From Candidatus Doudnabacteria bacterium (GTDB lineage Bacteria > Patescibacteriota > Doudnabacteria > UBA920 > O2-02-FULL-48-8): a stretch of DNA of 64,000 nucleotides. The DNA lies in contig JANWIA010000022.1 in the NCBI GenBank assembly GCA_025450105.1, positions 5,630 through 69,629 on the forward strand. The letters are read 5' to 3'. This document shows, piece after piece, positions 1 to 64,000 of the stretch. Below the pieces are notes generated by a model, which saw nothing but the letters and a program-made list of their open reading frames with translations, searched no databases and had not been told where the DNA came from. The position numbers were made by a program, and so were the translations under genes. How positions within the stretch are numbered: position 1 is the first letter of the stretch; every line of letters starts with the position of its first letter.

Positions 1-521
1 TCATTGCGACAAAACTACCAGAAGAACCAAGCACTTTTAAGCAGGAACTGCAAAACTTGAACCGCGACCAAATTATGTTAGCCTTTTCCCTGGACGGTGA
101 CTTTGTTTTGCCAAAGAACGAAAAAATTCCTCTAGTCTTCATTGCCGGGGGTATAGGCATCACACCATTCCGAAGCATGATTAAATATTTAATCGACAAC
201 AACCAGAAACGGGACATTGTCCTCTTTTATTCCAACAAGGATTTTGATGAAGTTGGCTTTACCGAACTTCTGGATGAAGCTGAGGAAAAAATCGGTTTGA
301 AAACCGTTTACGTTCTAACGGGCAAAAAACCAGCGAATTGGACAGGCCGCACCGGATTCCTTAATTCCAAAATTATTTCCGAGGACGTGTCGAATTACGA
401 AAATCGCCTGTTCTATTTATCTGGGCCAGATCCAATGGTCCGGGCATACGAAAAAATGCTCAAAGATATGGGCATAAACCGAAATCAAATCATGACCGAT
501 TACTTCCCAGGCTATGAGTAA
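1..521 (+). CDS. Partial (3-prime end) oxidoreductase FAD/NAD(P)-binding domain protein (ferredoxin-NADP reductase-like); ORF is open to the window edge
   Basis: No stop upstream in frame from base 3; GGIGITPF nucleotide-binding motif; C-terminal NAD-binding fold pattern (VLFYSNKD, YLSGP). Confidence 0.6.
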   Translation, partial: IATKLPEEPSTFKQELQNLNRDQIMLAFSLDGDFVLPKNEKIPLVFIAGGIGITPFRSMIKYLIDNNQKRDIVLFYSNKDFDEVGFTELLDEAEEKIGLKTVYVLTGKKPANWTGRTGFLNSKIISEDVSNYENRLFYLSGPDPMVRAYEKMLKDMGINRNQIMTDYFPGYE

Positions 522-566
522 CAGTAATTAATAAACCATCCCTGCGAAAGCAGGGATTTCAATTCC

Positions 567-620
567 ATCCTGAATTTATTTCAGGATCTAAAATGAAAGA
601 TCCCGAAACAAGTTCGGGAT
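567..620. repeat. Palindromic hairpin repeat units (atcctgaa-tttat-ttcaggat; atcccgaa-acaag-ttcgggat) between convergent genes
   Basis: Perfect 8-bp inverted arms; members of the dispersed family. Confidence 0.7.
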
Positions 621-643
621 GGTATTAAATGTTGGTTATTTTT

Positions 644-2920
644 TTATAATGAGATTGGAAAGTTTCTATTCTTTTCAAGCAGTTCGGTTATTTTGTCAGC
701 CGGAACCGGCGGACTAAACAAAAACCCCTGCACAAAATCACATTTTTGCTGCTTTAAAAACTCCAATTGTTCCGGTTTGTCCACGCCCTCAGCCACTGCG
801 GTCATATTCAAACTATGCGCCAAATTAATGATCGAATTGGCAATCGCCGTATCTTTTTCCTTCATTGGAATGTTTTTGATTCCCCAACGGTCAATCTTTA
901 GGACATCAATCGGCAGGGTTTTGACATGGCGCAGCGGGGCCTGGCCGGCGTTAAAATCATCCATAGCAAACTTTATACCATCACGCTTCAGTTCACTTAA
1001 AATATTTGACACGGCCTGGGAATTTTCAATAACCGCTGATTCTGTTAATTCTAATTCCAATTTATCCGGCGGAAAACCGGTTTCTTCTAAAATCCTGTGG
1101 ATCATCCGTACCAAATGACGCTGCTTAAACTGCCGTGGCGAAACATTTACCGAAACTCGCAGATCAGGAAATCCATTGCGATGCCATTTTTTTACTTCTT
1201 CCATGGAAGTCCGCAAAACCCATTCCCCAATCGGTTCAATTAATCCCGTGGTTTCGGCTAAACCAATAAAATCTTCGGGAAAAGTTAGGCCCAAGTCCGG
1301 ATGGTTCCATCGGATCAAAGCTTCTACTTGAGTAATTCGACCAGTTGAAACTTCAATTAAAGGTTGGTAATAAACCACAAATTCGTCATGGAATAAGGCT
1401 TTGCGTAAAGTATTTTCCAAACTTAAGCGTTCAAAAGATTTGGCGTTCATGGCCGGCAAATAATACTGAAAATTATTGCGACCCTGTTCTTTGGCCCGGT
1501 ACAATGCCGCATCGGCATTGCGCATCAACATTGAAGCGTCATTGGCATCTTCGGGATACAAACTGATCCCGATACTTGGCGTCACATAAAGCTCATGAAA
1601 ATCCAACAGGAACGGATGTTTCAAGGAGTCCAAAATTCTTTGGGAAATTTTTCCTGGGACATCCTCTCGCTCTACTTCGGACAAAATAATCCCGAACTCG
1701 TCACCACCCAAGCGCGCCAAAATTTCCCCATCTTCCAAGACGGACCTCAACCGCAAACTTACTTCCTGGATTAATCGGTCGCCTAATGCGTGCCCAAGCG
1801 ACTCGTTGATAAATTTGAATCGATCTAAATCAATCAAAATAACCGAAAGCATTGATTGATTTTTTTTGGCAGTAGCAATCCCCTGGATCAATTTTTCATT
1901 AAAATATGCGCGGTTTGGCAAATCCGTTAATGGATCATGCAAGTATGTGTATTCCATTTTCGATTGCGCCAATCGGCGCTGTTCTTCGGCTATAGTCCGG
2001 TCGTGGACATCACGAAAATTCGTAACAATAGCCATGATCATATCGTCGTTCAGCAAATTTTTTACCACGCACTCCACCCAGCGATAACCGAGGTTTTTAT
2101 TTTTTACCCGAACGTCAAACATCTTAATTTTTTCCGGTCCATTGATGATTGATTCTATTGCAGCCTGGGCAATTCCAATGTCTTCCGGATGGATAAGTTT
2201 AAAACCGTTGGTGTTTAACAACTCATTCGGCTTGTAACCCAAAACCCTTTCCGTGGTCGAGGATAGATATTTAATCGTTCCATCAATATCCACCAAACCA
2301 ATAGCATCAGAACTGTTCTCAATTAACGTTTTAAACCAACGCTCGCCTTTTTCAACCTCCAATTCTTTTTCAAGGATAATCCTTTCGACATTTTTTATTG
2401 CTGTTAAATCCCGAACCAAAACCGATGCTCCGATAATAATCTCCGATTCATCCCGGATCGGCGAAATAGTCACGGAGACATTTAAAAGTCTTCCGTCCTT
2501 GCTAAATCGAAAGGTTTCAAATTTTTCAATTCGTCTTCCCTGAGAAACCTCATAGATCAATTCCTTCAATTGTTCCCGGTGTTCCTGTGGCACCAAAATA
2601 AAAACATGCTGGCCTATAATTTCTTGCTTACTGTAACCATAAAACTTTTCTGCAGCACGATTCCAGCTAGTGATATAGCCATCCAAGGTTTTGGTGTAAA
2701 TTGCATCTTCGGTCGCGTCTAAAATAGCCTCAAAGTGTTCGTTGAAGAATGAAGATCCAAGTGAAGAATTTTTTTCACCTTCTTTTAATAGGTCAAATTG
2801 CTTTCCCTCGTCCATAAGAAATTGTCTCCCGTCAAAAATGAATGCCGTGTGACTGATTGCTATGTCATAAATAATTCGCACCTCAACCATTATTGAATAC
2901 TTCCGGTCCACATTCCACAA
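644..2920 (-). CDS. PAS/PAC-GGDEF-EAL cyclic-di-GMP signalling protein
   Basis: Two PAS-like blocks, GGDEF motif (RLGGDEFGIIL), EAL motif (VEALIRWNHP), downstream ELTES and DDFNAGQAP EAL-domain blocks; 758 aa. Confidence 0.85.
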   Translation of the reverse strand: MWNVDRKYSIMVEVRIIYDIAISHTAFIFDGRQFLMDEGKQFDLLKEGEKNSSLGSSFFNEHFEAILDATEDAIYTKTLDGYITSWNRAAEKFYGYSKQEIIGQHVFILVPQEHREQLKELIYEVSQGRRIEKFETFRFSKDGRLLNVSVTISPIRDESEIIIGASVLVRDLTAIKNVERIILEKELEVEKGERWFKTLIENSSDAIGLVDIDGTIKYLSSTTERVLGYKPNELLNTNGFKLIHPEDIGIAQAAIESIINGPEKIKMFDVRVKNKNLGYRWVECVVKNLLNDDMIMAIVTNFRDVHDRTIAEEQRRLAQSKMEYTYLHDPLTDLPNRAYFNEKLIQGIATAKKNQSMLSVILIDLDRFKFINESLGHALGDRLIQEVSLRLRSVLEDGEILARLGGDEFGIILSEVEREDVPGKISQRILDSLKHPFLLDFHELYVTPSIGISLYPEDANDASMLMRNADAALYRAKEQGRNNFQYYLPAMNAKSFERLSLENTLRKALFHDEFVVYYQPLIEVSTGRITQVEALIRWNHPDLGLTFPEDFIGLAETTGLIEPIGEWVLRTSMEEVKKWHRNGFPDLRVSVNVSPRQFKQRHLVRMIHRILEETGFPPDKLELELTESAVIENSQAVSNILSELKRDGIKFAMDDFNAGQAPLRHVKTLPIDVLKIDRWGIKNIPMKEKDTAIANSIINLAHSLNMTAVAEGVDKPEQLEFLKQQKCDFVQGFLFSPPVPADKITELLEKNRNFPISL

Positions 2921-2975
2921 TTGTTTTATCTAAAAAGGCCTTGGTTGTTCCAAGGTTTATTGTGCGAACGTACAA

Positions 2976-4115
2976 TCAGGTTTTGCTTACTGCGCGGGCG
3001 ATGGTTTTTGCGACTCTCTTATCGAATATGCTTGGGATTATATTGTTTGGATCCGATTTTTTTATTAGCCCGGATAAAGCTTTGGCCGCCGCCATGTACA
3101 TTTTGTCGCTAATCTGGTACTTATTGGCGTCAAGTAATCCCCGGAAAAATCCCGGAAAAACCAAAACGTTGTTTATTTGATTAGCAAAATCGCTGCGGCC
3201 CGTAGCCACAATTTTGGCTCCGGCACGGCGTGCGACATCCGGTAAAATTTCCGGAATCGGGTTGGATAAAGCAAAAATAATCGGATCGACTGCCATTCTC
3301 TTAACCATTTTTTCATTAACAATATTTGGTTTGCTGACACCAATAAAAACGTCGGCGCCGGTCATTGCTGTAACCAAATCTCCTTGCAAATTTTTCCTAT
3401 TGCTTATTGCTGCCAAATTTTTCTTGGCTGGGGATAAATTCTTCCTATTTTTAGAAATTATTCCTTCTGTATCTAAAATTAACAAATTACGAGCACCAGC
3501 TGCCTTTAAAAGTTTGGCCACAGCTGTGCCAGCTGCACCAGCCCCATTAATAACAATCCGGGCCTTAGAAATATTTTTCTTAACAACCTTCAAAGAATTA
3601 TTAAGCGCCGCCAAAACTACAATAGCCGTTCCGTGCTGGTCATCGTGGAAAACAGGAATCTTTAATTTTTTTCTTAGTTCCGACTCAATGTAAAAACAAC
3701 GCGGCGCGGAAATATCTTCTAAATTAATTCCGCCAAAGGTTGGCGCAATTGCTTCCACGGCTTTGATTATTTCTTCCGGATCCTGCGTGTTCAAAACAAT
3801 CGGCACGGCATCAATATTGGCAAACTCTTTAAACAAAACTGCTTTACCTTCCATGACAGGCATAGCGGCGAGTGGGCCAATGTTGCCCAAGCCAAGAACG
3901 GCCGAACCATCCGAAACCACGGCAATCATATTCTGTTTTGCTGTTAAACTTTGAGCCAATTTAGGATTCTTGGCTATAGCTAAAGAAACAGCCCCAACAC
4001 CTGGCGTGTAAGCCAGACTGAGCTGTTTCTTGTTTTTAACCGGCATTTTGGTGACAACGGCAAATTTACCGCGGTTTTTTTTATGCAGGCTGATTGATTG
4101 GGAGGCAATAGACAT
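2976..4115 (-). CDS. NAD(P)-dependent malic enzyme, short form (YtsJ/MaeB-like); start chosen at [17 protein letters not shown]
   Basis: LHKKNRGK...LSLAYTPGV N-terminus and two Rossmann GxGxxG blocks typical of small malic enzymes; ATG overlaps mscL stop (TAATG). Confidence 0.85.
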   Translation of the reverse strand: MSIASQSISLHKKNRGKFAVVTKMPVKNKKQLSLAYTPGVGAVSLAIAKNPKLAQSLTAKQNMIAVVSDGSAVLGLGNIGPLAAMPVMEGKAVLFKEFANIDAVPIVLNTQDPEEIIKAVEAIAPTFGGINLEDISAPRCFYIESELRKKLKIPVFHDDQHGTAIVVLAALNNSLKVVKKNISKARIVINGAGAAGTAVAKLLKAAGARNLLILDTEGIISKNRKNLSPAKKNLAAISNRKNLQGDLVTAMTGADVFIGVSKPNIVNEKMVKRMAVDPIIFALSNPIPEILPDVARRAGAKIVATGRSDFANQINNVLVFPGFFRGLLDANKYQISDKMYMAAAKALSGLIKKSDPNNIIPSIFDKRVAKTIARAVSKT

Positions 4116-4540
4116 TAGGAGAGTTGCGAGGTGCAGGCTGGGCAACGAACTGCAGCCAACGCAATTTCAGTTTTACAAAATGGACAGACTTGCTTATCAG
4201 GCGGAGGTGGTTGATGCTTGAGTTTGTTAATTTGGCGGACCATCAAGAAAACAACAAATGCGACAATTAAAAAGTTTAAAATTTCGTTTATAAATAATCC
4301 GTAATTCAGAGTTGGGGCACCGGCGGCTCGGGCTTCAGCTAAAGTATTAAAGTGTCCCCCGGCCAAACTGACAAATAAATTTGAAAAATCGACACTACCG
4401 GCCAGTAAGCCAATTGGCGGCAAAATAATGTCATTAACCAAGGACGTGACAATTTTCCCGAATGCAGCGCCAATAATCACGCCAACTGCAAGGTCAAAAG
4501 CATTTCCTTTTATTGCGAATTCTTTAAAATCTTTTAGCAT
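4115..4540 (-). CDS. mscL: Large-conductance mechanosensitive channel MscL with C-terminal Pro-rich linker and CxxC..CxxC zinc-ribbon tail
   Basis: [44 protein letters not shown] is near-canonical MscL; tail [33 protein letters not shown]. Confidence 0.85.
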
Positions 4541-4633
4541 AATAACATCATAACCTACCCAAATTGCTTTGGCAATTTGCTTTATTATTTTACAAGCATA
4601 CAATTACTACAACACCTTCCACGGAGGAAAGCG

Positions 4634-5125
4634 ATGGAAGAATACGATTCTCTTCTTGCCGTGACACAACGAAGCGCAGTCCAGTTCTTTTACGACCACC
4701 TACTGGACCTAGCTCCTGACGCATCGAAAAATGAAAAACTTTACAACGCATCGGTTCTGGCACACAGTGCAAGCACTTCTGTGTGTTCCACTGAGCACTT
4801 CCCAAGCACCATCCCCAACCTCAAAGTTTTTTTTGATCGATTTGTCTTGGACAGAAGCGAGCACCACGATCCCGAACTTTTCGAAGCTGCTGGGGCGCAG
4901 TGCTTAGTCCTGACTGGGTTCTTTGCCCGACAGATGCGGCACAACCACAACCTTGAGTGGTACGCGTCATTAGGCAAAGGATTCTTCAAGAGGTCAGCTG
5001 ATTACGGCACTGACCCGGCAAGAGTCCGGATGATGACGGTGATGGCAAGCGAGTTCGGTTACTGGCAACAAAAGTACCGCATACTCAGTCGTAAGATTCG
5101 CGAGTCGCCCTATCTGTTGCACTAA
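4634..5125 (+). CDS. Hypothetical protein (high-GC island gene; start at MEEYDSLL with GGAGGA SD at 4623-4628)
   Basis: Long ORF, strong SD, local GC clearly above flanks; no recognisable motif. Confidence 0.4.
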   Translation: MEEYDSLLAVTQRSAVQFFYDHLLDLAPDASKNEKLYNASVLAHSASTSVCSTEHFPSTIPNLKVFFDRFVLDRSEHHDPELFEAAGAQCLVLTGFFARQMRHNHNLEWYASLGKGFFKRSADYGTDPARVRMMTVMASEFGYWQQKYRILSRKIRESPYLLH

Positions 5126-5175
5126 AAGAAAAAGGACTTGGAAACCACAGTGGTTTTCCAAGTCCTTTTGCGTTT

Positions 5176-5481
5176 TCACGCCGACTTACGTCTCGATTGG
5201 ATTTTCTCCTGAACCTTCGCAACTTCCTCAAACGTGATTGTCCTGCTGAAGCTGTAAAAATTAGAGCCTTGCTTCTTCGTCAGCACCAAGAAGGTGTAGC
5301 TAGCGCGGGCAACCACCCGTTCACACTTTCCTTGATCACTGACCTCAATAATCCTGTACTCGATGCCGTCAGTGACCAATTCTGTAAACTCCAGAAACAA
5401 AGTCGAGACTTCGGCGCCGTCGTCCTTCGACAACATTTCCAGAATCGCTTCCGTCTCCGAGACGGTAATCTTTAATTTCAC
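5176..5481 (-). CDS. Hypothetical protein (high-GC island gene, GTG start preceded by AAGGAGG)
   Basis: ORF plus SD; no recognisable motif. Confidence 0.4.
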   Translation of the reverse strand: MKLKITVSETEAILEMLSKDDGAEVSTLFLEFTELVTDGIEYRIIEVSDQGKCERVVARASYTFLVLTKKQGSNFYSFSRTITFEEVAKVQEKIQSRRKSA

Positions 5482-5578
5482 GCATCCTCCTTAACAGGAT
5501 CTAAGTATACCTATTTAGTCATAAAAACAGAAGACCCCGATCGCATTGTGCGTTCGGGGTCCTTCAGTTGTTGAACTA

Positions 5579-5719
5579 TCAGACCTTGCGGTTTGCCGCC
5601 TGTCTGGATTTGTCCTCCTGTTTCTGTTTAGGCCGTCGTACGATACCCGAGCGGTGGTCCTTCCGCTTCGGATGTTCCGAAACCTTCAAGCGCAGGTCGG
5701 TTTCGTGATTGCTGCACAT
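5579..5719 (-). CDS. Small basic peptide, about 46 aa (MCSNHETDLRLKVSEHPKRKDHRSGIVRRPKQKQEDKSRQAANRKV); absent from the ORF track
   Basis: ATG with GGAGA SD 6 nt upstream; stop followed by hairpin (gaccccga...tcggggtc) plus T-run on the minus strand at 5521-5561. Confidence 0.3.
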   Translation of the reverse strand: MCSNHETDLRLKVSEHPKRKDHRSGIVRRPKQKQEDKSRQAANRKV

Positions 5720-5729
5720 CGGATGTCTC

Positions 5730-6026
5730 CTAACTGGCCGCGGCTATGTGTTCGGGTACGTGCGCCAATTCTTCCGGGACTTCATAAATTTTCACGTACG
5801 CGATTTTCAGGGTCTGGTTTTTCCCAATACTGATTTCCATCGAGACCCAAGGGTACTGAGGCCCGTAAGCATTCTTCAGTTCCTCAATGTCCTCGGTGAC
5901 CATACAGCCTTTGAGGACTGTTGAAAGTTCGTGAGCCTTGAGATCGCAGCTAGTGAGGTTGAAAAAAGGAACCACACCCAACTGCAGCAGGAACCTACCA
6001 GCTTCAACTGCGGGTGTGACGTCCAC
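5730..6026 (-). CDS. Hypothetical protein (high-GC island gene, GTG start with AGGAGG SD)
   Basis: ORF plus SD. Confidence 0.4.
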   Translation of the reverse strand: MDVTPAVEAGRFLLQLGVVPFFNLTSCDLKAHELSTVLKGCMVTEDIEELKNAYGPQYPWVSMEISIGKNQTLKIAYVKIYEVPEELAHVPEHIAAAS

Positions 6027-6200
6027 TCATCCTCCTGACTTGGTACAAATTTCGAGAGACAAAGCTTGTCTATCGAAGTTTAGATCAAGTATCCACAACC
6101 GAGGAATTTTAGCAGCTAATTAATTGGTCGTCAACGCTTCTGCCTGTGTATGAAGTAGGGTCCGCGTTTCGCCAATTTGGCTAAACGCGGACTTGTCTGG

Positions 6201-6551
6201 CTACACACCAGACTTGCGCACCAGTGAACCGGCGTATCCTTCGTTGGTAGATCTGGGCGGAATCTCGGTGTTCAGGGATTCCAGCCAAACCTTCCTTCTT
6301 CGGAACCAACCTTCATGTCCGGCGATCACGGTCATGTGCCGCTGGATGGCAGCTTTGACCGCATCGGTTTGTGGGTGGAGCCTTGCCTTTTTGATCTTCT
6401 TGGCAAGACGTTGGCCTTCGGCCGTACGCGGTTCATCCAACGCTGACAGCCTCGGATGTACTGTGTCCTGTGAATCGGAATCGCTTGTTTCGGCTGATGA
6501 ATCGTTAGCCTCCACATCAGCGGGAAGATCAAACGGGTCGACACTATTCAT
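6201..6551 (-). CDS. Hypothetical protein with acidic N-terminus and basic C-terminus (high-GC island gene)
   Basis: ATG at 6551 preceded by AAGGAGG; ORF of 116 aa. Confidence 0.45.
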   Translation of the reverse strand: MNSVDPFDLPADVEANDSSAETSDSDSQDTVHPRLSALDEPRTAEGQRLAKKIKKARLHPQTDAVKAAIQRHMTVIAGHEGWFRRRKVWLESLNTEIPPRSTNEGYAGSLVRKSGV

Positions 6552-6584
6552 CCTATCCTCCTTGTGAACTGCTTGGTCCGGGAC

Positions 6585-6610
6585 AAAAAAAGACCGACTT
6601 AGTGTCGGCT
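6585..6610 (-). terminator. Rho-independent terminator downstream of parB
   Basis: Stem gaccgac/gtcggct with a 7-nt T-run on the minus strand. Confidence 0.5.
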
Positions 6611-6737
6611 TTCAGTTGCAAAAATCTACAATGAAAATCAGCCGACTGGAGTCGTGTGAATAAAAAACCACTTGCAAATGAGATGTCGTACTGAATTCAT
6701 AAATAATAGCTTATGCTAAGAAAAAACCTCTGTCAAA

Positions 6738-7691
6738 TTAATCGATCTGCGAAACCTTGTCCATAAAACTGTTCAGCTCTTCGTCGGAATAAAATTCAAT
6801 CATAATCTTGCCGCTGTGCCCGGATTTTTGGATGCGAACCTTAGTCCCCAATTTTCCGCGCAATTGGTTTTCCAATGCCTGAATTTGTGGATCAGAACTT
6901 GGCGCATTGCGCGGGGCCTTGGTCACGCGCGGTCGATCCATAATTTCGCGGACGCGGTCTTCCACTTGCCGCACAGTCATGTTCTGATTAATCACTTCCT
7001 CCAACATTGCCAATTGTTTTTCCATTCCCGGCAAAGAAACTAAGGGCCTTGCATGGCCTTCGGAAATTGTCCCTTCGGCCACGGCGCGCTGAATTTTAAG
7101 AGGTAGTGTCAGCAAGCGCAACATGTTCGTAACCGTAGTGCGGGCCTTGCCGACTTTTCGGGATACTTCTTCTTGCGTCAACTTATACTGGTCAATCAAT
7201 TGCTGATAGGCTTGGGCTTCTTCGATTGGATCCAAGTTGTGGCGCTGAATATTTTCAATCAACGCCAATTCCAATTTCTGCTGCTCTTCCATCGCGTCAC
7301 GGATAATAACCGGGACCATGGTCAGGCCCGCTAATTGCGAGGCGCGCATGCGGCGTTCCCCGACAATCAACTGGTAAGTCCCATCCGGTTGCGGCACGAC
7401 CACCAGCGGCTGCAAAATACCGTGCTCCTTAATCGAACTCGCCAATTCCTTTAAATATTCTTCCTTAAAAATCTTTCTTGGCTGCCAAGGATTTGGTTTA
7501 ATCTTTTCAATAGGAATTTGGGTGAACGTGCTGCCCTGTGGCGGTTGGTGGGAGTGGTGTGGAGTGGGCATAGAAACTTTTGGCGCTGGTGGAATTTTTG
7601 GTTGCGAAAAATCACTGCCAATCTCTTCGCCATTCATTGTTAAGCCCATTCCGGAAAAATTGTTTAAATTGTGGTTTGTTTCATCTGCCAT
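6738..7691 (-). CDS. parB: ParB/Spo0J family partition protein with low-complexity N-terminal extension
   Basis: LIVGERRMRAS box, HTH region (LTQEEVSRKVGKARTTVTNMLRLL); no parA adjacent. Confidence 0.8.
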   Translation of the reverse strand: MADETNHNLNNFSGMGLTMNGEEIGSDFSQPKIPPAPKVSMPTPHHSHQPPQGSTFTQIPIEKIKPNPWQPRKIFKEEYLKELASSIKEHGILQPLVVVPQPDGTYQLIVGERRMRASQLAGLTMVPVIIRDAMEEQQKLELALIENIQRHNLDPIEEAQAYQQLIDQYKLTQEEVSRKVGKARTTVTNMLRLLTLPLKIQRAVAEGTISEGHARPLVSLPGMEKQLAMLEEVINQNMTVRQVEDRVREIMDRPRVTKAPRNAPSSDPQIQALENQLRGKLGTKVRIQKSGHSGKIMIEFYSDEELNSFMDKVSQID

Positions 7692-7765
7692 AAAAATCTA
7701 AAGAAATACTACCAGAAATTTAGTCTTTGGACAAACAAAAAAGACCTTGACGGTCAGTTTTTTAT

Positions 7766-7851
7766 TGGTGCCGAAGGAGGGAGTCGAACCCTCATGAGGA
7801 AACCCCGCACGATTTTGAGTCGTGTGCGTCTGCCAGTTCCGCCACTTCGGC
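7766..7851 (-). tRNA. tRNA-Leu (anticodon CAA), class II with long variable arm, CCA encoded
   Basis: Cloverleaf folded by hand: 7-bp acceptor stem GCCGAAG/CTTCGGC, anticodon loop CTCAAAA, T-loop TTCGACT, 14-nt variable arm. Confidence 0.9.
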
Positions 7852-7899
7852 ATATGTTTGCAACTCATTTTACCTCAAAACCGTGATTTTGAAAAGCCC

Positions 7900-8670
7900 C
7901 TAAACAATCAAGAACCAGAAAGCTATCGCAACAATAATTCTATACCATCCAAATGCTGTGAATTTATGGGTATTGATGAACCGTAATAAAAACTTGATCC
8001 CCAAAATTGCCGTAATAAATGAAACAAATAATCCTGTCAGCAAAATCGAGACTGAACCGCTCAAAATGTCCTGATAACTTTTGATTAGGTCGAGTCCGGT
8101 TGCCGCGGCCATTGTTGGCACGGCCAGCAAAAAAGAAAACTCAACGATGGTTCGGCGATTAATTCCTAACATTAATCCGCCGATAATTGTTGCGGCCGCG
8201 CGGGAAACTCCGGGAATAATTGCGATAGCCTGAAACAATCCAATAATAAACGCCTGCTTGCCTGTAATCTGATCCATTGAATTGCCACCGGACAATGGTT
8301 CCTTGTAGGATCGTTCAAAGAGAATCAAAAAAATACCTCCGATCAGGAGAGACACGACCACGGTCATTTCCGAGCCCAATAATACTTCCTTGATAGTCGA
8401 ATAAAAAATTAAACCAATTGCCGCAGTTGGCAAAAATGCGACTAAAAGTTTTTTTATTAGCTGCCAGTTAAGGATCAAACTTCGGCCATACAAAAACAGT
8501 ACTGCCAAAATTGCACCGAACTGAATTGCAATCTCAAAAGTTTTTACGAAATTATTTTGGTTCAAGCCCAAAGCGTTCGTGGCCAAAATTAAGTGCCCGG
8601 TTGATGATACGGGCAAAAATTCGGTTATACCTTCTATAATTCCTAAAATAATCGCTTGAAGAAAGCTCAT
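7900..8670 (-). CDS. uppP: Undecaprenyl-diphosphatase (BacA/UppP)
   Basis: N-terminus ILGIIEGITEFLPVSSTGHLIL is the UppP signature; 8 TM helices. Confidence 0.9.
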   Translation of the reverse strand: MSFLQAIILGIIEGITEFLPVSSTGHLILATNALGLNQNNFVKTFEIAIQFGAILAVLFLYGRSLILNWQLIKKLLVAFLPTAAIGLIFYSTIKEVLLGSEMTVVVSLLIGGIFLILFERSYKEPLSGGNSMDQITGKQAFIIGLFQAIAIIPGVSRAAATIIGGLMLGINRRTIVEFSFLLAVPTMAAATGLDLIKSYQDILSGSVSILLTGLFVSFITAILGIKFLLRFINTHKFTAFGWYRIIVAIAFWFLIV

Positions 8671-8673
8671 GGT

Positions 8674-9909
8674 TTATAGTCCTGGTGCTGGAAAATTCTT
8701 TGTGAACCGCTTAACTTCTTCTTTGACCTGTTCCGCAACTGAATGATCGGTAATAACTGCAGCAATCCAAGAAGCAATTTTGCTCATTTCTTTTTCCTTC
8801 ATGCCCCGGCTCGTCACAGCTGCTGTACCCAACCGCAAACCGGATGGGTCCATTGGGCTTCGCTTATCAAACGGAATCATGTTGCGATTCAAAATTATCC
8901 CGGCTTTTTCCAAAAGGTTTTGGGCGTCCTTGCCACCAATATTTTTTCCGGTTAAATCCATAAGAATCAAATGATTGTCGGATCCGCCGGAAACTAAGCG
9001 GAAACCAAAATCCTGCAGCGCTTTGGACAAGGCTTTTGAATTTTTGACAACTTGTTCTGAATATTTTCGGAAGGCCGCGGTCTTGGCTTCCTTCATTGCT
9101 ACGGCAATTCCAGCAATAGCGTTTTCGTGCGGACCACCCTGCGATCCCGGAAAAACCGATTTATCAATCGCGGTTGCGTATTTGTCCTTGCACATGATAA
9201 TGCCGGCGCGAGGGCCGCGCAAAGTTTTATGGGTCGTGGTTGTGACGACATCGAAAAATGGAATCGGTGACATATGCACGCCAGCCGAAACCAATCCAGC
9301 AATGTGGGAAATATCAGCCATGGCAATGGCCCCGACCTTATCGGCAATGTCGCGAAATTTTTCAAAATCAATTTCCCGAGGATATGCAGTGAAGCCGGAT
9401 AAAATTAATTTTGGTCGGTGCTGATCAGCCAACTTTAAAATTTCCATGTAATCCAACCGTTCAGACTTGGCAGTCACGCCGTAATGGACGAAGTTATAGA
9501 GTTTGCCGGAAACATTTACTTTAGAGCCGTGGGTTAAGTGGCCGCCGTGGGCCAAATCGAGGGCCATAATCGTGTCACCCGGCTCGAGCAAAGCATTATA
9601 GACTTCCAGATTCATCGGACTGCCGGAATAGGGCTGGACGTTAACGTGCCAGTCGATCGGCAAATCAAAAGCCTCGCGGGTGCGGGCAATGGCCAGTTCC
9701 TCAACCTGATCAACAATTTCGTTGCCGGCATAGTAACGTTTACGGGGATAGCCTTCGGCATATTTATTATTCAAAACCGAACCCAGCGCCTCCAAAACTT
9801 CTTTCGAGGTATAATTTTCTGATGCAATCAATTCCAAAACCTCCGCTTGGCGCTTGCGTTCTTTTTGGATGAGATCGTAAACTTGTTTGTCGTTATTCTT
9901 TAAACTCAT
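8674..9909 (-). CDS. glyA: Serine hydroxymethyltransferase
   Basis: Full-length SHMT similarity (ELIASENYTS, PLP-lysine region THKTLRGPR). Confidence 0.95.
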   Translation of the reverse strand: MSLKNNDKQVYDLIQKERKRQAEVLELIASENYTSKEVLEALGSVLNNKYAEGYPRKRYYAGNEIVDQVEELAIARTREAFDLPIDWHVNVQPYSGSPMNLEVYNALLEPGDTIMALDLAHGGHLTHGSKVNVSGKLYNFVHYGVTAKSERLDYMEILKLADQHRPKLILSGFTAYPREIDFEKFRDIADKVGAIAMADISHIAGLVSAGVHMSPIPFFDVVTTTTHKTLRGPRAGIIMCKDKYATAIDKSVFPGSQGGPHENAIAGIAVAMKEAKTAAFRKYSEQVVKNSKALSKALQDFGFRLVSGGSDNHLILMDLTGKNIGGKDAQNLLEKAGIILNRNMIPFDKRSPMDPSGLRLGTAAVTSRGMKEKEMSKIASWIAAVITDHSVAEQVKEEVKRFTKNFPAPGL

Positions 9910-11085
9910 TTAAATAAATTTGGTTTGCTTTTTGCGCAGTAACCCAAAGAGCATTGTCATGATTCCTGCAAAAGCAAAGACTAAATAAATATTATCTGTA
10001 AAACTTAGCAACGTAATACCCACTAAACAGGTGATGCTGTTGCCGACCGCAATACTGAATTCATAAAAAACGCTATAAGCAATGGCGTGGTTGGCGTTTC
10101 CCGATCCGGCAATTTCGTAAGTTAGGGAAACAACCGGCACGCTGACCGAAGCACGTCCCGTTTTGGTTAAAATGTCAAACCCGAGGATGCCGGCAAGTCC
10201 CTGTGCCAAAAATCGGAAAATCCAGGTCAGGCCGTAGAGTCTCGAAACCACTTTTATGATTTTTAGTTTGTCAGTTTTGTCCGTCAGCCTTCCTATGTAC
10301 AACATTAACACGGAGGAAACAACACTGGCAAATGTTGAGACTGTCCCGACCCAAATGACGTTGGTCACGGTCAAAAAAATGACAATCGGCCAGATGCTCA
10401 TGATCATCAAATCTTCGGCATATCCCCAATACCCCAAGAAATTTTGCTTGTAGCGGTTAAAAATGTCCACGAAATTTTTGAATTCAAACTCATGCTTGGG
10501 ATAAATGTCCGGAGTGGAAAATAAAGGATAGGTCGACGAGACCAACAATGTTCCGGCAAGGATAAATAAGGCTTTGAACCCAAAGGCAGCGGAAATGAAA
10601 CCGCCGAGGAACGGGCCGACAATGGAAAAAATTTCTACCAATGAGAACAGCACGCCAATTTCCCGGCCGCGTTGAACTTTTGCTGAGGCTAATGCGATAT
10701 CTGAATCATAAGGTGGCCAAAAAAATGATTTTTGCAGAGAATACAAAAACGGCGCGACAAAAAATAATTCGGGAAAACGGGCGATGTTAAAAAGAATGGT
10801 CCAGTACGCGACATAGAAAAATGTCGAAATTAAAATCGAATGCTTGTAACCGATACGGGAAGAGATTGGCGCCGCTAAAAAAATAAAAGTTGAGTAGCCG
10901 AAGTAAACCAACAAATAAAATAACAGGATATGAATGACATCAAATCCTGCTTTGTACAAATAAATCGGTTCAAAAATAAAAATCAGCGCCACCGCCAGCG
11001 CATAAATTGAAGAAAACCAGTAAACCTCCTTAACCTCGCGGTTTACGGTTCGGGAAAAATAATGGAGCGTATGATGCAAAATCAT
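9910..11085 (-). CDS. Polytopic membrane protein, probable MFS-type transporter
   Basis: About 12 predicted TM helices; 391 aa; no specific family motif. Confidence 0.5.
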   Translation of the reverse strand: MILHHTLHYFSRTVNREVKEVYWFSSIYALAVALIFIFEPIYLYKAGFDVIHILLFYLLVYFGYSTFIFLAAPISSRIGYKHSILISTFFYVAYWTILFNIARFPELFFVAPFLYSLQKSFFWPPYDSDIALASAKVQRGREIGVLFSLVEIFSIVGPFLGGFISAAFGFKALFILAGTLLVSSTYPLFSTPDIYPKHEFEFKNFVDIFNRYKQNFLGYWGYAEDLMIMSIWPIVIFLTVTNVIWVGTVSTFASVVSSVLMLYIGRLTDKTDKLKIIKVVSRLYGLTWIFRFLAQGLAGILGFDILTKTGRASVSVPVVSLTYEIAGSGNANHAIAYSVFYEFSIAVGNSITCLVGITLLSFTDNIYLVFAFAGIMTMLFGLLRKKQTKFI

Positions 11086-11091
11086 TTATTT

Positions 11092-11703
11092 TTATTTTAG
11101 TGCGGTGCGGATAGTTTCAATACTTATTGGACCTTCGCGCAAGACCGCAACCTTATGGTCATTGATTGCAACAATGGTCGATGGTTTGACCTGTTTGAGC
11201 TTACCGCCGTTTAAATAGTAATCGGGCTTGAGTTTACTTTTCTTAAATTGAGCGCGGATGGCCTTTACAGTATAACAGGTTACGCGACCAGAACGGTTCG
11301 CAGATGTCGCGGTGATTGGCCGGCCCAGGGTTTTGACAATATGCTTAACCACTTTGTGGTCAGGCATTCGGAATCCCAGCGTCCCGCTGCCCGACGACAA
11401 CTGTTTCCATGTCCCAGAATTTTTCTTTAGCGGCAATACAATTGTAATCGGCCCAGGGAAAAGTTTTTGGATAATTTTCTTAGCCGGCGCATTCAATTTC
11501 ACCACGCGATTCAGTTCCACAAATGATGGAAAAATTACATGCACTGGTTTGTTAAAATTCCTCCCCTTAACTTCATACAATCTTTTAACGGCAATGGGAT
11601 TGGTCGCATCAACCGCCAATCCATAAGCGGTATCGGTTGGATAAACCACAACCCCGCCATTCCTAATTGTTTCAACAGCTTTTGATATTTGTTCGGATGT
11701 CAT
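11092..11703 (-). CDS. tsaC: L-threonylcarbamoyladenylate synthase (TsaC/YrdC/Sua5 family)
   Basis: GGVVVYPTDTAYGLAVDATN and VKGRNFNKP motifs. Confidence 0.8.
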   Translation of the reverse strand: MTSEQISKAVETIRNGGVVVYPTDTAYGLAVDATNPIAVKRLYEVKGRNFNKPVHVIFPSFVELNRVVKLNAPAKKIIQKLFPGPITIVLPLKKNSGTWKQLSSGSGTLGFRMPDHKVVKHIVKTLGRPITATSANRSGRVTCYTVKAIRAQFKKSKLKPDYYLNGGKLKQVKPSTIVAINDHKVAVLREGPISIETIRTALK

Positions 11704-14054
11704 TATTCTTTCACAACAAAATTGATTAATCGGTTAGGCACAAAAATTTCTTTCACAATCTGCTTACCTTCCAAATATTTCTTCGTTGATTCATTACTCA
11801 TGACAGCAGCACGAACCTCATCCTGCGATGCATCAAATTTAACCATAATGGTTCCTCTGGTCTTGCCCAAAATCTGAACCACGAATTCAATTTCTGAATC
11901 TTTGACCATAGCCGCGTCAAAAACCGGCCAGGCTTGCTGATGAATCGAATCATTATGACCAAGGTTGTGCCAAAGTTCTTCAGTAATGTGGGGCGCGAAT
12001 GGCGCAAGCAATTTGAGCAAAGTTTCCAAGTCAGATTGATTAATCTTGCTGTTCTCATTCAAAAATTCCATGAATGCCGCAATAGATGTATTAAATTTGA
12101 ACGACTCAATATCGCTGCTAATTTTTTTAACGAGCTTATGAATATTTTTTCCACTTTGGACTTGAGGGTCGATTTGCAAAGCACTTAATCGATCCAAGAA
12201 TCTTCGAACCCCAACAACCCCTTGATCATTCCAAGACACAGTTGCATCATGTGGGCCTAAAAACATTTCGAACATTCTCAAAGTGTCGGCGCCGTGACTG
12301 GCAACAATATCGTCCGGATTGACCACGTTGCCGAGGCTCTTGCTCATTTTTTCGCCGTCTGGACCTAATATAATTCCATGAGGCACGCGCTTTAAATATG
12401 GTTCCGAAACCGTAACGTGGCCTTGGTCGAACAAAAATTGGTTCCAAAATCTAGAATAAAGTAAATGCAAAGTGGTATGTTCCATGCCGCCAAAATAAAC
12501 GTCAACTGGCTGCCAACGCTGCAATTTTTGTTTGGCCGCGAATTCTTTTACATTCTGAGGATCGGCATATCGCAAAAAATACCAGGAACTTCCTGCCCAT
12601 TGCGGCATGGTATTGGTTTCGCGTTTGGCCGGGCCTTGGCACTTTGGGCAAGTTGTATTGACCCACGATTCAATTGCCGCCAGGGGCGATTCGCCGGTGC
12701 CGGTTGGCTCGTATTTTTCGACTTCCGGTAAAACTACAGGCAATTGGTCTTCTGGAATTGGGACAATACCGCAATTTGGGCAGTGCACTAAAGGAATTGG
12801 TTCGCCCCAATAACGTTGACGGGAAAAAACCCAGTCGCGCAATTTGTATTGAACCTTGGGTAATCCAAAATCCGCGGTAATGTGCTGGCGCGCTTCATCT
12901 GTTGGCATGTAACTGTATTCACCGGAATTGACCAGTTTGCCTTCACCGGTAAACGGTTCTTCATCCGATTCTTTTTCCGGAGCTACGACTTTTTTGATAG
13001 GCAATTTATATTTTTTGGCAAAAGCAAAATCCCGATCATCGTGCGCCGGAACGGCCATGACCGCACCGGTGCCGTAGTTGGCCAAAACGTAATCAGCAAT
13101 CCAAACTGGGATTTTTTCTTCAGTTGCCGGATTGATTGCGAACGCACCAGTAAAGACTCCAGTTTTTTCTTTATCAACCGAAGTTCGTTCTTTTTCGGAT
13201 TTTGAACCAGCCCATGTCACATATTTTTCAACTTCTGCTTTTTGGTCCGCAGTAGTAATTTCTTTAACTAAAGGATGTTCCGGCGCCAAAACCATGTAAG
13301 TTGCGCCAAATAAAGTGTCCGGGCGGGTGGTAAAAACCTCAATTGATTTTCCACCAACAGGAAATTTGAGCAACGCCCCGTCGGATCGGCCAATCCAATT
13401 CTTTTGCTGCAACTTAACTGCTTCCGGCCAATCTAAACTTTCCAAACCGTCAATTAATTTTTGCGCATAAGCGGTAATGCGCAAATACCATTGGCGCATC
13501 TCGCGTTTTTCAACTTCAGTGCCGCAGCGTTCACACTTACCATCAACGACCTCTTCGTTGGCCAGCCCAGTTTTGTCTTTTGGGCACCAGTTAATCAAGC
13601 CTGTGGCTTCAAACGCCAAACCGACTTTATAGAATTGTAAAAAAATCCACTGCGTCCATTTATAATATTCCGGATCAGTTGTGTTTATTTCGCGCGACCA
13701 ATCAAAACTCATACCCCAACTTTGCAATTGGCGTTTAGAATTGGCAACGTTTTCCATTGTTGAAACTTTTGGCTGGACTCCGGTCTTGATGGCAAAATTT
13801 TCCGCCGGCAAACCAAAGGCATCCCACCCAATAGGATACAAAACTTCATGGCCGCGCATGCGCCAATACCTACTATATGTATCGCCCGCCGTATACGGTC
13901 GCAAGTGGCCCATATGCAAACCTGTTCCTGATGGATAAGGGAATTCAATCAAGACATATTTTTTTGGCTTATCAGAGCCATCGTCGGCCTTATAAATTGA
14001 CTTCTGCTGCCAAAATTCCTGCCATTTTTTTTCAATTTGCTTGTGGTCAAACAT
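11703..14054 (-). CDS. leuS: Leucyl-tRNA synthetase
   Basis: HMGH and KMSKS class I motifs; 783 aa; full-length LeuS similarity. Confidence 0.95.
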   Translation of the reverse strand: MFDHKQIEKKWQEFWQQKSIYKADDGSDKPKKYVLIEFPYPSGTGLHMGHLRPYTAGDTYSRYWRMRGHEVLYPIGWDAFGLPAENFAIKTGVQPKVSTMENVANSKRQLQSWGMSFDWSREINTTDPEYYKWTQWIFLQFYKVGLAFEATGLINWCPKDKTGLANEEVVDGKCERCGTEVEKREMRQWYLRITAYAQKLIDGLESLDWPEAVKLQQKNWIGRSDGALLKFPVGGKSIEVFTTRPDTLFGATYMVLAPEHPLVKEITTADQKAEVEKYVTWAGSKSEKERTSVDKEKTGVFTGAFAINPATEEKIPVWIADYVLANYGTGAVMAVPAHDDRDFAFAKKYKLPIKKVVAPEKESDEEPFTGEGKLVNSGEYSYMPTDEARQHITADFGLPKVQYKLRDWVFSRQRYWGEPIPLVHCPNCGIVPIPEDQLPVVLPEVEKYEPTGTGESPLAAIESWVNTTCPKCQGPAKRETNTMPQWAGSSWYFLRYADPQNVKEFAAKQKLQRWQPVDVYFGGMEHTTLHLLYSRFWNQFLFDQGHVTVSEPYLKRVPHGIILGPDGEKMSKSLGNVVNPDDIVASHGADTLRMFEMFLGPHDATVSWNDQGVVGVRRFLDRLSALQIDPQVQSGKNIHKLVKKISSDIESFKFNTSIAAFMEFLNENSKINQSDLETLLKLLAPFAPHITEELWHNLGHNDSIHQQAWPVFDAAMVKDSEIEFVVQILGKTRGTIMVKFDASQDEVRAAVMSNESTKKYLEGKQIVKEIFVPNRLINFVVKE

Positions 14055-14110
14055 TGTAATTTTTGGGGTTAAATGCTATATTGAGGCCCTACGAATCGCG
14101 AGGAGGAAAC

Positions 14111-14554
14111 ATGAACGATCCGATCAGCGGAAATCTCATTCTGGTCGCTGAAAACCTGCTCACTGAATACCGCAGGAAGTTGAATTATTTCTTGCATCAC
14201 CATCCAGAGGTCAGTGGGAAATGCTACGAAGCTGCTCCAAACCGTCGTTTAGCTGTAAGGGTCGAGACGTCTGATCTGCCACTCATCCGGGCTGAGCAAA
14301 AAACATCTAACGAGTTCGAGGCGGTCTACATTGCGCTCCTCGAGGTTGCAAAGACTGACAGGGAGTGCAATGCCGCCATGCACGCTTGGCACAAAATCCC
14401 GCCTGGAGAGTATCGCAAAGCGAACCTGATCATCACCATCGTCGATCCCAATCGACCAGTCACGTCCCAGGGGCTTTCTCCTACGGACATGCGCTTCCTG
14501 AAGTCTCTACGCATCAGCGGTGACGGACTCACTGAACCGACAAATCCCACCTAG
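14111..14554 (+). CDS. Hypothetical protein (isolated high-GC insert; ATG at 14111 with AGGAGG SD at 14101-14106)
   Basis: ORF plus strong SD; GC above flanks; no motif. Confidence 0.4.
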   Translation: MNDPISGNLILVAENLLTEYRRKLNYFLHHHPEVSGKCYEAAPNRRLAVRVETSDLPLIRAEQKTSNEFEAVYIALLEVAKTDRECNAAMHAWHKIPPGEYRKANLIITIVDPNRPVTSQGLSPTDMRFLKSLRISGDGLTEPTNPT

Positions 14555-14573
14555 GGGTTTGTCGGTTTCCCAC

Positions 14574-15392
14574 TCAAACTTTAATATTGAATAAAGAACA
14601 AGCGTTTCTAAAAGTTAATTCGGCTATTTCTTCGGAACTAGCTTTTTTTATTTCCGCAATCTTGTCCACCACGTACCTTACATACATTGGTTCGTTGCGC
14701 TTGCCGCGAAACGGTGGTGGCGTTAAATACGGCGCATCAGTTTCCACTAACATTCTATCAGATGGCATCTTTTCTATCACTTCTGCCAACTTCCCTGTTT
14801 TATCAAAGGTCAAAATGCCGTTGAACGCCACATAAAAACCAATATCTAAAAACTTTTTCGCCGTCTCCCAATTATCTGTAAAGGAATGAATGACGCCTGG
14901 CCCATCAGAATATTCGGACTTCAAAATTTTGAGCACGTCTTCGTAAGCATCACGGCAATGAATAATTATCGGGCGTTTGTATTTTTTGGCAAAACGCAAT
15001 TGCGCAAAAAACGCTTGCTGTTGTTTTTCGATTGCCGAATCCTTGTTGCTTTCCGGTAGACGAAAATAATCCAAACCACTCTCGCCAATCGCCACAACTT
15101 TGTCATTCAATAGTTCGGCATATTTTATTTCATCAAAGCTTTCTTCGCGGGATTTAAAATGGCTTTCCTCTTCGTCCACCATTTGCTGGTAAGTGTGGAT
15201 GGGGTGCAAACCAATTGCCGCAAAAACTCCTTGCGGATATTTTAAAGCGATACTTGCCGATTCCTTACTAGTGTCGTACTGTGTCCCAACATTAACCATC
15301 CAGGTTTGGTTTTCCAAAGCCCGTTTGGTTACCGGATCGGCATCATCTTTAAATGCCGTAAAATTGACGTGGGTATGGGTATCAAAAAACAT
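14574..15392 (-). CDS. tatD: TatD family metal-dependent deoxyribonuclease/hydrolase
   Basis: MFFDTHTHVNF N-terminus with conserved His/Asp/Glu ligand pattern. Confidence 0.85.
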   Translation of the reverse strand: MFFDTHTHVNFTAFKDDADPVTKRALENQTWMVNVGTQYDTSKESASIALKYPQGVFAAIGLHPIHTYQQMVDEEESHFKSREESFDEIKYAELLNDKVVAIGESGLDYFRLPESNKDSAIEKQQQAFFAQLRFAKKYKRPIIIHCRDAYEDVLKILKSEYSDGPGVIHSFTDNWETAKKFLDIGFYVAFNGILTFDKTGKLAEVIEKMPSDRMLVETDAPYLTPPPFRGKRNEPMYVRYVVDKIAEIKKASSEEIAELTFRNACSLFNIKV

Positions 15393-15393
15393 G

Positions 15394-16827
15394 CTAATCG
15401 ATTTTTGGGAACAGTGGTTCAGCTTTTATAATATTTTCGTTTTCAAAAGTTTTTCGGATCTTGTCTGCAGTATCGGGCAGGACCGGTGACAATTTTTGCG
15501 CGATATCATAAAGCAAAGCCGCTAAATTGTTCAGCAACTCCTTAACCTTATCTGGATCGGTTTTGACCAAATCCCAAGGTTTGGCCTTATCAATCAATTG
15601 GTTGGCCCAGGCAATTGCTTCCCAAATTTCGGTTAGGCCCGTGGAAAAATCCAAGTTTCGGAACGCTTCCAGCGCGTCGGACAAATCTTTTGGTGAACTA
15701 ATGTATTCCGCATCTCCATCCAAAAATTTCTCAATCATGTTAGTTGTCCGGGAAAATAAATTTCCCAATCCATTTGCGAGATCACCGTTGTAGCGAGCTT
15801 TAAGTTTTTCTTCACTGACGTCGCCATCCTGACCAAACGGCACTTCACGCAGCAAAAAGTACCGGACAGCATCCGGAGTGTATTTACTGGCCCATTCTAA
15901 TGGATCAATGGCATTACCCAAAGACTTACTGATTTTCTGTCCACCAGATGTAAAAAATCCATGGGCAAAAACGGTTTGCGGCAATTTTTCGCCAATCGCC
16001 AACAGCACCGCTGGCCAAATGACACAGTGAAATTTAATAATGTCCTTGCCGATCACATGAATATCCGCCGGCCAAAAACGTTCATACTTTTCCTGATCTG
16101 CACCGTAACCAACAGCAGAGCAATAATTAAACAATTCATCCAACCAAACGTAAATGGTTTGTGATTCGTCCCAAGGCAAAGGTAGGGCAAACTTTGCCGT
16201 GCGGCGGGAAACAGCAATATCTTCCAAACCTTGTTTAATGAACGATAAAATTTCGTTGCGGCGGGACTGCGGCAAAATGTGTAATTCCCCGCTCTCAATT
16301 TTTTCTGTTAAAATTTTTCCGTATTCCGACAATTTGAAAAACCAATTTTTTTCTTTAATCCATTCCGGTTTGCGGTTATGCAACGGACACAAACCGTTAA
16401 CTAAGTCTTCTTCCTTCTTAAAAGATTCGCAACCAATACAATACCAGCCTTCATAATCGGCTTCGTATAATTTTCCGGAAGCTTTTAGTTTTTCAAAAAA
16501 TAATTTTACGGCATCGGTGTGACGTTTTTCTGTGGTCCGGATAAAATCATCCGGCGCGATATTTAAAGTATCCCAGGCCAAAGAAAACTTGGCGGAATTT
16601 TCATCCACAAAATCTTCAACTTTTTTGCCGGCCTTTTCCGCACTCTCGGCAATCTTGCTGCCGTGCTCGGCCGTGCCGGTCAAAAACAAAACGTCTTTGC
16701 CCAACTGCCTGTGCAAACGCGCCAAAACATCCGCGGCAATAGTTGTGTAGGCCGAACCAATGTGCGGCTTGTCATTGACGTAGTAAATCGGTGTCGTGAT
16801 ATAAAATTTTGTTCGTTCTTCGGTCAT
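15394..16827 (-). CDS. metG: Methionyl-tRNA synthetase (short form)
   Basis: PYYVNDKPHIGSAYT (HIGH-like), KISKS, Zn-knuckle CxxC..CxxH. Confidence 0.95.
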   Translation of the reverse strand: MTEERTKFYITTPIYYVNDKPHIGSAYTTIAADVLARLHRQLGKDVLFLTGTAEHGSKIAESAEKAGKKVEDFVDENSAKFSLAWDTLNIAPDDFIRTTEKRHTDAVKLFFEKLKASGKLYEADYEGWYCIGCESFKKEEDLVNGLCPLHNRKPEWIKEKNWFFKLSEYGKILTEKIESGELHILPQSRRNEILSFIKQGLEDIAVSRRTAKFALPLPWDESQTIYVWLDELFNYCSAVGYGADQEKYERFWPADIHVIGKDIIKFHCVIWPAVLLAIGEKLPQTVFAHGFFTSGGQKISKSLGNAIDPLEWASKYTPDAVRYFLLREVPFGQDGDVSEEKLKARYNGDLANGLGNLFSRTTNMIEKFLDGDAEYISSPKDLSDALEAFRNLDFSTGLTEIWEAIAWANQLIDKAKPWDLVKTDPDKVKELLNNLAALLYDIAQKLSPVLPDTADKIRKTFENENIIKAEPLFPKID

Positions 16828-16962
16828 TTTTGTGTGGAAAAATAAAGAAAACGGCTCAATGGCCGACTCAATTATACCATATTCCTTAAGGTTTTTGTAA
16901 TTTTGCTTGCAATAGTTTTTTTATATATACTCTAGGTAGCAATAACATCAAGGAGGCACTTG

Positions 16963-17334
16963 ATGCCACGCGTTCGAGATACCAGGAAACCTGCTGAACC
17001 CGAGCCGTATATCGATCCGTACACTACTCCGTCCAGACAACGAAGGGGTGAGGTACACATCGGTCAGACGGTCATCGAGATTGGCCACTTTGATCCATCG
17101 CAAGTTATCCCGCTCCTTGATGAAGAAGAGTGTCCGCACCTGAAGGATCTGCGCGCCGACAAAGAACTCGAGGTTGAGTACAGGCCCTCCCGGATCCGCC
17201 TCATCTTCAGCAGAAGCTGCAAGGCCCACAAGCCTGAAGAGGTCTACCACTACCTTCGCGATAACCTGTTCCCCAACTGGAAGGAACAGGACGACGCTGA
17301 ATTTCTCCTCATGCTCGAAGACGTCGCGGCCTAA
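16963..17334 (+). CDS. Hypothetical protein (isolated high-GC insert; ATG at 16963 with AGGAGG SD at 16951-16956)
   Basis: ORF plus strong SD; GC above flanks. Confidence 0.4.
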   Translation: MPRVRDTRKPAEPEPYIDPYTTPSRQRRGEVHIGQTVIEIGHFDPSQVIPLLDEEECPHLKDLRADKELEVEYRPSRIRLIFSRSCKAHKPEEVYHYLRDNLFPNWKEQDDAEFLLMLEDVAA

Positions 17335-17352
17335 AGCCGCTGCAACAAAAAG

Positions 17353-17392
17353 CCCCGCTCTTTCTTACGAGAGAGCGGGGTCTTCATTTTTT
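17353..17392. terminator. Bidirectional intrinsic terminator between convergent genes
   Basis: 8-bp GC stem ccccgctc/gagcgggg flanked by A-run upstream and T-run downstream. Confidence 0.6.
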
Positions 17393-17396
17393 ATTT

Positions 17397-18458
17397 CTAT
17401 TCGTCGTTGCCCCACATGTCATGGACAAAGACTGACGCCGCGCCAATGAGAGGAATTGCCAAGATAGCACCAACTATGCCGCCCAAGGTGCCGCCAACTA
17501 AAATCCCTAGAATAATTAGCACCGGACTTAGGCCGACACTCTTACTCATGACTACGGGCACAATAATATGATTTTCTAATTGCTGAATGACAACATACAA
17601 AATAATTACGGCCAAGGCCAACGGCGGGTTTTGTAAGAAGGCGAAGAATGCCGCTGGTAAAACCGAAATGAACGGGCCGACATAAGGAATGATTTCCAAT
17701 AATCCCGCGGTCAATGCCAAGGCTAGCGCGAAATCAATTTTCAAAAAGGTCAAACCTAAAAACGTTAAACCAAAAATAATAACCGATAAAATTAACTGCC
17801 CCAAAACCCATGCGCCAATTTTGCGCTGGATTTTTGTCACCAGGCCCATAGCGTAAGCCTGACTCTTGAATGGCACCAACTGTTTAACAAAATTCTTCAT
17901 GCCATTTTCTTCGGCCGTGAGATAAAATGAAATAACCAAAACAGTCAGCGTGGAGATAATGCCGTTGAAAATTCCCTTTGTGGTTTCGAATAATGATCCG
18001 GAAATGCTTCCCGCCCAATTCTTAATATTGGTTTCGATAGATTGGCTAATCCCCAATTGGTTAAGGTTCTCTTTAAAAATACCAAGTTTTGAATTTAACT
18101 TATCCAGAAAGTCGCCTTGCGAAATTTCGTGGAATTGCTGGCCAATTGCCGGCGCCATCAAATAAACGAACAAAACAGCAATACCAATAAATAATAGATA
18201 AACAAGGATAACGCTCAAGCCTCGAGGAACATGTTTCTTGCGCAAGTAATCGGCGACCGGATCCATGGCCGAGGAAATAATAACGGAAATAAGCAACAAC
18301 AAAAGGATTGCGCGGATCTCGAATAAGAACCAAAGTAAAAGCAAAACCGCCACCACTTTGAGAATAGAGATGGTTGAAATAGTTACTGTGTTGTGTCGCT
18401 CTTCTGCCATGGATTTAGTATAGCTTATTCTGTTCGTGTTATAAAGCCTAAATTTCAC
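17397..18458 (-). CDS. AI-2E family (PerM/YhhT-like) transporter
   Basis: Length and 8-TM topology with conserved C-terminal GxxG-rich segment. Confidence 0.55.
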   Translation of the reverse strand: MKFRLYNTNRISYTKSMAEERHNTVTISTISILKVVAVLLLLWFLFEIRAILLLLLISVIISSAMDPVADYLRKKHVPRGLSVILVYLLFIGIAVLFVYLMAPAIGQQFHEISQGDFLDKLNSKLGIFKENLNQLGISQSIETNIKNWAGSISGSLFETTKGIFNGIISTLTVLVISFYLTAEENGMKNFVKQLVPFKSQAYAMGLVTKIQRKIGAWVLGQLILSVIIFGLTFLGLTFLKIDFALALALTAGLLEIIPYVGPFISVLPAAFFAFLQNPPLALAVIILYVVIQQLENHIIVPVVMSKSVGLSPVLIILGILVGGTLGGIVGAILAIPLIGAASVFVHDMWGNDE

Positions 18459-18460
18459 CC

Positions 18461-18510
18461 ATCCTGACGGATGTCAGGATATAAAACAGATCCTGAAACA
18501 AGTTCAGGAT
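18461..18510. repeat. Palindromic hairpin repeat units (atcctgac-ggat-gtcaggat; atcctgaa-acaag-ttcaggat)
   Basis: Same family. Confidence 0.7.
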
Positions 18511-18518
18511 TGGTTAAT

Positions 18519-19361
18519 TTATGACTTTCTGAGTTTATTCAACAACTTTATATTCATCGGGTCCCAAGTTGGGTCATCCTTTGGAGTTTCCAAAATCCAA
18601 TCCATTTTTCCCAAGACCTTATGTTTGAGCATGGCTTTAAATCCTTCAATCCCGATATTTCCTTTGCCAATATGTTCGTGACGGTCCAAATGTTTTCCGA
18701 ATTCCCCTTTGGAATCATTGGCGTGCAAAACAATAAGCCGGTCCGAGCCAATAACTTTTTCAAATTGTTTCATGGTTGCGTCCACTGTTTTTTTGTCGCG
18801 GACATCGTAGCCCGATGCAAATAAATGGCAGGAGTCTAAACAAATACCAACATTGAAATTTTTTAGGCGTTTGTCATCGATAATTGCCGATAGTTCTTCA
18901 AAAGTGTCCCCGACCACACGGCCAGCGCCAGCGGAAATTTCCAAAAGTAATTGAGTCGTTCCCTTGTAGCCTTCCATGACCTTGGCGATGGCTTTGACTT
19001 CCCGTTCGATTCCTTCTTCATCTGTTAACTCACCAAAACTTCCCAAGTGCGTCATTAAAGCTTTGCAGCCAATTTTTGTGCCGCGTTCCAATTCTTCGCG
19101 GATTACCGAAATGGATCCGTAATAAATATTTCCTTTTACGGAGGCAAAATTAATAAAATATGGCGCGTGAATATAAAATGTATCCAATTCGTGCTTGTCC
19201 ATTTCCGCTTTGAATTGCTTTACCACATCCGGTGTAATTGGTTTGACCGGTCCGCCGTGCGGTGAGCGCGAAAAAATCTGGAAGCATTCTGCCCCAACTT
19301 TCGCCGCATTTCCCGGCGCATTCCATAACCCACCCGCAATTGACACATGTGTACCTATTCT
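18519..19361 (-). CDS. nfo: Endonuclease IV (AP endonuclease, xylose-isomerase TIM barrel fold); start at MRIGTHVS
   Basis: MRIGTHVSIAGG and conserved His/Asp/Glu metal-ligand pattern of Nfo. Confidence 0.85.
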   Translation of the reverse strand, partial: RIGTHVSIAGGLWNAPGNAAKVGAECFQIFSRSPHGGPVKPITPDVVKQFKAEMDKHELDTFYIHAPYFINFASVKGNIYYGSISVIREELERGTKIGCKALMTHLGSFGELTDEEGIEREVKAIAKVMEGYKGTTQLLLEISAGAGRVVGDTFEELSAIIDDKRLKNFNVGICLDSCHLFASGYDVRDKKTVDATMKQFEKVIGSDRLIVLHANDSKGEFGKHLDRHEHIGKGNIGIEGFKAMLKHKVLGKMDWILETPKDDPTWDPMNIKLLNKLRKS

Positions 19362-19368
19362 CATATAG

Positions 19369-20643
19369 TTAATTAATCTTCTTTTCAAAAATACTTTTAT
19401 CTTCGAACGGACCAATTATAGCGACGTTCATACATTCAAATTTAATCACTTCCTTGGCTACTTGCTTTACTTGTTCCAGCGACACAGCATCCAGTTCCTC
19501 AAAAGTTTGTTTAATGGTTCGGATTCTTCCCAAAAAAGCTTCCTGACCCAAATACCATTCCAGTTTATCATGTGGATCTTCCAAACCAAGCGCAATCTTA
19601 CCCTTAATATACTCCTTGGCCTTTTGCAATTCCTGCGGCTTAATTCCATTGTCGCGGATTTTTTTAAGTTCGTCCAATATTGCTTCCAAAGCATTTGGAG
19701 CACTCCCCACTTTCAATCCAGCCTGAATCGAAAAACTCCCACTATCCAAGTAATTATTTACAGAAGAAGAAATGTAATAGGCCAAACCTAATCGTTCGCG
19801 GACGCGGATAAACAAGCGCGAACTCATGCCGCCGCCCAAAATTGAGGCCAAGATTCGCAACGCACTATTATTCTTGTGCTTGTATGCAAAAGCCTTAAAC
19901 CCAACAACCATATGCGCCTGCTCGGTCTGCTTTTTTTGTAAACTGACCCCGAACTTCAATCCTTTGGTGCTCGACGGTTTATATTCCGGTGTGGTGGTCG
20001 ATTTCAAATCCGCCCATTTTTCTTCAATCATTTTTTCCACCATTGGCTGGTTAAAATTCCCGGCCACGGCAATAATCATATTACTTGGCTGATAAAACTT
20101 TCTGCGGTAAGCCAAAACTTCTTCGTGGGAAACTTTTTTGATAACTTCGGCTGTACCGGCAATGTCGCGGCCAAGCGGCTGGTCCGGCCACATTGTGCTT
20201 TCAAAAATTGAATCCACATGAATCTGCGGATTGTCGCGGTACATATTTATTTCTTCAATGATCACGCCTTTTTCCCGTTCTAATTCTTTTTTCTCGATTA
20301 TTGGCCGCTGCAACATTTCTGTTAGGACATCAAAAATCAACGGGAAATGTTCGTAGGCTGCGCGGATATAATATTGTGTGTGCTCCTTGCCGGTGTTGGC
20401 ATTGAATTCGGCGCCTATAGCATCTACAGTTTCAGATAATTTTTTTGCAGTCGGATATTTTTTCGTCCCCTTAAAGTGCAAGTGTTCCAAAAAATGTGAA
20501 ATGCCGTTTTGCTCAACCGCTTCGTAGCGCGACCCGACTTTAACAAAAATCGTCATCGTTACCGATGCCGCTGATTGAATCGGGACCAATAAAATTGTTA
20601 GTCCATTTTTGAGAACTTTTTTAGTATAAAGAGGTTGATTCAT
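19369..20643 (-). CDS. M16 family zinc peptidase (pitrilysin/insulinase-like)
   Basis: Inverted zinc motif HFLEH...E; 424 aa. Confidence 0.8.
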   Translation of the reverse strand: MNQPLYTKKVLKNGLTILLVPIQSAASVTMTIFVKVGSRYEAVEQNGISHFLEHLHFKGTKKYPTAKKLSETVDAIGAEFNANTGKEHTQYYIRAAYEHFPLIFDVLTEMLQRPIIEKKELEREKGVIIEEINMYRDNPQIHVDSIFESTMWPDQPLGRDIAGTAEVIKKVSHEEVLAYRRKFYQPSNMIIAVAGNFNQPMVEKMIEEKWADLKSTTTPEYKPSSTKGLKFGVSLQKKQTEQAHMVVGFKAFAYKHKNNSALRILASILGGGMSSRLFIRVRERLGLAYYISSSVNNYLDSGSFSIQAGLKVGSAPNALEAILDELKKIRDNGIKPQELQKAKEYIKGKIALGLEDPHDKLEWYLGQEAFLGRIRTIKQTFEELDAVSLEQVKQVAKEVIKFECMNVAIIGPFEDKSIFEKKIN

Positions 20644-20672
20644 GTAGTTTACAAAATCTGATTATTGTCAAC

Positions 20673-20708
20673 TTACTCCAATTTGAACATATGCTCAAAT
20701 TGGAGTAA
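20673..20708. promoter_or_regulatory. Perfect 14-bp inverted repeat (ttactccaatttga-N8-tcaaattggagtaa) between glyQS and the M16 peptidase gene
   Basis: Exact palindrome; TTGACA hexamer immediately after it on the minus strand. Confidence 0.4.
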
Positions 20709-20726
20709 CAAAGTATCTAACAATTA

Positions 20727-22079
20727 CTAAATAATTAATTTTTTCACAAAATATTTTACCAATTCGTCAATCTTGATTCGTTCCTGTTGCATAGTGTCGC
20801 GGTCGCGGACAGTCACAGACTTATCATTGGCCGTTTCAAAGTCGACGGTCAAGCAATATGGTGTGCCGATTTCATCCTGGCGGCGGTAGCGCTTGCCAAT
20901 CGAACCAGACGTGTGATGTTCGACCATCCAGTGCTTCGCTAATTTTTTGGCAATATCCATTGATACTATTGTCAGCTCGTCTTTTTTAGATAGGGGTAGA
21001 ATTGCGACCTTAATTGGCGCTAATTCTTTTGGCAACTTTAAAGTAACTTCGGTCTCATGCACGGCATCGTCCTTGCCTGATCGGGCTTCAGTTTCGGTGT
21101 ACGATGAAAGAAGCACCGCCAAAATTGTTCTATCAACTCCCCAGGTCGGTTCAATTACATGAGGTGTGTATTCTTCACCACTGACCGGATCTTTATATTT
21201 TAAATTCTTTCCAGAAGCTTGCTCATGTCGGGACAAATCATAATCGGTGCGATATGCAATTCCATAAAGCTCTTTTTGACCGAATGGATAAACAAATTCG
21301 GTATCAACAGAGCGTTTACTATAGAATGCCCTGTCTTCATCTGAAATTTCCACGTACTTAACCTTCGATTCATCTAAACCGATAGCAGTAACCCACCGCT
21401 TTTGTTCTCCCAGCCAGTGTTCAAAATATTTTTCTGCATCTTTTGGGTGGACAAAATATTCAATTTCCATTTGCTCAAATTCACGAGTGCGGAAAATAAA
21501 ATTGCCAGGAGTAATTTCATTTCTGAACGCCTTACCAATCTGCGCAACACCAAATGGAATCTTAACCTGATAGTTATCGATAATTTGTTTAAAATCAACG
21601 AACATTGCTTGAGCTGTTTCTGGACGAAGATAAACTACAGACCCTTCGCTCTCCACCGGACCCAAATAGGTCTTAAGCATCATATTAAATTGTCGAGCTT
21701 CGGTAAATTCGTGTTTGCCCCCTTTTTGGCATTTCCAAAAAGAATCCTCTTGATCGGTGGGCAAACTATCTGCTCGAAATCTCTCATGACATTTTTTACA
21801 CTCGACCAAGGGATCGGAGAAATTTTTTAAGTGCCCAGACGCTTCCCAAACTTTGGGATTCATGATTATTGCAGCATCTAGACCGGCCATATCAAATCGT
21901 TGCTGGACAAACATTTTCCACCACAGTTTCTTGATGTTGTTTTTAAGTTCCACACCCAGCGGTCCGTAGTCCCAGGAGTTTGCCAAGCCGCCGTAAATTT
22001 CGCTTCCGGGAAAAATAAAACCTCGCCTCTTAGCGAGCGAGATTACTTTGTCCATCAAATCTGGTTGTTGTTTCTTCAT
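20727..22079 (-). CDS. glyQS: Glycyl-tRNA synthetase, class II dimeric type
   Basis: N-terminus RRGFIFPGSEIYGGLANSWDYGPLG and class II motifs; 450 aa. Confidence 0.9.
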   Translation of the reverse strand: MKKQQPDLMDKVISLAKRRGFIFPGSEIYGGLANSWDYGPLGVELKNNIKKLWWKMFVQQRFDMAGLDAAIIMNPKVWEASGHLKNFSDPLVECKKCHERFRADSLPTDQEDSFWKCQKGGKHEFTEARQFNMMLKTYLGPVESEGSVVYLRPETAQAMFVDFKQIIDNYQVKIPFGVAQIGKAFRNEITPGNFIFRTREFEQMEIEYFVHPKDAEKYFEHWLGEQKRWVTAIGLDESKVKYVEISDEDRAFYSKRSVDTEFVYPFGQKELYGIAYRTDYDLSRHEQASGKNLKYKDPVSGEEYTPHVIEPTWGVDRTILAVLLSSYTETEARSGKDDAVHETEVTLKLPKELAPIKVAILPLSKKDELTIVSMDIAKKLAKHWMVEHHTSGSIGKRYRRQDEIGTPYCLTVDFETANDKSVTVRDRDTMQQERIKIDELVKYFVKKLII

Positions 22080-22175
22080 ATATATGTGGTGACGCTGGAT
22101 TCCAGCCCGTAAAGACTGAATGGCTGCGGCACATTAATTGTATTTTGATTTTAACACGATTCTAAATTTGTGTCT

Positions 22176-22934
22176 TTAGGTCATTCTGTTTCGTCTATTC
22201 TTGATTTTGCTCGGCAAATTCACAAAAAACCAAGCAATGTAAATGAAGGTTAAGATCAAAAGAATGCCCAAAACTTTCGGGGCAATCGTATAAGTTTCTT
22301 CGCTGACCAATGCAGCTAAAATTGTAATAGGCATTAACCCGGCAAGGTTGGCAAAAGTAAATTTCCAAAATCCCAGCGGGGATGCACCGGCGATGTAATT
22401 CCACAAATCGAAGGATGTAATTGGATTTACTTTCAGGAAAAATACTGACCACGCTCCACGCTGAACCATAAAGTCGTTAAACTTTGTCACATATTTTTCT
22501 TCGACAAATCGGTCGAGCAATCGTGAGCCGAATTTGTGGCCAATCCAAAACCCAATACTCGATCCGATGAAGTTGCCGAGCATAACCAATAGAATCATAT
22601 TCCAGACCCCAAAGATTGCCACACCGATTGGGTAAATAAACCAGGACGGGATAAATGCAATCAAAACTTCCAAAATAATCAGCCCACAAAAAATCACCGC
22701 CGCCCAGCCACCATTGAAGCCGACCAAATATTGCTGGAACTCAACGGTGTTGTTGGAAAACAAATCGAATACCGCCTGCCCTTTGAAGAACGACCAAAAA
22801 CCCCACAATAACAACACAGTTAGGGTGATAGTGGCCACGAAATCGATAATTTTTCGAGAGCGTTCGCTCATATAATTTTCTAGTATCATTGTAGCATTGT
22901 TTACGCTTACTGCGCGATTGTTACAACCACACAA
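22176..22934 (-). CDS. DedA/TVP38 (SNARE-associated) family membrane protein; true start probably internal (MSERSRK)
   Basis: TM topology and conserved G..G..R..F..(N/K)P motif region. Confidence 0.55.
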   Translation of the reverse strand: MCGCNNRAVSVNNATMILENYMSERSRKIIDFVATITLTVLLLWGFWSFFKGQAVFDLFSNNTVEFQQYLVGFNGGWAAVIFCGLIILEVLIAFIPSWFIYPIGVAIFGVWNMILLVMLGNFIGSSIGFWIGHKFGSRLLDRFVEEKYVTKFNDFMVQRGAWSVFFLKVNPITSFDLWNYIAGASPLGFWKFTFANLAGLMPITILAALVSEETYTIAPKVLGILLILTFIYIAWFFVNLPSKIKNRRNRMT

Positions 22935-22967
22935 CGAAAAAGCCGCCCTTGTTGTAACAAGAACGGC

Positions 22968-23339
22968 TCATGTGGTTTTGGAAACTTTGCTTATGGCTTC
23001 TGCCAGAGAGTAGGCACTTGGGATGCCTTCTACCGACTCGTTTGGTTTTGAGGGAATTGCCCCAAATTGAGTCAGAGCAGTTCTCGCCCGGCTCCCGGCT
23101 GGAACGAACCAGCACGATTTGATGTTGTGAGACAGCAACAGCTGATGGCTGCCCACAACATGAGCCATTCCGCCACTATCGAAGCGCGTAACACCGCTGA
23201 GGTCGATAATAGCCATTTTGATGCCAGCTGCAAGAGCGGATTCGATTTCATTCTTGAGGGCATCTTCGGGGTCCAACGACATCATCTCTGAAACAGTGAC
23301 CACCAAGAGGTCATTATGAACGACGGTGCTAATAAGCAA
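22968..23339 (-). CDS. STAS-domain protein (anti-sigma-factor antagonist SpoIIAA-like), high GC, TTG start with AAGGAGG SD
   Basis: IIDLSGVTRFDSGGMAHVV block resembles a STAS phospho-site region. Confidence 0.55.
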   Translation of the reverse strand: MLISTVVHNDLLVVTVSEMMSLDPEDALKNEIESALAAGIKMAIIDLSGVTRFDSGGMAHVVGSHQLLLSHNIKSCWFVPAGSRARTALTQFGAIPSKPNESVEGIPSAYSLAEAISKVSKTT

Positions 23340-23393
23340 GCTTGCCTCCTTTGCTTACATTTTACATAAAGCAAGCGCCCAGGACAACATCGT

Positions 23394-24545
23394 CTATTCT
23401 TTGGTTCGGTCCTGATAATTTTCTAGTAAGTGGTCAAATTTTTCGGTTTCGATTGTTTCGCGGATCCGCGTCATGAGATTTAAATAGAATCGGAGGTTGT
23501 GCATGGTCGCTAAACGAATTCCGAGTGGTTCTTGTGAGGCCAACAAATGGCGGATATAAGCGCGAGTAAAGTTCATGCAGCCGTAGCAATTACAGGCATT
23601 ATCAACTGGCGTAAAATCTTCCTTAAATTTTTCGTTCATGATATTCATGGTCACGTAGCCTTCACCTTCGCCTGGTTTGAGGTTAACATAAAACTTTCCA
23701 TGTCGCGCTTCGCGGGTTGGAATAACACAATCAAAACTGTCGCAGCCAAGTCCCACTGCGCGGACAATTTGTTCCGGCGTTCCCACGCCAAGTAAGTGCT
23801 TGGGTTTTTCTTCTTCCAAATGCGGCATGGAATAACTTACGGCGTCATACATTCGCTGTGGGTCTTCACCGCCGTTGGCCACGCCACCAATGCAATAGCC
23901 GGGAAAATCGAGACTGCGAATTTCTTCTGCGGATTGTTTTCGTAAATCCGGAAAAATTGCGCCCTGAACAATTCCCCATTGCATTTGACCGGGATTGATA
24001 GAATTCGCCACTAATTTTTTATGTTCTTCCTTGGCACGCGCCGCCCACATACTGGTGCGCTCCACCATTGCGCGAACGACTTCCTTGTCGGCCAATGCGC
24101 CGGGAAACTCATCCAAAACAAGTGCTATGTCTGAACCCAAATTCAATTGGATCTGCACGGATTTTTCTGGCGTCAAAATAAAAGTGCTGCCATCAACTTC
24201 GGACTGGGATTGCACGCCGTTATCGGAAGTCTTAACCATTTTGGCCAAAGAAAAAACTTGGAACCCGCCGGAGTCGGTAAAAATTGCGGATTTCCAGTTC
24301 ATGAACTTGTGCAGGCCGCCGGCTTTGGCAATCAAAGCGTCACCCGGCCGCTGCCACAAATGGTAAGTGTTGGCTAAAATCATTTCCGCGCCCCAAAATT
24401 TTAATTCTTCCGCGGCAATGGATTTAATGGCACCCTTAGTGCCAATGGGGTTAAACACCGGTGTCTTCACATCACCATGCGCCGTGTGAATGACCCCCAG
24501 CCTGGCCTTGCTCTTTGAATCTTTTTTGAGAATTGTAAATGACAT
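23394..24545 (-). CDS. tgt: Queuine tRNA-ribosyltransferase (tRNA-guanine transglycosylase)
   Basis: Full-length Tgt similarity; Zn site CxCxxC...H near C-terminus (CNCYGCMNFTRAYIRHL). Confidence 0.9.
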   Translation of the reverse strand: MSFTILKKDSKSKARLGVIHTAHGDVKTPVFNPIGTKGAIKSIAAEELKFWGAEMILANTYHLWQRPGDALIAKAGGLHKFMNWKSAIFTDSGGFQVFSLAKMVKTSDNGVQSQSEVDGSTFILTPEKSVQIQLNLGSDIALVLDEFPGALADKEVVRAMVERTSMWAARAKEEHKKLVANSINPGQMQWGIVQGAIFPDLRKQSAEEIRSLDFPGYCIGGVANGGEDPQRMYDAVSYSMPHLEEEKPKHLLGVGTPEQIVRAVGLGCDSFDCVIPTREARHGKFYVNLKPGEGEGYVTMNIMNEKFKEDFTPVDNACNCYGCMNFTRAYIRHLLASQEPLGIRLATMHNLRFYLNLMTRIRETIETEKFDHLLENYQDRTKE

Positions 24546-24565
24546 ATGTATCGAAATTGGTTACC

Positions 24566-24635
24566 ATCCCGAATTTGACCCGTCTGACGGGTCTTGTTTC
24601 GGGATCCAAAATAAGATCCTGACATTCGTCAGGAT
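24566..24635. repeat. Composite palindromic repeat: atcccgaa...ttcgggat enclosing gacccgtc-t-gacgggtc, followed by atcctgac-attc-gtcaggat
   Basis: Same family; nested structure. Confidence 0.7.
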
Positions 24636-24689
24636 GGATTAAATCAACAGAATTAGTTTAACATTTTTTGGATAAAAAAACACCCGGGA

Positions 24690-25124
24690 TCACCATGAAT
24701 GGGATCCCGGGGTCGTGTAGTCGACGCTCGGAAGAAGCTTGGTTCTGGCACGGGCAGATGTCTGCTTGACCTTTAACCGCTTAAATCTTGAACGCTTCAT
24801 CTCCAGCTCGTCAGTCGTGGAGAGATGGTCTCGAAAACAATTCGGACAATTCCCCTCAAAGTAGTAAAATCCATCCTTGGCAGGAGCGGCCCGGAACTCG
24901 TCACTTACGCCCGGGATTAGCTTTGAAAGGTTGAGGGAACTCTTGCATCTCGTGCACTGGAACATCATGTACGGAAAATTGTCGCCGGACTTGCAGTGCG
25001 GACACAAACCGTCCGGATTTTCCATCCGCTCCTTGTTTAAGAACACCAAGCCGCAGTTCTCGCAAAGGTATTCTTGTTCCGGGTCCTTGCAAGCCATCGG
25101 CACTTTTGGCTTCGCCACGATCAC
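24690..25124 (-). CDS. Cys-rich hypothetical protein with four CxxC pairs (tandem zinc-ribbon-like)
   Basis: CENCG, CPHCK, CTRCK, CPNC; high GC; AAGGAGG SD. Confidence 0.45.
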   Translation of the reverse strand: MIVAKPKVPMACKDPEQEYLCENCGLVFLNKERMENPDGLCPHCKSGDNFPYMMFQCTRCKSSLNLSKLIPGVSDEFRAAPAKDGFYYFEGNCPNCFRDHLSTTDELEMKRSRFKRLKVKQTSARARTKLLPSVDYTTPGSHSW

Positions 25125-25220
25125 CTCCTTGATCTTAAACGGGATTATACAGTATGGCCGAAATAAAACAAAACGCCGGGAGGTGAGTACCTACCCGGCG
25201 TTGCGAAAGTTGAAAACGGT

Positions 25221-25673
25221 TTAGAGGAAGCTCGTCCATGCGTAGACGATGGCACCGGCCAAAACTGCTGCCTTGGCGAAATTCTGTAGACGACCCTTGA
25301 GGTTGTCCGCGAAAGTCCTTCTGCGAAGTTCCTCAAGATTGTCAGCCCAGTACCGAACGCAGGCTTGACGACGATCATCCGTCGCCTCGTCCCACGAACT
25401 GTACGCTTCTTCGACCTCGAATTCCGTGATTCCCATGATCCTCGCCACGAACTTGGTCATGTTCTTTCGATTCATTCGCGCCTTGATCTTTTCGATATCG
25501 ATCGGACGATCGAGGATGGTGAATACCATGATCGCCATGGGACAAACGACGTTGCCTCCATTCGGATCGTACCAGTCGCCGTGAGCGAGTTTTTCGGCGG
25601 AAGTCAGCGCGACCAGACAAGCTTCCTGGTGCTCGGCCGCGACGAGTACTGTTGGCACATCTCGCATGTACAT
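25221..25673 (-). CDS. Hypothetical protein (high-GC island)
   Basis: ORF with GGAGGA SD. Confidence 0.4.
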   Translation of the reverse strand: MYMRDVPTVLVAAEHQEACLVALTSAEKLAHGDWYDPNGGNVVCPMAIMVFTILDRPIDIEKIKARMNRKNMTKFVARIMGITEFEVEEAYSSWDEATDDRRQACVRYWADNLEELRRRTFADNLKGRLQNFAKAAVLAGAIVYAWTSFL

Positions 25674-25794
25674 CAGATCCTCCGTTTCTGTTTCAGCCTA
25701 TGCAAGTTAAAGAAATGATACCAACCAGTTTCCTTTCTGGCAAACAAAACCTCTGCCATAAGTCTAACAATGGCAGAGGCCTTCCTCATGACTT

Positions 25795-26310
25795 CTAGAG
25801 CTTCTTGATAGAGGACAGCTTCTCGATCGCAGCGCGCAGCTGTTCCGAGAAGATACCCAATTGTTCCGAAGGAATCTCGTCGTCACCGGGTATGCTGTAG
25901 GGTCGTTTGAACTGGAATTCTCCTTCAAGTGGGAAGGGCAGCACAAACTTAGGTCCAAAATTCGCCACAGGACCCGCGGCTCCGAAGGGATTAGGGCAGA
26001 CTTCCGGATCTCCCATTGCCGTCATCCACAGGACATGAAGCTTGATCCGGAGCATGTAGGTCTTAACTTCGAACTTTTCGATGACCCACGTGCCGGTCTG
26101 TGACCAGATGCGACCTTGGGCAACCACTGGTGAAGGCACTTCGACTTCCATTAATGCACTCTCCAGCATGCCCGTCACGTACTCAATGACCTGCCCGTGA
26201 TGCAGCTTCACCAGGTACTCTTTCACCTTGGGATCATCGTTTCGAATGACCGGATTCACTTCTACCCGGCTTAGTTCTGAAGGCTTGGATTTCTTTTTCC
26301 CCTTTGCCAT
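25795..26310 (-). CDS. Hypothetical protein with Lys-rich N-terminus (high-GC island)
   Basis: ORF with AGGAGG SD. Confidence 0.4.
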   Translation of the reverse strand: MAKGKKKSKPSELSRVEVNPVIRNDDPKVKEYLVKLHHGQVIEYVTGMLESALMEVEVPSPVVAQGRIWSQTGTWVIEKFEVKTYMLRIKLHVLWMTAMGDPEVCPNPFGAAGPVANFGPKFVLPFPLEGEFQFKRPYSIPGDDEIPSEQLGIFSEQLRAAIEKLSSIKKL

Positions 26311-26358
26311 CCGTTCCTCCTTGTTCGCAAATGATAGCAGATCCCTGATTATTTTCCC

Positions 26359-26444
26359 ATCCCGAACTTATTTCGGGATCTTTTTTTAAGAGATCCTGAA
26401 ATGAATTCAGAATGGTATTAATAATCCCCGCTCGTGCGGAGATT
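26359..26444. repeat. Palindromic repeat units (atcccgaa-cttat-ttcgggat; degenerate atcctgaa..ttcagaat; atccccgc..gcggagat)
   Basis: Same family. Confidence 0.6.
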
Positions 26445-26447
26445 AAA

Positions 26448-26675
26448 TTACTTAGGAGTGCCTTTTGATTTCCTGTTATTCCATTTTTCTTTCCATTTGT
26501 CCCAGAAGGTTAAGCGGATGCCCCAGATTCCAAATCCAAAAAAGATTAACCATGAACCGGGAGTTAATGGAGTGACTAATGCAACCAGACCGATCAAAAT
26601 TAAAACGATGCCAAGAATTCTTTTGGCTAATGATGCTTGTGACGGGGTAAATTCAAAAATATCTTTCCAATTCAT
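26448..26675 (-). CDS. Small two-TM membrane protein, PGPGW-like motif (LTPGSW)
   Basis: Hydrophobic segments flanking a Pro-Gly turn; 75 aa. Confidence 0.3.
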   Translation of the reverse strand: MNWKDIFEFTPSQASLAKRILGIVLILIGLVALVTPLTPGSWLIFFGFGIWGIRLTFWDKWKEKWNNRKSKGTPK

Positions 26676-26825
26676 GCAATAAGGATACCACCCTGCATAC
26701 TATTGTTCAATGAGACAAAATAAAAAAGGGTGCCGATCCTGGGAACATCCCAAGCTTCCGGCACCCTGCCCAGCTATCCCGTTCCTGCGTTTAAAACGGG
26801 AGTCACCAAACCTCAATCTTGTAGT

Positions 26826-27026
26826 TCAAGGTCCAACGATCAGCTTTGGATCCTTTTCGCCCAACGCCAACGCATCAACCTTCTTGCACTCAAAAGGCTC
26901 TGCGATCAGACGACCCGCCTTGTCCGTTGTAATCCGAATGGACGCTTTTCCACGATGCACAACAACGGTGTCGCCCTCATCCGTATCAACAACCAACGGT
27001 GTCTTCTTCACCATTGTGATAACCAT
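26826..27026 (-). CDS. Small hypothetical protein, about 66 aa (start at MVITM, GGAGG SD)
   Basis: ORF plus SD; high GC. Confidence 0.3.
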   Translation of the reverse strand: MVITMVKKTPLVVDTDEGDTVVVHRGKASIRITTDKAGRLIAEPFECKKVDALALGEKDPKLIVGP

Positions 27027-27074
27027 GATTCCTCCGTACTTGAGGAACATCATACCACAGATCCGAATGACGGA

Positions 27075-28790
27075 CTATGGTTCAATTGGAGCCAAGGGTG
27101 GTTTCGGTGTAAGCGGGGCTTTTAGATTCTCAATAAAGTAGTCTCCGTCTTCATCAATATTAATAACTCGGGCAGCACCGTCTAAGTCCTGTTCAATGCG
27201 AGGAGCACCGACATAGAAGATACGGCTAGCACCATCAGCCTTCACTTTAAGTAAATCAGAACTGTTAATCCGAGCTCGGGTTGCACCATCGGCATCAATA
27301 TCCGCAGACTTGCCCACCAATTCGATTCCGTTAAAACTGGATGCGCCGTCAATCTTCAAAACCACAGTTGGAGCTGTACCAAACAAAGTTGCTCGCGACG
27401 CACCGTCCATGCCTGCGGTCAAAGTACCAGTTAGTTTAAGTCCCATGTTCAAGCGCGACGCGCCATCTAAATTGACTTCAAAATCTTTGGTAGCAAATTC
27501 CGCAGACTCAATCCGCACCGCACCGTCGGCTATGACCGACGTCAGTTGCGGCATGGTGATATCAACCGTTACCGGCTCGTCCCAACAAATAAAACAAAAA
27601 TGGTTACGGGAATCTTGTCGCATCTTCAGGGCGTCTTCGAATTTCTCAACTTGGAATGATTCCATATCAATCTGCCGGCCATGGGCCACAACAGAATAAT
27701 CTTTCCCCTGTTTAATATTCACGCGCACTGCACTCGACACGGCCAATTTGGTAAAGTCACTAATCTCGTATATTTCGGAAACCTGCTGGACTTGCGGCAA
27801 ACTTTCGTAGCGGGCTTTTAATTCCGGACCGAATCGGCTGGCCACAACGCCACCAGTCATCAAAAATACAAACCAAGCCACAGCCAAACCAATTATCATG
27901 GCAACCTTAATAGTACTTTTACCGCGGACCAAAGAAATACCAAGCATCAACATCAAATACAGCGGGATGATGACAATGGCAAAGGCCAAGAGCAACAATC
28001 CAACATATTGCCACCCAGTGACAATCTGCGACAACGGCAAATCCATGTATTCGGAATTGCGGTTGAACAATGCCACGGCAAACGCAAACGTTGTGGCGAC
28101 AATGCTAACCGTTGTGGCAAAGGTCACAACAACCCCTATAAACTTTACTATAATTGTAAACAGCAAACGGATTAATCGACCCAGTCCTACAAAGAATCTT
28201 TTAAAAAAATTGCTGTTTTTGGCGTCATTGATTCTATCCTTTACAGTTTTCTGAATTCCGGATAAATCTACACCTTGCCCGCGCATCTGCGATTTTTGTT
28301 CCGCAGTTTGGGCTGACGGCGTTAAGACCCACATGATAATATAGATAACTACCCCTGCGCCACCCGACAAAGTAATCAGCACAAACAACAATCGGAACAG
28401 AATTGGATCAACACCAAAGTAAGCGCCCAAACCAGAAGACACACCGCCAACCATTCCGTTTTGTTCGTCCCTGAACAATCTTTTGCCAGACTTTGTCTCT
28501 TCAGTTTTTTCGGGTTGTTCCGCGCCGGAATCAAAATCTTCAACCCGGCCCATACTTTTAATCAGCTTCTGGACCTCATCCAAGGTTACAATCTTATCCT
28601 TTAATTTATCCTTGCCAGACAAAAATTGTTCCGCCATGCGCGATTCCATATCCGAAATAATCTCATCCTTATTTGGATCCGCAGCAAAATGATTTTTAAT
28701 AGATTTTAAATATTCATCGAGTACCACAAAAGCATCGTCCTCGATGTAGAAGATGGAACCTCCTATATTGATGCTAATTGTTTTTTTCAT
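27075..28790 (-). CDS. PspC-domain membrane protein with C-terminal DUF4097/DUF2807-like beta-repeat region (DGASR repeats)
   Basis: GGVSSGLGAYFGVDPILFRLLFVLITLSGG is the PspC signature; seven DGA(S/T)R-containing repeats at the C-terminus. Confidence 0.7.
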   Translation of the reverse strand: MKKTISINIGGSIFYIEDDAFVVLDEYLKSIKNHFAADPNKDEIISDMESRMAEQFLSGKDKLKDKIVTLDEVQKLIKSMGRVEDFDSGAEQPEKTEETKSGKRLFRDEQNGMVGGVSSGLGAYFGVDPILFRLLFVLITLSGGAGVVIYIIMWVLTPSAQTAEQKSQMRGQGVDLSGIQKTVKDRINDAKNSNFFKRFFVGLGRLIRLLFTIIVKFIGVVVTFATTVSIVATTFAFAVALFNRNSEYMDLPLSQIVTGWQYVGLLLLAFAIVIIPLYLMLMLGISLVRGKSTIKVAMIIGLAVAWFVFLMTGGVVASRFGPELKARYESLPQVQQVSEIYEISDFTKLAVSSAVRVNIKQGKDYSVVAHGRQIDMESFQVEKFEDALKMRQDSRNHFCFICWDEPVTVDITMPQLTSVIADGAVRIESAEFATKDFEVNLDGASRLNMGLKLTGTLTAGMDGASRATLFGTAPTVVLKIDGASSFNGIELVGKSADIDADGATRARINSSDLLKVKADGASRIFYVGAPRIEQDLDGAARVINIDEDGDYFIENLKAPLTPKPPLAPIEP

Positions 28791-29130
28791 ACGATTTGAT
28801 TAATTGGTTAATAGATTTATTTAAATTTTCCCAGTTGTCCGTAAGATTCTTTAACGTTTCCTTGCCCTTATCTGTTAGCGAATAATATTTGCGCGGCGGC
28901 CCAGAATCTGATTCGTTCCATTTATAACTTAACAGCCCAGTAGTTTTAAGTCTGCTAAGCAGCGGGTATAAAGTTCCTTCGACCACAATTAAATCAGCTT
29001 CTTTAAGCTGATTTAAAATATCGGTGGCATAAACCTCACCGCGGCCAATAATGAGCAAAATGCAGAACTCCAAAGTTCCTTTGCGCATCTGGGCCTTATT
29101 GTTTTCTAGGTCTGTTTCTGGGGTTTTCAT
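28774..29130 (-). CDS. PadR family transcriptional regulator
   Basis: Winged-helix block ILNQLKE...EGTLYPLLSRLKTTGLL; overlaps start of the downstream PspC gene. Confidence 0.8.
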   Translation of the reverse strand: MKTPETDLENNKAQMRKGTLEFCILLIIGRGEVYATDILNQLKEADLIVVEGTLYPLLSRLKTTGLLSYKWNESDSGPPRKYYSLTDKGKETLKNLTDNWENLNKSINQLIKSYEKNN

Positions 29131-29188
29131 ATATAAACCCAGTATAAACTATAAGTACCTTGCAATGCAAGGTACTATGTGTGGATAA

Positions 29189-29755
29189 TTACTGTTCCAT
29201 CATTTTAATAAACAAACCACGATTGTCTCGAAGTTGTTGCAGTAATGCTCCGTTAATCAAAACAATATCTTTTTTCTTGGACGCCCAGTCCACTGCCCTA
29301 CTACTAAACCTACTTGTTGTAAAAATAAAAACCTTATCATATCCACCGTACGACTTTACTCCATACATATCCCGGACAACAGTTTCATCTACGTTTCGCC
29401 ACTTGCCGTATTTTTTACACTGAACACAAAATCTTTTTCCTTTATATTTAACTTCTACATCAATACCATGATCAAACCCAGTTTTAGCCTCACGTTTAGA
29501 TAAAACTGCTTCAGCGCCAGCATTTATAAAAAGACCTTGCACCCAAACTTCGAATGCTTCCGGAGTTAAGCCTTTAATTAAATTATGGACTCTTCCGTGC
29601 TTTAACATTAAAGTTCTTGCGCGCTTCTTTCTGTATTCATATCGAAGCAATAATAAAAGGATGATAAACAAAATTATCATTCCTAGTGCTATAGCAAGAT
29701 TAAGTGAACTGATTCCTGAACTATTTTGTAATGACGGATTTAAATATGTAGTCAT
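29189..29755 (-). CDS. Membrane-anchored Mrr-like restriction endonuclease catalytic-domain (PD-(D/E)xK) protein
   Basis: One N-terminal TM, then FEVWVQGLF...GFDHGIDVEVKYKGKRFCVQCKKY resembling the Mrr_cat core. Confidence 0.55.
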   Translation of the reverse strand: MTTYLNPSLQNSSGISSLNLAIALGMIILFIILLLLLRYEYRKKRARTLMLKHGRVHNLIKGLTPEAFEVWVQGLFINAGAEAVLSKREAKTGFDHGIDVEVKYKGKRFCVQCKKYGKWRNVDETVVRDMYGVKSYGGYDKVFIFTTSRFSSRAVDWASKKKDIVLINGALLQQLRDNRGLFIKMMEQ

Positions 29756-29800
29756 AAAAAAGGTGAAGGCACTCCTGCAGCGCAGAAGTGCCTTATGGGA

Positions 29801-30025
29801 TTAGGCAAGGCCTAGGTCGAAAGAAGCGAGAACTCGCCTCAACCAGTCAATGGTCTTATCATCAACTTGAGGGATTCTTTTCAGATCCCTGACCAACACA
29901 CCTGCCACATCCCGAACATAGACGTAGCCTCGCTGCCTCAGCACACCCAATCGAGGGCGGCCCTCCGGAAATTTCATCCGAAGCATTACGAGTGATAGAT
30001 CGCGTGGATCTCTCAGCTTCTTCAT
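29801..30025 (-). CDS. Hypothetical Arg-rich 74-aa protein (high-GC patch, AAGGAG SD)
   Basis: ORF plus SD. Confidence 0.3.
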   Translation of the reverse strand: MKKLRDPRDLSLVMLRMKFPEGRPRLGVLRQRGYVYVRDVAGVLVRDLKRIPQVDDKTIDWLRRVLASFDLGLA

Positions 30026-30112
30026 TTTGACTCCTTTGTTGAAAGGTAGTGAAATCCACGAGGGATTTCACAAGGTATCAAAATGAGAATTCAGCCAAAA
30101 CGGCCAACGTCT

Positions 30113-32440
30113 CTATGTGTCCCCCTGCGGATTTCTGTCTATAAGATAGTAATAAGCTTCCGCTTTGTCAAACAAAAAGAGCGCTATAGCGCTCTTTTTT
30201 AAATATTCGTGTCTTCCTGCGAAACGGGGGCCGCCGCGACGTGGGCCACGGTCGTTGCTACCTCGATCATCTCGTCGTGGTCCGCGGTCGTGTGGTCGGT
30301 CGTCGATTGTGCCGCCTTCTGGGCGAGGCAACATGACTTTGTGACTAAGATTGATTCGGCCCATGTGGTCGATCTCAACAACTTTAACTTCCAATTCATC
30401 GCCGATTTTTACAACATCTTCTACTTTGCCAACGCGCTGCCAGGCCAATTCAGAAATATGACACAAGCCGTCATGGCCCGGGGTCAACTCAACGAAAGCA
30501 CCAAAGTCCATGATGCGGTTAACTTTTCCCTTAAAGACTTCACCAATTTTAATTTCGCGAGTAAGATTATGAATCCAATCAATCGCCTTCTTTGAACCTT
30601 CGGCATCGTTGGACGTAACCATAACCAAACCGGAATCTTCAATGTCAATCTGCACGCCGGTTTCGGCAATAATTTTATTAATGACCTTACCGCCGGTTCC
30701 AATAACGTCGCGGATTTTTTCTGGGTTAATCTGCAAAGTGGTAATGCGCGGAGCATACTTGGACATTTCGGCGCGAGGTTGGGCAATAGCTTTTTGCATG
30801 ACAGAAAGAATGTGCAAGCGGCCGGCTCGGGCTTGAGTCAGCGCGTCAGCCAAAATTTCTACGGTCAGGCCTTTGGTCTTGTTATCCATTTGCATGGCAG
30901 TAATGCCTTTTTCGGATCCGGTAACTTTAAAGTCCATGTCGCCGTTACCATCTTCAATACCTTGAATGTCAGTGAGAACTTTATACTTGCCGCTGGCCGG
31001 ATCAAAAACCAATCCCATGGCCACACCACCAATCATGTCGGTGATTGGAACCCCGGCATCCATTAATGCCAAAGATGAGCCGCAAGTCGAAGCCATAGAT
31101 GTGGAACCGTTTGAACCCAAAGCTTCGGAAACCAATCGCAAAGTGTAAGGGAATTTTTCCTTTTCTGGAATAACCGGTTCGATTGCTCGTTCTGCCAAAG
31201 CGCCGTGTCCGATTTCGCGTCGGCCCGGGCCGCGGATAGGAGCAACTTCACCAACTGAATATCCTGGGAAATTGTAGTGATGAATGTAACGCTTGGTTGT
31301 GCCGTCGACACCAAAGTCTTCCATGCCATCCAAAATTTGAGCGTCGCCAGAAGAACCTAGGGTAACAACAGTAAGAATTTGGGTTTCGCCGCGATTGAAC
31401 AAAGCAGAACCATGCACGCGAGGGAGCACGCCAACTTTACATGAAACTTCGCGAGTCACGTTAAGTGGTCGTTCGTCTATGCGTCGTTCTTTTTCTAAGA
31501 TGTTCTTGCGAATAACTTTCTTTAAAACTTTTTCAAAGGCAAGTTTAGTGTGAGACTTAATGTTGAGCTCTGTATTGTCTTTAAACTTTTCTGCCACAGC
31601 AACTGCAACATCTTCGGCAATTTTAGCAATGCGTCGTTCGCGTTCAGCTTTATCGAATGTTCCGTACATTTCGGCGTCGAGTCGTGGTTCGGCAATTGCC
31701 TTAACTTCCGCCAAAACTTTTTCATCTGGCAAAACGAGTTTTACTTCCAATTTTGGAACACCAAGTTGTTTAACCAACTTGTTTTGAAGTTCAATTAATT
31801 CGCCCAATGGTTTTTGAGCAAACTTAATGGCTGCGGCCATGTCGGCTTCGGTAATTTGTTTAGCGCCAGCTTCCACCATCATAATATGTTCGCCGGTTCC
31901 AGAAACAACTAAATCTAAGTCGCCATTCTTACGATCTTCGTAAGATGGATTGATTTGAAATTCACCATTTAAGCGGCCAACACGAACAGCGGCAACTGGA
32001 CCTTCAAATGGAATGTTAGACATGCCAAGTGCGGCAGATGCGGCATTGATTGCCATAACATCTGGATCATTTACTTCATCAAGAGAAAGTGTAGTGGCAA
32101 CAATTTGAACATCATTGCGCATGCCGTCTTGGAATAGTGGGCGCAAAGATCGGTCTAAAAGACGGCCAGACAAAACTGCTTCGTCTGTAGCACGGCCTTC
32201 ACGCTTAATAAAGCGAGAGCCTTTGATTTTTCCCGCGGCATAAAGTCTTTCCTCATAATCAACAAGTAATGGAAAGTATTCCATTCCGTCGCGAATATTT
32301 TTGCCCATTGTTGCGGTAACCAAAACCACCGTGTCGCCAAGTTGCGCGACAACGGAACCGTTGGCCTGTTGGGCCAACTCACCGGCTTCGAGCGAGAATT
32401 TCTTCCCGGCTAGATCCAGCTCTACCTTTGTATTCTTCAT
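30113..32440 (-). CDS. pnp: Polynucleotide phosphorylase (PNPase); start at MKNTKVELD; Arg/Gly-rich C-terminal tail; stop as predicted lies beyond the terminator hairpin
   Basis: Two RNase PH domains, KH and S1 domains recognisable. Confidence 0.9.
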   Translation of the reverse strand: MKNTKVELDLAGKKFSLEAGELAQQANGSVVAQLGDTVVLVTATMGKNIRDGMEYFPLLVDYEERLYAAGKIKGSRFIKREGRATDEAVLSGRLLDRSLRPLFQDGMRNDVQIVATTLSLDEVNDPDVMAINAASAALGMSNIPFEGPVAAVRVGRLNGEFQINPSYEDRKNGDLDLVVSGTGEHIMMVEAGAKQITEADMAAAIKFAQKPLGELIELQNKLVKQLGVPKLEVKLVLPDEKVLAEVKAIAEPRLDAEMYGTFDKAERERRIAKIAEDVAVAVAEKFKDNTELNIKSHTKLAFEKVLKKVIRKNILEKERRIDERPLNVTREVSCKVGVLPRVHGSALFNRGETQILTVVTLGSSGDAQILDGMEDFGVDGTTKRYIHHYNFPGYSVGEVAPIRGPGRREIGHGALAERAIEPVIPEKEKFPYTLRLVSEALGSNGSTSMASTCGSSLALMDAGVPITDMIGGVAMGLVFDPASGKYKVLTDIQGIEDGNGDMDFKVTGSEKGITAMQMDNKTKGLTVEILADALTQARAGRLHILSVMQKAIAQPRAEMSKYAPRITTLQINPEKIRDVIGTGGKVINKIIAETGVQIDIEDSGLVMVTSNDAEGSKKAIDWIHNLTREIKIGEVFKGKVNRIMDFGAFVELTPGHDGLCHISELAWQRVGKVEDVVKIGDELEVKVVEIDHMGRINLSHKVMLPRPEGGTIDDRPHDRGPRRDDRGSNDRGPRRGGPRFAGRHEYLKKSAIALFLFDKAEAYYYLIDRNPQGDT
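30174..30207 (-). terminator. Intrinsic terminator hairpin at the 3-prime end of pnp
   Basis: Perfect palindrome agagcgctatagcgctct flanked by A/T runs. Confidence 0.6.
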
Positions 32441-32485
32441 TGAGAACCTTTTGTTTCCGCTGTTGTATCTAGTAACACAAGTCAT

Positions 32486-32677
32486 ACAAGATCGCCTTCT
32501 TTGTCATTGCGAGGAGCCGAAGGCGACGTGGCAATCTTTTTCATAGAAATGATTGCTTCGCTTCGCTCGCAATGACAGGAGATGAGCTTGTATCACCTGT
32601 GCGTTCTATCTACTTGGCGGAATTAATTATTTTTATACTTAAGGCCATAAAGCAAACGCGTTATGGCCTTAGATAAT
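32486..32677 (-). promoter_or_regulatory. Structured rpsO-pnp intergenic leader with a long imperfect hairpin (candidate RNase III / PNPase autoregulation site)
   Basis: 12-bp inverted repeat tgtcattgcgag (32502-32513) / ctcgcaatgaca (32566-32577) plus inner complementary segments. Confidence 0.4.
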
Positions 32678-32944
32678 TTATACGTTCAATTTAAGCTTGG
32701 CAACCAATTTATCCCAGCGCTTTTCGTCTTCGGCTTTAAGATAACGGAGCAAGCGTCGGCGATTACCAACCATTTTGAGCAATCCTCGGCGGGAATGGTT
32801 GTCTTTCTTATGTTCTTGCAAATGCTCAGAAACCTTTTCGATTTCTGTGGTCAAAATTGCAATCTGGACTTCTGGCGAACCAGTGTCGTCCTTGTGCACT
32901 TGAAACTTCTTAATAATCGCTTCTTTTTCCTTTGGAGTTAACAT
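32678..32944 (-). CDS. rpsO: 30S ribosomal protein S15
   Basis: Full-length S15 similarity ([28 protein letters not shown]). Confidence 0.95.
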
Positions 32945-33122
32945 GTGTTTCCTTTGTCACGCAGCGGCCAGGACAAGCCACTCGTCGAATTAATTAAAGT
33001 TACTTTACCACATTTTTCCCTTTTTCGCAAATGTCGCACAACCAATACTTTTTTGCATTGTACGACAATGCTATAATTAATATATGAACTGGATCCTGAC
33101 CTCCGTCAGGATGACAATACTT

Positions 33123-34082
33123 ATGCCTGAAACTAAAATCACCAAATTAGACCGCTATTACATTCAATTCCTGGAATATATGGAAATTGAACGTAACCGA
33201 TCCAAGCTTACCTTGCGAAATTACGACCACTATCTTAAACGATTTGTGGAGTTTTGTAAGTCTCAGGGCGTCACTGACCCCGAAGACGTTGATTTGGAAT
33301 TAGTCCGTTCATTCCGCTTATACTTAAACCGCTTAACCGAAAAGAATAAATCGCTCAAGATAATTACCCAGAATTATCACTTAATCGCCATTCGAAGCTT
33401 TTTAAAGTATTTAGCCCGCCGCGACATTAAATCTTTAGCTGCGGAAAAGATAGAATTGCCAAAAACACCCTCGCGATCTGTGAGTTTTTTGGAAGTCGAC
33501 GAAGTCGAACGGTTACTCGACGCCACGAACCAGGAAAAGGATAAATTGACCAGATTGCGCGACCGCGCAATTCTTGAACTGTTATTTTCCACTGGCCTGC
33601 GTATTTCAGAACTCGTTAGTCTCAAGAAGGACCAAGTAAACATTAAGCGCGGCGAATTTTCTGTCCGCGGTAAAGGCGACAAAATGCGCTTGGTATTTTT
33701 ATCTGACCGCGCCAAGAATGCACTTGAAGCTTATGCCAAAGCTCGCACTGACAATTCCAAAGCAATTTTCATCCGTCACGATTCTAAGGAATCCGTAGAA
33801 CAACAAATGAAATCTTTGGACAAACCAATGCCTGGATTAACCCCACGCACGGTTCAGCGATTGATAATAAAATATCAACTGCTTGCCGGAATTACAAAAA
33901 GTATCAGTCCACATACTTTACGCCATTCATTTGCTACGGACATGCTGGCCAATGGTGCAGACTTGCGATCAGTCCAAGAATTGCTAGGTCATGCCTCAAT
34001 TTCGACTACACAAATTTATACTCACTTAACCAACAAACGTTTACGGGATATTTACGACAAATTCCACAATCAAAAGCATTAG
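33123..34082 (+). CDS. Tyrosine site-specific recombinase XerC/XerD family
   Basis: C-terminal catalytic box HTLRHSFATDMLANGADLRSVQELLGHASISTTQIYTHL (R..HxxR..Y). Confidence 0.8.
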   Translation: MPETKITKLDRYYIQFLEYMEIERNRSKLTLRNYDHYLKRFVEFCKSQGVTDPEDVDLELVRSFRLYLNRLTEKNKSLKIITQNYHLIAIRSFLKYLARRDIKSLAAEKIELPKTPSRSVSFLEVDEVERLLDATNQEKDKLTRLRDRAILELLFSTGLRISELVSLKKDQVNIKRGEFSVRGKGDKMRLVFLSDRAKNALEAYAKARTDNSKAIFIRHDSKESVEQQMKSLDKPMPGLTPRTVQRLIIKYQLLAGITKSISPHTLRHSFATDMLANGADLRSVQELLGHASISTTQIYTHLTNKRLRDIYDKFHNQKH

Positions 34083-34087
34083 TTCAG

Positions 34088-34234
34088 ATCCTGACATTCG
34101 TCAGGATGGGTAAAAACATAACCCCATCCTGAATTTATTTCAGGATCTCAATCAGATCCCAAAACAAGACCCGTCTGACGGGTCAAGTTCGAGACGAAAA
34201 AAAACAACATGCAATCGCGGACTTGATCCGCGAT
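34088..34234. repeat. Cluster of four palindromic repeat units downstream of the xer gene
   Basis: atcctgac-attc-gtcaggat, atcctgaa-tttat-ttcaggat, degenerate unit with inserted gacccgtctgacgggtc, atcgcgga-cttga-tccgcgat. Confidence 0.7.
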
Positions 34235-34244
34235 CTAAATAAAA

Positions 34245-34292
34245 ATCCCCGTTCTTGACCCGTGTGACGGGTTTCGCGGGGATTGCTTTTTT
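34245..34292. terminator. Bidirectional terminator built from nested palindromic repeat units between convergent genes
   Basis: atccccg...cggggat stem enclosing gacccgtgtgacgggt, with T-runs on both strands. Confidence 0.5.
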
Positions 34293-34300
34293 ATTCCTGT

Positions 34301-36064
34301 TTATACTCTCACGACTTCGCGTTCTTTGCTAGCGATTTGCTGGCGCCACAGCGCGTAGTACAAGCCTTGTTCTTTGAGTAACTGGTCGTGGTTACCCGAC
34401 TCAACGACTTTCCCCTTTTCCAAAACAAAAATTTTGTCTGCATGAGAAATGGTCGATAACCGATGCGCCACCAAAATCGTAATCAATTCCGGATGCGCTT
34501 TTTCAATGTCTTTAATTGTCGTGGTGATTGATTCTTCTGTAATTGAATCTAAACTAGAGGTAGCTTCGTCGAAAATAATAATTTCCGGATTACGCAACAA
34601 TGCACGGGCAATAGCTAAGCGCTGTTTTTCGCCGCCAGAAATCTTAAGTCCACCTTCGCCGATTTTAGTATCCAAGCCCTTGTCGCCGCGTTGCAGTAAA
34701 CTATTAGCTGCCGAAGCATTCAAAGCTTGGACACATTCTTCATCAGTGGCCTTTGGGCTAGCGAACAATAAATTCTCTCGGATTGTTCCAGCAAACAATT
34801 GGGTGTCCTGGGCTACTAACCCTAATTTCTTGCGGATCTGTTCAAAGTCTAACCGGGACGTGTCTGTGTCATTGAATTTAATTTGGCCTTTGGTTGGCTT
34901 ATATAAACCAACGATCAACTTTACCATTGTGGTTTTGCCACTACCAGATGGGCCAACAAATGCCACGGTGTCACCGGATTTAATTTCGGTTGTGACATTT
35001 TCCACGGCTGGTGATTGAGTTGGATCATAACCAAACGAAACATCCTCAAATTTAATGGAATTGATTTTGGTTAAGGCAACCGGCTGTTCTGGTTTTGGTT
35101 CTGGCTTAACTTTAAGAATTTCATCCAAGCGTTCCAAACTGGCCGATGCTTCCTGGTATTGTTGAATGACATCGCCAAACTGCCCCAATGGCATGAAGAT
35201 TGTGAAGGAATAGAAAAGTAATGTGAAAAATTCCCCCAAAGACACAGCGCCGGTATAAACCAACCACATCAGTAATAAAGACAATAATGATCGCAGAGCG
35301 TTAACAGTCGTGCCCTGGATAAAACTAAATGTTCGGATAATTTTAATTTTTTCCAATTCCAATTTGAGGATTTGGTCGTTGGTGTCGTTTAGGCGTTTGA
35401 TTTCCTGATTTTCCAAACCTAAACTTTTTACCAATTCCACGTTGCGGATAGTTTCGGTTGTGGCTCCAGCCAAACTCGCCGTCTCGCGGATAATGCGCAT
35501 TTGCGCAGCCTTGATCCGGCTGCTAATTAAATATGTTGCAGTGCCCAAAATCGGGATAATAAGGAAGTAGCCCAAGCCAATCATCCAATGAACGTAAAAG
35601 GCATATCCCAAAACCACCAAAATTCCAACCATAGAGAAGAACAGAATGTTGACACTGCTGGTGATTAACATTTGGGCATCGGTCCGAGCCTTTTGAAGCT
35701 TCTGCAGATATTCACCGGAACGCTGGTCTTCAAAAACGGCGTATGGCAAAGAAAACGAATGCTGCACGCTGTGGGCATACATTTTGGTGCCGACGTTCTG
35801 CACAACAACATTCAAATAGTAATCCTGGAAATTTTTGGCAACGCGGGATACAAAAGCTACGCCGACACCGCCCAACAGCAATAATCCCACGCCGGAAACA
35901 AACTCTGTTTGAGAAATTTCGTTGATCCGCGACAAATATTTATCAACGGTTAATCGGAACAGCTGTGGATCCAACAATGAAAAAACCTGGTTGATAATAG
36001 CCAGGAACAGTGCGCCGAATAGAGTCTTTTTATAATTTTTTAGAAAATTCCAAAGTAATCTCAT
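34301..36064 (-). CDS. ABC transporter, fused permease/ATP-binding exporter (MsbA-like)
   Basis: 6-TM domain, Walker A GPSGSGKTT, signature LSGGEKQRLAIARAL, Walker B IIIFDEATS. Confidence 0.85.
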   Translation of the reverse strand: MRLLWNFLKNYKKTLFGALFLAIINQVFSLLDPQLFRLTVDKYLSRINEISQTEFVSGVGLLLLGGVGVAFVSRVAKNFQDYYLNVVVQNVGTKMYAHSVQHSFSLPYAVFEDQRSGEYLQKLQKARTDAQMLITSSVNILFFSMVGILVVLGYAFYVHWMIGLGYFLIIPILGTATYLISSRIKAAQMRIIRETASLAGATTETIRNVELVKSLGLENQEIKRLNDTNDQILKLELEKIKIIRTFSFIQGTTVNALRSLLSLLLMWLVYTGAVSLGEFFTLLFYSFTIFMPLGQFGDVIQQYQEASASLERLDEILKVKPEPKPEQPVALTKINSIKFEDVSFGYDPTQSPAVENVTTEIKSGDTVAFVGPSGSGKTTMVKLIVGLYKPTKGQIKFNDTDTSRLDFEQIRKKLGLVAQDTQLFAGTIRENLLFASPKATDEECVQALNASAANSLLQRGDKGLDTKIGEGGLKISGGEKQRLAIARALLRNPEIIIFDEATSSLDSITEESITTTIKDIEKAHPELITILVAHRLSTISHADKIFVLEKGKVVESGNHDQLLKEQGLYYALWRQQIASKEREVVRV

Positions 36065-36116
36065 GGCGTTTATTATTCCATATTATCTTGAATATGGCAA
36101 TGTTCTGATGATTAAA

Positions 36117-36166
36117 GATCCCGAAACTAGTTCGGGATGGGTAACCATCCTGATCGATAAGTCAGA
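36117..36166. repeat. Palindromic repeat units (atcccgaa-actag-ttcgggat; degenerate atcctgat..gtcagaat)
   Basis: Same family. Confidence 0.6.
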
Positions 36167-36187
36167 ATGACGTTAGAGGTTGATACG

Positions 36188-36703
36188 CTATTTCTTCTTC
36201 CTTATCAAGCGGGCGACAATAAGTCCGGTGATGAGACCGATGACCAAATAAACAACTGACGGCAAAGATCCGCCACTTGGAGCATTATCGCCAATCACTG
36301 GCGCGGTAACATTCAAGGTCAAATCAGTTTGGACAATTGTTTTTTGATCCTTCTGGTAATTGACTGTCAACAAATATTCGCCGGCTCTTGGAAAAGTATA
36401 GGTCATAATTGCGGCATTCAAACCTTGTCTCGGTAAAGTTGCAATAAACACTGGTTCCGAATCATGCTCAAACTTAACCCAGACGACATCGAAATCAATT
36501 AGCTTTTTGTCGGTCGCGCCAAAAACAGAAAAATCAAAACGATTTGAATCCCCTAAACTCAAAATCGGATTAGTGTAACCAATGTCGACTAAGTAGTTGT
36601 CGACAATCTTTTCGACATAACCGCCGCTGCCATGTGCACCAACAAAAAGAGGCATGGCTAGCAAACCCAAGATTAAGATGATTTTTGATTTCCAATGCTT
36701 CAT
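36188..36703 (-). CDS. Exported hypothetical protein with signal peptide and C-terminal TM anchor
   Basis: N-terminal signal-like hydrophobic segment, C-terminal TM plus RKKK. Confidence 0.4.
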   Translation of the reverse strand: MKHWKSKIILILGLLAMPLFVGAHGSGGYVEKIVDNYLVDIGYTNPILSLGDSNRFDFSVFGATDKKLIDFDVVWVKFEHDSEPVFIATLPRQGLNAAIMTYTFPRAGEYLLTVNYQKDQKTIVQTDLTLNVTAPVIGDNAPSGGSLPSVVYLVIGLITGLIVARLIRKKK

Positions 36704-36807
36704 AAAGATAATTAATTGTACCGCATTTTATGCCGAACCACCAACTTTGCAAAAACTTGCAGTTTGTGGTGTAAATTTAACTAGCGTGTTAAAATAGAGC
36801 CAAGCAA

Positions 36808-37749
36808 ATGACTAATAAAGAAACTAAAACAAAAGTTATTACAGTTGCCATCTTCGCGGCAATTTTGGTCGCTTTTTTTGCCCTGCTAATCGGTGACAAC
36901 AACGTCGCGTTGCTCAACCCAAAAGGAATTATCGCCGCCCAACAAAAATCTCTGATAATTACTTTAATTGGCCTAATGCTGATCATTGTTATTCCCGTTC
37001 TGACGGCAACATTTTTTATTTCTTGGAAATACCGCGAAGGTAATCCTGCCTCTGAATACACTCCCAACAAAGTTAACACGCTCACCCAACAACTGACATT
37101 ATGGAGCTTCCCTGTCGTCATCATTTTTTTTATGAGCATAATCATGTGGCAAAGCACTCATAAATTGGATCCGTTCAAACCAATTGCTTCTGCCAACAAA
37201 CCAATAACAATCCAAGTCGTGGCTTTACAATGGAAATGGTTATTTATTTATCCGGAACAGCAAATTGCCACAATAAACTTTGTCCAATTCCCCGAGCAGA
37301 CCCCAATTAACTTTGAACTGACCGCCGACGCGCCAATGAATTCGTTTTGGATTCCGCAATTGGGCGGGCAAATGTATTCCATGCCTGGCATGAAAACGCA
37401 TTTGAATTTGATGGCAACTGAACAAGGGGAATTTGCAGGATCTGCCGCGGAAATTAGCGGCAGCGGATTTGCCGGCATGAAATTTGTTGCCAAATCCAGT
37501 TCGCAACAAGATTTTGATCAATGGATAAAATTTGTAAAAAATTTCAATTCTGCGTTGGACATGGAAGCTTATGAACAAATATCCGAACCTTCGGAATACG
37601 ACCCCGTTGCCTACTATTCCGTGGCCGAAGAAAAGTTATTCGATAATGTTATGATGCAATTCATGCCGCAAGAATCTCACATGCAAACACACAGTATGCT
37701 CGACACGATTCCCGTTCCCCTCCCTCCAAAACCAATTAACACACTATAA
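36808..37749 (+). CDS. cyoA: Cytochrome bo3 ubiquinol oxidase subunit II
   Basis: FWIPQLGGQMYSMPGMKTHLNL block typical of quinol-oxidase subunit II lacking CuA ligands. Confidence 0.85.
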   Translation: MTNKETKTKVITVAIFAAILVAFFALLIGDNNVALLNPKGIIAAQQKSLIITLIGLMLIIVIPVLTATFFISWKYREGNPASEYTPNKVNTLTQQLTLWSFPVVIIFFMSIIMWQSTHKLDPFKPIASANKPITIQVVALQWKWLFIYPEQQIATINFVQFPEQTPINFELTADAPMNSFWIPQLGGQMYSMPGMKTHLNLMATEQGEFAGSAAEISGSGFAGMKFVAKSSSQQDFDQWIKFVKNFNSALDMEAYEQISEPSEYDPVAYYSVAEEKLFDNVMMQFMPQESHMQTHSMLDTIPVPLPPKPINTL

Positions 37750-39711
37750 ATGTTTGGCAAACTCACATTAGCAGCGCTCCCACACGAATGGTTCACGATT
37801 GGCGGCACATTGTTTATGGCCGCATCGGGAATCGTGCTTTTTGCCGCGTTGACCTACTACAAAAAATGGGGCTGGTTGTGGAATGACTGGCTGACTTCCA
37901 CTGACCCAAAAAAAATCGGGATCATGTACGTCATTGTTGCGGCCGCGATGTTTGCGCGCGGCGCCTTGGATGCGGCCATCATCTGGTTTCATCAAGCAAT
38001 TTCGGTTGGACCAAATTCAGGATTGATGGACGCCGATCATTTTCAGCAAATCTTTACCGCCCATGGCGACATCATGATCTTTTTCGTGACCATGGGATTT
38101 TTGTTTGGTTTGCTTAACTACATTGTTCCGCTGCAAATTGGCGCGCGCGACGTGGCCTTCCCGTTCCTGAACACTTTAGGATTCTGGTTGTTTGTTGCCG
38201 GAGCGATTCTCATTAATTTATTCTTTGTCCTTGGCGGGGATTTTGCGGCCACGGGTTGGCTGGCGCAGGCGCCACTGTCGGAACTGGAATTCAGCCCCGG
38301 GGTCGGCGTGGATTATTGGATCTGGAGTTTGCAGGTTTCCGGACTCGGTACGCTGTTGGGCGGCATTAATTTATTAGTGACGATTTTAAAAATGCGCGCG
38401 CCAGGCATGACGCTCATGAAAATGCCGTTGTTTGTTTGGACCACGCTCTGCAGTATGGTCTTAGTCACGACAATTTTCCCAATCCTGACCATGACTATCT
38501 TCCTATTGTTCGTGGACCGGTATTTTGGCATGCACTTTTTTACTACCACCGGCGGCGGCAATCCAATGATGTACACCAACTTAATTTGGATGTGGGGCCA
38601 TCCGGAAGTTTATGTTTTAATTTTACCGGCGTTTGGGATTTATTCGGAAGTTGTCCAAACCTTTAGCCAAAAACGGTTAGCTGGTTACGTGTCGCTGGTT
38701 TGCGGCGCAATCGGCATTTCCATATTGGCGCTTGTCGTTTGGTTGCATCACTTCTTTACCATGGGCGCCGATTCCAATGTCAACGCCTTCTTTGGATTGA
38801 TGACTATGCTCATTGCTATTCCGACTGGTGTGCAAATTTTGAGCTGGCTAGCCACAATGTATAAAGGCAGGATCAAATTCACAACGCCAATGAAATGGTT
38901 TTTGGGATTCGTCAGCACTTTTACTTTTGGCGGCATGGCCGGACTGTTGTTAGCCGCGCCTCCTGCCGATTTCCAACTACATAACAGTTTATTTTTGGTC
39001 GCACACGTCCACACCATGATTGTCGGCGGCGCCCTGTTTGGAATTTTTGCCGGAATTATTTATTGGTTTCCAAAAGTTACCGGCTTCAAGCTTAACGAAA
39101 AAATCGGCAACTACGCATTTTGGTTTTGGCTGGTCGGGTTTTTCCTGTCCTTTACCCCACTTTATATTTTGGGGTTGATGGGCGCCACACGCCGCTTGGA
39201 CCACTATGAAGCATCAACCGGTTGGCAACCGCTGTTTATTGTTTCGGCCATCGGTTTGGTTGTCATTGCCATTGGTTTTGGTTTGCAGCTGTTGCAAATT
39301 TTCGTCAGCTACCTGCAGCGCAAACAAAATGCCGACACCACGGGCGATCCATGGAACGGCCGAACACTGGAATGGATGACCCAGTCCCCGCCGCCGGTTT
39401 ATAATTTTGCGATTGTGCCTCATGTAGAATCCCGCGAACCGCTGTGGGACTTGAAGCAGGCAGGAGGCAGAAGGCAAGAGACAGGACAATACGAAGATAT
39501 TCATATGCCAAAAAATACACCGCTGGGAATTTATACTGCCGGTTTTGCTTTCTTAATTGGTTTTGCTTTTATTTGGCACATTACTTGGTTGGTCATCGTC
39601 GGGTTAATCGGCGCCGTTGCCTGCATGATTTGGCGAACATTTGATGATGAGACGGAATATAAAATTAAAGCCTCAGAACTGGCAAAAATGGAATCAAAAC
39701 GAAACCTATGA
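37750..39711 (+). CDS. cyoB: Cytochrome bo3 ubiquinol oxidase subunit I (heme-copper oxidase)
   Basis: WMWGHPEVYVLILPAFG and His ligand pattern; 653 aa; start overlaps cyoA stop. Confidence 0.95.
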   Translation: MFGKLTLAALPHEWFTIGGTLFMAASGIVLFAALTYYKKWGWLWNDWLTSTDPKKIGIMYVIVAAAMFARGALDAAIIWFHQAISVGPNSGLMDADHFQQIFTAHGDIMIFFVTMGFLFGLLNYIVPLQIGARDVAFPFLNTLGFWLFVAGAILINLFFVLGGDFAATGWLAQAPLSELEFSPGVGVDYWIWSLQVSGLGTLLGGINLLVTILKMRAPGMTLMKMPLFVWTTLCSMVLVTTIFPILTMTIFLLFVDRYFGMHFFTTTGGGNPMMYTNLIWMWGHPEVYVLILPAFGIYSEVVQTFSQKRLAGYVSLVCGAIGISILALVVWLHHFFTMGADSNVNAFFGLMTMLIAIPTGVQILSWLATMYKGRIKFTTPMKWFLGFVSTFTFGGMAGLLLAAPPADFQLHNSLFLVAHVHTMIVGGALFGIFAGIIYWFPKVTGFKLNEKIGNYAFWFWLVGFFLSFTPLYILGLMGATRRLDHYEASTGWQPLFIVSAIGLVVIAIGFGLQLLQIFVSYLQRKQNADTTGDPWNGRTLEWMTQSPPPVYNFAIVPHVESREPLWDLKQAGGRRQETGQYEDIHMPKNTPLGIYTAGFAFLIGFAFIWHITWLVIVGLIGAVACMIWRTFDDETEYKIKASELAKMESKRNL

Positions 39712-40289
39712 TGCACACCGATGCCGGCCATAAAAATGTTTTAGGATTTTGGATCTATTTAATGACCGATCTTTTGATGTTCGCGGTTTTGTTTGCAACC
39801 TACGCCGTGTTGCGCACTAGCACGTTTGGCGGCCCGACCGAAAATGAATTGTTCAGCCTGCCCTTTGTTTTGATCGAAACCATGATCCTTCTAACCAGTA
39901 GTTTTACTGTCGGCGTGGCAATCCTAAACGTTGATCGCGAAAAAAATGCCATAAGGCACGTTGCAACTTGGCTCATCATTACTTTCGTGCTTGGTGTTTC
40001 GTTCTTGGCCATGGAACTCGACGAATTCGGAAAACTTATTGCCGACGGCCACAACTGGCAATCGAGCGCTTTCTTGTCGTCATTCTTTTCCTTGGTTGGC
40101 ACCCATGGCTTGCACATTGCCAGCGGTTTGCTCTGGATCCTGATCATGCTGGTTAAAATGTGGCAGCGCGGAGAAATCAACCACAACACCGCCCGGCAAA
40201 TTACTTTACTAAGCTTATTCTGGCACTTCCTGGATGTCGTTTGGATCTTCATTTTTAGTTTTGTTTATCTAATGGGAGTAGGCTTATGA
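39708..40289 (+). CDS. cyoC: Cytochrome bo3 ubiquinol oxidase subunit III
   Basis: 5-TM subunit III similarity; ATGA overlap with cyoB. Confidence 0.85.
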   Translation: MMHTDAGHKNVLGFWIYLMTDLLMFAVLFATYAVLRTSTFGGPTENELFSLPFVLIETMILLTSSFTVGVAILNVDREKNAIRHVATWLIITFVLGVSFLAMELDEFGKLIADGHNWQSSAFLSSFFSLVGTHGLHIASGLLWILIMLVKMWQRGEINHNTARQITLLSLFWHFLDVVWIFIFSFVYLMGVGL

Positions 40290-40630
40290 ACCACGCCAAA
40301 TTAAAATCCTATATTTTTGGATTCCTATCTTCAGTCATCCTTACCTTGCTAGCCTATTCTTTGGTCAATTTAAACTTGGCCAGTGGGCCGCAATTGACGA
40401 TTGGCATTATGAGCCTGGCCTTTATTCAAGCGTTAGTCCAGTTAGTTTTCTTTTTGCATCTGGGCCGCGAGCAGAGTCCAAAATGGAATCTGGCCGTATT
40501 CCTTTCCACCGCGTCCATGATTTTTTTGGTCATTTTTGCCTCGATTTGGATTATGAACAGTTTAAATTACCGCCACGCCCATCCGGATGACGTCACAAAT
40601 TATATTCTGGAACAAGAAGGAATCCATTAA
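40286..40630 (+). CDS. cyoD: Cytochrome bo3 ubiquinol oxidase subunit IV
   Basis: 3-TM, 114 aa, position in operon; ATGA overlap. Confidence 0.7.
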   Translation: MNHAKLKSYIFGFLSSVILTLLAYSLVNLNLASGPQLTIGIMSLAFIQALVQLVFFLHLGREQSPKWNLAVFLSTASMIFLVIFASIWIMNSLNYRHAHPDDVTNYILEQEGIH

Positions 40631-41484
40631 TGGTCCGCGTCTACTATAATTTGGCCAAGCCTGGTCTTGTTTACGGCAACTGCCTCACCGGCATGGCCGG
40701 TTTTTTATTAGCCTCTCAGGCTCATGTCAATTTTCTGCTCTTGCTCGAAACCATTGCAGGACTTGGATTGGTCATGGCTTCGGCCTGTGTCCTCAATAAT
40801 GTTTATGACGCGGATATTGATTCCAAAATGGAGCGAACCAAAACCCGGGCCACGGTCACCGGTGAAATTTCCAAATTCAACGCATCGATTTACGGAATTT
40901 TGCTCGGCCTTGCCGGCTACTCATTACTTTATTTCTATACCAATCTTTTGACGGTTGGCGTTGCCGCAGTCGGGACCATTGTTTACCTGCTATTTTACTC
41001 TCCGTTCAAACGCCGTTCGACAATGGCCACGATTGTCGGTGGCCTTTCCGGCGCCACCCCGCCGGTAATCGGGTACTGTGCCGTTACTAATAATTTTGAT
41101 TTAGGTGCGCTGCTACTTTTCCTCATTTTATTTTTCTGGCAACTGCCGCACTTTTATGCTATCTCCATTTACCGGCTTGGTGATTATACCGCTGCGGCCG
41201 TGCCCGTCATGTCTGTAAAAAAAGGAATTCGAGTTACCAAATTTAATATTCTTGTTTGTGTGATTGGATTTATTGCCTCTACTATATCGCTCAAACTCTA
41301 CGGTTACATTGGTCTGGTTTCAATAATCATTGTAGGGATTGTCAGTTTGAATTGGCTCCGTCTTGCCTTAAAGGGTTTCAGCGCAGAAAATGATGTAAAG
41401 TGGGCAAGGAAAATGTTTTTCTTTTCCTTGATTGTCCTGCTAACTCTTTCGGCCATGCTTTCTCTAGACGCGCTACTGATTTAA
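40630..41484 (+). CDS. cyoE: Protoheme IX farnesyltransferase (heme O synthase), UbiA family
   Basis: UbiA-type Asp-rich motifs (NNVYDADID); 284 aa; overlaps cyoD stop. Confidence 0.85.
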   Translation: MVRVYYNLAKPGLVYGNCLTGMAGFLLASQAHVNFLLLLETIAGLGLVMASACVLNNVYDADIDSKMERTKTRATVTGEISKFNASIYGILLGLAGYSLLYFYTNLLTVGVAAVGTIVYLLFYSPFKRRSTMATIVGGLSGATPPVIGYCAVTNNFDLGALLLFLILFFWQLPHFYAISIYRLGDYTAAAVPVMSVKKGIRVTKFNILVCVIGFIASTISLKLYGYIGLVSIIIVGIVSLNWLRLALKGFSAENDVKWARKMFFFSLIVLLTLSAMLSLDALLI

Positions 41485-41502
41485 TGATGGTATAATATTT
41501 AT

Positions 41503-41751
41503 ATGTTACTAACTATCCACATCATCACTGCCACAATCAATTTGATCCTTGCTGGGGTTTTGTACTTTAGGCCATCGGAATCAAAGCTATACACGACCTA
41601 TTTCATGACTGCGGCCATGTTAGCCACAGGCACTGCCCTGGTTTTTGCCAAACCTGTCCACATCACCCAAACCTGCCTTACCGGCCTGGCTTACTTAAGC
41701 CTGATCACTTATAATGTTGTTTCCGCCAGAAAACGAATGGCTCAACAATAA
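41503..41751 (+). CDS. Small two- to three-TM membrane protein immediately downstream of cyoE
   Basis: ORF, hydrophobic profile. Confidence 0.35.
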   Translation: MLLTIHIITATINLILAGVLYFRPSESKLYTTYFMTAAMLATGTALVFAKPVHITQTCLTGLAYLSLITYNVVSARKRMAQQ

Positions 41752-41947
41752 TAATCAAGAAACAAATCCCAAAGGACAAATAAGCTCCAACCTTCAATAC
41801 CCAATCTCTAATTGGGTATTTTATATTGATAATTGAGTATTATTTGAGATTTGATTATTGTTTTTTGGTGATTATTTATCCACAGCACTTTTTCTTGACG
41901 ATTAAATAAGAATTTAATATCTTAATTTCTTATTTAAAAATAAACCA

Positions 41948-42691
41948 ATGTGGTACGCCAACGATAATTACTCAAAAGAAGAACAACTAATTTTAATGGA
42001 ATTGGAATACGATTTGTTTCGCTGCAACCCTGGTCTTCGGGCCATGTGGCAGGATAATTTTCAGGAATATTTCCGTGGCACACTCAACGAGGAATATTGG
42101 AAGTACCGCGAGCGGGCGTGGTTGAGCAAACAAAAACTAAAAGGAAAACGTTTTGGTTTTAAAGATTATGAATGCGCCCATGCTATCGAAGAAATTATCC
42201 AATTGTCTACGCCCGATTCCGAAAACTTGGATTCTGTAACAGATGATCCTGATTTTGAGAAAAAAATAAAAGCCGTTTTCAAGAAAACGGACAGTAAACT
42301 TTTACGTTGGGCCAGGGGTTGGGCCGATTCCCTCATTCCTAAATTAGAAGTCCTCTACCAGGAATCAAACAACATCAATTGCTTTCGAATTTTAGTGAAC
42401 GCACCCTATATCCCGTCGAAAATTGTTTTTGCTTCCGTAGAAAATTACCGTGACTCAAAATTCGAATGCGATTTGCAATGGCGGACGGATAAAATTGGCT
42501 ACAGCCTGGCACTCGCCTCCTTGCGTCGTTGCTTGGAATCTTTGCAGGTATTACATTCGCATCCTAAGACCGAATGCAAATTAAATTACAAAGAATTACT
42601 GGTTAAGGGCTCGCATCTCGAAAATCTTATCCATGATGAGCTATCAAAAATAATTTTGGCTGTGCTGACACATAATCAATTAAAAGATTAG
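41948..42691 (+). CDS. Hypothetical protein (247 aa)
   Basis: ORF only; AT-rich upstream region with inverted repeat. Confidence 0.4.
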   Translation: MWYANDNYSKEEQLILMELEYDLFRCNPGLRAMWQDNFQEYFRGTLNEEYWKYRERAWLSKQKLKGKRFGFKDYECAHAIEEIIQLSTPDSENLDSVTDDPDFEKKIKAVFKKTDSKLLRWARGWADSLIPKLEVLYQESNNINCFRILVNAPYIPSKIVFASVENYRDSKFECDLQWRTDKIGYSLALASLRRCLESLQVLHSHPKTECKLNYKELLVKGSHLENLIHDELSKIILAVLTHNQLKD

Positions 42692-42760
42692 ATCCCGACA
42701 TTCGTCAAGAATGGAGTAAGTAAACATCCCGAACTTGTCCCATCAGACGGGTCAAGTTCT
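42691..42760. repeat. Degenerate palindromic repeat units (atcccgac-attc-gtcaagaat; atcccgaa..cccatcagacgggtc..)
   Basis: Same family, decayed copies. Confidence 0.5.
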
Positions 42761-42765
42761 TGTAT

Positions 42766-43401
42766 CTATTTCATCGGCACTGCAACTGGTTGTTCGGCCG
42801 GAGTTTTAAAAACAATATATTTATAGCCAAGAAAATCAATAAGCACGCCGACGATTGTGGCAATTAATTTGCCAATGTTTAACCACGCGCCCGGATTGAT
42901 TCCAAACATCGGACTCAAGTAACTGGTGAAAGCAACAATTATAACGCTGTTAGCAATTAAGCCAATAATGGTGACTAGCGCAAACTTTGGCACATCCTTA
43001 AATAAATGTCCCTGGTCTTCGGCTTTCTTAAACACCCAAAGCTTATTCCAAAAATAACTATTACTCGCTGCCAAGAATGTGCCTGGAACATTGTATCCGC
43101 CAACCAATAGTCCGGCGGTAACGCCTGTGATCAAACTGGCCATGTTCAGGACGCCAAAATTTATGGCAGTGTTAAGCACACCAATTTCAGCGAACTTGGC
43201 GATCTGTAAAATAACCGGCACCATCTTGGCGATTTCCTTGGCAACCTTCAAGCCAACAATCCAACAAAACGCCAACACAACCGGCAGTCCTGCCAGAATG
43301 GCAACGTGGTCATAACCGATGTTAATGATGGTCGGGATCAAGAAAATACCAGAAAGCAACCCGGCAATTGCAGCTAATCCATAATCCTTAGAAGTAATCA
43401 T
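42766..43401 (-). CDS. GtrA-family membrane protein
   Basis: C-terminal block IATIVGVLIDFLGYKYIVFK resembles GtrA. Confidence 0.55.
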   Translation of the reverse strand: MITSKDYGLAAIAGLLSGIFLIPTIINIGYDHVAILAGLPVVLAFCWIVGLKVAKEIAKMVPVILQIAKFAEIGVLNTAINFGVLNMASLITGVTAGLLVGGYNVPGTFLAASNSYFWNKLWVFKKAEDQGHLFKDVPKFALVTIIGLIANSVIIVAFTSYLSPMFGINPGAWLNIGKLIATIVGVLIDFLGYKYIVFKTPAEQPVAVPMK

Positions 43402-43447
43402 TTTGTTTCGTTAATTTGAGGCTTTTTTATATTATACCCAAAAATAA

Positions 43448-46400
43448 CTAAACCTTTAAGTCCTGGCTGACCCAGCCGTTGCCTGTGGTAAGTTCTTTTT
43501 GAAGGTGGCGAGGTTGTGGCACATCCCCGGATGTAGATGCATGCAGGTAGTACTTCCCTTTTGGAACCATCATAAAATATCGGCCGCGGAAATCCGACAC
43601 CGCAAAGGTCACGCGGTTGTTGGCGAGATCAGTCAAATAGATTGGGGCCAGGGCCATTGGCAAACCGGTGGCGCTGTTTCTGATGATGCCAAACGGTTTT
43701 GGCCGGATCTTAAGCAGGCGAGCAATGGCAATGAACACAAACAGGACGATCAATCCAAAACTGATGACATCCGGCTGGGCAATATAGCCGGCGACCGTAA
43801 GCGGAAACGCGGCCCAAAATGAGAAATTCGAAAAAGTGATCAAGGCTTTCCTAAACAAAGCCCGGGGCGAAGTTCTGGTTTTGGCAATTGGATCCATCGG
43901 TAAATCTAAATTGGAGCTTTGCTGTGGATTGACCGTAATCATGCCGCCCAAATATATGTCCCCGAATGGCATGTTGGCCATATCGGCAAAAGTTTTTTGG
44001 GTTGGGAATTTATATTTTGGGTGCTCGGCAAAAAATTGAATTTTCTGCTCCGATCCGGCCAGGCCTCGCGGCGAAATCAAAAATGCATACCGCCCATCCG
44101 GGCCGGCAATGGTTGATTCCAAAATTTTTAATCTTTCATTTAAGACATTAACATGGGCATGTGGAATCGGCTGCAAAGTTTTGGAATCAAAAACCACGCC
44201 CCAAGGGTTTCGTTTACGGCGCAACCCCAGCGCTTCCATCAAAGCCAAAATCCAATACTTAAAATAATTAACGCTGTTCAAACCGCTAAGCAAATCAATC
44301 AAAGCAGAACCGGTGGTAATCAACGGCGTGATCAAAAGCAAAAACGTTATAAACCTCAAACTCATCGTCCCACCCGGTACCATCTCCAAAATTTCCTGGG
44401 TCGATTCCTGGACTTGGTCCGGGACAAAACCTTGGGTGAAATCAAACGCCCCGCCAGAACCTTCATCATCTGTATCAACACTGCCCCCGCCATTTGGTCG
44501 GTCGATAGGCGGAGGTGGCGGAGTAATACTTGGCGTTTCCGGATCAGATGGTCCTGGAGGAGTCACCGGTGGCGGTGGCGGCGGATCTGGTAATGGTTCG
44601 TTGGTTTCGGTATCGAATCGTGATGGGCCGCCGGAAGAAGAGTTGTCCAACAAGACAGCCTGTTCCTCGTCAGTGTCATTTGCATAAACAAAAACGGTAT
44701 AAGTCCCTTCAACTGCTCCCGGCGGAATCACAACGGAAAATCCATGATCATCCGGATATCCAGTTACGTCATTAACATCCGGTCTTGGGTCATCGGCGAC
44801 AATAACAATCGGATCAGAGTCAGGAGAAGTCGGGTCTTCAAAATAAATTTCAATCGTTACCGGTGCATCCGGATCGTTTGGATCCACGGCCCAACCAGTG
44901 ATGACCGTGCCGCCATTTGTGCCATTCTCGTCAACGTGACCAATCGGATCGTCATTGCCTGGAGGGATAATTACTGGATCGTGGTCACAAATTACTGGCG
45001 GGGAAACATATAGGCTGTTGATGAACGCCCGGGTTGGCGTGACCAAATTACCGCTTTTGCCATTATTACCGATTAGATCAGCGTAGGCAGTTTGGAAACG
45101 GCGGACTGCATCACGGGTGTTGTCGCCGTAATACTCAACCTCGTGGCCCGGTGAACCAGCGCCACTTAGCGCGACCATGAATCCGTTATCGTTCAAAAAC
45201 CTCTGCAAATATACAACCTGCGGATGTGTTTGCCGATGCGAAATGTTTTCGGAAAATGAAATTTCCGGCGGACGCAACTGTATCGGCGGATACGACACAC
45301 AATCCGGTTCTGCAGGTGGAGGCGGCGGGATCACAACCGGCGGCGGCGGAGGTGGTGGTGGAGTTTCCGCTGCGGTCAGGACAATTGTATCCGACACAAC
45401 TTGCGACGAAGAATTTATATTTTTATAAAAACGAACATAGACAGTATAAGTTCCCGGCTCACAGGTAGATGTGAACTCACAAATGTCCCAGGATATAGTT
45501 TCCTCATAATCCATTTGCTCGTATGGTGACAACAATGAATGATCTGAGATCCTGATGTAGTTGGCATCCGGTCCGCCGGACAAAGTTAAAGTTACATTCC
45601 TGGAATTGGTTGTTGTGTCGCCAGAATTTATCGTCACCCTAAAGCCACCGTTAGGCTCCTGCATACCATTATTATTGTTTCCTCCCCCGCCCCCGTCTGC
45701 TGCGGCAGAAGTTGTGGCGGAATCAGTAACCGCTGAAGTTTCTGTTCCGTCGCCATTGCGGGCTTTCACGGAAAAATTATAAAGCGTGGATGGTGACAAC
45801 GAAGTAGACATCCACGATACACCGTCCGCGACCCAACCCGAATCTGTTGATGCTGTTGTGTTAGCGGCAAAAAATGCCGTACCGGCCGGGTTACTGTTGA
45901 CGTTCCAAGTTGCCGTAATTTGAGAGGATGAATCAACAGTTAATATTAAGGCGCTTGGCGGATTGGCCAAAGTATATGCGCTGCTATTGGCAGAGTTGGC
46001 AGTATTGCCTGCTAAATCTGTGACTGTTACAAAGAAAGTGTACTGGACATTAACGCTTAATCCATTGCTGGCCCACGACGTACCGGCTTGCGCTCCAGAA
46101 CTGGTCGCCGCGGTGGAGTTTTGAATATTATATGGTGCTGCTGCCAAACCAGATAAAGCATCCGAAGCACCGGCAACCGTTGCGGTTATCGATGATGTTG
46201 TAATTGTCCCTGTAGAAACTGTTCCTGCAGTTGGTGCGGCAGTATCAACCTTAAAGGCAATCGCGCCGCTATTGGCGGTCGAATAAGAAGATTCGGCAGC
46301 CGAATTATCAATGGCTTTTACTTGCCAATAGTAGCCGGAGCTGTCGGCCAAGGTTTGCCCGCCTGATCCTGTAGTATACGATCCACCGCCAGCCGCTTGG

Positions 46401-48985
46401 CCAACAGTAAACGAAAAACTTCCCTGCGCCGCCACGGCAGAAGTATAATCAACCACGACTGACGAAAAATCACTCGTGTCGTCGATTTGAATCCTAAAGC
46501 CGACAGTATCCGAACCATCTGGATCACTTAAACTGAAAGTCAGAGTTGGAGTGTTGTCATTCCCCCATGATCCATTGACGTATGAAGCAGGACCCAAAGA
46601 TCCCGGCGCGTCCGGATTAGTGTTACAACCGATAAAGGTCCAAGCGTTATTGGAAGTGTTAGTCGAACTTTTGGCAGTGATGGTGCCAGCCTGGTCTGTG
46701 GCTGCCACGTCTGTGATGGTTGTGGTCCCGGATCCGGACCAGGTGCGCTGCGTTGGGCTGGAAGAAGATGAAATTGCAATCGCATCGGCGCCGCCGCAAC
46801 CAACGCCGGAACCGTCCAAAGTAATTGTGCCGGAATTGCCGACGTCGCCAGCCAAAGAAATATCCCCCGTCCCGGTATTGCTCCAGGTGCCGCTCGATCC
46901 AATTGTGGTCGCACCTCCAGTGGTCAAATTAAAAGTTGCGCCCTGGTCAAAAGTTCCGGATGCGACTTCAAATGTCCCGCCCAAAACCAAAGCTGTGGCC
47001 TGCGTTAAACTGCTGCCCACGGTTTTATTGACCTTGAGCTTGGCCGAAAATGTTCCGGCCGTTTGGGTGATGGTCTTGTTGCTGCCGCCGGTAAATTCAA
47101 ATGTTAAATTGGACCCGCCCATGGTATTGGTTGAAGCCATGGAAAAATTTCCACCGATAAACCATGTCTTGGCTGAACCAGGGTTAGTGACCGTTCCCAA
47201 AGTTCTGGTGAAATCTCCGGTCACAGTGCAGTCAGCGGCCAAGCCAAGCTCTCCGGCCAAGTTGGTTTTGTTCAATACGACCGAACCCAGTGTGGCTGTA
47301 CCGCAAGTCAATGATGTATCTTCTGTGACTCCATCAAACGTAAAGGCAATTCCATTTGGCAGCAGGTTGCCAGTGTTATCCAGGTTGTTGCGAACACTCA
47401 TAGTAGTAATCCCGGCCGGGAACGACCCGCCGGACAATGTCATGCTTCCATTCATGTCTATTGTCGTGCCGGACATTGTCACAACCGATCCGGTGTTCAT
47501 TGTATAATTCGCATTTATGGTCCAGGTTCCAGTACCGACAGTTATGGTGCCATTGTTGGTAATGCTGGTCGAGCTAGACGTTGGACTGTTCCCAAGCGGC
47601 AAAGTACAGGTCGAACCGATGGTTAATCCCGTAGATGATAAAGACTGGCTAATTGCAGCAGATGCAAAAGTAACCGTACCGCAAGACAACGTACTCGATG
47701 TGCCAGCGCCAGCATCCAGGGTTAATGCAATTCCGTTCGGTAAAAGATTTGCGGTGTTTGTTAGACTCCCGGTTAAACTTAATGTTGCCAGTCCGGCCGG
47801 AAACACCCCGTCAGTTAAAGTCAGGCTACCATTTACATCCATGACTGTTCCACCCATGGTTAAGGTCGATCCGGTATTTTGGGTATAGCTCGCGTTTACT
47901 GTCCAAGTGCCAGTGCCGACGTTGATTGTGCCGTTATTTACAATTGAAAGCGAACTCGATGTCGGGCTGTTTCCAAGTGGCAAAGTACAGTTCGAACCAA
48001 CTGTTAATCCAGTCGCAGACAAACTTTGGCTGATGACCACTGATGCAAAGGTTGCGGTGCCGCAAGAAAGCGTGCTGGTTGCACCTGCGCCACTGTCGAT
48101 GGTCAGAGCAATGTCGTTTGGCAAAAGATTGGCCGTGTTAGTCAAGCTTCCAGTCAGGGTCATTGTCGTGATTCCGGCTGGGAATGATCCGCCGGATAAG
48201 GTCAAACTACCGTTCATATCCAAAGTTGTGCCGCCCATGGTCAAGGTCGATCCACCATTTTGCGTGTAACCCCCGGTAATTGTAAAAGTTCCAGTGCCGA
48301 CGTTGATAGTTCCATTGTTGGTAATAAACCCTTGAGCCGTGGCGCTGTTTCCGAGTGGCAGAGTACAAGCCGAACCGATAGTCGTGGTCGCAACTGTTAG
48401 TGATCCGGTGATGGTCACGGCATTAAACGTCGCGCTATTACAGGCTATGGATTGGTTAACGCCATTGCCGGTATCAAAAAGGACAGTTCCACCATTTGCA
48501 TTGAAGGTTGGACTGCCGCTGATTGTAAAATTATTGTTGATGGAAAAAGTTCCTGAGGTTGAAGTAAAAATTCCACCCGTAAGACTGAAGGTTCCATTAA
48601 GGTCGATGGTTTGTGTAGCGCCGGTAAACGTTCCTGTTGATTGTGAGTAACCAGAAGAACCAATCGTCAAGCTCCGCGCCTGTGTAATTGTCCCGCTATA
48701 ACCAGTACTTATTGTTAATCCGCCGACCGAACCAGCAAACGACCCATCGATGCTGGCATTTGTTGTGGATGTGCTATCAAAAAATGCAATGTCTGAACCA
48801 GTGGGACAAGTATCCGCGCTCCAATTAGCACAAGTACTCCACAGGCCGTCAGTACTGTCGTTGTCCCATGTTCTTGTTGCTGCCCGCGCAGGCCGATCTA
48901 TAATCAAAACGATCACGACCAAAAGAAAAAGCGCTACAGCTAGCGTAATTTTTTTAAAAATTGCTTTTGAGTGGGCTGCTTTCAC
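43448..48985 (-). CDS. Giant (about 1845 aa) cell-surface protein: N-terminal TM/signal, Gly/Thr-rich roughly 130-aa tandem beta-repeats, poly-Pro linkers, peptidoglycan-binding-like domain, C-terminal polytopic membrane anchor with Ig-like modules
   Basis: Repeats TGTFTITGGYTQNGGSTLTMGGT...; PG_binding-like YLQRFLNDNGF...DAVRRFQ; C-terminal hydrophobic helices. Confidence 0.75.
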   Translation of the reverse strand: MKAAHSKAIFKKITLAVALFLLVVIVLIIDRPARAATRTWDNDSTDGLWSTCANWSADTCPTGSDIAFFDSTSTTNASIDGSFAGSVGGLTISTGYSGTITQARSLTIGSSGYSQSTGTFTGATQTIDLNGTFSLTGGIFTSTSGTFSINNNFTISGSPTFNANGGTVLFDTGNGVNQSIACNSATFNAVTITGSLTVATTTIGSACTLPLGNSATAQGFITNNGTINVGTGTFTITGGYTQNGGSTLTMGGTTLDMNGSLTLSGGSFPAGITTMTLTGSLTNTANLLPNDIALTIDSGAGATSTLSCGTATFASVVISQSLSATGLTVGSNCTLPLGNSPTSSSLSIVNNGTINVGTGTWTVNASYTQNTGSTLTMGGTVMDVNGSLTLTDGVFPAGLATLSLTGSLTNTANLLPNGIALTLDAGAGTSSTLSCGTVTFASAAISQSLSSTGLTIGSTCTLPLGNSPTSSSTSITNNGTITVGTGTWTINANYTMNTGSVVTMSGTTIDMNGSMTLSGGSFPAGITTMSVRNNLDNTGNLLPNGIAFTFDGVTEDTSLTCGTATLGSVVLNKTNLAGELGLAADCTVTGDFTRTLGTVTNPGSAKTWFIGGNFSMASTNTMGGSNLTFEFTGGSNKTITQTAGTFSAKLKVNKTVGSSLTQATALVLGGTFEVASGTFDQGATFNLTTGGATTIGSSGTWSNTGTGDISLAGDVGNSGTITLDGSGVGCGGADAIAISSSSSPTQRTWSGSGTTTITDVAATDQAGTITAKSSTNTSNNAWTFIGCNTNPDAPGSLGPASYVNGSWGNDNTPTLTFSLSDPDGSDTVGFRIQIDDTSDFSSVVVDYTSAVAAQGSFSFTVGQAAGGGSYTTGSGGQTLADSSGYYWQVKAIDNSAAESSYSTANSGAIAFKVDTAAPTAGTVSTGTITTSSITATVAGASDALSGLAAAPYNIQNSTAATSSGAQAGTSWASNGLSVNVQYTFFVTVTDLAGNTANSANSSAYTLANPPSALILTVDSSSQITATWNVNSNPAGTAFFAANTTASTDSGWVADGVSWMSTSLSPSTLYNFSVKARNGDGTETSAVTDSATTSAAADGGGGGNNNNGMQEPNGGFRVTINSGDTTTNSRNVTLTLSGGPDANYIRISDHSLLSPYEQMDYEETISWDICEFTSTCEPGTYTVYVRFYKNINSSSQVVSDTIVLTAAETPPPPPPPPVVIPPPPPAEPDCVSYPPIQLRPPEISFSENISHRQTHPQVVYLQRFLNDNGFMVALSGAGSPGHEVEYYGDNTRDAVRRFQTAYADLIGNNGKSGNLVTPTRAFINSLYVSPPVICDHDPVIIPPGNDDPIGHVDENGTNGGTVITGWAVDPNDPDAPVTIEIYFEDPTSPDSDPIVIVADDPRPDVNDVTGYPDDHGFSVVIPPGAVEGTYTVFVYANDTDEEQAVLLDNSSSGGPSRFDTETNEPLPDPPPPPPVTPPGPSDPETPSITPPPPPIDRPNGGGSVDTDDEGSGGAFDFTQGFVPDQVQESTQEILEMVPGGTMSLRFITFLLLITPLITTGSALIDLLSGLNSVNYFKYWILALMEALGLRRKRNPWGVVFDSKTLQPIPHAHVNVLNERLKILESTIAGPDGRYAFLISPRGLAGSEQKIQFFAEHPKYKFPTQKTFADMANMPFGDIYLGGMITVNPQQSSNLDLPMDPIAKTRTSPRALFRKALITFSNFSFWAAFPLTVAGYIAQPDVISFGLIVLFVFIAIARLLKIRPKPFGIIRNSATGLPMALAPIYLTDLANNRVTFAVSDFRGRYFMMVPKGKYYLHASTSGDVPQPRHLQKELTTGNGWVSQDLKV
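47130..48650. repeat. Diverged tandem coding repeats (about 390-nt period, 3.5 or more copies, roughly 75% identity) inside the giant surface-protein gene
   Basis: Antisense ORF translations at 47517 and 47907 are near-identical; direct nucleotide comparison of consecutive 390-nt blocks. Confidence 0.7.
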
Positions 48986-49105
48986 AAAAAACTTATCCTA
49001 GCTTTGTAATTTTATCCCTCAATAATTTTATTTCAATAATTTTTAATAATTTTATAGTAAAACTATACCATATTTCGAGAGTTTTTTCAATTTCTCTCAA
49101 AAATA

Positions 49106-49134
49106 AAAAACACTCCCGCTTGGGAGTATTTTTT
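49106..49134 (-). terminator. Intrinsic terminator after the DEAD-box helicase gene
   Basis: actccc/gggagt stem plus T-run on the minus strand. Confidence 0.5.
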
Positions 49135-50464
49135 ATTTCGGTCGGGTCATAAAGTAACCGCCGCCGTCTGTACCGCCGGAAGGACGGGATCGACGTGGAA
49201 AGCGTCTGGAATCTTCAAACCTTGGCTTACGGCCACCGGGTTTAAATTTGCTGCGGGGAAATCCTCCGCGTGACGGAAATTCTCGTCGCGGACGATGTCC
49301 TCTTGGTTCAGAACTTGAACTGGAAGTTGAAACGTCATTGGCTAATGGATGTTTTGGTTTGGCCAATGTCTGCTTAATCATTCTTTCGATTGAAAAAACA
49401 TCGCGGCGTTGATCCGGTGTGGCCAAAGTGATTGCGCGGCCAACCATTCCGGCACGGCCAGTGCGGCCAATGCGATGGACATAGTCATCAGCAGTTGCTG
49501 GCAAATCGTAGTTGATAACTAACTCGATTCCCTTAACGTCGATGCCACGGGCGGCAATGTCGGTTGCAACTAAAACTCGGTAGCGCCCGATTTTAAACCC
49601 ATCCAAAGCTTCACGTCGCTGACCTTGTGATCGGTTGGAATGAATTTCGGAAGAAGTGATTTTTAAATTTCGCAAATAACGGGCAACGTCACGGGCCTTA
49701 TATTTGGTTCTGGTAAAAACTAAAACACTGCCCTTGAATTCTTCCAGCAATGATTTAAGCAAATCGTCTTTTTTATTCTTATCAATGAAAAATAATTCTT
49801 GTGTCACGGTTTCAACAGTTGATCGTGGTGGTGCGACTTCTACCCGCAACGGCAAAGACATGTAGGAATTGGCCAGTGCAATAATTTCCTGTGGCATGGT
49901 TGCGGAAAACAATAAAGTTTGGCGTTTCGACGGAACCTTGGCAATAATTTTTCTAATCTGCGGCTCAAAACCCATATCGAGCATGTGGTCGGCTTCGTCC
50001 AAAACCAAAATGCCGACATTGGACAAGCTCAAATGGCTGTTTTCCAAATGATCATTGAGGCGGCCAGGGGTAGCCACGACGATATGCGGATTTTGGCGCA
50101 ACATCCGCAGTTGGTTGCGCATGGACTCGCCGCCAATCAAAACCGCAGTTTTTAATCCAAGACTGCCGCCGATTTTTTTGAGATTCTCATCTACTTGCAA
50201 CGCCAATTCGCGGGTCGGCAACAAGATCAAACCCTTTTTGCCTTTGTTGCGAACGAGATATTGAATCATTGGTACGCCAAAAGCCAGGGTCTTCCCGGTG
50301 CCGGTTTGGGCAATGCCCATTAAGTCTTTACCTTCAATGGCAATTGGAATGGATTTCAACTGAATCGGTGTTGGAACCTTAAAATTATTTTTGGCTAAAA
50401 TTTCCAAAAGCGTGGGAGCGATTCCCAAATTTCCAAAATTATTTTCTAATATTGTACTAGTCAT
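49133..50464 (-). CDS. DEAD-box ATP-dependent RNA helicase with RG-rich C-terminal tail
   Basis: Q motif, AQTGTGKT, DEAD, SAT, HRIGRTGRAG. Confidence 0.9.
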   Translation of the reverse strand: MTSTILENNFGNLGIAPTLLEILAKNNFKVPTPIQLKSIPIAIEGKDLMGIAQTGTGKTLAFGVPMIQYLVRNKGKKGLILLPTRELALQVDENLKKIGGSLGLKTAVLIGGESMRNQLRMLRQNPHIVVATPGRLNDHLENSHLSLSNVGILVLDEADHMLDMGFEPQIRKIIAKVPSKRQTLLFSATMPQEIIALANSYMSLPLRVEVAPPRSTVETVTQELFFIDKNKKDDLLKSLLEEFKGSVLVFTRTKYKARDVARYLRNLKITSSEIHSNRSQGQRREALDGFKIGRYRVLVATDIAARGIDVKGIELVINYDLPATADDYVHRIGRTGRAGMVGRAITLATPDQRRDVFSIERMIKQTLAKPKHPLANDVSTSSSSSEPRGHRPRREFPSRGGFPRSKFKPGGRKPRFEDSRRFPRRSRPSGGTDGGGYFMTRPK

Positions 50465-50596
50465 TAGTGAGTCTAAGAATGAGGCATTTAGTATACCGGA
50501 ATTTGCCGCTTAAGTCCAGCATGTGAGTACTTGAACTGGAAGCCCAGATGATTTAGAATATGGCAACGAGTTCTGTGACAAGCCCAAGGAGGGCGG

Positions 50597-50983
50597 ATGA
50601 AACTTCTCGCGTTTTTCCTGCTCTTCGTTCTGAGCTTCACTTACCTCCTGTTGATCCTCATGGGTCGGCACACAAAGAAAGACGGAACAAATCTGGACCT
50701 GCACAAGGGACTGGCCACGTTCACGTGGATAATTGCCAGTATCTATATCCTGGCACTAGAAGCCCACTTCGCGATCGCCGGTGTTGCACGCACACGTGAT
50801 GGATTGTTCTTCGTCCACCTCTACATCTTTGCATTCCCCTGGGTTGCAAGCTATCTGGCAATCCTCGCCTGGCTGACAGGTTCCGGAGGTCGCAAAAGAT
50901 TCCATAGGTTCGCGGCTTACGGCAACGCTGTACTTTACCTCGGCATGGCCGTCACTGGCGGCCTACTCATCTATAGGTGGTAA
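50597..50983 (+). CDS. Hypothetical 4-TM membrane protein (high-GC patch, AGGAGG SD)
   Basis: ORF plus SD plus hydrophobic profile. Confidence 0.4.
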   Translation: MKLLAFFLLFVLSFTYLLLILMGRHTKKDGTNLDLHKGLATFTWIIASIYILALEAHFAIAGVARTRDGLFFVHLYIFAFPWVASYLAILAWLTGSGGRKRFHRFAAYGNAVLYLGMAVTGGLLIYRW

Positions 50984-50986
50984 ACA

Positions 50987-51481
50987 ATGCCAACGTTTCT
51001 AGTAGAAATCTGCAATGGCGTCAGGATTGAAACCACTTCAGATCCGATCCAGTGTTGCCGATCCGATGCAATCATTACCACTATCGACCGGAATCAGAAC
51101 TGGAGCACGCAAACCGACCACGCGATTCAAATGGTCGCAGGATACGGATTCCACTGTAAGATTCGAAACAAACGGCAAAGCATGGTCGACCTCCAAGCCT
51201 ACCTTGCCGAAGCACCGGGTAACAACCGAACCTTCACCAATGTAATCTTCGTAGTCGACCTAATGACGTCACCACTTCAGAAGGTCATTTACGCCGGCTT
51301 GGGGAAGGCAGACCAGGCAAGACTCAAAGTAGTCACAATACCGCGGTTAAGGGCAGACAGCAAAAAGATGCCCTTGCAAACTAAGTCCGCGGTTGAATCT
51401 CAACTTTCGTCGGGCGCGCTGGAGTATCTCTCCAAGAACAAAAAAACGAACCTGACTTCTATCAAATTCGTTTTCGACTGA
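50987..51481 (+). CDS. Hypothetical protein (high-GC patch, coupled to upstream membrane protein)
   Basis: ORF; 4-nt spacing from previous stop. Confidence 0.4.
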   Translation: MPTFLVEICNGVRIETTSDPIQCCRSDAIITTIDRNQNWSTQTDHAIQMVAGYGFHCKIRNKRQSMVDLQAYLAEAPGNNRTFTNVIFVVDLMTSPLQKVIYAGLGKADQARLKVVTIPRLRADSKKMPLQTKSAVESQLSSGALEYLSKNKKTNLTSIKFVFD

Positions 51482-51521
51482 CTCTTATGGACCCTAGAGT
51501 ATAAACAAGGGTCCTTTTTAT

Positions 51522-51959
51522 TTAGAAAAGTTTTTTGCCAGATGCAGACCAGCGGTTGTACAGATAATATGCGACGTAAAGATAAAGTAGTCCGACAATA
51601 ATGAATAAGGTTCGGTTGGAAGAAATGGACATGCCGATGTTGCGGCCGAACAATCCGGTGATCCCCAGATTGATACCCGAGATAACCATGATTGCAAACG
51701 CCGCGACGTCAAACGGTTTTTTGCTGGCAAACAATTTACGATGCTGTGACCATTCATATAATAAGTAACCGGATGCCAAACCGGAAATGATCCAGGATAA
51801 AACCAAAAGGGTTCTGGTTAATCCGGACGGAAACGGACCATAAGCGACCAGCGGTGGGATTCCTCCTATGAACAATGCCAATGCGGCAATGACCAAACGG
51901 GCTTCCGACCACAAAAAACTGAACTTTTCGATTTTGTTTCGTTGCATATGATTGAACAT
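51522..51959 (-). CDS. Hypothetical 4-TM membrane protein
   Basis: ORF plus hydrophobic profile. Confidence 0.4.
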   Translation of the reverse strand: MFNHMQRNKIEKFSFLWSEARLVIAALALFIGGIPPLVAYGPFPSGLTRTLLVLSWIISGLASGYLLYEWSQHRKLFASKKPFDVAAFAIMVISGINLGITGLFGRNIGMSISSNRTLFIIVGLLYLYVAYYLYNRWSASGKKLF

Positions 51960-52040
51960 TAATGCTTGCGTTTATTATAGCAAGAATTATTGATTTCAGT
52001 ATTTTAAATGCTATAATCAAATCGAATTGATAACAATTAT

Positions 52041-52904
52041 ATGAACCAAAACGATCAAATTTACGAGGAAGCGTTTGCGAGAAACAAAGGACTGATTAGT
52101 GATGAGGACCAGCAAAAATTAAAAAATGCCCGCGTGGCAATTGCCGGACTGGGTGCGGTTGGAGGCAGTTATGTCACAACCATGGCCCGTTTGGGCGTTG
52201 GTAAAATAAATATTGCGGATCTGGATATTTTTGAACGGGTTAATCGCAACCGCCAGGCCGGCGCTTTTGAATCGACTATTGGCCAGCCAAAAACATCAGT
52301 TATGGAAAAAATGGCCAAGGACATTTATCCGGGAATGGATGTAAGGATTTTTGATAAAGGAATTACACCGGAGAATATTGATGAATTTTTGGACGGTGTG
52401 GATGTCGTTTTAGACGGAATAGATTTTTTTCAATTTGATGCCCGACAAATGCTTTATCGAAAAGCCCGCGAAAGAAACCTTGCCGTGGTTGGTTCCGCCC
52501 CGCTGGGATTTGGGTCGAGCACAATAACCTTTGGCCCATCAGGCATTAGCTTCGATGAGTATTTTGATATCACTGATAAGCTGACGCCGGAAGAAAAACT
52601 TTTAAAATTCGGAATGGGCATGGGTCCTTCCCTATTGCAGCGTAGTTATTACCCTGTTAAAGTCGTAAATTTCAAGGACCACGCCGCACCATCGTCAATT
52701 CTTTCAATTGTTCTTGCCGCCAACCTCACCGGCACGCAAGCATTTAAAATTTTAACCGGCAAAGAATACACAACCGCACCAACTACAATCCATTTTGACC
52801 CTTATGTCCAACAATTACGAACTGTTGTACTAAAAAAAGGAAACGGAAGCTTTATTCAACGCCTAAAATTCTGGTACGTTAAGAAATATTTACTTTCCAA
52901 ATAA
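52041..52904 (+). CDS. ThiF/MoeB/HesA family E1-like adenylyltransferase
   Basis: Rossmann motif AGLGAVGGSYVTTMARLGVGKINIADLD. Confidence 0.75.
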   Translation: MNQNDQIYEEAFARNKGLISDEDQQKLKNARVAIAGLGAVGGSYVTTMARLGVGKINIADLDIFERVNRNRQAGAFESTIGQPKTSVMEKMAKDIYPGMDVRIFDKGITPENIDEFLDGVDVVLDGIDFFQFDARQMLYRKARERNLAVVGSAPLGFGSSTITFGPSGISFDEYFDITDKLTPEEKLLKFGMGMGPSLLQRSYYPVKVVNFKDHAAPSSILSIVLAANLTGTQAFKILTGKEYTTAPTTIHFDPYVQQLRTVVLKKGNGSFIQRLKFWYVKKYLLSK

Positions 52905-52948
52905 GAAAGATTGACGCTAACTGCCACAAATGATATATTCAACGGCAG

Positions 52949-53668
52949 TTGGAAGGAGGGTATAGAAACATCATGCAAAAAACAGCAACCTGGACATACG
53001 CAATCACCTGCTACCTCTATCGTGGACTTTCAGTCCTTATAGGAAGGGCTCCAAGCATTCGCGGCAGAGAGAACATCCCTGCGGGCGGTTGCATTGTCGT
53101 TGCCAACCACCGCAGTATCATGGATCCATGGTGCATCTCCTGGTGTTTCACCATGAGCAACGGCATCAAGTGGATGGCAAAAATGGAATCGGTTGACCCC
53201 CGCGACTTTCAAAGACCGGGAGCCGGCTGGATCCGAAACTTCTTTCTGCTGATTGCAGGATGGTTTTCCGCCCAGATCGTCCGCGGATGTGACGTACTGC
53301 TCGTTGATCGCGAAGGTAAAGACCAGGCCCTTAATCTCAAATCGCTTGCTAGAGCCTCCAGGCTCTTGGAAAAGGGTGGGATTGTGGGGATCTTTCCCGA
53401 AGGCGGGATAGACAAAAAGAAGGCCGAAGGGTTCTTCGAAGGGTTTATCTCGTTAGCCAAACGAACTGAAATGCCGATCGTCCCGATCTACATCGACGGG
53501 AAACGAATCGTTATTGGCAAGCCAATCACTTTCGACCTCAAGTGCCACGAACTCAACAACCGGGCACGACTGGCTGCCGATGTCATGAGCCTCATCGATT
53601 CACTCCGAACCGAAGACAACGAGCGCATCAAGCAACTCGTCGCCTCTTTTGCTGGCGCCGGGTATTAA
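52949..53668 (+). CDS. PlsC-family lysophospholipid/lyso-lipid acyltransferase
   Basis: HxxxxD motif (NHRSIMD) and FPEGG block. Confidence 0.75.
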   Translation: MEGGYRNIMQKTATWTYAITCYLYRGLSVLIGRAPSIRGRENIPAGGCIVVANHRSIMDPWCISWCFTMSNGIKWMAKMESVDPRDFQRPGAGWIRNFFLLIAGWFSAQIVRGCDVLLVDREGKDQALNLKSLARASRLLEKGGIVGIFPEGGIDKKKAEGFFEGFISLAKRTEMPIVPIYIDGKRIVIGKPITFDLKCHELNNRARLAADVMSLIDSLRTEDNERIKQLVASFAGAGY

Positions 53669-53718
53669 CAAATCAGCGCAGTCCACTGTAACAAGGACTG
53701 CGCTGTATTCTTTCTACT

Positions 53719-54294
53719 ATGTATATTTTAAAATCTTCGACAATCAATAACCTTGATAAGCCTCAACAACATACGGCAGGACAAGGACTCGCTAAGTTAG
53801 CATGTGCCACACTTGCCCAAACGAAACCATCGGAAGTGCAACTTTTTTATACAACGACTGGCCAACCTCATGCCAAAGTTAAAGACCGGACTTATTCGAT
53901 TTCTATAGCTCATACCAAAAACTTAGTTGCTGCGTTAGCCGCAACATACTCGAAACGAATTGGACTGGATGTAGAATATCCCCGCTCGTTCTCAAATAAA
54001 ATCCTTGCAGCCTTTTTAAACCAACCAGAAATAAAAATATTACGAGAATTATTTCCAAAAAACAAAAAATTGCGCGAAACCCTTGCCTGGTCCTGTAAAG
54101 AAGCATATCTTAAAGCAGCAGGCTTAGGTTTAAGGCAGCATCCTCTAAGTCTCAACATACAAATAAAAAACAAGACAAAATCTAAAATTACCGGAAAAAT
54201 TTTGGATACAAAAAAAGGTCGGGAAGCATTTATCCAGGCCAAATTCACTTCTAAACAAATTATTGCAATTTCATATTATGACACTACCAAATAA
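53719..54294 (+). CDS. 4-prime-phosphopantetheinyl transferase superfamily protein
   Basis: GLDVEY (GxDxE) and WSCKEAYLKAAG (W..KEA..K) motifs. Confidence 0.65.
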   Translation: MYILKSSTINNLDKPQQHTAGQGLAKLACATLAQTKPSEVQLFYTTTGQPHAKVKDRTYSISIAHTKNLVAALAATYSKRIGLDVEYPRSFSNKILAAFLNQPEIKILRELFPKNKKLRETLAWSCKEAYLKAAGLGLRQHPLSLNIQIKNKTKSKITGKILDTKKGREAFIQAKFTSKQIIAISYYDTTK

Positions 54295-54535
54295 CCCCAA
54301 GGATTTTGTTTACAATTCAATTCACAAGGTTACCGGCAAACCAGTCGATTCGATCCAGCCTAACGACCTTCTGACCAGTTTAGTCACCGATTCCATTCAA
54401 CTGTTCGAATTAATTCTGGAACTGGAAAACGCTTTTGCAATTGAACCGGATTACGATGAACTGGTAAAAATTCAAACCGTTCAGCAGGCTGTAGAATTCG
54501 TGGAAAAAATCTACGTAACTCAACCTACTCAATAA
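54278..54535 (+). CDS. Acyl carrier protein-like (start at MTLPNN)
   Basis: Phosphopantetheine attachment-like LVTDSIQLFELILELENAF (DSI/DSL serine). Confidence 0.6.
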   Translation: MTLPNNPKDFVYNSIHKVTGKPVDSIQPNDLLTSLVTDSIQLFELILELENAFAIEPDYDELVKIQTVQQAVEFVEKIYVTQPTQ

Positions 54536-55574
54536 ATTTTGGCGACTTGCGAACAGATGGCGGGCGGATTTCCGTTTTAGCATATCCAAGACGGACAAAA
54601 AATGTTATGACTTCGTCCTTTACCCCGAGTAGTTTGTAAACATTGCCGGTCACACGGTTGATTATAGACGCCTCCCAATTTGTAATACTTTCCGGAGAAT
54701 TTCCTCGTAATCGAGAATACAAAAATAGCATGCTCGACATTGGTTGCAGAGAAATATCATAGTCGGTTGCAGCTAACCAGACCGACTGCAAGGCCCGTCC
54801 GGTTTCGACATAACTTTCCGCCCAATTATTATGGATGACAAAATAGCCCAACGCCGGGCTTTTTTCGTATATGTGTCGGCGCATCAGGTAACTTGTATAT
54901 TCCAATCCGAACAAACGGAAAAATTTTGTGATCTTCCAACTCTTTAATATCCGCAATAAAAACTTCATCATCGGATTTCTGGTGATCGACCTAATGTGCA
55001 TTCCGTCTTGGGTCCGTTTGAATTCGTCATCGGTCCACCGAATATTGTCGTAAAAATACTTGTGGAGTTCCTGGTTGTCCAAAATCATTTTATCCCCGAC
55101 CGCCAGAAGATCGACAAGTTTTTTAACAAGGCTTCGGCTCTGGATCATTTCGAACCGGACAAAAGGAGGGCGCTGTCCCGCTTCTTGTATTGCCTGGTTC
55201 GCCCGTGCATCAATCCGGTGCTTCAAAAACGGCATGCGGTCAGTAAAACGTTTTTTGATTGATCGGATTGATTCCGGATCAGTCTTCGGCGCATCAGTAA
55301 ATTCAATTCGCGAAATGTGCTTGTAGTCTTTGATATCGGGAAAAACCTTAACCTTCGATGCATAACCTTCCACTGCCGCCAGACGGACTATGTTTTCGAT
55401 CAGTGCCCCGTGGCTGATATAGGTCGCATGCTGCTTAAAATCATACAAGGATGGAGTGGAAGAATCGTAGATGTCCACATAATTTTCCCCTAAACGAAAA
55501 GTCCACGGTTGTTGGTTATCTCCCGAAGGCGCGAAGACGGCATCTGCTAAAATTTTTCTGAAAATTTCCTGCAT
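54525..55574 (-). CDS. Nitroreductase-superfamily flavoprotein (two-lobed, SagB-like length)
   Basis: AVFAPSGDNQQPW N-terminal nitroreductase signature. Confidence 0.5.
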   Translation of the reverse strand: MQEIFRKILADAVFAPSGDNQQPWTFRLGENYVDIYDSSTPSLYDFKQHATYISHGALIENIVRLAAVEGYASKVKVFPDIKDYKHISRIEFTDAPKTDPESIRSIKKRFTDRMPFLKHRIDARANQAIQEAGQRPPFVRFEMIQSRSLVKKLVDLLAVGDKMILDNQELHKYFYDNIRWTDDEFKRTQDGMHIRSITRNPMMKFLLRILKSWKITKFFRLFGLEYTSYLMRRHIYEKSPALGYFVIHNNWAESYVETGRALQSVWLAATDYDISLQPMSSMLFLYSRLRGNSPESITNWEASIINRVTGNVYKLLGVKDEVITFFVRLGYAKTEIRPPSVRKSPKFIE

Positions 55575-55626
55575 TGAGTAGGTGGGATTAGTGGTATAAT
55601 TATAACATTATTTTTAAATTGCTCTT

Positions 55627-56244
55627 ATGTACCGATATAGCGTGGCTAAATCACCAACAGACAAACAAGGAGTTTTTGCCCTGATCCGAAAAATTTATGG
55701 AATTGAAGGATATTTAACCGGCAACGGGAGTGCTTTTGATAAATATTTGTTGTTGGAAACTTCCATGGTCTTTCGCGGACTGGTAAACAACAAATTATTC
55801 GGGACAATTTCCGTGGTGACAGATTTAGGACACGGTTTGCCCATGGATATTCTTTATAAAAAGGAACTTGAGGCCTTGCGTCAGCAAGGTAAACTCTTAG
55901 CAGAGGTCACGCAGTTTGCTGTTGACCATGACATCATAAAGCAGGAAGACCTTTTTTTTAATTCCCTAAAGCAACTGACTACCGACCTTCCATTGTTTAA
56001 ACTGGTTTTGGATTTTGCAGCGTTTAAAAATCTTGATTTTTTGTGCATAACAGTTAACCCCCGGCACGCCAAATTTTACCAATCCTTGGGGTTTGTTCAA
56101 TTTGGCGAACTTAAATATTATGAGTCCGTTAACAATGCACCGGCACTATTGTATGTTCTGGATTTGCATGAATTCAAAAATAAAAAATTGCCCGGAATTT
56201 TCAAAACATTGTCCGCGCAGCCTGACTTTAGTTTATTTACTTAA
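55627..56244 (+). CDS. Putative acyl-ACP-dependent N-acyltransferase (OlsB/FeeM-like, GNAT-related fold), paralog 1
   Basis: Roughly 60% identical to the 57734-58354 product; length and context; assignment is inferred. Confidence 0.4.
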   Translation: MYRYSVAKSPTDKQGVFALIRKIYGIEGYLTGNGSAFDKYLLLETSMVFRGLVNNKLFGTISVVTDLGHGLPMDILYKKELEALRQQGKLLAEVTQFAVDHDIIKQEDLFFNSLKQLTTDLPLFKLVLDFAAFKNLDFLCITVNPRHAKFYQSLGFVQFGELKYYESVNNAPALLYVLDLHEFKNKKLPGIFKTLSAQPDFSLFT

Positions 56245-56932
56245 GCTCGCTAAAAACGTGCTTGATGTGCTCGTAACAAACCTCGTAACCAGCATCATTT
56301 GGATGCGAGAGGTCGGTGAAAAAATACTTTTTCCTGTCGACAAGCAAAATGTTCGGGTCCTGATCGATCAACAAACAACCGTTACTGGCCGCGACCTTTT
56401 CAAAAACTTCATGGACGCGGGCGGCGCGATAGTTTAAAAAATCCCGTTCCAAAAAGGAGTATAAGGGCATATCACCGGTTTTGCTTGGAACCCAAAAAAC
56501 AATTTGTTTCGATACTGGCTTGAGGTACTCAACTAATTCCTCAAGATTTTTTTTGATCTTTTTCAAACTGGAAAAAGTTACGATATCAATTCCCCCAACC
56601 ATCAAGACCGCCAAATCATAGTGACCTAAATGCTGTTGTTTAAGGTGTTTAATTAACCCCCCAATGTTCAACCGGCTCACAGAATGATTTGTAATATCCG
56701 CAGTTGGCATGTCTCGGCCTAAAATTCCGACCAGGTTCCTTGTCGGGTCGGTAGCGCCAGTGCCGACTAAAAAACTATCGCCGGCAAATAAAATATGGCA
56801 ACTCGGATTTTCTGGATGCTGGGAATAAGGTACAAGCGTTTTGCCCATTAATTTTTTTGGCGAGGCGTAAAAGACAATTCGACTGACTTCGAATAGTACC
56901 AGGCCTGCCAAAATTAGCAAAAAATAAATCAT
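56237..56932 (-). CDS. SGNH/GDSL hydrolase with N-terminal TM, paralog 1
   Basis: GDS block (HILFAGDSFLVGTGA) and DxxH (HPNDAGYE). Confidence 0.65.
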   Translation of the reverse strand: MIYFLLILAGLVLFEVSRIVFYASPKKLMGKTLVPYSQHPENPSCHILFAGDSFLVGTGATDPTRNLVGILGRDMPTADITNHSVSRLNIGGLIKHLKQQHLGHYDLAVLMVGGIDIVTFSSLKKIKKNLEELVEYLKPVSKQIVFWVPSKTGDMPLYSFLERDFLNYRAARVHEVFEKVAASNGCLLIDQDPNILLVDRKKYFFTDLSHPNDAGYEVCYEHIKHVFSELK

Positions 56933-56935
56933 AAT

Positions 56936-57661
56936 TTAATAGACCGGTTCTTTAACCTTGACCATGGCTTCACGCAAATGGACATACATTAACCTATAGC
57001 CTTCGTCGTTTGGGTGGTGTTTGTCCTTTGCATAATAACGGTTGCGGTCGCGTAAAAGCAAGTCACTATGCTCTTCCAAAAAATCGATGCCAAATTCCTT
57101 TGCAACGTGTTTAAAGACCCTGCGGACTTTTCGGGAACGGATATTCAAAATCCCAGAAAACGGCCAGTGATAAAGCGGAACCAGTCCAGTGTGACCAGGT
57201 ATAACTAAAATTACTTTTTTACAGTGCCGCATGAGAATGGTTAAGAGCGAACTCAAATTTAATTCCAGGCGCGACAACGGCGTGTGGTTTATAATATCCA
57301 TGCCCCCGACCATGACGATTGCAAGATTGTATCGTCCGAATTCTTCTTTATTTAGCAAATGTTTGACCAACTTGCCGGTGGTTATGCCGTTCTTAGAAAA
57401 ATTCGAAATGTCTAATAACGGAAAATCCTTTGCCAACAAACCGGTAAAAGTTGTTTCTGGCACCGAAGCCCCAACTCCCACAGCATAACTATCCCCAACC
57501 ACCAATATACTGTCTGTGGCATAGGCAGGATGATGCGAAAACGGCACTGGGAAGTGAGAAATGGCCCGGGTAATAATCATTAAATAGGCCAATCGAAACA
57601 TTTCGACCAGCACTATCGGGGCAATTATCCAGAGTAAAACAATTTGTGTTTCAAGTGACAT
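56936..57661 (-). CDS. SGNH/GDSL hydrolase with N-terminal TM, paralog 2
   Basis: ILVVGDSYAVGVGAS and HPNDEGYR. Confidence 0.65.
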   Translation of the reverse strand: MSLETQIVLLWIIAPIVLVEMFRLAYLMIITRAISHFPVPFSHHPAYATDSILVVGDSYAVGVGASVPETTFTGLLAKDFPLLDISNFSKNGITTGKLVKHLLNKEEFGRYNLAIVMVGGMDIINHTPLSRLELNLSSLLTILMRHCKKVILVIPGHTGLVPLYHWPFSGILNIRSRKVRRVFKHVAKEFGIDFLEEHSDLLLRDRNRYYAKDKHHPNDEGYRLMYVHLREAMVKVKEPVY

Positions 57662-57680
57662 TTTTTGATTAAAATATTTC

Positions 57681-57723
57681 TTGCATCTATTCTTAATTCA
57701 CATTAGTATTATTATAACATTTA
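57681..57723 (+). promoter_or_regulatory. Candidate sigma70-like promoter (TTGCAT-17-TAGTAT) followed by TATTATAACATT motif; the same motif lies upstream of the paralog at 55595-55610
   Basis: Hexamers with 17-bp spacing, 25 nt upstream of ATG; motif shared between both paralog upstream regions. Confidence 0.35.
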
Positions 57724-57733
57724 TTGATTAAAC

Positions 57734-58354
57734 ATGACGTATAGATACGGAATTGCACGCACAGAATCGGAAAAACGGGAAGCGGTTTCTTTAATCCGAA
57801 AAATTTTCAATCATGTTGGATATTTAAACGGTGACCAAAATGATTTCGAAAAATACTTACTTTTGGATACATCAAGAATTTTTAGCGCCTTTGTAAACGA
57901 AAAGTTATTTGGCACCATTTCTGTTGTTCCTGATTTAAATCAAGATCTGCCGATGGACATCCTTTACGGCCAAGAACTACAACCGTTTCGGCAGCAAGGG
58001 AAGCGTTTGGCCGAAGCCACCCAATTTGCTGTTGATCATGGAAAAGTTAAAGAGGAAGATCCAACTTTTAACTCGTTAAAACAACTCTCCGTTAATCTTC
58101 CACTTTTTAAGCTGATTTTAGATTTTGCCGCGTTCGCCAAGATTGATTGCATTTGTATTACCGTTAATCCTAAACATTCAAAGTTTTATGAGACAATAGG
58201 TTTTGTCCAAATCGGCGGATTAAAATATTATGCTCTCGTAAACAATGCGCCGGCCCTGGCATACATCCTCGACCTTGCTCAATTTAGAAATAGCAAATTG
58301 CCTGGAATGTTAAAATTGCTATCCGAACAGCCTGACCTTAGCTTGTTTACTTAA
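57734..58354 (+). CDS. Putative N-acyltransferase (OlsB/FeeM-like), paralog 2
   Basis: Paralog of 55627-56244. Confidence 0.4.
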   Translation: MTYRYGIARTESEKREAVSLIRKIFNHVGYLNGDQNDFEKYLLLDTSRIFSAFVNEKLFGTISVVPDLNQDLPMDILYGQELQPFRQQGKRLAEATQFAVDHGKVKEEDPTFNSLKQLSVNLPLFKLILDFAAFAKIDCICITVNPKHSKFYETIGFVQIGGLKYYALVNNAPALAYILDLAQFRNSKLPGMLKLLSEQPDLSLFT

Positions 58355-58366
58355 CGATAATTAATT

Positions 58367-58990
58367 ATGACTACTAAAACAAATTACATACTTCGCCCGG
58401 CAATCGCAAAACCACTAATTCATTGGTTTTACGACACTTATTGCAGCGCGGGAAATTTAGGAAAAAAATTTAAACAAAAAATTATTAAACTTGCTGGCAT
58501 AAAAAATGGCGATACTGTTGTGGATATTGGTTGTGGCACCGGAGTTTTATTAATTGAAGCTCAAAAGCAATTTCCGCAGGCAAAATTTATCGGATTTGAC
58601 CCGGAACAAGAAGCCAGCACAATCGCTAGGAAAAGAATGAGAAGATTAAGCATCCCAATTGTAGTTTTGGAAGATTGGGCCGAAGAACTTTGGATTGCAG
58701 ATAATTCAGTAGATGTAGCACTTTCTACTTTAGTGCTTCACCACTTGCCAACTGATGCAAAAATCGAATCCCTTAAAGAAATGCACAGAATTCTTAAACC
58801 GGGCGGAAAAGTTATTATTTCCGATTTCGGGCCTGGCGGTTGGGGCCTGTTTCTGTTTGAGCACAGGGGTTACCTAAAAGATCACAGGCTAGGATTAATT
58901 CCCGAATTTCTCAAAAAATCAGGTTTTAAAAACGTTTCTGTCATCCATAAACATTCTAAAAAAATCGATATTATTCAAGGAGAAAAATAA
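58367..58990 (+). CDS. Class I SAM-dependent methyltransferase
   Basis: VVDIGCGTG motif I, LKPGGKVII post-II region. Confidence 0.8.
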   Translation: MTTKTNYILRPAIAKPLIHWFYDTYCSAGNLGKKFKQKIIKLAGIKNGDTVVDIGCGTGVLLIEAQKQFPQAKFIGFDPEQEASTIARKRMRRLSIPIVVLEDWAEELWIADNSVDVALSTLVLHHLPTDAKIESLKEMHRILKPGGKVIISDFGPGGWGLFLFEHRGYLKDHRLGLIPEFLKKSGFKNVSVIHKHSKKIDIIQGEK

Positions 58991-59008
58991 ATCGCCCGGT
59001 TGGGCGAT

Positions 59009-60337
59009 TTATAATTTTCGCAAGCTTATAAAAAATGTGCTCCCTTTATTTTCTTCCGATGTAAACCAGGTTCTACCGCCATGGGATTCTATCACTTGCT
59101 TAATGTAATACAGACCGAGGCCGGTTCCCTTAACCGAACTTAACCTGGCATTACTGGCGCGGTAAAACCCACCAAATATTTTTTCCTGATCCGCCTTCGG
59201 GATACCAATACCTTGGTCAGCCACAGAAATTTGAACACTGCCGTTGATTTTTTTGACGATAATTTTCACCTGGCCTTTTGGTTTGGAATATTTGAGGGCA
59301 TTGGAAATTATATTATTAATGACACGCTTAATTTTAACCTTGTCCCCTTTTACAGAAGCAGCTGTAACGGAGCTGACCAGTTCCACACCTCGATTACGCG
59401 CTTCCAGTTCAAAATTTTTGGCCGCATCGTCGACAACGCCGCCGAGATCGAAAACTTCCCAAGGATTAACTTTTTTGGCATTGACGGAATAAAGGTCCAG
59501 TAAGTCGTTAACAATCCCAATCATATTTTCGCTACTGTTCCGGATCAGCGCCAGCACGTCGTTTTGTTTCTTATCCAACTTGCCCGAAGTTCCCTTGATT
59601 AAAGTTTGCGCGGCCCAGGAAATGCCATTCAATGGCGAGCGGATTTCGTGCGACGCCAAGGATACCATTTCGGCATTCATGGTCATACGGACGATTTCTT
59701 TTTTTCGTGAGAACCAGTAGATTATCAAGATCACTAAAAGGAAAAGTGTGATCAGCGCTGACAACGCGGTGGCCAACCAAACAGCGCGCTGATGGCTTTC
59801 TGTTGAAATATCCATGCCTACAACGGCAACGACCTCATCAGTTGATGGGTCAGTGATAACACTCAATGCGGAAATCCAAGTTCCCCAACGGTCTGTGTAA
59901 TCACTTTCCAGTAACGATTGTTTATTTTGGAACATCGCGCGCAATTGCGGACTGGCCTCAAAATAAACATCGCCCGGTGCTGAATAATCTTCAGAGTCTG
60001 GATCCTCCGAATCTAAATAGAAAAAGATTTGACCGTTATGTTGCCCAAGCGCGTAAATAAATCTCGTGTCATAGTTTTGCTGTTTGGCTTTTGTGAACTG
60101 CTCCTTGAGCATCTGATAAGTCGGGTTCTCTAAATCGTCCTCCGATCCTGTCAGCGCCTTAATATCAGCAGGCTTAACAAACTGAGCAATGGTGTTGGCG
60201 CGGGTCAACAACGAATTCTTATCCGACGCATCAACGGTATAGTAAACAAAAACAGTGGCTGCTGTTCCAATAATGAACACCAGTCCAATCAATAAACCCA
60301 AATATTCTGAATTGTATTTGCCAAAGTTTTGTTTCAT
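59009..60337 (-). CDS. Sensor histidine kinase (TM, extracytoplasmic sensor, TM, HisKA, HATPase_c); no response regulator in window
   Basis: H-box SHEIRSPLNGI, N/G1/G2 boxes. Confidence 0.85.
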   Translation of the reverse strand: MKQNFGKYNSEYLGLLIGLVFIIGTAATVFVYYTVDASDKNSLLTRANTIAQFVKPADIKALTGSEDDLENPTYQMLKEQFTKAKQQNYDTRFIYALGQHNGQIFFYLDSEDPDSEDYSAPGDVYFEASPQLRAMFQNKQSLLESDYTDRWGTWISALSVITDPSTDEVVAVVGMDISTESHQRAVWLATALSALITLFLLVILIIYWFSRKKEIVRMTMNAEMVSLASHEIRSPLNGISWAAQTLIKGTSGKLDKKQNDVLALIRNSSENMIGIVNDLLDLYSVNAKKVNPWEVFDLGGVVDDAAKNFELEARNRGVELVSSVTAASVKGDKVKIKRVINNIISNALKYSKPKGQVKIIVKKINGSVQISVADQGIGIPKADQEKIFGGFYRASNARLSSVKGTGLGLYYIKQVIESHGGRTWFTSEENKGSTFFISLRKL

Positions 60338-60508
60338 TCCTACCTTTTCTATACCATAATCATATCAGAAAAAAACTCTCACTGAAATCTGAGAAATTTC
60401 ACATTTTAGGATGATTCCGTTACTATGGAGTTGCAGGGTTCCTTGGTCTGTGTTTTGTTGTCAGTTGGAAAAGGACTTTGGGACCCTGCCTATCCAATCG
60501 GAGGATTG

Positions 60509-60895
60509 ATGAAACGATACAGCGACGTTGACTTGTTAATGCAAGGATCGTACCAAAAACTGGAGTTGCTGGTTGCACTTGAAACCGAGCTCAACCAAAT
60601 ATCTTGGCCGAGCCTCCTCAAATTCTTCAACATTAGTTTTAAGCTTCGATCGAGTGGCATTTGCGTGATCAACTGCATATTCCACCAGGATCGAAGACCC
60701 TCACTGTTTCTGAAACCGAATTCTGGCTGGTACAAATGCTACGGCTGCCAGGAGGAAGGAAGCAAACTCGAGTTTCTTCAACACATGTTGTTCGACGAGG
60801 CAGAGGTCTCAAATAACATGCTCGAAGAATCACTGGAAATTGTCGATCGCATCCCTCGGATGCCCATCGAAGGTCAGCTCTCCCTGCCAATATAA
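60509..60895 (+). CDS. Standalone CHC2-type (DnaG-primase-like) zinc-finger protein, 129 aa, high GC, GGAGGA SD
   Basis: CIFHQDRRPSLFLKPNSGWYKCYGCQEEGSKLEFLQHM matches the C-x-H-x17-C-x2-C primase zinc-finger pattern. Confidence 0.5.
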   Translation: MKRYSDVDLLMQGSYQKLELLVALETELNQISWPSLLKFFNISFKLRSSGICVINCIFHQDRRPSLFLKPNSGWYKCYGCQEEGSKLEFLQHMLFDEAEVSNNMLEESLEIVDRIPRMPIEGQLSLPI

Positions 60896-61122
60896 AAAGA
60901 CTGCACTCGCAACGATTGCAGTCTTTTTACGTTTTTACATTCCCAAAAATTGTAGAAGTTTATGGACCAGAAAGGCTGGCCAGACGATTGCTTTTAAGAC
61001 CCCCACTACACCATCCCCGAATCCGGTTGCGGTTTGGATGTAATATACTACCGCACCAAGGAAACCTAAACCATAAACCCCGCCCCCGACCCCGCCATGC
61101 TTTGACATAGATATAAAATTAA

Positions 61123-61536
61123 TTAATTAGGTTTTTTATTTTCATCAGCAAAATCAATTTCATGCATTCGGTTGTAATTTTCTAAAGTTGCCCGTTCAAT
61201 TTCTACAACCTCGTCGTTGGACGGAAATTCGACATCAACTGCGGCACAAAACTGTTTTATCTCATCTACACTTTTTAATTCTCGTAAACTCGTCTTAAAA
61301 TTGATATACATTCTATCCTTTTCGGAGAATGGCACGTTTTCGTCTTTAAGCTCAAGTGTGAATCTTTCCTGTTCGCGCTCAAGATAATCCGGATACTTTT
61401 TAACAGCAACCCGATCTGTAAGCAAGTCAAGAAAAATCTCTTGGAATTGGGGATCAGTTTTAAGCCGTTCGAAATCCATATATTCCAATGGCTCTTTTCG
61501 ATTTTCGTTCATATGTCTAATGATAACAAAAAGCAC
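61123..61536 (-). CDS. Hypothetical acidic protein
   Basis: ORF only. Confidence 0.35.
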   Translation of the reverse strand: MLFVIIRHMNENRKEPLEYMDFERLKTDPQFQEIFLDLLTDRVAVKKYPDYLEREQERFTLELKDENVPFSEKDRMYINFKTSLRELKSVDEIKQFCAAVDVEFPSNDEVVEIERATLENYNRMHEIDFADENKKPN

Positions 61537-61564
61537 TAGCTTTCACTAGTGCTTTTATTTGCGG

Positions 61565-62104
61565 TTAGTTACCCGTTGGAATCTTGATTGACGACATGTC
61601 CATGAAAGTGATGTTGGCAGGTAATGCAAACTTGGTTGCATCAACAGTCCAGCCACTACAGTTATAATCAACTTCCTTGTTTACATCAACATTTTGGTTT
61701 GACCCGGCCGAACCGGATGCCGATTTCGCAGTTGAGAACTTGAAGCCATTGGTCTGGCCATCAACCCAACCATAATAGGTATTGTCCTGGATAATCGCGT
61801 GCGAACTGGCACTGACTCCGTTGGTGACCGAAGTAATATCCATTCGGGCCTTACCATTGGCAGTGTAAACAGTTCCCTGTGACTGACCTTCGCTATAAGT
61901 GCATTGCTGCGCGTTCATGCCCAACAAACCCTTAAGTGAGTTCTTCTGCGTGCCGGTTTGGGTGTCCGTATCGTTCGAACTGTCGTTTTGGGATGTTGGC
62001 TGCGTGTTTGATTCCTCGTTCTTCGGACCTTTATTTGCCATGGCAAAATAAACCACAAGAGCAATGACCACAATCGCACCGATGATGCCTAAAGTTTTGT
62101 TCAT
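61565..62104 (-). CDS. Hypothetical membrane-anchored/exported Ser/Thr/Gln-rich protein
   Basis: N-terminal TM, low-complexity linker. Confidence 0.4.
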   Translation of the reverse strand: MNKTLGIIGAIVVIALVVYFAMANKGPKNEESNTQPTSQNDSSNDTDTQTGTQKNSLKGLLGMNAQQCTYSEGQSQGTVYTANGKARMDITSVTNGVSASSHAIIQDNTYYGWVDGQTNGFKFSTAKSASGSAGSNQNVDVNKEVDYNCSGWTVDATKFALPANITFMDMSSIKIPTGN

Positions 62105-62185
62105 ATGCTTTAGTTAATGACTTAATTATATTGTCAGCAAGTTACCAAATAACAATTGCTGCCGCTACTGTTATAATCTACAAAC

Positions 62186-62212
62186 AAAAAACCGCTCCGT
62201 AAAGGGCGGCTC
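62186..62212 (-). terminator. Intrinsic terminator after the M23 peptidase gene
   Basis: ccgctcc/gggcgg stem with GNRA-like loop and T-run on the minus strand. Confidence 0.45.
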
Positions 62213-62222
62213 GTTGCAAGTA

Positions 62223-63713
62223 TTACCTTGACCTGGTCGATGTGGTCCTAAAATCCAGTAGTCTTACAGATGCACGGCGTTTGGAATTAGCATTTGAGGA
62301 CATATAGATTTTTGATTGGTAAATTGTGATATCCCAGGAGGCATTCCACCATTGTTCGAATCCCCAATCAGTTCCCTGAAGCGTCCCGGACAAACTAAAC
62401 CGCTTTGCCTGCGGCCCGCCGGACAATGGCACAGTCACAATTTGTGGCCGCGATCGACGGCTGCTGGCTCGGGAAATACTCACACGCACCCCGCCCATGT
62501 GTGCAGAATCATACGAATCGAATTCTTCTGTCATATCCCCGTCCTCATCAAAAACTTTAACTGTTGGCGGCATTCCAGGTCCGGGAGCGGTGACAATATA
62601 AACGTCATCCCCATTGGCATAGGCTGCAATATCAACCCCGCCGGCAAAAGCCCCGTCGTAAGCAAAAAATGTCAGCACTTCCGTGCCATCTGGTTTGAAC
62701 GCACGAATGTGCGGCCCGCCGCCCTTACCAGGGGCAGTAATAATTTCGGCTTTGTCGTCATCATCAATATCGGCGGTGGTAACATTTACCCCGCCCAGGA
62801 ACTTCGGGTCATAGGCCATAAACTCGCCGGTTTTTTCACCCGCGGAATTGAAAATCTTTACTAGCGGCTGGCTCTTGCTGGCCGGTGCGGTAATGATTTC
62901 ATTCTTACCATCATCATCCAAATCGCCCACTGCCACATCGACTCCGCCGGTCATTTTCATATCGTAAGCAAAAAAATCTCGGACAATTGTTCCGTTTTCA
63001 TTCATAACTTTTACGTGCGGTCCGCCGCCAGGTCCGGCGCCAATAACAATTTCGGTTCCAGAATCTGAATCTAAATTTCCCGCGGCAATGAACGCCCCGC
63101 CTTCGAATCCGCCGAACGGCAAGATTTCATCGTCCTGGATTGGCCTCTCAATTGGCGTGGTAATTTTCGTTGCGGCCTTCAAACTATTATATGGACTGAT
63201 TGGACTGCGGTCTGGCCTGCGGATTTCAAAATGCAGATGCGCGGTGGTGGTTTCTGCATTACCCGAATCACCCATCCAGCCAATCAATTGACCAGCCACG
63301 ACCTCCATGCCGTCATTAACGTCTGGAGCATAAGCGAACATACCGTCGCCAGTCCCATCATCGGTACCCGGATGGTCATTGTTAATGTGCAAATAATGGT
63401 AGGTGTAGTCGTCTTCGTCGCGAATGGTCACGGAATAGCCCCAGGTCTCTTGCGGATAACTAACATTCACGCGTCCGTCCACAGCCGCAACCAATGGCAA
63501 CATTTTCTTGCCCATCAGGTCATTGCCTTCGTGGGAACGTGCCCCACCATCTCGCGGTGCGCCAAAATCATCATAATAAGTCACGGTACCGATTACCGGA
63601 AAAATAATCTTTCTGGTTTCCCATGTTGCCGCTTTTATTTCTAACGGAACCACGAACATGGACAAGAGTACAAATAAAACTGTAACTTTGCTGAGCAATT
63701 TAAATATTTTCAT
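62223..63713 (-). CDS. Secreted M23 (LytM) metallopeptidase fused to FG-GAP/VCBS-like repeats
   Basis: Signal peptide; HEGNDLMG and HLHFEIR M23 zinc motifs; five or more FGG...DxDxDG repeats. Confidence 0.75.
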   Translation of the reverse strand: MKIFKLLSKVTVLFVLLSMFVVPLEIKAATWETRKIIFPVIGTVTYYDDFGAPRDGGARSHEGNDLMGKKMLPLVAAVDGRVNVSYPQETWGYSVTIRDEDDYTYHYLHINNDHPGTDDGTGDGMFAYAPDVNDGMEVVAGQLIGWMGDSGNAETTTAHLHFEIRRPDRSPISPYNSLKAATKITTPIERPIQDDEILPFGGFEGGAFIAAGNLDSDSGTEIVIGAGPGGGPHVKVMNENGTIVRDFFAYDMKMTGGVDVAVGDLDDDGKNEIITAPASKSQPLVKIFNSAGEKTGEFMAYDPKFLGGVNVTTADIDDDDKAEIITAPGKGGGPHIRAFKPDGTEVLTFFAYDGAFAGGVDIAAYANGDDVYIVTAPGPGMPPTVKVFDEDGDMTEEFDSYDSAHMGGVRVSISRASSRRSRPQIVTVPLSGGPQAKRFSLSGTLQGTDWGFEQWWNASWDITIYQSKIYMSSNANSKRRASVRLLDFRTTSTRSR

Positions 63714-63805
63714 ATGTTGTTCATGGTAGCACACCAAAAAATAATATTGAATAAATAAACTGACTAAAAAATTTCTGCTATAATCTCAATACCATAAGGA
63801 GGATT

Positions 63806-64000
63806 ATGGAATTTACAGAGGCGGATCTGGGCCAAGCCACAGACGTGCAATTGGCATCCATGCTTTTGCACCAACTGTATATCTTGTATGACGCGGGTGG
63901 AATATCCAACGACCGGTCCATAAAATCTGGACTCCTGGAAAGGGCCCGGTCCTTATTTCAAGAGTCGTGCTATTTTCACGATTCTTCCGCAGCGCTGCTT
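63806..64000 (+). CDS. Partial hypothetical protein (5-prime end; runs off the window), high GC with AAGGAGG SD
   Basis: ATG at 63806 preceded by AAGGAGG at 63796-63802; frame open to end of window. Confidence 0.25.
   Translation, partial: MEFTEADLGQATDVQLASMLLHQLYILYDAGGISNDRSIKSGLLERARSLFQESCYFHDSSAALL

Follow-up and report, generated by a model that had tools for sequence, protein, structure and literature searches.

Oriented intergenic hairpins in a Doudnabacteria-like genome are probable members of the CGTC-tagged REP superfamily

Short hairpins recur between the genes of a Patescibacteria (Doudnabacteria-like) genome, and a cluster of them at 34088-34292 raises the question of what kind of element these units are and what, if anything, may recognize them. 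Eight such loci, together with their paired arms, had been picked out in the original prediction, and all of them are present in the sequence where they had been placed; our census of the window (the entire 64-kb stretch of DNA analyzed here) extends the list to 22 units at nine loci (Table 1), or ~0.3 units per kb, adding the hairpin at 538-557 and, at 32506-32535 and 32552-32573, a pair of units that represent a different class. The pattern search suggested along with that prediction, run on the window in the strict form ATCCYGAM-N3-6-KTCRGGAT, yielded 10 matches vs. none in 100 dinucleotide-preserving shuffles. All 22 units are intergenic, occupying the ~7% non-coding share of the window (maximal ORFs plus the tRNA, counted as coding, make up 93%). 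The sole overlap with an ORF involves unit 33093-33112, located where the xerC/D ORF probably extends too far in the 5' direction (332 aa in the window vs. 319 aa annotated for the tyrosine-recombinase gene beside an ABC-transporter gene in relative L011, which was taken as the orthologue on synteny). Genes surrounding the nine loci are in tandem at five and convergent at three, while the remaining locus is a divergent promoter region, so that the expected placement of most copies between convergent genes is not observed. An Rfam search of the window returned one tRNA and no other family.

The units follow an oriented plan, rather than that of a plain palindrome: 5'-(C/A)CC:AT-CCYGAM-loop-KTCRGGAT:CT-3', where colons separate the hairpin from its flanks. 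This asymmetry is apparent in covariance-model scores, which range from 36 to 46 bits on one strand and from about 9 to 17 bits on the other (a gap of ~25-30 bits), as well as in the conserved flanks, with a C at position -1 in 14 of 16 units and a C at position +1 in 15 of 16. The 5' tag is one-sided and mostly of the form xCC (ACC, CCC or TCC; CC in 11/16), with TGTC in three window units (33093, 32506 and 32552). The 3' tail, starting with C in those same 15 units, is CT in 13 units and CC in two (CCA at 24566 and 33093). Loops of 4 nt (GAAT, three times, GGAT and GGAG) and of 5 nt (CTTGT, TTTAT, CTTAT, CTAGT, TTCAT and CTTGA) sort into few classes, CTTGT/TTTAT/CTTAT and GAAT/GGAT/GGAG, and identical loops are found again in contigs of unrelated organisms.

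The covariation of arms noted originally is supported. Over the 17 units scored by a script, 130 of 136 positions in the 8-bp stems are Watson-Crick pairs and five are G-T pairs, a level reached in none of 5000 permutations of the 3' arms; the first pair is A-T in 16 of these 17 units and the second is T-A in all 17. In an ungapped alignment of 14 sequences with 5-nt loops, five of the eight pairs change on both sides, with a score reached in 0 of 500 shuffles. Folded as single-stranded DNA, the region 34080-34300 gives -49 kcal/mol vs. -24 +/- 3 for its shuffles (z = -7.95). The further step taken in the original prediction, that variable loops reflect selection for a hairpin and not for a protein-binding sequence, does not follow from these data, given the few recurrent loop classes. 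Taken together, recurrent loops, asymmetric flanks and the 25-30-bit strand gap point to a recognition that would depend on sequence and strand in addition to structure.

Table 1. Hairpin units of the window. Bases outside the hairpin are in lower case and set off by colons; types I and II have loops of 4 and 5 nt, respectively.
Unit	Position	Strand	Remarks
ATCCCTGC-GAAA-GCAGGGAT hairpin	538..557	+	16 nt past stop of 57-521 ORF; GNRA loop; looks like an ordinary terminator; loose kinship to the family
Type II, cc:ATCCTGAA-TTTAT-TTCAGGAT:ct	567..587	+	Tail-to-tail with 600-620; covariance model 43.3 bits on +, 17.4 on -
Type II, cc:ATCCCGAA-CTTGT-TTCGGGAT:ct (- strand reading)	600..620	-	Covariance model 45.8 bits on -, 11.9 on +
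Type I, cc:ATCCTGAC-GGAT-GTCAGGAT:at	18461..18480	+	Between tandem genes nfo and AI-2E transporter
Type II, ca:ATCCTGAA-CTTGT-TTCAGGAT:ct	18490..18510	-	Tail-to-tail with 18461-18480
Type III (type II with nested 15-nt palindrome ACCCGTCTGACGGGT in loop, TTTG/CTTG flanks)	24566..24605	+	Tail CCA
Type I, cc:ATCCTGAC-GAAT-GTCAGGAT:ct	24616..24635	-	Tail-to-tail with 24566-24605; upstream of tgt
Type II, cc:ATCCCGAA-CTTAT-TTCGGGAT:ct, then T7	26359..26379	+	
Type II, one T-G pair, cc:ATTCTGAA-TTCAT-TTCAGGAT:ct	26393..26413	-	
Degenerate hairpin ATCCCCGC-TCGT-GCGGAGAT, terminator-like type	26424..26443	+	
Other class, canonical tag, tgtc:ATTGC-GAGGAGCCGAAGGCGACGTG-GCAAT:ct	32506..32535	+	rpsO-pnp spacer; absent from the original list
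Other class (as 32506-32535), tgtc:ATTGC-GAGCGAAGCGAA-GCAAT:c	32552..32573	-	Tail-to-tail with 32506-32535
Type I, canonical tag and tail, tgtc:ATCCTGAC-GGAG-GTCAGGAT:cca	33093..33112	-	Divergent rpsO/xerC-D promoter region
Type I, cc:ATCCTGAC-GAAT-GTCAGGAT:ct	34088..34107	-	Opens the flagged cluster; 5 nt past xerC/D stop
Type II, cc:ATCCTGAA-TTTAT-TTCAGGAT:ct	34126..34146	+	Head-to-head with 34088-34107
Degenerate type III, outer arms GTCTCGAA/TTTGGGAT, nested palindrome ACCCGTCAGACGGGT, CTTG on both sides	34156..34195	-	
Covarying 5-nt-loop unit ca:ATCGCGGA-CTTGA-TCCGCGAT:ct	34214..34234	+	Covariance model 36.5 bits
Probable bidirectional terminator (xerC/D and ABC-transporter gene)	34245..34283	.	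A-tract/T-tract flanks; outer stem ATCCCCG/CGGGGAT; ACCCGTGTGACGGGT inserted in loop
Type II, cc:ATCCCGAA-CTAGT-TTCGGGAT:ct	36118..36138	-	
Degenerate unit ATCCTGA-TCGATAAG-TCAGAAT	36147..36168	+ (orientation uncertain)	
Degenerate type I, cc:ATTCTTGAC-GAAT-GTCGGGAT:ct	42692..42712	-	Abuts stop of 41948-42691 ORF
Degenerate type III, ATCCCGAA-CTTG-TCCCATCAGACGGGT-CAAG-TTCTTGTAT	42726..42765	+	

The initial impression that no described family carries such arms is superseded by a comparison with the literature. The anatomy of the units fits the CGTC-tagged REP superfamily (PMC3733652), of which the dRS3/NTS repeats of Neisseria (PMC3733652; PMC11893778) and the Ssn-related motifs (SRM) of PMC11893778 are a part, and by their sequence features the window hairpins probably belong to it. 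CGTC-tagged REPs have an 8-9 bp stem starting with AT, a short tail with the consensus CCA, an unpaired CGTC (or TGTC/CCTC) tag on one side, and loops of a few major sequence types, 4 nt long in family 1 and 5 nt long in families 2-4; they lie outside genes, usually where the neighboring ORFs point the same way or converge, and have no dedicated transposase nearby (PMC3733652). The window units share with CGTC-1 and CGTC-2 the 8-bp AT-first stem and the 4-nt (type I) or 5-nt (type II) loops of few types, and with the superfamily at large, in layout if only partly in sequence, the unpaired 5' tag and the short C-first tail, as well as the inverted dimers and the intergenic location among tandem or convergent genes without a transposase neighbor. 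An additional link is provided by the 2013 supplement, in which Sulfurovum SUN_0512 (ferredoxin-like) is listed with the CGTC-2 peptide RHSELVSGS (PMC3733652): back-translation of this peptide gives CGTCATTCTGAACTTGTTTCAGGATC-like DNA, i.e., the core of the window 5-nt-loop units, and a ferredoxin-like ORF of S. mangrovi holds both CGTCATTCCGGGCTTGACTTGGAATCTC and GAGATCCTGAATCAAGTTCAGGATGACA.

Some features set the window units apart. Their tag is mostly xCC, instead of CGTC/TGTC/CCTC, their tail is mostly CTN and not CCA, and some of their loops carry a nested 15-nt palindrome. Most units of the window form inverted dimers or small mosaics, and in this small sample tail-to-tail dimers (6) outnumber head-to-head ones (4-5), whereas CGTC REP dimers are mainly head-to-head and rarely tail-to-tail (PMC3733652). 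The host phylum, Patescibacteria, is outside the five phyla reported for CGTC REPs (PMC3733652) and does not appear in PMC11893778 either. In our literature search, no earlier account of hairpin repeats of the CGTC/NTS type in Patescibacteria came up, and literature searches by DNA strings and by peptide strings produced no match. Overall, the best explanation appears to be an amplification of CGTC-tagged REPs, of the class of Neisseria dRS3/NTS, in this Doudnabacteria-like genome (estimated probability of about 0.6).

Comparison with other organisms supports this assignment. In unrelated metagenome contigs these cores recur together with their loops, and there they have [C/T]GTC tags and stems that covary in other ways (the pattern scan gives one match per contig, among the matches listed; about one-fifth of these loci are chance or coding matches in ilvC/ilvH and PIN-toxin genes, and the remainder supplied the copies from other organisms). 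GAA-CTTGT/TTTAT-TTC in other contigs has [CT]GTC...CT flanks, at positions that were not used for selection, and its outer stems there include ATGCT/AGCAT, ATGCC/GGCAT, ATTCC/GGAAT, ATTCT/AGAAT and ACCCT/AGGGT; tags on the same cores in other genomes are CGTC/TGTC and sometimes ACC/GCC. Exact or near-exact copies are present in replicons of Sphingobium, Novosphingobium and Sphingomonas (Sphingomonadaceae), Treponema saccharophilum, Sulfurovum and Tenacibaculum, and the phyla of these organisms are among those listed for CGTC REPs (PMC3733652). Core, loop and flanks are conserved across phyla; unit content differs between related genomes. Two related loci (with Tgt 87% and 82% identical) have no type II unit over 42 kb, and Doudnabacteria relative L010 has a dimer in the VTT-ProRS spacer, which in the window is ~67 nt shorter. 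In a scan of genome contigs, the ABC-transporter protein had a best identity of 63%, with no close relative. Homologues of Tgt put the window in Patescibacteria, the nearest named ones being from Doudnabacteria, and not in a Lactobacillus-like host as its G+C content had suggested.

A competing explanation, which we regard as unlikely, is that the units are intrinsic, partly bidirectional terminators or mRNA-stabilizing RNA hairpins selected at the RNA level, and that their likeness to each other reflects a terminator design typical of the lineage. Indeed, 21 of the 22 units are downstream of at least one gene, relative L011 has terminators of the ATCC..GC-GAAA-GC..GGAT type followed by a T-run, G-T pairs are recurrent in some variants (ATGCT/AGTAT), and Di Nocera 2013 makes the case that many REPs function as RNA after being transcribed (PMC3733652). 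The T-runs that had been thought to follow the copies are less frequent than expected, as a T-rich tract comes after only ~6 of the 22 units. A G+C-rich stem-loop with a T-run at a gene 3' end is seen at 34245-34283 (with A- and T-tracts on both sides), weakly at 538-557, and at about five T-tailed repeat units, but not at most units, and one unit is located upstream, in a divergent promoter region. Moreover, clusters with as many as five units, facing either way, are more than termination would require, loops and asymmetric flanks are kept across phyla of very different G+C, which is not required of a generic terminator, and unrelated ordinary terminators are present elsewhere in the window (e.g., at 28989, 30174, 58987 and 61529). 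The failure of SsnA to bind NTS when it is made of RNA (PMC11893778) also speaks against selection at the RNA level. The earlier description of the copies as modular bidirectional terminators is not supported for most units. Hairpins of the ATCCCYGC-GAAA type are the only ones that resemble ordinary terminators, and a minority of the listed hairpins (538, 26424 and 34245) are probably terminators outside the family.

The other half of that description, a dispersed, intergenic, REP/BIME-like family, stands, on account of the clusters with alternating orientation and the compensatory arm changes. In a narrower sense, the units could be taken for classical REP/BIME or REPIN elements mobilized by a RAYT (an IS200/IS605-like Y1 transposase). 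They do resemble the GTAG-tagged repeats of enterobacteria and Pseudomonas in being short extragenic palindromes with compensatory stems, arranged in inverted dimers, which can form larger hairpins, and in alternating mosaics. Nevertheless, this origin is highly improbable: the GT[AG]G tag is absent, its place being taken by xCC or TGTC, stems are shorter and perfect, loops are very short, a Pfam scan of small ORFs in the window detected no Y1_Tnp domain, and no CGTC repeat was reported to flank a tyrosine-transposase gene (PMC3733652). Double-stranded operators of a dimeric DNA-binding regulator, with hairpin potential as a by-product of dyad symmetry, would match the intergenic 8+8-bp dyads with a 4-5 bp center; this reading can hardly be reconciled with compensatory stem changes between copies and organisms, with a constant loop and asymmetric flanks, with strand orientation, or with the location of most units at gene 3' ends in multi-copy clusters, and we consider it to be extremely improbable. 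Several other candidates were rejected, including a CRISPR array (spacing is irregular), MITEs (units are only 20-40 nt and their ends have neither terminal repeats nor target duplications), DNA uptake sequences (by the covarying stems) and xerC/D recombination sites (the 4-5 nt center is too short, and xerC/D is a conserved syntenic housekeeping gene).

Assignment to the CGTC-tagged REP superfamily suggests, by analogy with NTS, a candidate mode of action. SsnA, a small GIY-YIG nuclease, binds and cuts NTS as single-stranded DNA only, with the C right after the palindrome being key to binding and three upstream bases being important in cleavage (PMC11893778). The window units are likewise oriented hairpins with a C at +1 and a conserved short 5' flank, and they form intergenic clusters at a density (~0.3 units per kb) near our own estimate for pathogenic Neisseria; they differ from NTS in the stem (ATCCYGAM vs. 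ATTCCCGC) and in the upstream trinucleotide ([ACT]CC vs. GTC). The published SRM pattern HGTCWYN(0-2)YYVSBRHN(0-5)WNVSBRGN(0-2)RNCYNB (PMC11893778) matches none of the 22 window units, and its lone match in the window, at 53260-53294, is an unrelated site overlapping none of them. Hairpins that do fit the pattern are present in L010, L019, L043, L048, L076, L095 and L132. Such motifs turn up in loci fetched for window-type hairpins: in L010 an SRM-pattern hairpin, TGTCATTCCAGCGAAAGCTGGAATCCAG, adjoins a window-type unit, and such co-occurrence is also seen in L043, L048, L095 and L132; unit 34214-34234 is close to TGTCATCCCGGACTTGATCCGGGATCT of L043 and L048, which itself fits the SRM pattern.

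Searches for a partner nuclease returned no gene flanked by the units. No GIY-YIG gene was detected in the 64-kb window by regular expression, phmmer or a Pfam scan of small ORFs, a five-sequence GIY-YIG profile run against all six-frame window ORFs gave a best E of 0.53, and a nuclease gene enclosed by repeats in the NTS-gene-NTS manner was not observed. Elsewhere, the GIY-YIG gene of L052 is 1.2 kb from a unit without being flanked by units, three CPR loci encoding small GIY-YIG proteins have no window-type hairpins within 10 kb, GIY-YIG genes on records of Sphingomonas, Legionella, Acidiphilium (plasmids) and N. gonorrhoeae have no flanking units within 2-3 kb, and clustering of ORFs located within 1.5 kb of units over 120 loci revealed no recurrent nuclease or transposase. 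The L052 protein has homologues in Patescibacteria, where small GIY-YIG proteins are common; among solved proteins their nearest counterparts are of the UPF0213 kind, and placement of these small GIY-YIG proteins in the Ssn family (cd10448) is therefore not secured. With no Ssn or transposase gene detected in the window, the partner protein is a putative one, and the Ssn link of the GAA-CTTGT-TTC type is one of analogy. On this basis, an Ssn-type partner in this genome is a possible but somewhat doubtful proposition. In such a scenario, a unit would fold when DNA becomes single-stranded (in replication, repair or foreign-DNA uptake) and would be recognized by a protein reading both sequence and structure. 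By the NTS analogy, this might be a small GIY-YIG ssDNA nuclease of Ssn type, binding the hairpin with its 3' C and cutting a few bases upstream, and such recognition may affect how incoming DNA recombines and perhaps contribute to the spread of the repeats.

One of the differences from CGTC-tagged REPs is the 15-nt palindrome ACCCGTCWGACGGGT, which occurs in four copies and only in loops of larger hairpins. CTTG-type tetranucleotides border three of the four copies on either side, and in one of these the two form an exact CTTG repeat; one copy is located in a terminator with an apparent orthologue, in a relative, that does not have the insert. The palindrome could represent an ultra-small mobile module with single-stranded hairpin loops as its insertion sites, and, in combination with the xCC tag, it could reflect a genome with a recognition enzyme of new specificity, or of a non-Ssn kind, cutting and pasting these elements. 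We consider it improbable that this Doudnabacteria-like lineage hosts an active and so far undescribed hairpin-targeted process.

Overall, the hairpins are real and non-random but probably of an already described cross-phylum class, and the advance is incremental, since both the anatomy of this class and its distribution over several phyla were known from earlier publications. CPR/Patescibacteria genomes are small and streamlined, and uptake of foreign DNA is thought to be needed by these organisms. Added here is the probable presence of CGTC/NTS-type repeats at a high density, ~0.3 units per kb, in a bacterium of the candidate phyla radiation. As the units yield spurious ORFs and can pass for terminators, their recognition improves genome annotation. 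If they are read by an Ssn-type nuclease, they would represent a system policing single-stranded incoming DNA in episymbionts, as well as a new specificity (xCC tag and ATCCYGAM stem) for a family of enzymes proposed as ssDNA tools.

The stretch at 34088-34292, which the original prediction had assigned to a family of palindromes with arms ATCC[T/C]GA[A/C] at eight or more loci, contains GATCCTGACATTCGTCAGGATGG and CCATCCTGAATTTATTTCAGGATCT as described, and a hairpin census with inspection of the loci confirmed the coordinates and arm pairs at all eight listed. Searched with the strict pattern ATCCYGAM-N3-6-KTCRGGAT, the window yields 10 matches and 100 dinucleotide-preserving shuffles yield none. 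Our own census of the window raised the total to 22 units at nine loci, by one further unit and a pair of a different class (see table), the latter with covarying relatives ATTCT/AGAAT in L010, a related syntenic locus, and ATCCT/AGGAT in another locus, L012. Maximal ORFs and tRNA cover 93% of the window; nonetheless, all 22 units are intergenic, the single ORF overlap (unit 33093-33112) falling in the probably over-extended 5' end of a 332-aa xerC/D ORF, as judged against a tyrosine-recombinase gene that is annotated with 319 aa and adjoins the ABC-transporter gene of a second syntenic locus, L011 (orthology assumed from synteny). Orientation alternates inside clusters, where units 7-20 nt apart make up 6 tail-to-tail and 4-5 head-to-head pairs.

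Coordinates of repeat-related features and of other genes in the window
Feature	Position	Strand	Description
Unit	538-557		Census addition; ATCCCYGC-type stem, GNRA-like loop, A/T tracts
Unit	26424-26443		ATCCCYGC-type stem, GNRA-like loop, A/T tracts
Unit	34245-34283		ATCCCYGC-type stem, GNRA-like loop, A/T tracts
Tagged unit, other class	32506-32535	+	Census addition; TGTC-ATTGC...GCAAT-C with inner GAGCGAAGCGAAG module; tail-to-tail dimer with next, rpsO-pnp spacer
Tagged unit, other class	32552-32573	-	Census addition; as above
Nested palindrome	24578-24592		ACCCGTCWGACGGGT
Nested palindrome	34169-34183		ACCCGTCWGACGGGT
Nested palindrome	34258-34272		ACCCGTCWGACGGGT
Nested palindrome	42737-42751		ACCCGTCWGACGGGT
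PAS-GGDEF-EAL protein	644-2920	-	758 aa; c-di-GMP turnover; adjoins repeat cluster
Tgt	23394-24545	-	
Mrr_cat protein	29189-29755	-	188 aa; N-terminal hydrophobic segment, then PD-(D/E)xK restriction-endonuclease-like domain
Quinol oxidase operon	36808-41484	+	Complete, cytochrome bo3-type: COX2/COX_ARM, COX1, COX3, COX4_pro, UbiA-family haem O synthase
Very large ORF	43448-48985	-	1845 aa; repetitive Thr/Ser/Gly-rich segments, proline-rich stretches
Two-gene module	55627-58354		Apparent inverted duplication; paralogue pairs 55627-56244 / 57734-58354 and 56237-56932 / 56936-57661 (from translations)

Across 17 units, stem positions form Watson-Crick pairs in 130 of 136 cases and G-T in 5, a level of pairing reached by none of 5000 permutations of the 3' arms, and positions 4 to 8 vary on both sides (C-G/T-A 9:8 at position 5, G-C/A-T 4:13 at position 7, C-G/A-T 6:10 at position 8). 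An ungapped alignment of 14 units with 5-nt loops, of which the window supplied 8 and other sources 6, shows two-sided changes at 5 of 8 pairs; every cell is paired and the covariation score is reached by 0 of 500 shuffles, whereas pairing drops to 36-64% once the partner is shifted by a single column. Both counts are subject to the caveat that the window copies were chosen as palindromes and form a handful of sub-families, so that cells outnumber covariation events. Folding of 34080-34300 as single-stranded DNA gives -49 kcal/mol vs. -24 +/- 3 in shuffles (z = -7.95).

The earlier claim that only the hairpin is selected is incomplete, because sequence and strand also matter. Loops fall into few classes (4-nt GAAT/GGAT/GGAG; 5-nt CTTGT/TTTAT/CTTAT/CTAGT), and on one particular strand of the 16 core units the palindrome is directly preceded by CC in 11 (C at -1 in 14) and directly followed by CT in 13 (C at +1 in 15). 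A covariance model from the 5-nt-loop units scores each unit at 36-46 bits on that strand and at only 9-17 on the opposite one; at E < 0.01 it picked up no additional copy in the window.

This anatomy is that of a known class. REPs have been sorted into GTAG-tagged and CGTC-tagged super-families, the latter with stems of 8-9 bp starting almost invariably with AT, loops of few types (4 nt in family 1, 5 nt in families 2-4), a tag CGTC, often replaced by TGTC or CCTC, and a short tail CCA; mostly dimeric and lacking a dedicated transposase, they lie between unidirectional and convergent ORFs of Proteobacteria, Chlorobi, Bacteroidetes, Spirochaetes and Thermotogae, and Neisseria dRS3 is CGTC-1 (Di Nocera et al., 2013, PMC3733652). 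An intragenic CGTC-2 unit encodes the peptide RHSELVSGS in ferredoxin-like SUN_0512 of Sulfurovum sp. NBC37-1 (PMC3733652 supplement), which back-translates to CGTCATTCTGAACTTGTTTCAGGATC-like DNA. Our best plasmid match is an in-frame CGTC-REP dimer, in a 4Fe-4S ferredoxin-like ORF of S. mangrovi plasmid NZ_CP087125.1 (L151, 388346-388494), encoding ...PRHSGLDLES...EILNQVQDD.... The shared anatomy and the Sulfurovum peptide match therefore make window type I (4-nt loop) CGTC-1-like and type II (5-nt loop) CGTC-2-like. The hairpins are a real, well-defined repeat family, but the initial suggestion of an undescribed one is not supported: with a probability of about 0.8 they belong to the CGTC-REP / dRS3-NTS class, within which they carry a variant tag.

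The alternative view of the repeats as modular terminators draws on T-rich tails, present in about five units, and on the three units with ATCCCYGC-type stems, which are like relatives' terminators; in L011, the terminator downstream of the ABC-transporter gene appears to correspond to unit 34245-34283. This view is not supported, since all other units lack a terminator-like appearance, with one of them situated in a divergent promoter region; termination is thus at most a side role. In 34245-34283, the 15-nt palindrome ACCCGTCWGACGGGT breaks up a terminator loop whose L011 counterpart is uninterrupted. All four copies of this palindrome lie inside loops of larger hairpins and nowhere else in the window, and it was not found in the other loci fetched. 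Type III equals type II plus 19 nt, made up of ACCCGTCWGACGGGT and a repeat of CTTG, the loop tetranucleotide; CTTG-type tetranucleotides flank it on both sides in 3 of 4 copies, the upstream one at 24566 being TTTG. Possibly, ACCCGTCWGACGGGT was inserted into single-stranded loops.

With regard to a partner enzyme, NTS, the oriented dRS3 form (CGTC-ATTCCCGCG-MAV-GCGGGAAT-CYRG), is bound and cut by SsnA, a 94-aa GIY-YIG nuclease, as ssDNA only and on one strand only, binding hinging on the C after the palindrome and cleavage on three upstream bases, and Ssn-related motifs (SRM) occur alongside ssnA homologues in several phyla (Chenal et al., 2025, PMC11893778). The degenerate SRM pattern of that study fits no unit of the window. 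In contigs fetched for window-type units it does fit hairpins, with 10 matches in 756 kb vs. 3.7 expected; TGTCATTCCAGCGAAAGCTGGAATCCAG adjoins a window-type unit in the Doudnabacteria relative L010, and compensatory changes separate TGTCATCCCGGACTTGATCCGGGATCT from window unit 34214-34234. Within the 64-kb window no encoded GIY-YIG or Y1-transposase domain was found, and the small GIY-YIG proteins of Patescibacteria, abundant and highly conserved, are UPF0213-like, hairpins being absent at three loci encoding them; an Ssn-type partner encoded in this genome is therefore a tentative analogy, somewhat doubtful at present. Nothing was found to connect the Mrr_cat protein with the repeats.

The Tgt protein has one 100%-identical entry and next matches at <=87%, the named ones being Candidatus Doudnabacteria and other Patescibacteria. 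Tgt thus groups the host of the bo3 oxidase operon with Candidatus Doudnabacteria; respiratory oxidases are uncommon among CPR bacteria. In L010 (Tgt 87%) and L011 (82%), both from related genomes, there are no 5-nt-loop units within 42 kb and few 4-nt-loop or other units, and intergenic regions hold mostly ordinary terminators, e.g., AAATTT-ATCCCCGCT-GAAA-AGCGGGGAT-TTTATTT. The VTT-ProRS spacer carries a dimer in L010 and is ~67 nt shorter in the window. The set of units is therefore subject to turnover among related genomes.

Beyond these relatives, a metagenome scan with AGATCCYGAM-N4-5-KTCRGGATGG matched at least 120 contigs. Among the matches listed, the exact 21-mer ATCCTGAA-ACAAG-TTCAGGAT occurs in many low-G+C and some high-G+C contigs, adjoined by GAGATGCTGAAACAAGTTCAGCATGACA, GTCATTCCGGACTTGATCCGGAATCT and other units. 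We then collected all occurrences of the core GAA-[CT]T[TA][GA]T-TTC not fitting the scan pattern (n = 28): the five outer positions are fully complementary in 10 (stems ATGCT/AGCAT, ATGCC/GGCAT, ATTCC/GGAAT, ATTCT/AGAAT, ACCCT/AGGGT) and complementary at four of five in 9. In nearly all of these complementary cores, [CT]GTC precedes the palindrome and CT or CC follows, flanks that cores without outer complementarity lack. Annotated plasmids or chromids of Sphingobium, Novosphingobium, Sphingomonas, Treponema saccharophilum (7-8 places per replicon), Sulfurovum and Tenacibaculum also carry the element, mostly in unannotated spacers. Patescibacteria are mentioned in neither PMC3733652 nor PMC11893778, and the window family, as a probable member, would extend the CGTC-REP / dRS3-NTS class to this further phylum.

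Follow-up and report, generated by a model that had tools for sequence, protein, structure and literature searches.

A cyo operon of a Doudnabacteria-like CPR genome encodes a predicted quinol oxidase from a clade lacking the K-channel lysine

The 64,000-nucleotide stretch of DNA analysed here (the window) carries a complete cyo operon whose predicted enzyme, judged from its sequence, is not a canonical bo3 oxidase. Position 362 of the catalytic subunit CyoB is Gln where E. coli has Lys, and the position of subunit II (CyoA) aligned to E. coli E89 is likewise Gln, both within a clade-wide remodelling. The K-channel lysine, regarded as a hallmark of the enzyme family, is absent from the whole clade, window CyoB included. 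The presence of cyo operons in soil CPR has already been published; the large Lys-free clade is the unreported part, and we found no description of it in the literature that could be searched.

Checking of the open reading frames placed cyoABCDE at exactly 36808-41484 on the + strand, complete, intact and tightly coupled, and together with the family matches bore out the original prediction. Overlapping start and stop codons, which had been claimed for every gene pair, were found at cyoB/cyoC and cyoC/cyoD (ATGA, 4 nt each) and at cyoD/cyoE (TAATG, 1 nt), but cyoA and cyoB merely abut (TAA|ATG, gap 0). An 18-nt gap separates cyoE from orfX. The features of the locus are as follows.

36188..36703, - strand: 171-aa divergent neighbour with signal peptide, beta-sandwich and C-terminal TM anchor (low-confidence model)
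36685..36712, + strand: promoter-like site TTGATT-16-GATAAT, named from a 9/12 consensus match only and not from functional evidence
36808..37749, + strand: cyoA, quinol oxidase subunit II, 313 aa (TIGR01433)
37090..37092, + strand: CAA codon of CyoA Gln95, in the alignment column of the K-channel entrance Glu (E89 of E. coli CyoA)
37750..39711, + strand: cyoB, catalytic subunit I, 653 aa (TIGR02843, E. coli CyoB alignment)
38833..38835, + strand: CAA codon of CyoB Gln362, at the position of E. coli K362, the A-family K-channel lysine
39708..40289, + strand: cyoC, subunit III, 193 aa (TIGR02842)
40286..40630, + strand: cyoD, subunit IV, 114 aa (TIGR02847)
40630..41484, + strand: cyoE, heme O synthase, 284 aa (NF003348)
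41503..41751, + strand: orfX, small membrane protein, 82 aa, about 3 TM helices (conserved homologues)
41796..41820, + strand: terminator-like hairpin, 10-bp stem and T-rich tail, 45 nt past the orfX stop

The promoter-like site sits in the interval between the divergent genes, roughly 96 nt 5' of the cyoA ATG, and a search of the cyoE-orfX interval for a terminator-like hairpin found none. The six genes cyoABCDE-orfX would form one transcription unit in a tiny, Doudnabacteria-like CPR genome. Predicted products are the bo3-type (A1-family) heme-copper quinol oxidase, the heme O synthase that serves it and, from orfX, a conserved small membrane protein. The 171-aa neighbour is conserved in the closest relative, locus L161 (58% identity), where it also adjoins an ABC exporter, and is absent at the other cyo loci compared; its membership of the cyo system is uncertain.

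Four of the five proteins score above the cut-offs of their NCBIfam models: CyoA with 282.5 bits (cut-off 266; E = 8e-80 against E. coli CyoA, 1FFT_B), CyoC with 246.7 (223.75), CyoD with 85.6 (81.45) and CyoE with 345 (285). CyoB reaches 978.6 bits, slightly below the equivalog cut-off of 1020, with a full-length E of 1e-294, and is 57% identical to E. coli CyoB over residues 1-650 (E = 7e-249). Because that alignment begins at residue 1, the ATG at 37750 is supported, and the public gene model (P0001, 631 aa), with its start set too late, omits the first 22 residues. CyoA lacks CuA and, being entirely free of Cys, a lipobox Cys as well.

The original prediction had named loss of the heme/CuB histidines as the mark of a pseudo-oxidase; all six are present in CyoB (H105/H421, H419 and H284/H333/H334, window numbering), as are the cross-link Tyr Y288, E286, the quinol head-group residues R70/D74/H97/Q100 (window numbering) and R481/R482. 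Across 121 clade sequences, the catalytic, D-channel and quinol head-group columns are invariant or nearly so. The proposed check of the two proton channels gave a split result: the D-channel is intact (D134/N123/N141), but K362 and subunit-II E89 are replaced, clade-wide. At residue 362 the alignment is ungapped between invariant flanks (IPTGV[K/Q]IF.W), and the 119 closest non-self homologues carry Q (110), L (7) or K (2) there, against K in 100% of 144 canonical sequences; the defining residues of an A-type K-channel are Lys-Thr-Ser-Tyr (PMC3084760).

All 131 CyoB sequences with Q or L at position 362 fell into one clan among 276 CyoB (bootstrap 73/100), and after removal of 42 signature columns the clan was recovered in 60/60, in trees that are neighbour-joining only and from a sample biased toward relatives of the window. 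The hosts are several CPR phyla and some Chlamydiae, and within the tree L362 arose repeatedly. Mean CyoB identity is 72% in the clade, across phyla, versus 64% in the canonical set, and no metal ligand or D-channel residue varies among the 130-plus cluster representatives, which span several phyla. All of the K-bearing operons (138/138) encode a subunit II with E89, but only 4/21 of the non-K operons do; in the others the residue is Q, A, G, T, V, I, D or K. CPR carry two kinds of cyo operon: many Saccharibacteria have canonical K362/E89 operons (57-62% identity), and the second kind is the Lys-free clade to which the window belongs (64-80%).

Release from constraint is confined to 16 of the 179 positions that canonical CyoB conserves at 97% or more, and seven of the 16 cluster at 311-323 and 360-368. 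Strict conservation is lost along the lower K-path lining (F311, G312, A319, G360 and F368, assigned by sequence position and known helices rather than measured distances), mostly to small or hydroxyl residues: F368 becomes A (41%) or S (24%), F311 becomes A (35%) or S (18%), and in the L362 subtype Ser appears at 360 (57%) and at 312 (64%). The upper path is kept (T359 91-100%, S299 86-100%, Y288 100%). Outside the K-path, the clade shows R80W (131/131; R80 corresponds to R38 in the bovine enzyme and R52 in that of R. sphaeroides), S159F, L160F, I16F/Y, V17T and M79I, in the TM0/TM1/TM3 quinone groove (assignment from PMC13022660) and beside the low-spin heme, and the conserved P-side YPP-motif Tyr (E. 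coli Y173, bovine Y129, P. denitrificans Y167) is I, Q, V or L. Two natural intermediates, P0039 and P0056, have the clade's other signature yet retain K362, F311, G312, A319 and F368, which indicates that the groove and heme-side changes preceded the loss of K362; they also retain subunit-II E89, as we had predicted before checking. The Lys-free group is, on these alignments and trees, a distinct and robust clade in which the canonical K-pathway has been taken apart and the entrance Glu has become dispensable.

LeuRS places the host in CPR, closest to Candidatus Doudnabacteria (65-72%) and not to Saccharibacteria. The literature does describe such operons as lateral acquisitions, in Saccharibacteria, Parcubacteria and Doudnabacteria, but a recent acquisition is not supported here: the operon is only mildly deviant in composition, the nearest relative, L161, has the same surrounding gene order (PNPase-XerC-ABC-171aa-cyo), and CyoB identity between the two (80%) tracks LeuRS identity (79%), all pointing to long residence. 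No NADH dehydrogenase, quinone-biosynthesis or heme-biosynthesis genes were found within the window, in agreement with the original prediction for the first two. At 58367-58990 lies a generic SAM methyltransferase gene with a weak UbiE/COQ5 match, the sole faint candidate in the window.

The small reading frame noted earlier as trailing the operon is indeed there but is not incidental: orfX is a genuine gene, conserved as the sixth member of cyo operons in CPR. A homologue lies immediately 3' of cyoE in 18 loci, is present in L161-L164 too, and belongs to a family of 338 cluster representatives with invariant H6, P24, G43, C58 and G61; searches against Pfam and NCBIfam gave no match. The genes cyoE and orfX are always co-encoded, one protein (P0371) is a CyoE-orfX fusion, and at L162 a heme-biosynthesis cluster adjoins a Lys-free cyo operon, which together argue for commitment to a functional heme enzyme. 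The orfX product would work with CyoE.

We put at roughly 0.5 the probability that the enzyme remains a quinol oxidase that reduces O2, its proton path having been rebuilt without the lysine and its quinol and heme coming from scavenging. Quinol would still reduce O2, and protons for the reductive half-cycle would reach T359/S299/Y288 through a water- and hydroxyl-lined path resembling the B-family K-analogue, but entered through subunit I. The quinol would probably be taken from the host; heme would be scavenged too, or made by the cell itself in some relatives. In oxic soil the enzyme would serve physiologically in O2 consumption or redox balancing and generate some proton-motive force. E. 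coli K362Q, K362L and K362M are inactive, which counts against a rebuilt path. So does R. sphaeroides K362M, in which oxidase activity is abolished (PMC7601700). Lys-free polar K-analogues are in use in the B and C families (PMC3084760; PMC8780969), and cyo-bearing CPR stem from oxic soils (PMC8407418). That L362 cannot carry a proton and that the entrance Glu is unmaintained fit loss of the pathway as well as its rebuilding, and T359/S299 might be conserved for binding the heme O hydroxyethylfarnesyl group instead of for proton transfer.

The main rival, tentative but a real contender, is that the K-pathway no longer works, leaving the enzyme dependent on the D-channel alone, as a very slow, low-flux O2 scavenger or as a quinol:H2O2 peroxidase, H2O2 joining the cycle at its peroxidase half, where no K-channel protons are required. 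In the passage of PMC7601700 that cites Vygodina 1998, K-channel Lys mutants no longer act as oxidases yet remain fully active as peroxidases, and the D-channel is the sole route for peroxidase-phase protons. The invariant D-channel, the repeated origin of L362, the unconstrained E89 and the replaced YPP-motif Tyr are all in keeping with this, and O2 scavenging or detoxification has been proposed for CPR cyo operons. It sits less well with the conserved upper K-path and with a lower path that has shifted toward small or hydroxyl-bearing residues, not drifted at random among hydrophobic ones; strong purifying selection (72% mean identity across phyla) maintains a five-subunit pumping scaffold together with cyoE and orfX, a seemingly high cost for a crippled enzyme, and in vitro peroxidase turnover of heme-copper oxidases needs millimolar H2O2 (4 mM in the assay, PMC7601700). 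More doubtful is a switch of substrate or chemistry, to another host-derived quinone with altered low-spin heme potential or to reduction of NO or another oxidant, with K-path loss secondary. The order of changes in P0039 and P0056, groove and heme side before K-path, speaks for it, and new functions in the superfamily have earlier been recognised through channel and active-site changes (PMC11214002). But the active site is of the O2-reductase type, with three CuB His, the cross-link Tyr and no NOR-type Glu ligands, the quinol head-group ligands are unchanged, and a quinone change would be compatible with an O2-reducing oxidase with a rebuilt path.

Two further readings carry little weight. 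An ordinary canonical bo3 ubiquinol oxidase acquired from Proteobacteria, with K362Q either of no functional consequence or an error of alignment or sequencing, and with no novelty over the published CPR operons, would fit the high full-length similarity to E. coli, the matches of all five proteins to equivalog models and the shared operon order; it is very improbable, being already contradicted by the ungapped alignment, the single clade of 131 Q/L sequences, the invariant K of canonical enzymes and their defining Lys-Thr-Ser-Tyr, the covariation of Q/L362 with the second subunit and seven neighbouring positions, and the CyoB score under the curated cut-off. That the operon is the inactive remnant of an ancient transfer, degrading toward loss from a shrinking genome, is hardly credible. 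Two residues regarded as essential are gone, electron-transport chains are generally missing from CPR genomes (PMC7507113) and the window holds no partner respiratory genes; set against this are six intact, tightly coupled genes, invariant metal ligands and D-channel, a clade less diverged than the canonical set, synteny with L161 and retention of cyoE and orfX.

Compared with E. coli bo3 (CyoABCD plus CyoE; PDB 1FFT, 6WTI, 7CUB, 8F68), the window has the same five genes in the same order and shares the six His, Y288, E286, the D-channel, R71/D75/H98/Q101, R481/R482, a TM0 helix with H13/E14 and a subunit II without CuA. It differs in K362 to Q and subunit-II E89 to Q, in F311 to A, F368 to A and A319 to G, in R80 to W, S159/L160 to F/F and Y173 to Q, in a CyoA without lipoprotein Cys, in the extra gene orfX, and in a host that makes no quinone, as far as known for CPR. 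Published soil-CPR operons, from the Saccharibacterium 'T. rhizospherense' (Starr 2018), from Saccharibacteria, Parcubacteria and Doudnabacteria (Nicolas 2021) and from RAAC3 (Kantor 2013), agree with the window in operon, host group and ecological reading; these papers mention a further hypothetical ORF and an 'associated oxidoreductase', presume quinone and heme to be scavenged and regard the oxidase as an ordinary bo3 enzyme, Starr 2018 remarking only on a 'discrepancy in the functional residues' attributed to evolutionary distance.

B-family oxidases such as T. thermophilus ba3, with a Lys-free Thr/Ser/Tyr/water path to the cross-link Tyr, offer a working analogy, but they lack a D-channel and keep the subunit-II entrance Glu, whereas the window enzyme has a full D-channel, has lost the Glu and is phylogenetically an A1-type quinol oxidase. 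R. sphaeroides K362M and P. denitrificans K354M, neutralised at the same position, are laboratory phenocopies of the natural state, oxidase-dead and peroxidase-active (PMC7601700); they are single substitutions in a canonical background, unlike the natural clade with its co-adapted changes in lining, subunit II, quinone groove and heme-b side. The menaquinol oxidase aa3-600 of the monoderm B. subtilis, QoxABCD (PDB 6KOB/6KOC), is a homologous four-subunit A-family quinol oxidase (subunit I against CyoB, E = 3e-200). The window proteins score higher with Cyo than with Qox models, and their operon includes cyoE but lacks a heme A synthase gene. Qox carries Glu at the quinol-site position equivalent to Q101, and the site in the window is of the Q101 type.

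The original prediction of a cytochrome bo3 quinol oxidase operon was borne out: cyoABCDE is complete, and each reading frame lies exactly where it had been placed, on the plus strand.

Features of the cyo region (window coordinates)
36188-36703, minus strand: 171-aa protein, divergent from cyoA
36808-37749, plus strand: cyoA ORF
37750-39711, plus strand: cyoB ORF
39708-40289, plus strand: cyoC ORF
40286-40630, plus strand: cyoD ORF
40630-41484, plus strand: cyoE ORF
41503-41751, plus strand: orfX, a small membrane ORF of 82 aa
41796-41820: terminator-like hairpin, the strongest such hairpin downstream of the operon

Overlapping start and stop codons, claimed for every gene pair, were found at cyoB/cyoC (ATGA), cyoC/cyoD (ATGA) and cyoD/cyoE (TAATG), but cyoA and cyoB merely abut (TAA/ATG), with no overlap. 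Subunits III and IV and heme O synthase are present in the gene order cyoABCDE, and all five proteins are named by curated NCBIfam equivalog models, with Pfam in agreement. CyoA (TIGR01433), CyoC, CyoD and CyoE score above their respective cut-offs; for CyoB, TIGR02843 is the best-scoring family with a full-length match, at 978.6 bits against a cut-off of 1020.35. Window CyoB aligns with residues 1-650 of E. coli CyoB at 57% identity, and its N-terminus, MFGKLTLAALPHEW, which includes the TM0 H/E pair, matches E. coli residues 1-14. Because this alignment begins at residue 1, the ATG at 37750 is the true cyoB start, and the public gene call (P0001, 631 aa) starts 22 codons late (window 37750-37815). 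No genes for NADH dehydrogenase, quinone biosynthesis or heme biosynthesis were found within the window, in agreement with what had been predicted for the first two.

The window (GC about 0.44) otherwise carries housekeeping genes, including those for LeuRS, MetRS, GlyRS, PNPase, Tgt, SHMT, ParB, UppP, a XerC-like recombinase and an ABC exporter. Among named proteins, the best matches to LeuRS are from Candidatus Doudnabacteria (65-72%), with other Patescibacteria at about 61-63%; because LeuRS is closest to Candidatus Doudnabacteria, the host is, as judged by this marker, a Doudnabacteria-like CPR bacterium rather than a member of the Saccharibacteria. The nearest relative, L161 (contig JAXOUH010011315.1, GCA_034680565.1), is 79% identical to the window in LeuRS, 80% in CyoB, 92% in PNPase and 90% in the ABC exporter, and shares the gene order PNPase-S15-XerC-ABC-171aa homologue-cyoABCDE-orfX, with two glycan genes inserted. 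This synteny, together with a merely mild deviation in codon usage (operon GC3 of 0.49-0.58 versus a background of 0.455 +/- 0.035; RSCU distance about 2.5 SD), rules out a recent transfer of the operon, and shared gene order and composition mark it as a long-standing resident. Elsewhere, the window encodes a 758-aa PAS-GGDEF-EAL protein of cyclic-di-GMP turnover (644-2920, minus strand), here in a CPR genome and next to malic enzyme (2976-4145) and MscL (4115-4603). It also encodes a giant predicted surface protein of 1845 aa (43448-48985, minus strand). Besides an N-terminal signal/TM segment, this protein has long repeats rich in Thr, Gly and Ser, about 120 aa in length ('TFASVVISQSL...TINVGTGTWT'), as well as fibronectin-like segments and poly-Pro linkers, and several TM helices lie at its C-terminus.

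Residues of CyoB and CyoA are given in E. coli numbering unless marked as the window's own, and sequences with Gln or Leu at CyoB position 362 are referred to as the Lys-free clade. All six histidine ligands of the low-spin heme, the high-spin heme and CuB are intact in window CyoB (H105/H421, H419 and H284/H333/H334) and invariant in 121 clade sequences, so the enzyme is not a pseudo-oxidase that has lost them. The cross-link Tyr Y288 and E286 are present in the helix VI HPEVY motif (WGHPEVY) and are 100% conserved in the clade. The quinol head-group site (window R70, D74, H97 and Q100; E. coli R71, D75, H98 and Q101) and the TM0 pair H12/E13 (E. coli H13/E14), in an N-terminus aligned from residue 1, are likewise intact and 98-100% conserved in the clade; R481 and R482 are also conserved in window CyoB. 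An apparent His gain at E. coli position 12 was an alignment shift of the H13/E14 pair and is not claimed. Residue conservation rules out a pseudogene reading, and the intact operon is under strong purifying selection.

The two proton channels differ. The D-channel is complete (window D134, N123 and N141, corresponding to E. coli D135, N124 and N142, plus E286) and invariant in the clade, whereas the K-channel lysine K362 is Gln in window CyoB (CAA, 38833-38835), and the K-channel entrance glutamate of subunit II, E. coli CyoA E89 (R. sphaeroides E101), is also Gln (CAA, 37090-37092). The A-type K-channel fingerprint is Lys-Thr-Ser-Tyr, comprising P. denitrificans K354, T351, S291 and Y280, or E. 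coli K362, T359, S299 and Y288 (Sousa 2011); the window instead has Q362-T359-S299-Y288. Window CyoA contains no Cys, hence no CuA ligands, and for the same reason subunit II is predicted not to be a lipoprotein. The lipobox Cys (E. coli C25), invariant in proteobacterial CyoA, is missing from the CPR and Chlamydiae-type CyoA examined.

The presence of cyo in a CPR genome is ordinary on its own, and the original prediction, correct overall, was of a kind already published. Such operons were described by Kantor 2013 and Starr 2018 in Saccharibacteria, for which the prediction had already mentioned likely lateral acquisitions, and by Nicolas 2021 in Saccharibacteria, Parcubacteria and Doudnabacteria from soil. 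According to these papers, the genes are arranged as in E. coli, quinone biosynthesis is missing, heme and quinone are presumably scavenged, and the operons were gained by lateral transfer. Oxygen reductases were present in only 0.6% of the Patescibacteria single-cell genomes of Beam 2020, where they nested among those of other phyla. A supplementary figure of Starr et al. has the K-channel residues marked, and their text goes no further than a 'discrepancy in the functional residues', ascribed to evolutionary distance. What appears to be new is a large, coherent clade of A-family quinol oxidases without the K-channel lysine, spanning several CPR phyla and some Chlamydiae. We found no description of this clade in the literature searched, and an earlier mention may exist, for example in Murali, Hemp and Gennis 2022 (BBA 1863:148907).

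At position 362, Q occurs in 110 of the 119 closest non-self CyoB homologues, with L in 7 others and K in the remaining 2; across the clade the position is Q in 89% and L in 11%, and it is K in 100% of 144 canonical sequences. Across the genome and metagenome loci among the matches listed, CPR cyo operons are of two kinds: canonical K362/E89 operons (many Saccharibacteria and one Kaiserbacteria MAG), with 57-62% identity to the window, and Lys-free operons, with 63-80% identity, on contigs labelled Saccharibacteria, Paceibacterota, Doudnabacteria and Levyibacteriota. About 15 of 160 loci from collection scans with CyoB were Lys-free among the matches listed, a figure that does not estimate clade size. 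CyoB trees were built by neighbour joining only, from a sample weighted toward relatives of the window. Of the 276 CyoB sequences in the tree, all 131 without Lys at 362 group together in one clan, which includes just one K-bearing sequence (bootstrap 73/100). With 42 signature columns deleted, this clan and two K-bearing sequences came out together in 60/60 replicates. On this tree, L362 arises several times inside a Q background. A subset combines Q362 with Ser or Ala at 359, changing two of the four K-path fingerprint residues; two of its members, labelled Chlamydiae and Parachlamydiales (L007 and L024), keep subunit-II E89, and another, on an unlabelled metagenome contig (L093), has Ile. 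Some short MAG contigs carry CPR-type cyo or LeuRS under the labels of unrelated phyla (L002, Bacillota; P0061, P0239 and P0261, Methylomirabilota; P0249, Binatia) and are probably binning contamination; taxon labels in the clade should be read with care.

In the clade, the canonical K-pathway is dismantled across two subunits. Among the matches listed with CyoA and CyoB on the same contig, E89 is kept in 138/138 K-bearing operons and in 4/21 Lys-free operons, the remainder having Q, A, G, T, V, I, D or K. (A CyoA homologue search at scale returned canonical and Lys-free operons mixed, because CyoA diverges fast, and same-contig pairs were used instead.) In an unbiased scan of CyoB, just 16 of the 179 positions that are at least 97% conserved in canonical sequences are released in the clade, which is less diverse than the canonical set (mean identity 72% versus 64%). 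Seven of these 16 (311, 312, 319, 323, 360, 362 and 368) fall in the cytoplasmic halves of helices VII and VIII around the K-path, lining positions being assigned from sequence position and the known helices. The substitutions are directional: F368 and F311 are each replaced by Ala or Ser, and in the L362 subtype positions 360 and 312 have acquired Ser. The upper K-path, T359, S299 and Y288, is retained. Two natural intermediates, P0039 and P0056, have the rest of the clade signature, yet keep K362, F311, G312, A319 and F368, and the CyoA of both has E89, as had been predicted in advance. The changes may have begun in the quinone groove and on the heme-b side, followed by K362Q and then by release or rebuilding of the lower path and entrance Glu. 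Close 3' of the cyo-orfX operon of one K-bearing intermediate is a gene for a 423-aa FAD/NAD-binding oxidoreductase (DAO/NAD_binding_8; L169 8942-10213, minus strand).

Further CyoB positions have switched to invariant or near-invariant residues in the clade: R80 (W in 131/131 sequences), S159 and L160 (both F), I16 (F or Y), V17 (T), M79 (I), A115 (T) and Y173 (I, Q, V or L). The ubiquinone groove is formed by TM0, TM1 and TM3, with the head group bound by R71, D75 and H98 (PMC13022660); the clade has a changed groove and unchanged head-group ligands. The Arg beside the low-spin heme, bovine R38 or R. sphaeroides R52, corresponds to R80 in the alignment, and the conserved YPP motif in the P-side water cluster has Y173 as its Tyr (bovine Y129, P. 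denitrificans Y167). This pattern suggests that both the fit of the quinone and the surroundings of the low-spin heme have been altered.

The extra small ORF predicted to trail the operon is present at 41503-41751, but it is a real conserved gene rather than an incidental one. It begins 18 nt after cyoE, and the terminator-like hairpin lies 3' of orfX, not 3' of cyoE. Homologues of 80-95 aa lie directly 3' of cyoE in at least 18 of 160 loci, as well as in L161-L164, and same-size ORFs were called at this position in L165, L168 and L169; orfX occurs in canonical and Lys-free CPR operons alike. A full-library search yielded 338 cluster representatives, nearly all standalone, and one of 379 aa (P0371) is a natural CyoE-orfX fusion, whose heme O synthase part (residues 4-280) is 50% identical to window CyoE and whose orfX part (residues 291-371) is 44% identical to window orfX. 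H6, P24, G43, C58 and G61 are 98-100% conserved, and the family, which has no match in Pfam or NCBIfam, adds a small protein family with invariant His and Cys. Based on gene order and the fusion, we infer that orfX acts alongside heme O synthase, as a candidate heme O hand-off or assembly factor.

On the other side of the operon, the divergent 171-aa protein has a signal peptide whose predicted cleavage between FVGA and HGSGG would leave an N-terminal His. Next comes a beta-rich domain and then, after a Gly/Pro linker, a TM anchor at the C-terminus whose last residues are KKK. Only L161, the closest relative, keeps this protein at the same position, with 58% identity. Neither Pfam nor NCBIfam gave a match for it, and no homologue appeared in 160 cyo loci among the matches listed. 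At a pLDDT of 57, its single-sequence AlphaFold model offered no usable basis for a fold search. Because of the N-terminal His, one might guess at a copper-handling role, perhaps as a copper chaperone. A further group of genes lies 10-18 kb from the operon.

Genes of the ThiF/nitroreductase/kinase cluster (window coordinates)
52041-52904: ThiF-like gene
54525-55574: Acg/Rv1355c-type nitroreductase
55627-56244 and 57734-58354: two paralogous proteins of ~205 aa, matching the N-terminal part of PRK14852
58367-58990: SAM methyltransferase (UbiE/COQ5 match)
59009-60337: histidine kinase

On a Doudnabacteria chromosome (L165; 5188-9138, 14264-14845), ThiF-like, nitroreductase-like and sensor kinase genes lie directly 5' of cyoA, with a 4-nt overlap between the stop of the kinase gene and the start of cyoA; 3' of orfX is a methyltransferase gene. 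The cluster may correspond to what Nicolas 2021 called the 'associated oxidoreductase', and it could provide a quinone reductase or a regulator that responds to O2. The supply of quinol and heme differs from one relative to another. In L162 (GCA_965231125.1, OZ246414.1), a chromosome of 915 kb, a coproporphyrin-type heme cluster (14973-20357) adjoins a Lys-free cyoABCDE-orfX operon and encodes HemH (ferrochelatase), HemB (ALAD), HemC (PBG deaminase), HemD (HEM4), a HemQ-like protein (Chlor_dismutase) and HemE (URO-D). CPR bacteria are generally regarded as lacking heme synthesis.

We favor, with a probability of about 0.5, the reading that the Lys-free enzyme still reduces O2 with quinol and that reductive-phase protons would reach T359, S299 and Y288 along a path that contains no lysine, is lined by water and hydroxyl groups and was opened when Phe residues gave way to Ala or Ser. 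We prefer this reading because Lys-free K-analogues are already in use in the B and C families (PMC3084760; PMC8780969), the upper path is conserved, and the lower-path changes are directional and coupled to loss of K362. The main alternative, which we regard as less likely, is that the K-path has simply been lost, leaving a D-channel-only slow O2 scavenger or quinol peroxidase. It would fit the repeated appearance of L362, the unconstrained residue at the E89 position and the phenotype of K362M in R. sphaeroides, which has lost oxidase activity and kept its peroxidase activity (PMC7601700); conservation of the upper path and the directional, coupled remodeling of the lower one favor a rebuilt path over this loss. 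It seems quite improbable that the clade represents a natural A-family enzyme with no K-pathway and all protons entering through the D-channel, serving catalase-poor episymbionts mainly as a proton-pumping quinol:H2O2 peroxidase or a very-low-flux O2 scavenger. If the enzyme is a slow scavenger or peroxidase, equating the presence of cyoB with aerobic respiration may over-interpret CPR metabolism.

The residue comparison turns a finding of known type into a variant of an established enzyme family, with natural intermediates. The clade is a natural experiment with its own controls, namely the correlated release of the entrance Glu and lower lining, the repeated Q-to-L change and the two intermediates, through which the purpose of the K-channel lysine (proton delivery, a dielectric role or reduction gating) becomes testable. 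B-family heme-copper oxidases have no D-channel and use an alternative Thr/Ser/Tyr K-channel with a subunit-II Glu; the window's enzyme does not belong there, as its D-channel is fully present, its pattern is Q-T-S-Y rather than T-S-Y-Y, and it nests among Cyo-type sequences. Heme-copper-derived NO reductases have lost the cross-link Tyr and/or have an FeB site with a Glu ligand, and the clade retains Y288 and the three CuB histidines. The lysine that the clade has lost is itself a fingerprint of A-type enzymes in classification schemes, and a clade that truly worked by the D-channel only would be the natural counterpart of the K362M laboratory mutant.

Follow-up and report, generated by a model that had tools for sequence, protein, structure and literature searches.

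Type IV pili apart, little is understood of the means by which ultra-small CPR bacteria recognise their partners and keep hold of them, and giant surface proteins, the usual suspects in CPR attachment, have rarely been dissected. Giant membrane or surface proteins bearing adhesion domains have been put forward as candidates for host attachment in CPR bacteria (PMC8080830, PMC13059738, PMC11665869), and the fibrous cell surface of Vampirococcus is attributed to giant proteins (PMC8080830). The protein described here is typical of the giant adhesin-like proteins known from CPR in all but one part, a C-terminal anchor cassette that is itself very widespread. The giants of Vampirococcus lugosii (PMC8080830) and of Absconditicoccaceae (PMC13059738) are similar to it in exceeding 1,500 amino acids, in possessing a signal peptide and/or TM segments, in carrying adhesion-type domains such as FN3, and in being encoded in a CPR genome. 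The domains listed there include WD40, PKD, integrin, DUF11 and Ca-stabilised repeats, unlike the present protein, whose beta-helix head, PG-binding tether and C-terminal cassette are without mention in the passages considered of these two papers (PMC8080830, PMC13059738). The lineages also differ, those giants belonging to Absconditabacteria and the present protein to an uncultivated Doudnabacteria-like bacterium.

Passengers of type Va autotransporters and TPS proteins (VacA p55, Vag8, TibA, pertactin, Ag43, HMW1, EtpA) share 5-14% sequence identity with the protein and are of opposite polarity: here, in an organism that is presumably monoderm-like, the N-terminus would be distal and the C-terminus is a predicted alpha-helical membrane anchor. 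A type Va autotransporter was rejected because the 12-strand beta-barrel translocator of the outer membrane (PF03797) gave no Pfam match at E<=10 and the C-terminus consists of TM helices and sandwiches. A TpsA protein (FHA/HMW1/CdiA-like) was likewise rejected, as there is neither a PF05860 domain nor a neighbouring TpsB and the C-terminus is the anchor. A sortase-anchored LPXTG protein was dismissed since neither LP.[TSA]G nor NP.TG occurs anywhere in the sequence, and the first C-terminal hydrophobic segment has some 250 residues of folded domains behind it, where an LPXTG protein would end in a basic tail. An SLH-anchored S-layer protein was discarded for lack of a PF00395 match in the protein. 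Gram-positive fibrillar adhesins and SRRPs, which combine a beta-solenoid binding region with a wall anchor (L. reuteri SRRP, 5nxk), and the tapirins of Caldicellulosiruptor differ in their mode of retention, as the present protein is without LPXTG or SLH and would instead be held by PG_binding_1 and a polytopic membrane cassette.

Gene structure and genomic context

The gene lies at 43448..48985 on the minus strand of the window, that is, the whole stretch of 64,000 nucleotides analysed; all features of the gene given below are on this strand. The ORF list and translation give a GTG start, a TAA stop and a reading frame unbroken over 5.5 kb. The ORF of roughly 1845 amino acids in the preliminary description is genuine and single, and an identical 1845-aa protein (P0001) is known from NCBI, where its contig measures 70,171 bp. 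Within the 64-kb window, this gene is the sole copy of either the beta-helix head or the anchor. The genome is that of a member of the Patescibacteria/CPR, with a LeuRS 65-72% identical to Candidatus Doudnabacteria sequences. We know of no host reported for the Doudnabacteria-like lineage and, to our knowledge, none of its members has been shown to be episymbiotic.

Promoter-like sites 5' of the gene (49009..49090) were identified by consensus scan and sequence reading: TTGAAA-17-TATAGT with TG (49090-49062) and TTGAAA-16-TAAAAT (49036-49009), both by consensus match only. An SD-like AGGA (48999-48996) stands 10 nt ahead of the GTG start, and a terminator-like hairpin (49112-49127) belongs to the helicase gene upstream. 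The neighbours are genes for a DEAD helicase and a GtrA-like protein. No conserved gene neighbourhood was found, the two closest relatives (P0002 and P0007) having different neighbours. Because these neighbours are unrelated, functional inference from the operon, including GtrA-linked glycosylation, was rejected. Beta-helix head and anchor are combined in one ORF at loci of Saccharibacteria, WWE3, Dojkabacteria and Minisyncoccia, and module content varies widely between relatives.

Probable signal peptide and N-terminal cap

Amino acids 1-35 (48881..48985) show the anatomy of a Sec-type signal peptide, with a K-rich n-region, a 17-aa h-region (hydropathy peak 2.74) and a c-region DRPARA; the putative cleavage site lies between ARA and A, where the protein reads ARA-ATRTWD. 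In 19 of the 19 relatives inspected, an n-region and h-region are followed by an AxA-type site 1-3 amino acids before the conserved mature start xRTWDGGG. The N-terminal hydrophobic segment is thus most likely a cleavable Sec signal peptide with no role as an anchor, and the N-terminus most likely cleaved and free, forming the distal tip. This segment had previously been read as a TM helix and the protein as anchored at both ends. It is indeed hydrophobic; however, a cleavable signal peptide, kept throughout the relatives inspected, would leave the protein anchored at one end only.

The predicted mature protein starts with a conserved cap at the N-terminal end of the beta-helix (aa 36-84, 48734..48880), which has the pattern TRTWD...WS.C.NWS.D.CP...D...FD.TS, containing Cys52 and Cys60. 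Columns W13, S14, N18, W19, P25, D29 and F33 of the cap are invariant in alignment A2. A genome scan, for which the cap motif itself served as the pattern, found the motif in 206 stretches.

Beta-helix and internal repeats

The region from aa 36 to 725 (46811..48880) forms, according to the AF2 model and fold comparison, a right-handed parallel beta-helix of about 34 coils of some 20-21 amino acids, i.e. a continuous three-faced beta-solenoid within the usual range of about 20-25 residues per coil. This agrees with the beta-helix-like stalk on a giant exported surface protein proposed earlier. S, T, G and N make up 56% of the beta-helix and charged residues (D/E/K/R/H) 5.7%, a composition that gives catalysis by the beta-helix a low likelihood. 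Most of the solved beta-helices that come closest to it are adhesins or toxins, with a sequence identity of 5-14%.

Four tandem units of 127 amino acids follow the cap: the degenerate r0 (aa 85-211, 48353..48733), r1 (aa 212-338, 47972..48352; Cys308/Cys333), r2 (aa 339-465, 47591..47971; Cys435/Cys460) and r3 (aa 466-592, 47210..47590; Cys561/Cys586). They are supported by BLASTP and DNA identity, and r2 also by the DNA repeat family D1, whose spacing is 381/378 nt. BLASTP of the whole protein against itself returned the self match only, and unit-by-unit queries were used instead; with these, similarity among the units is far above chance. Units r1 and r2 match with E=6e-55 (73-76% amino acid identity, 67% DNA identity) and r1 and r3 with E=1e-34, r3 being 52-60% identical in amino acids to r1 and r2 and having a DNA identity of 57%. 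The degenerate r0 shares 33-37% of amino acids and 43-45% of nucleotides with r1-r3, with E of about 1e-11 to 1e-13 against r1-r2 and about 5e-06 against r3. The motif C-T-L-P-L-G-N-S is found at three positions (aa 207, 333 and 460), and Cys pairs with 25-aa spacing recur every 126-127 amino acids, one pair per unit. No fifth unit is present, since aa 593-719 match only themselves within the protein by BLASTP. The remaining, non-repeat part of the beta-helix (aa 593-725, 46811..47209) contains the conserved motifs GTFDQGATFNLT, NTGTGD and LDGSG.GCGG, is kept in about 40% of 120 relatives (segment BLAST), and in the AF2 model its strands run on to model residue 687, corresponding to aa 723.

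Tandem repeats are therefore genuine, as the preliminary description had it, but with three clear units and one degenerate unit of 127 amino acids rather than four or more of roughly 130. The underlying DNA array is diverged, as was also noted, with a period of 381/378 nt instead of 390 nt, and is too diverged for Tandem Repeats Finder (minimum score 30; 43000-49500), which reported no 381-nt array; the repeats come to light only in protein comparisons and in seed-extended DNA families. Identity between units is 31-44% at third codon positions and 67-86% at positions 1 and 2, and the longest exact DNA match is 17 nt. On these values third positions are near saturation, and the repeats are old duplications under purifying selection. 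Contingency loci are characterised by near-identical tandem DNA repeats, and an array of 57-67% DNA identity without an exact run above 17 nt is not of this kind; the proposed proneness to slipped-strand variation is accordingly not borne out. Relatives carry from one to at least five units, so length varies between lineages without hypervariability.

Predicted stalk domains and peptidoglycan-binding module

Amino acids 771-1130 (45596..46675) are probably occupied by Ig-like or FN3-like stalk domains with sub-threshold Pfam matches (Ig_Rha78A_N 25.4 bits against a gathering score of 27.4, fn3 18.9 against 25, Big_13 16.7 against 27). For relatives, precomputed Pfam annotation lists the same families, and weak PDB sequence matches to FN3 domains were obtained for the region. 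It is followed by a small conserved domain identified by segment BLAST (aa 1131-1195, 45401..45595; Cys 1169/1175), which in the short relative P0123 is the only ectodomain, and by poly-proline linker 1 (aa 1196-1216, 45338..45400; PPPPPPPPVVIPPPPP), one of the poly-Pro linkers noted before and found again in the translation.

A PG_binding_1 domain (PF01471; aa 1240-1325, 45011..45268) was identified by HMM, with the Pfam match at aa 1254-1301. It scores 25.8 bits in the whole protein and 28.6 bits as a segment, above the gathering score of 23, confirming the PG-binding-like module recognised earlier. The match spans profile positions 2-41 of 57, the first loop carries the insertion SGAGSPGHEVEY, and the AF2 model is helical over the region at low confidence (pLDDT 45-56). 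PG_binding_1 is known from cell-wall hydrolases such as SleC and D-Ala-D-Ala carboxypeptidase, whereas here it sits on an apparently non-enzymatic giant stalk. The domain is about 220 residues from the membrane anchor and cell-proximal to some 1200 residues of beta-helix and Ig domains, and in the Saccharibacteria relatives P0010, P0121 and P0122 it stands at the very C-terminal end, with neither a membrane anchor nor a TM segment behind it. As it is membrane-proximal and replaces the anchor in these relatives as the terminal retention module, PG_binding_1 is more likely to attach the stalk to the wall of its own cell than to a host wall, contrary to the earlier suggestion of a grip on another cell's wall.

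Between this domain and the membrane lie an acidic beta-sandwich (aa 1331-1450, 44636..44995; 22% D+E), defined by AF2 strands with pLDDT 60-72, and the Pro/Asp/Gly-rich linker 2 (aa 1451-1540, 44366..44635), defined by translation and composition (24% Pro; AF2 pLDDT <50). The acidic sandwich matched no Pfam family and is also present in P0003 and P0005 by segment BLAST.

C-terminal anchor cassette

The C-terminal end is a cassette of about 300 amino acids in which three to four hydrophobic helices are interleaved with two CarboxypepD_reg sandwiches, in the order S1/S2, RRKR, sandwich, S3/S4, sandwich. Hydropathy and family columns place S1 at aa 1541-1568 and S2 at aa 1569-1588, followed by RRKRx at aa 1589-1593 (44222..44365). 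S2 contains a conserved K/R at 1576, RRKRx is near-invariant in column statistics of 128 representatives, and the AF2 helices of S1/S2 are of low confidence. Sandwich 1, of the CarboxypepD_reg or transthyretin-like type (aa 1594-1700, 43886..44206), bears the motif WGxVxDS...TDxxGRYxF...FPS...PMDP. The transmembrane hairpin S3/S4 (aa 1716-1755, 43721..43840) was placed by hydropathy, with a median maximum KD of 2.1-2.5 over the family, and by AF2 helices at 1707-1736 and 1740-1757 (pLDDT 85-94). Sandwich 2, of the same type (aa 1764-1845, 43451..43696; AF2 pLDDT 75-91), ends at the C-terminus and contains the best Pfam stretch. For the two sandwiches CarboxypepD_reg (PF13620) scores 45.2 bits against a gathering score of 32.3, with a transthyretin-like 7-strand fold and a pLDDT of 85-94 for the CarboxypepD_reg assignment. 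Hydropathy, AF2 and family statistics thus all support the several C-terminal TM helices and polytopic anchor first proposed. The C-terminal modules formerly called Ig-like are sandwiches of the transthyretin-like, CarboxypepD_reg or CnaB type. They differ from the CarboxypepD_reg/CnaB/transthyretin-like sandwiches of pilins, MSCRAMMs and carboxypeptidase D in forming, as two copies, a fixed C-terminal cassette in which each copy has hydrophobic helices and a K/R cluster ahead of it.

An exhaustive profile search with A1, a profile built with the query included, found 3,302 protein clusters (50% identity) at E<=1e-30; it superseded a word-indexed search with the anchor alone, which gave 3 matches and missed obvious relatives. 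The A1 match reaches the last residues in nearly every protein, and the proteins range from 265 to more than 3000 amino acids with diverse ectodomains (Calx-beta, Ig, FN3, NHL, beta-propellers). In the searchable literature on CarboxypepD_reg in the CPR context no paper was found mentioning the cassette, no solved structure or curated family was found with the arrangement as a unit, and an NCBIfam search gave nothing useful. Over the family, the flanks of the membrane segments carry on average 4.0, 5.0 and 3.3 K+R, versus 0.26 in the S3-S4 loop; by the positive-inside rule, both conserved sandwiches would therefore be cytoplasmic. We tentatively suggest, as a possibility of well below even odds, that the cassette is an undescribed CPR-wide anchoring system with two cytoplasmic sandwiches, and that CPR surface proteins carrying it act as transmembrane connectors.

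Function and alternative explanations

The best explanation is that of a fibrillar, adhesin-like surface protein which a CPR bacterium exports through Sec and anchors in its membrane by the C-terminus (probability about 0.6), with adhesion deduced from fold and architecture. The signal peptide would be cleaved after ARA, and the cassette is predicted to hold the protein in the cytoplasmic membrane. Next to the membrane, the Pro-rich linker, acidic sandwich and PG_binding_1 may root the stalk in the peptidoglycan of the cell itself, as domain order and relatives suggest, while the poly-Pro linker and Ig/FN3-like domains would lift the beta-helix of about 690 residues, approximately 16 nm for its 34 or so coils, off the cell. 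The cap would then be the free distal tip, and cap and beta-helix would be the parts likely to meet another cell or a polysaccharide surface. The four 127-aa units, as old internal duplications, would set the length of the helix. By analogy with other CPR lineages (PMC8080830, PMC13059738), a host-adhesion organelle of an episymbiont is plausible.

A wall tether, a membrane anchor and a long stalk would also fit a structural envelope protein that is no adhesin, such as a surface coat, a spacer or an S-layer-like fibrous layer. No binding pocket is obvious on the surface, which is low in charge and rich in S/T/G/N, the occurrence of the cassette on many unrelated ectodomains would make it a general envelope device, and the fibrous surface of Vampirococcus is ascribed to giant proteins (PMC8080830). 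We nevertheless regard such a structural role as unlikely: neither SLH nor another S-layer family was found in Pfam or NCBIfam, the nearest solved beta-helices are mostly adhesins or toxins, and module content varies among relatives more widely than is usual in proteins that form a lattice. An enzymatic role, with the beta-helix as a polysaccharide lyase, hydrolase, epimerase or depolymerase tethered to the surface and attacking the capsule or wall of a host, is very unlikely, since no catalytic Pfam or NCBIfam family was matched at E<=1, charged residues are scarce in the beta-helix, few charged columns of A2 are invariant, and the resemblance in fold is generic at so low an identity.

The architecture of the preliminary description, with both ends anchored, the PG module on the host wall and length varying by slipped-strand mispairing, draws on a hydrophobic N-terminal segment and a PG_binding_1 domain that are both present and on a copy number that does vary among relatives. 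It is highly improbable in view of the conserved position of the cleavage site, the membrane-proximal module that is terminal in relatives without the anchor, and repeats too dissimilar in DNA to be reported as an array. An assembly artefact or decaying pseudogene, with collapsed, expanded or chimeric repeats, could be suspected, as the contig is of metagenome type and repetitive genes are error-prone in assembly. Such an origin is scarcely credible here, because the frame is uninterrupted, the copies under purifying selection are too diverged to collapse or expand, and relatives share the architecture, the domain order being repeated in the independent assemblies of P0002, P0003, P0006, P0007 and P0009.

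The adhesin-like reading supplies a testable anatomy for one widespread architecture, comprising a free beta-helical tip, an Ig/FN3-like stalk, an own-wall tether and a membrane cassette, and it corrects the polarity proposed before. Should the cassette prove to sort or anchor proteins throughout the Patescibacteria, it would offer a useful marker when their surface proteomes are catalogued, and cultivable Saccharibacteria would allow it to be targeted genetically. Should the sandwiches indeed be cytoplasmic, thousands of CPR surface proteins, the present giant beta-helix fibre among them, would link external contact to a conserved intracellular module rather than being passive tethers, and this module would serve signalling, positioning or coupling to another machine.

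Gene structure and genomic context

The giant protein is the 1845-aa product of a single ORF at 43448-48985 on the minus strand, with a GTG start preceded by AGGA 10 nt on its 5' side. Two consensus matches to sigma-70-like promoters (49090-49062 and 49036-49009) are both located downstream of the terminator-like hairpin closing the preceding DEAD-box helicase gene, and short imperfect AT-rich tandem repeats with 14-nt and 10-nt periods (49007-49053) are found within this promoter-like region. An identical 1845-aa protein, from a contig of 70,171 bp, is present in NCBI. The same strand carries, 46 nt downstream, a gene for a GtrA-family membrane protein (42766-43401, minus strand), and no terminator-like site separates the two. 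This gene may be co-transcribed with the giant gene, and its product could be linked to glycosylation of the S/T-rich giant protein. This pairing is absent from the loci of P0002 (L080) and P0007 (L081), the two closest relatives, both from metagenome assembly GCA_034680565.1. Their genes lie in other contexts, and the neighbourhood is not kept among relatives. A 2,3-bisphosphoglycerate-independent phosphoglycerate mutase gene directly follows the P0002 and P0007 genes, which is not so for the gene in the window.

Housekeeping genes in the window include those of LeuRS, MetRS, SHMT, TGT and PNPase. LeuRS shares 65-72% identity with sequences labelled Candidatus Doudnabacteria and about 60% with other Patescibacteria, indicating a CPR (Patescibacteria) genome; by analogy with other CPR lineages the lifestyle would be episymbiotic. 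A cytochrome bo3-type quinol oxidase cluster (36808-41484, plus strand) comprises COX2 with COX_ARM (36808-37749), COX1 (37750-39711), COX3 (39708-40289) and a heme O synthase of the UbiA family (40630-41484). Patescibacteria do not typically carry genes for aerobic respiration. Also encoded are a 758-aa PAS-PAS-GGDEF-EAL protein of cyclic-di-GMP turnover (644-2920, minus strand), unexpected for a reduced CPR genome; a 571-aa envelope protein (27075-28790, minus strand) in which a PspC domain and the PspC transmembrane region are combined with DUF2807, the 'auto-transporter adhesin head GIN' domain; a phage-integrase family tyrosine recombinase with an N-terminal SAM-like domain (33084-34082, plus strand), which may be either XerC/D or the integrase of a mobile element; and a 504-aa Peptidase_M23-domain protein (62223-63737, minus strand), possibly a cell-wall hydrolase.

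N-terminus, beta-helix and repeats

Residues 1-35 are read as a cleavable Sec signal peptide: the n-region is rich in K, the h-region is 17 residues long and the c-region reads DRPARA. A comparable segment was seen in all 19 relatives inspected, where its AxA-type site falls 1-3 residues ahead of xRTWDGGG, the conserved start of the mature protein (ARA|ATRTWD in the giant protein). The N-terminal TM helix of the preliminary description, and with it anchoring at both ends, is not borne out by this anatomy and conserved site position.

A beta-helix spans aa 36-725. An AlphaFold2 model of aa 37-770, built from an 11-sequence alignment (mean pLDDT 84.8, pTM 0.72), is an unbroken stack of 3-5-residue strands as far as aa 723. 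The hydrophobic periodicity is 21/41 residues, plus 127 for the repeat unit, and implies about 34 coils, or an estimated length of roughly 16 nm at 0.48 nm per coil. The composition is 56% S/T/G/N and only 5.7% charged residues. Every repeat unit contains one pair of Cys at a distance of 25 residues (182/207, 308/333, 435/460 and 561/586), and this spacing suggests a disulfide staple joining adjacent coils.

Unit-by-unit comparison confirmed the repeats but no fifth copy in the giant protein, where four or more had been proposed, and placed the period at 127 aa (381-378 nt) rather than 130 aa (390 nt). Units r1 (aa 212-338) and r2 (339-465) share 73-76% aa identity (E 6e-55) and 67% DNA identity; r3 (466-592) is 52-60% identical to these in aa (E about 1e-30 to 1e-38) and 57% in DNA. 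The degenerate r0 (85-211) shares 33-37% aa and 43-45% DNA identity with r1-r3 (E about 1e-11 to 1e-13 against r1 and r2, about 5e-06 against r3). Tandem Repeats Finder reported no array for the region, the longest exact run common to any two units is 17 nt, and between-unit identity is 67-86% at codon positions 1 and 2 and 31-44% at position 3. Because of the low DNA identity, short exact runs and codon-position pattern, the units are read as old duplications maintained by purifying selection, and a length prone to slipped-strand variation, as once suggested, finds no support at 43-67% DNA identity. The units are likewise too diverged for collapse or expansion by an assembler.

Stalk and wall-proximal region

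The stalk (aa 771-1195) gives sub-threshold matches to Ig_Rha78A_N, fn3 and Big_13, families that are also listed in the precomputed annotation of relatives. The wall-proximal region (aa 1196-1540) consists of an 8+5 proline linker, PG_binding_1, an acidic sandwich that matches no family (aa 1331-1450, pLDDT 60-72), and a linker with 24% Pro. The peptidoglycan-binding module recognised earlier holds up, scoring 25.8 and 28.6 bits against a Pfam cut-off of 23. It sits cell-proximal. In three relatives from Saccharibacteria (P0010, P0121 and P0122) it comes last, at 29 residues from the C-terminus and followed by no TM segment, so that it must be what retains these proteins. On this basis the module is assigned a probable role as tether between the stalk and the cell's own wall, rather than the host wall supposed earlier.

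C-terminal cassette

The cassette, or anchor (aa 1541-1845), comprises in order the borderline hydrophobic segments S1 and S2, a near-invariant RRKRx, a CarboxypepD_reg (transthyretin-like) sandwich, a strongly hydrophobic S3/S4 hairpin and a second sandwich, which ends the protein. With the anchor alone as query, word-indexed searching gave 3 matches and missed relatives of 30-45% identity, whereas an exhaustive search of 1.84 billion representative proteins with a profile of 20 cassettes matched 26,093 proteins at E<=1e-3, 3,302 of them at E<=1e-30. Single-stretch top matches cover the whole profile and end at the C-terminus of proteins from 265 to over 3000 aa. In ten such proteins the ectodomains are unrelated (Calx-beta, Ig, FN3, NHL or lactonase propellers); the few that have a name are annotated 'hypothetical protein', one example coming from Candidatus Paceibacterota. 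Pfam and NCBIfam contain no model of the cassette as one unit, and no description of it was found in literature on CarboxypepD_reg together with CPR.

In a set of 128 representatives, the hairpin segments S3 and S4 stand out as clearly transmembrane, while S1 and S2 are borderline. Mean K+R counts in this set are 4.0 after S2, 5.0 before S3, 0.26 in the S3-S4 loop and 3.3 after S4. The positive-inside rule would therefore put both sandwiches in the cytoplasm, with one crossing within S1/S2. Fold precedent argues the opposite, as CnaB domains, pilins and carboxypeptidase D all lie outside the cytoplasm.

Relatives and distribution

The best 120 relatives, mostly 1000-3200 aa, are a modular mosaic whose widely common part is the cap (the conserved N-terminal end of the helix, aa 36-84), repeats and post-repeat helix. 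Most are unlabelled, and those with an organism label are chiefly Patescibacteria (Saccharibacteria, Doudnabacteria, Parcubacteria, Uhrbacteria). Of the 120, 19 have the anchor and some have duplicated Ig/FN3 blocks; the N-terminal module of relatives measures 473-1065 aa and contains the CxxPxGN motif 0-5 times. In a scan of GTDB species representatives, cap and helix were found in many CPR classes and also in Planctomycetota, Omnitrophota, Bdellovibrionales and Chloroflexota. Within the fetched loci, anchor and helix occur together only in CPR-type records (Saccharibacteria, WWE3, Dojkabacteria, Minisyncoccia, Patescibacteria) and some 'Gammaproteobacteria'-labelled contigs. Five contigs labelled 'uncultured Gammaproteobacteria' or 'Pseudomonadales' (L003, L008, L025, L038 and L075) encode CPR-type beta-helix proteins, with the CPR-type cassette also on the last three; these labels look unreliable.

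Proposed function

The giant protein is best read as a Sec-exported, fibrillar adhesin-like surface protein with a C-terminal anchor only, in which the beta-helix and its conserved cap would form the free distal end. A role in adhesion is inferred from the fold family, the non-catalytic composition and the literature, since giant CPR surface proteins are treated as attachment candidates in PMC8080830, PMC13059738 and PMC11665869. A purely structural coat protein is one rival reading. The earlier picture of a protein anchored at both ends, binding host peptidoglycan and prone to slippage is contradicted on all three points. That the gene is an assembly artefact is contradicted by its intact reading frame, its diverged repeat units and the existence of independent relatives.

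Functionally the giant protein resembles the fibrillar adhesins of Gram-positive bacteria or the passengers of autotransporters. One defining feature each of the autotransporter, TPS, LPXTG and SLH families was looked for and found lacking, which places the protein outside these families. Giant CPR surface proteins are an already known kind, and this one would not in itself surprise a CPR specialist; what is new is that a PG_binding_1 tether is here combined with a widespread, uncurated polytopic cassette. It is this cassette, and the side of the membrane that its conserved sandwiches face, that merits attention.
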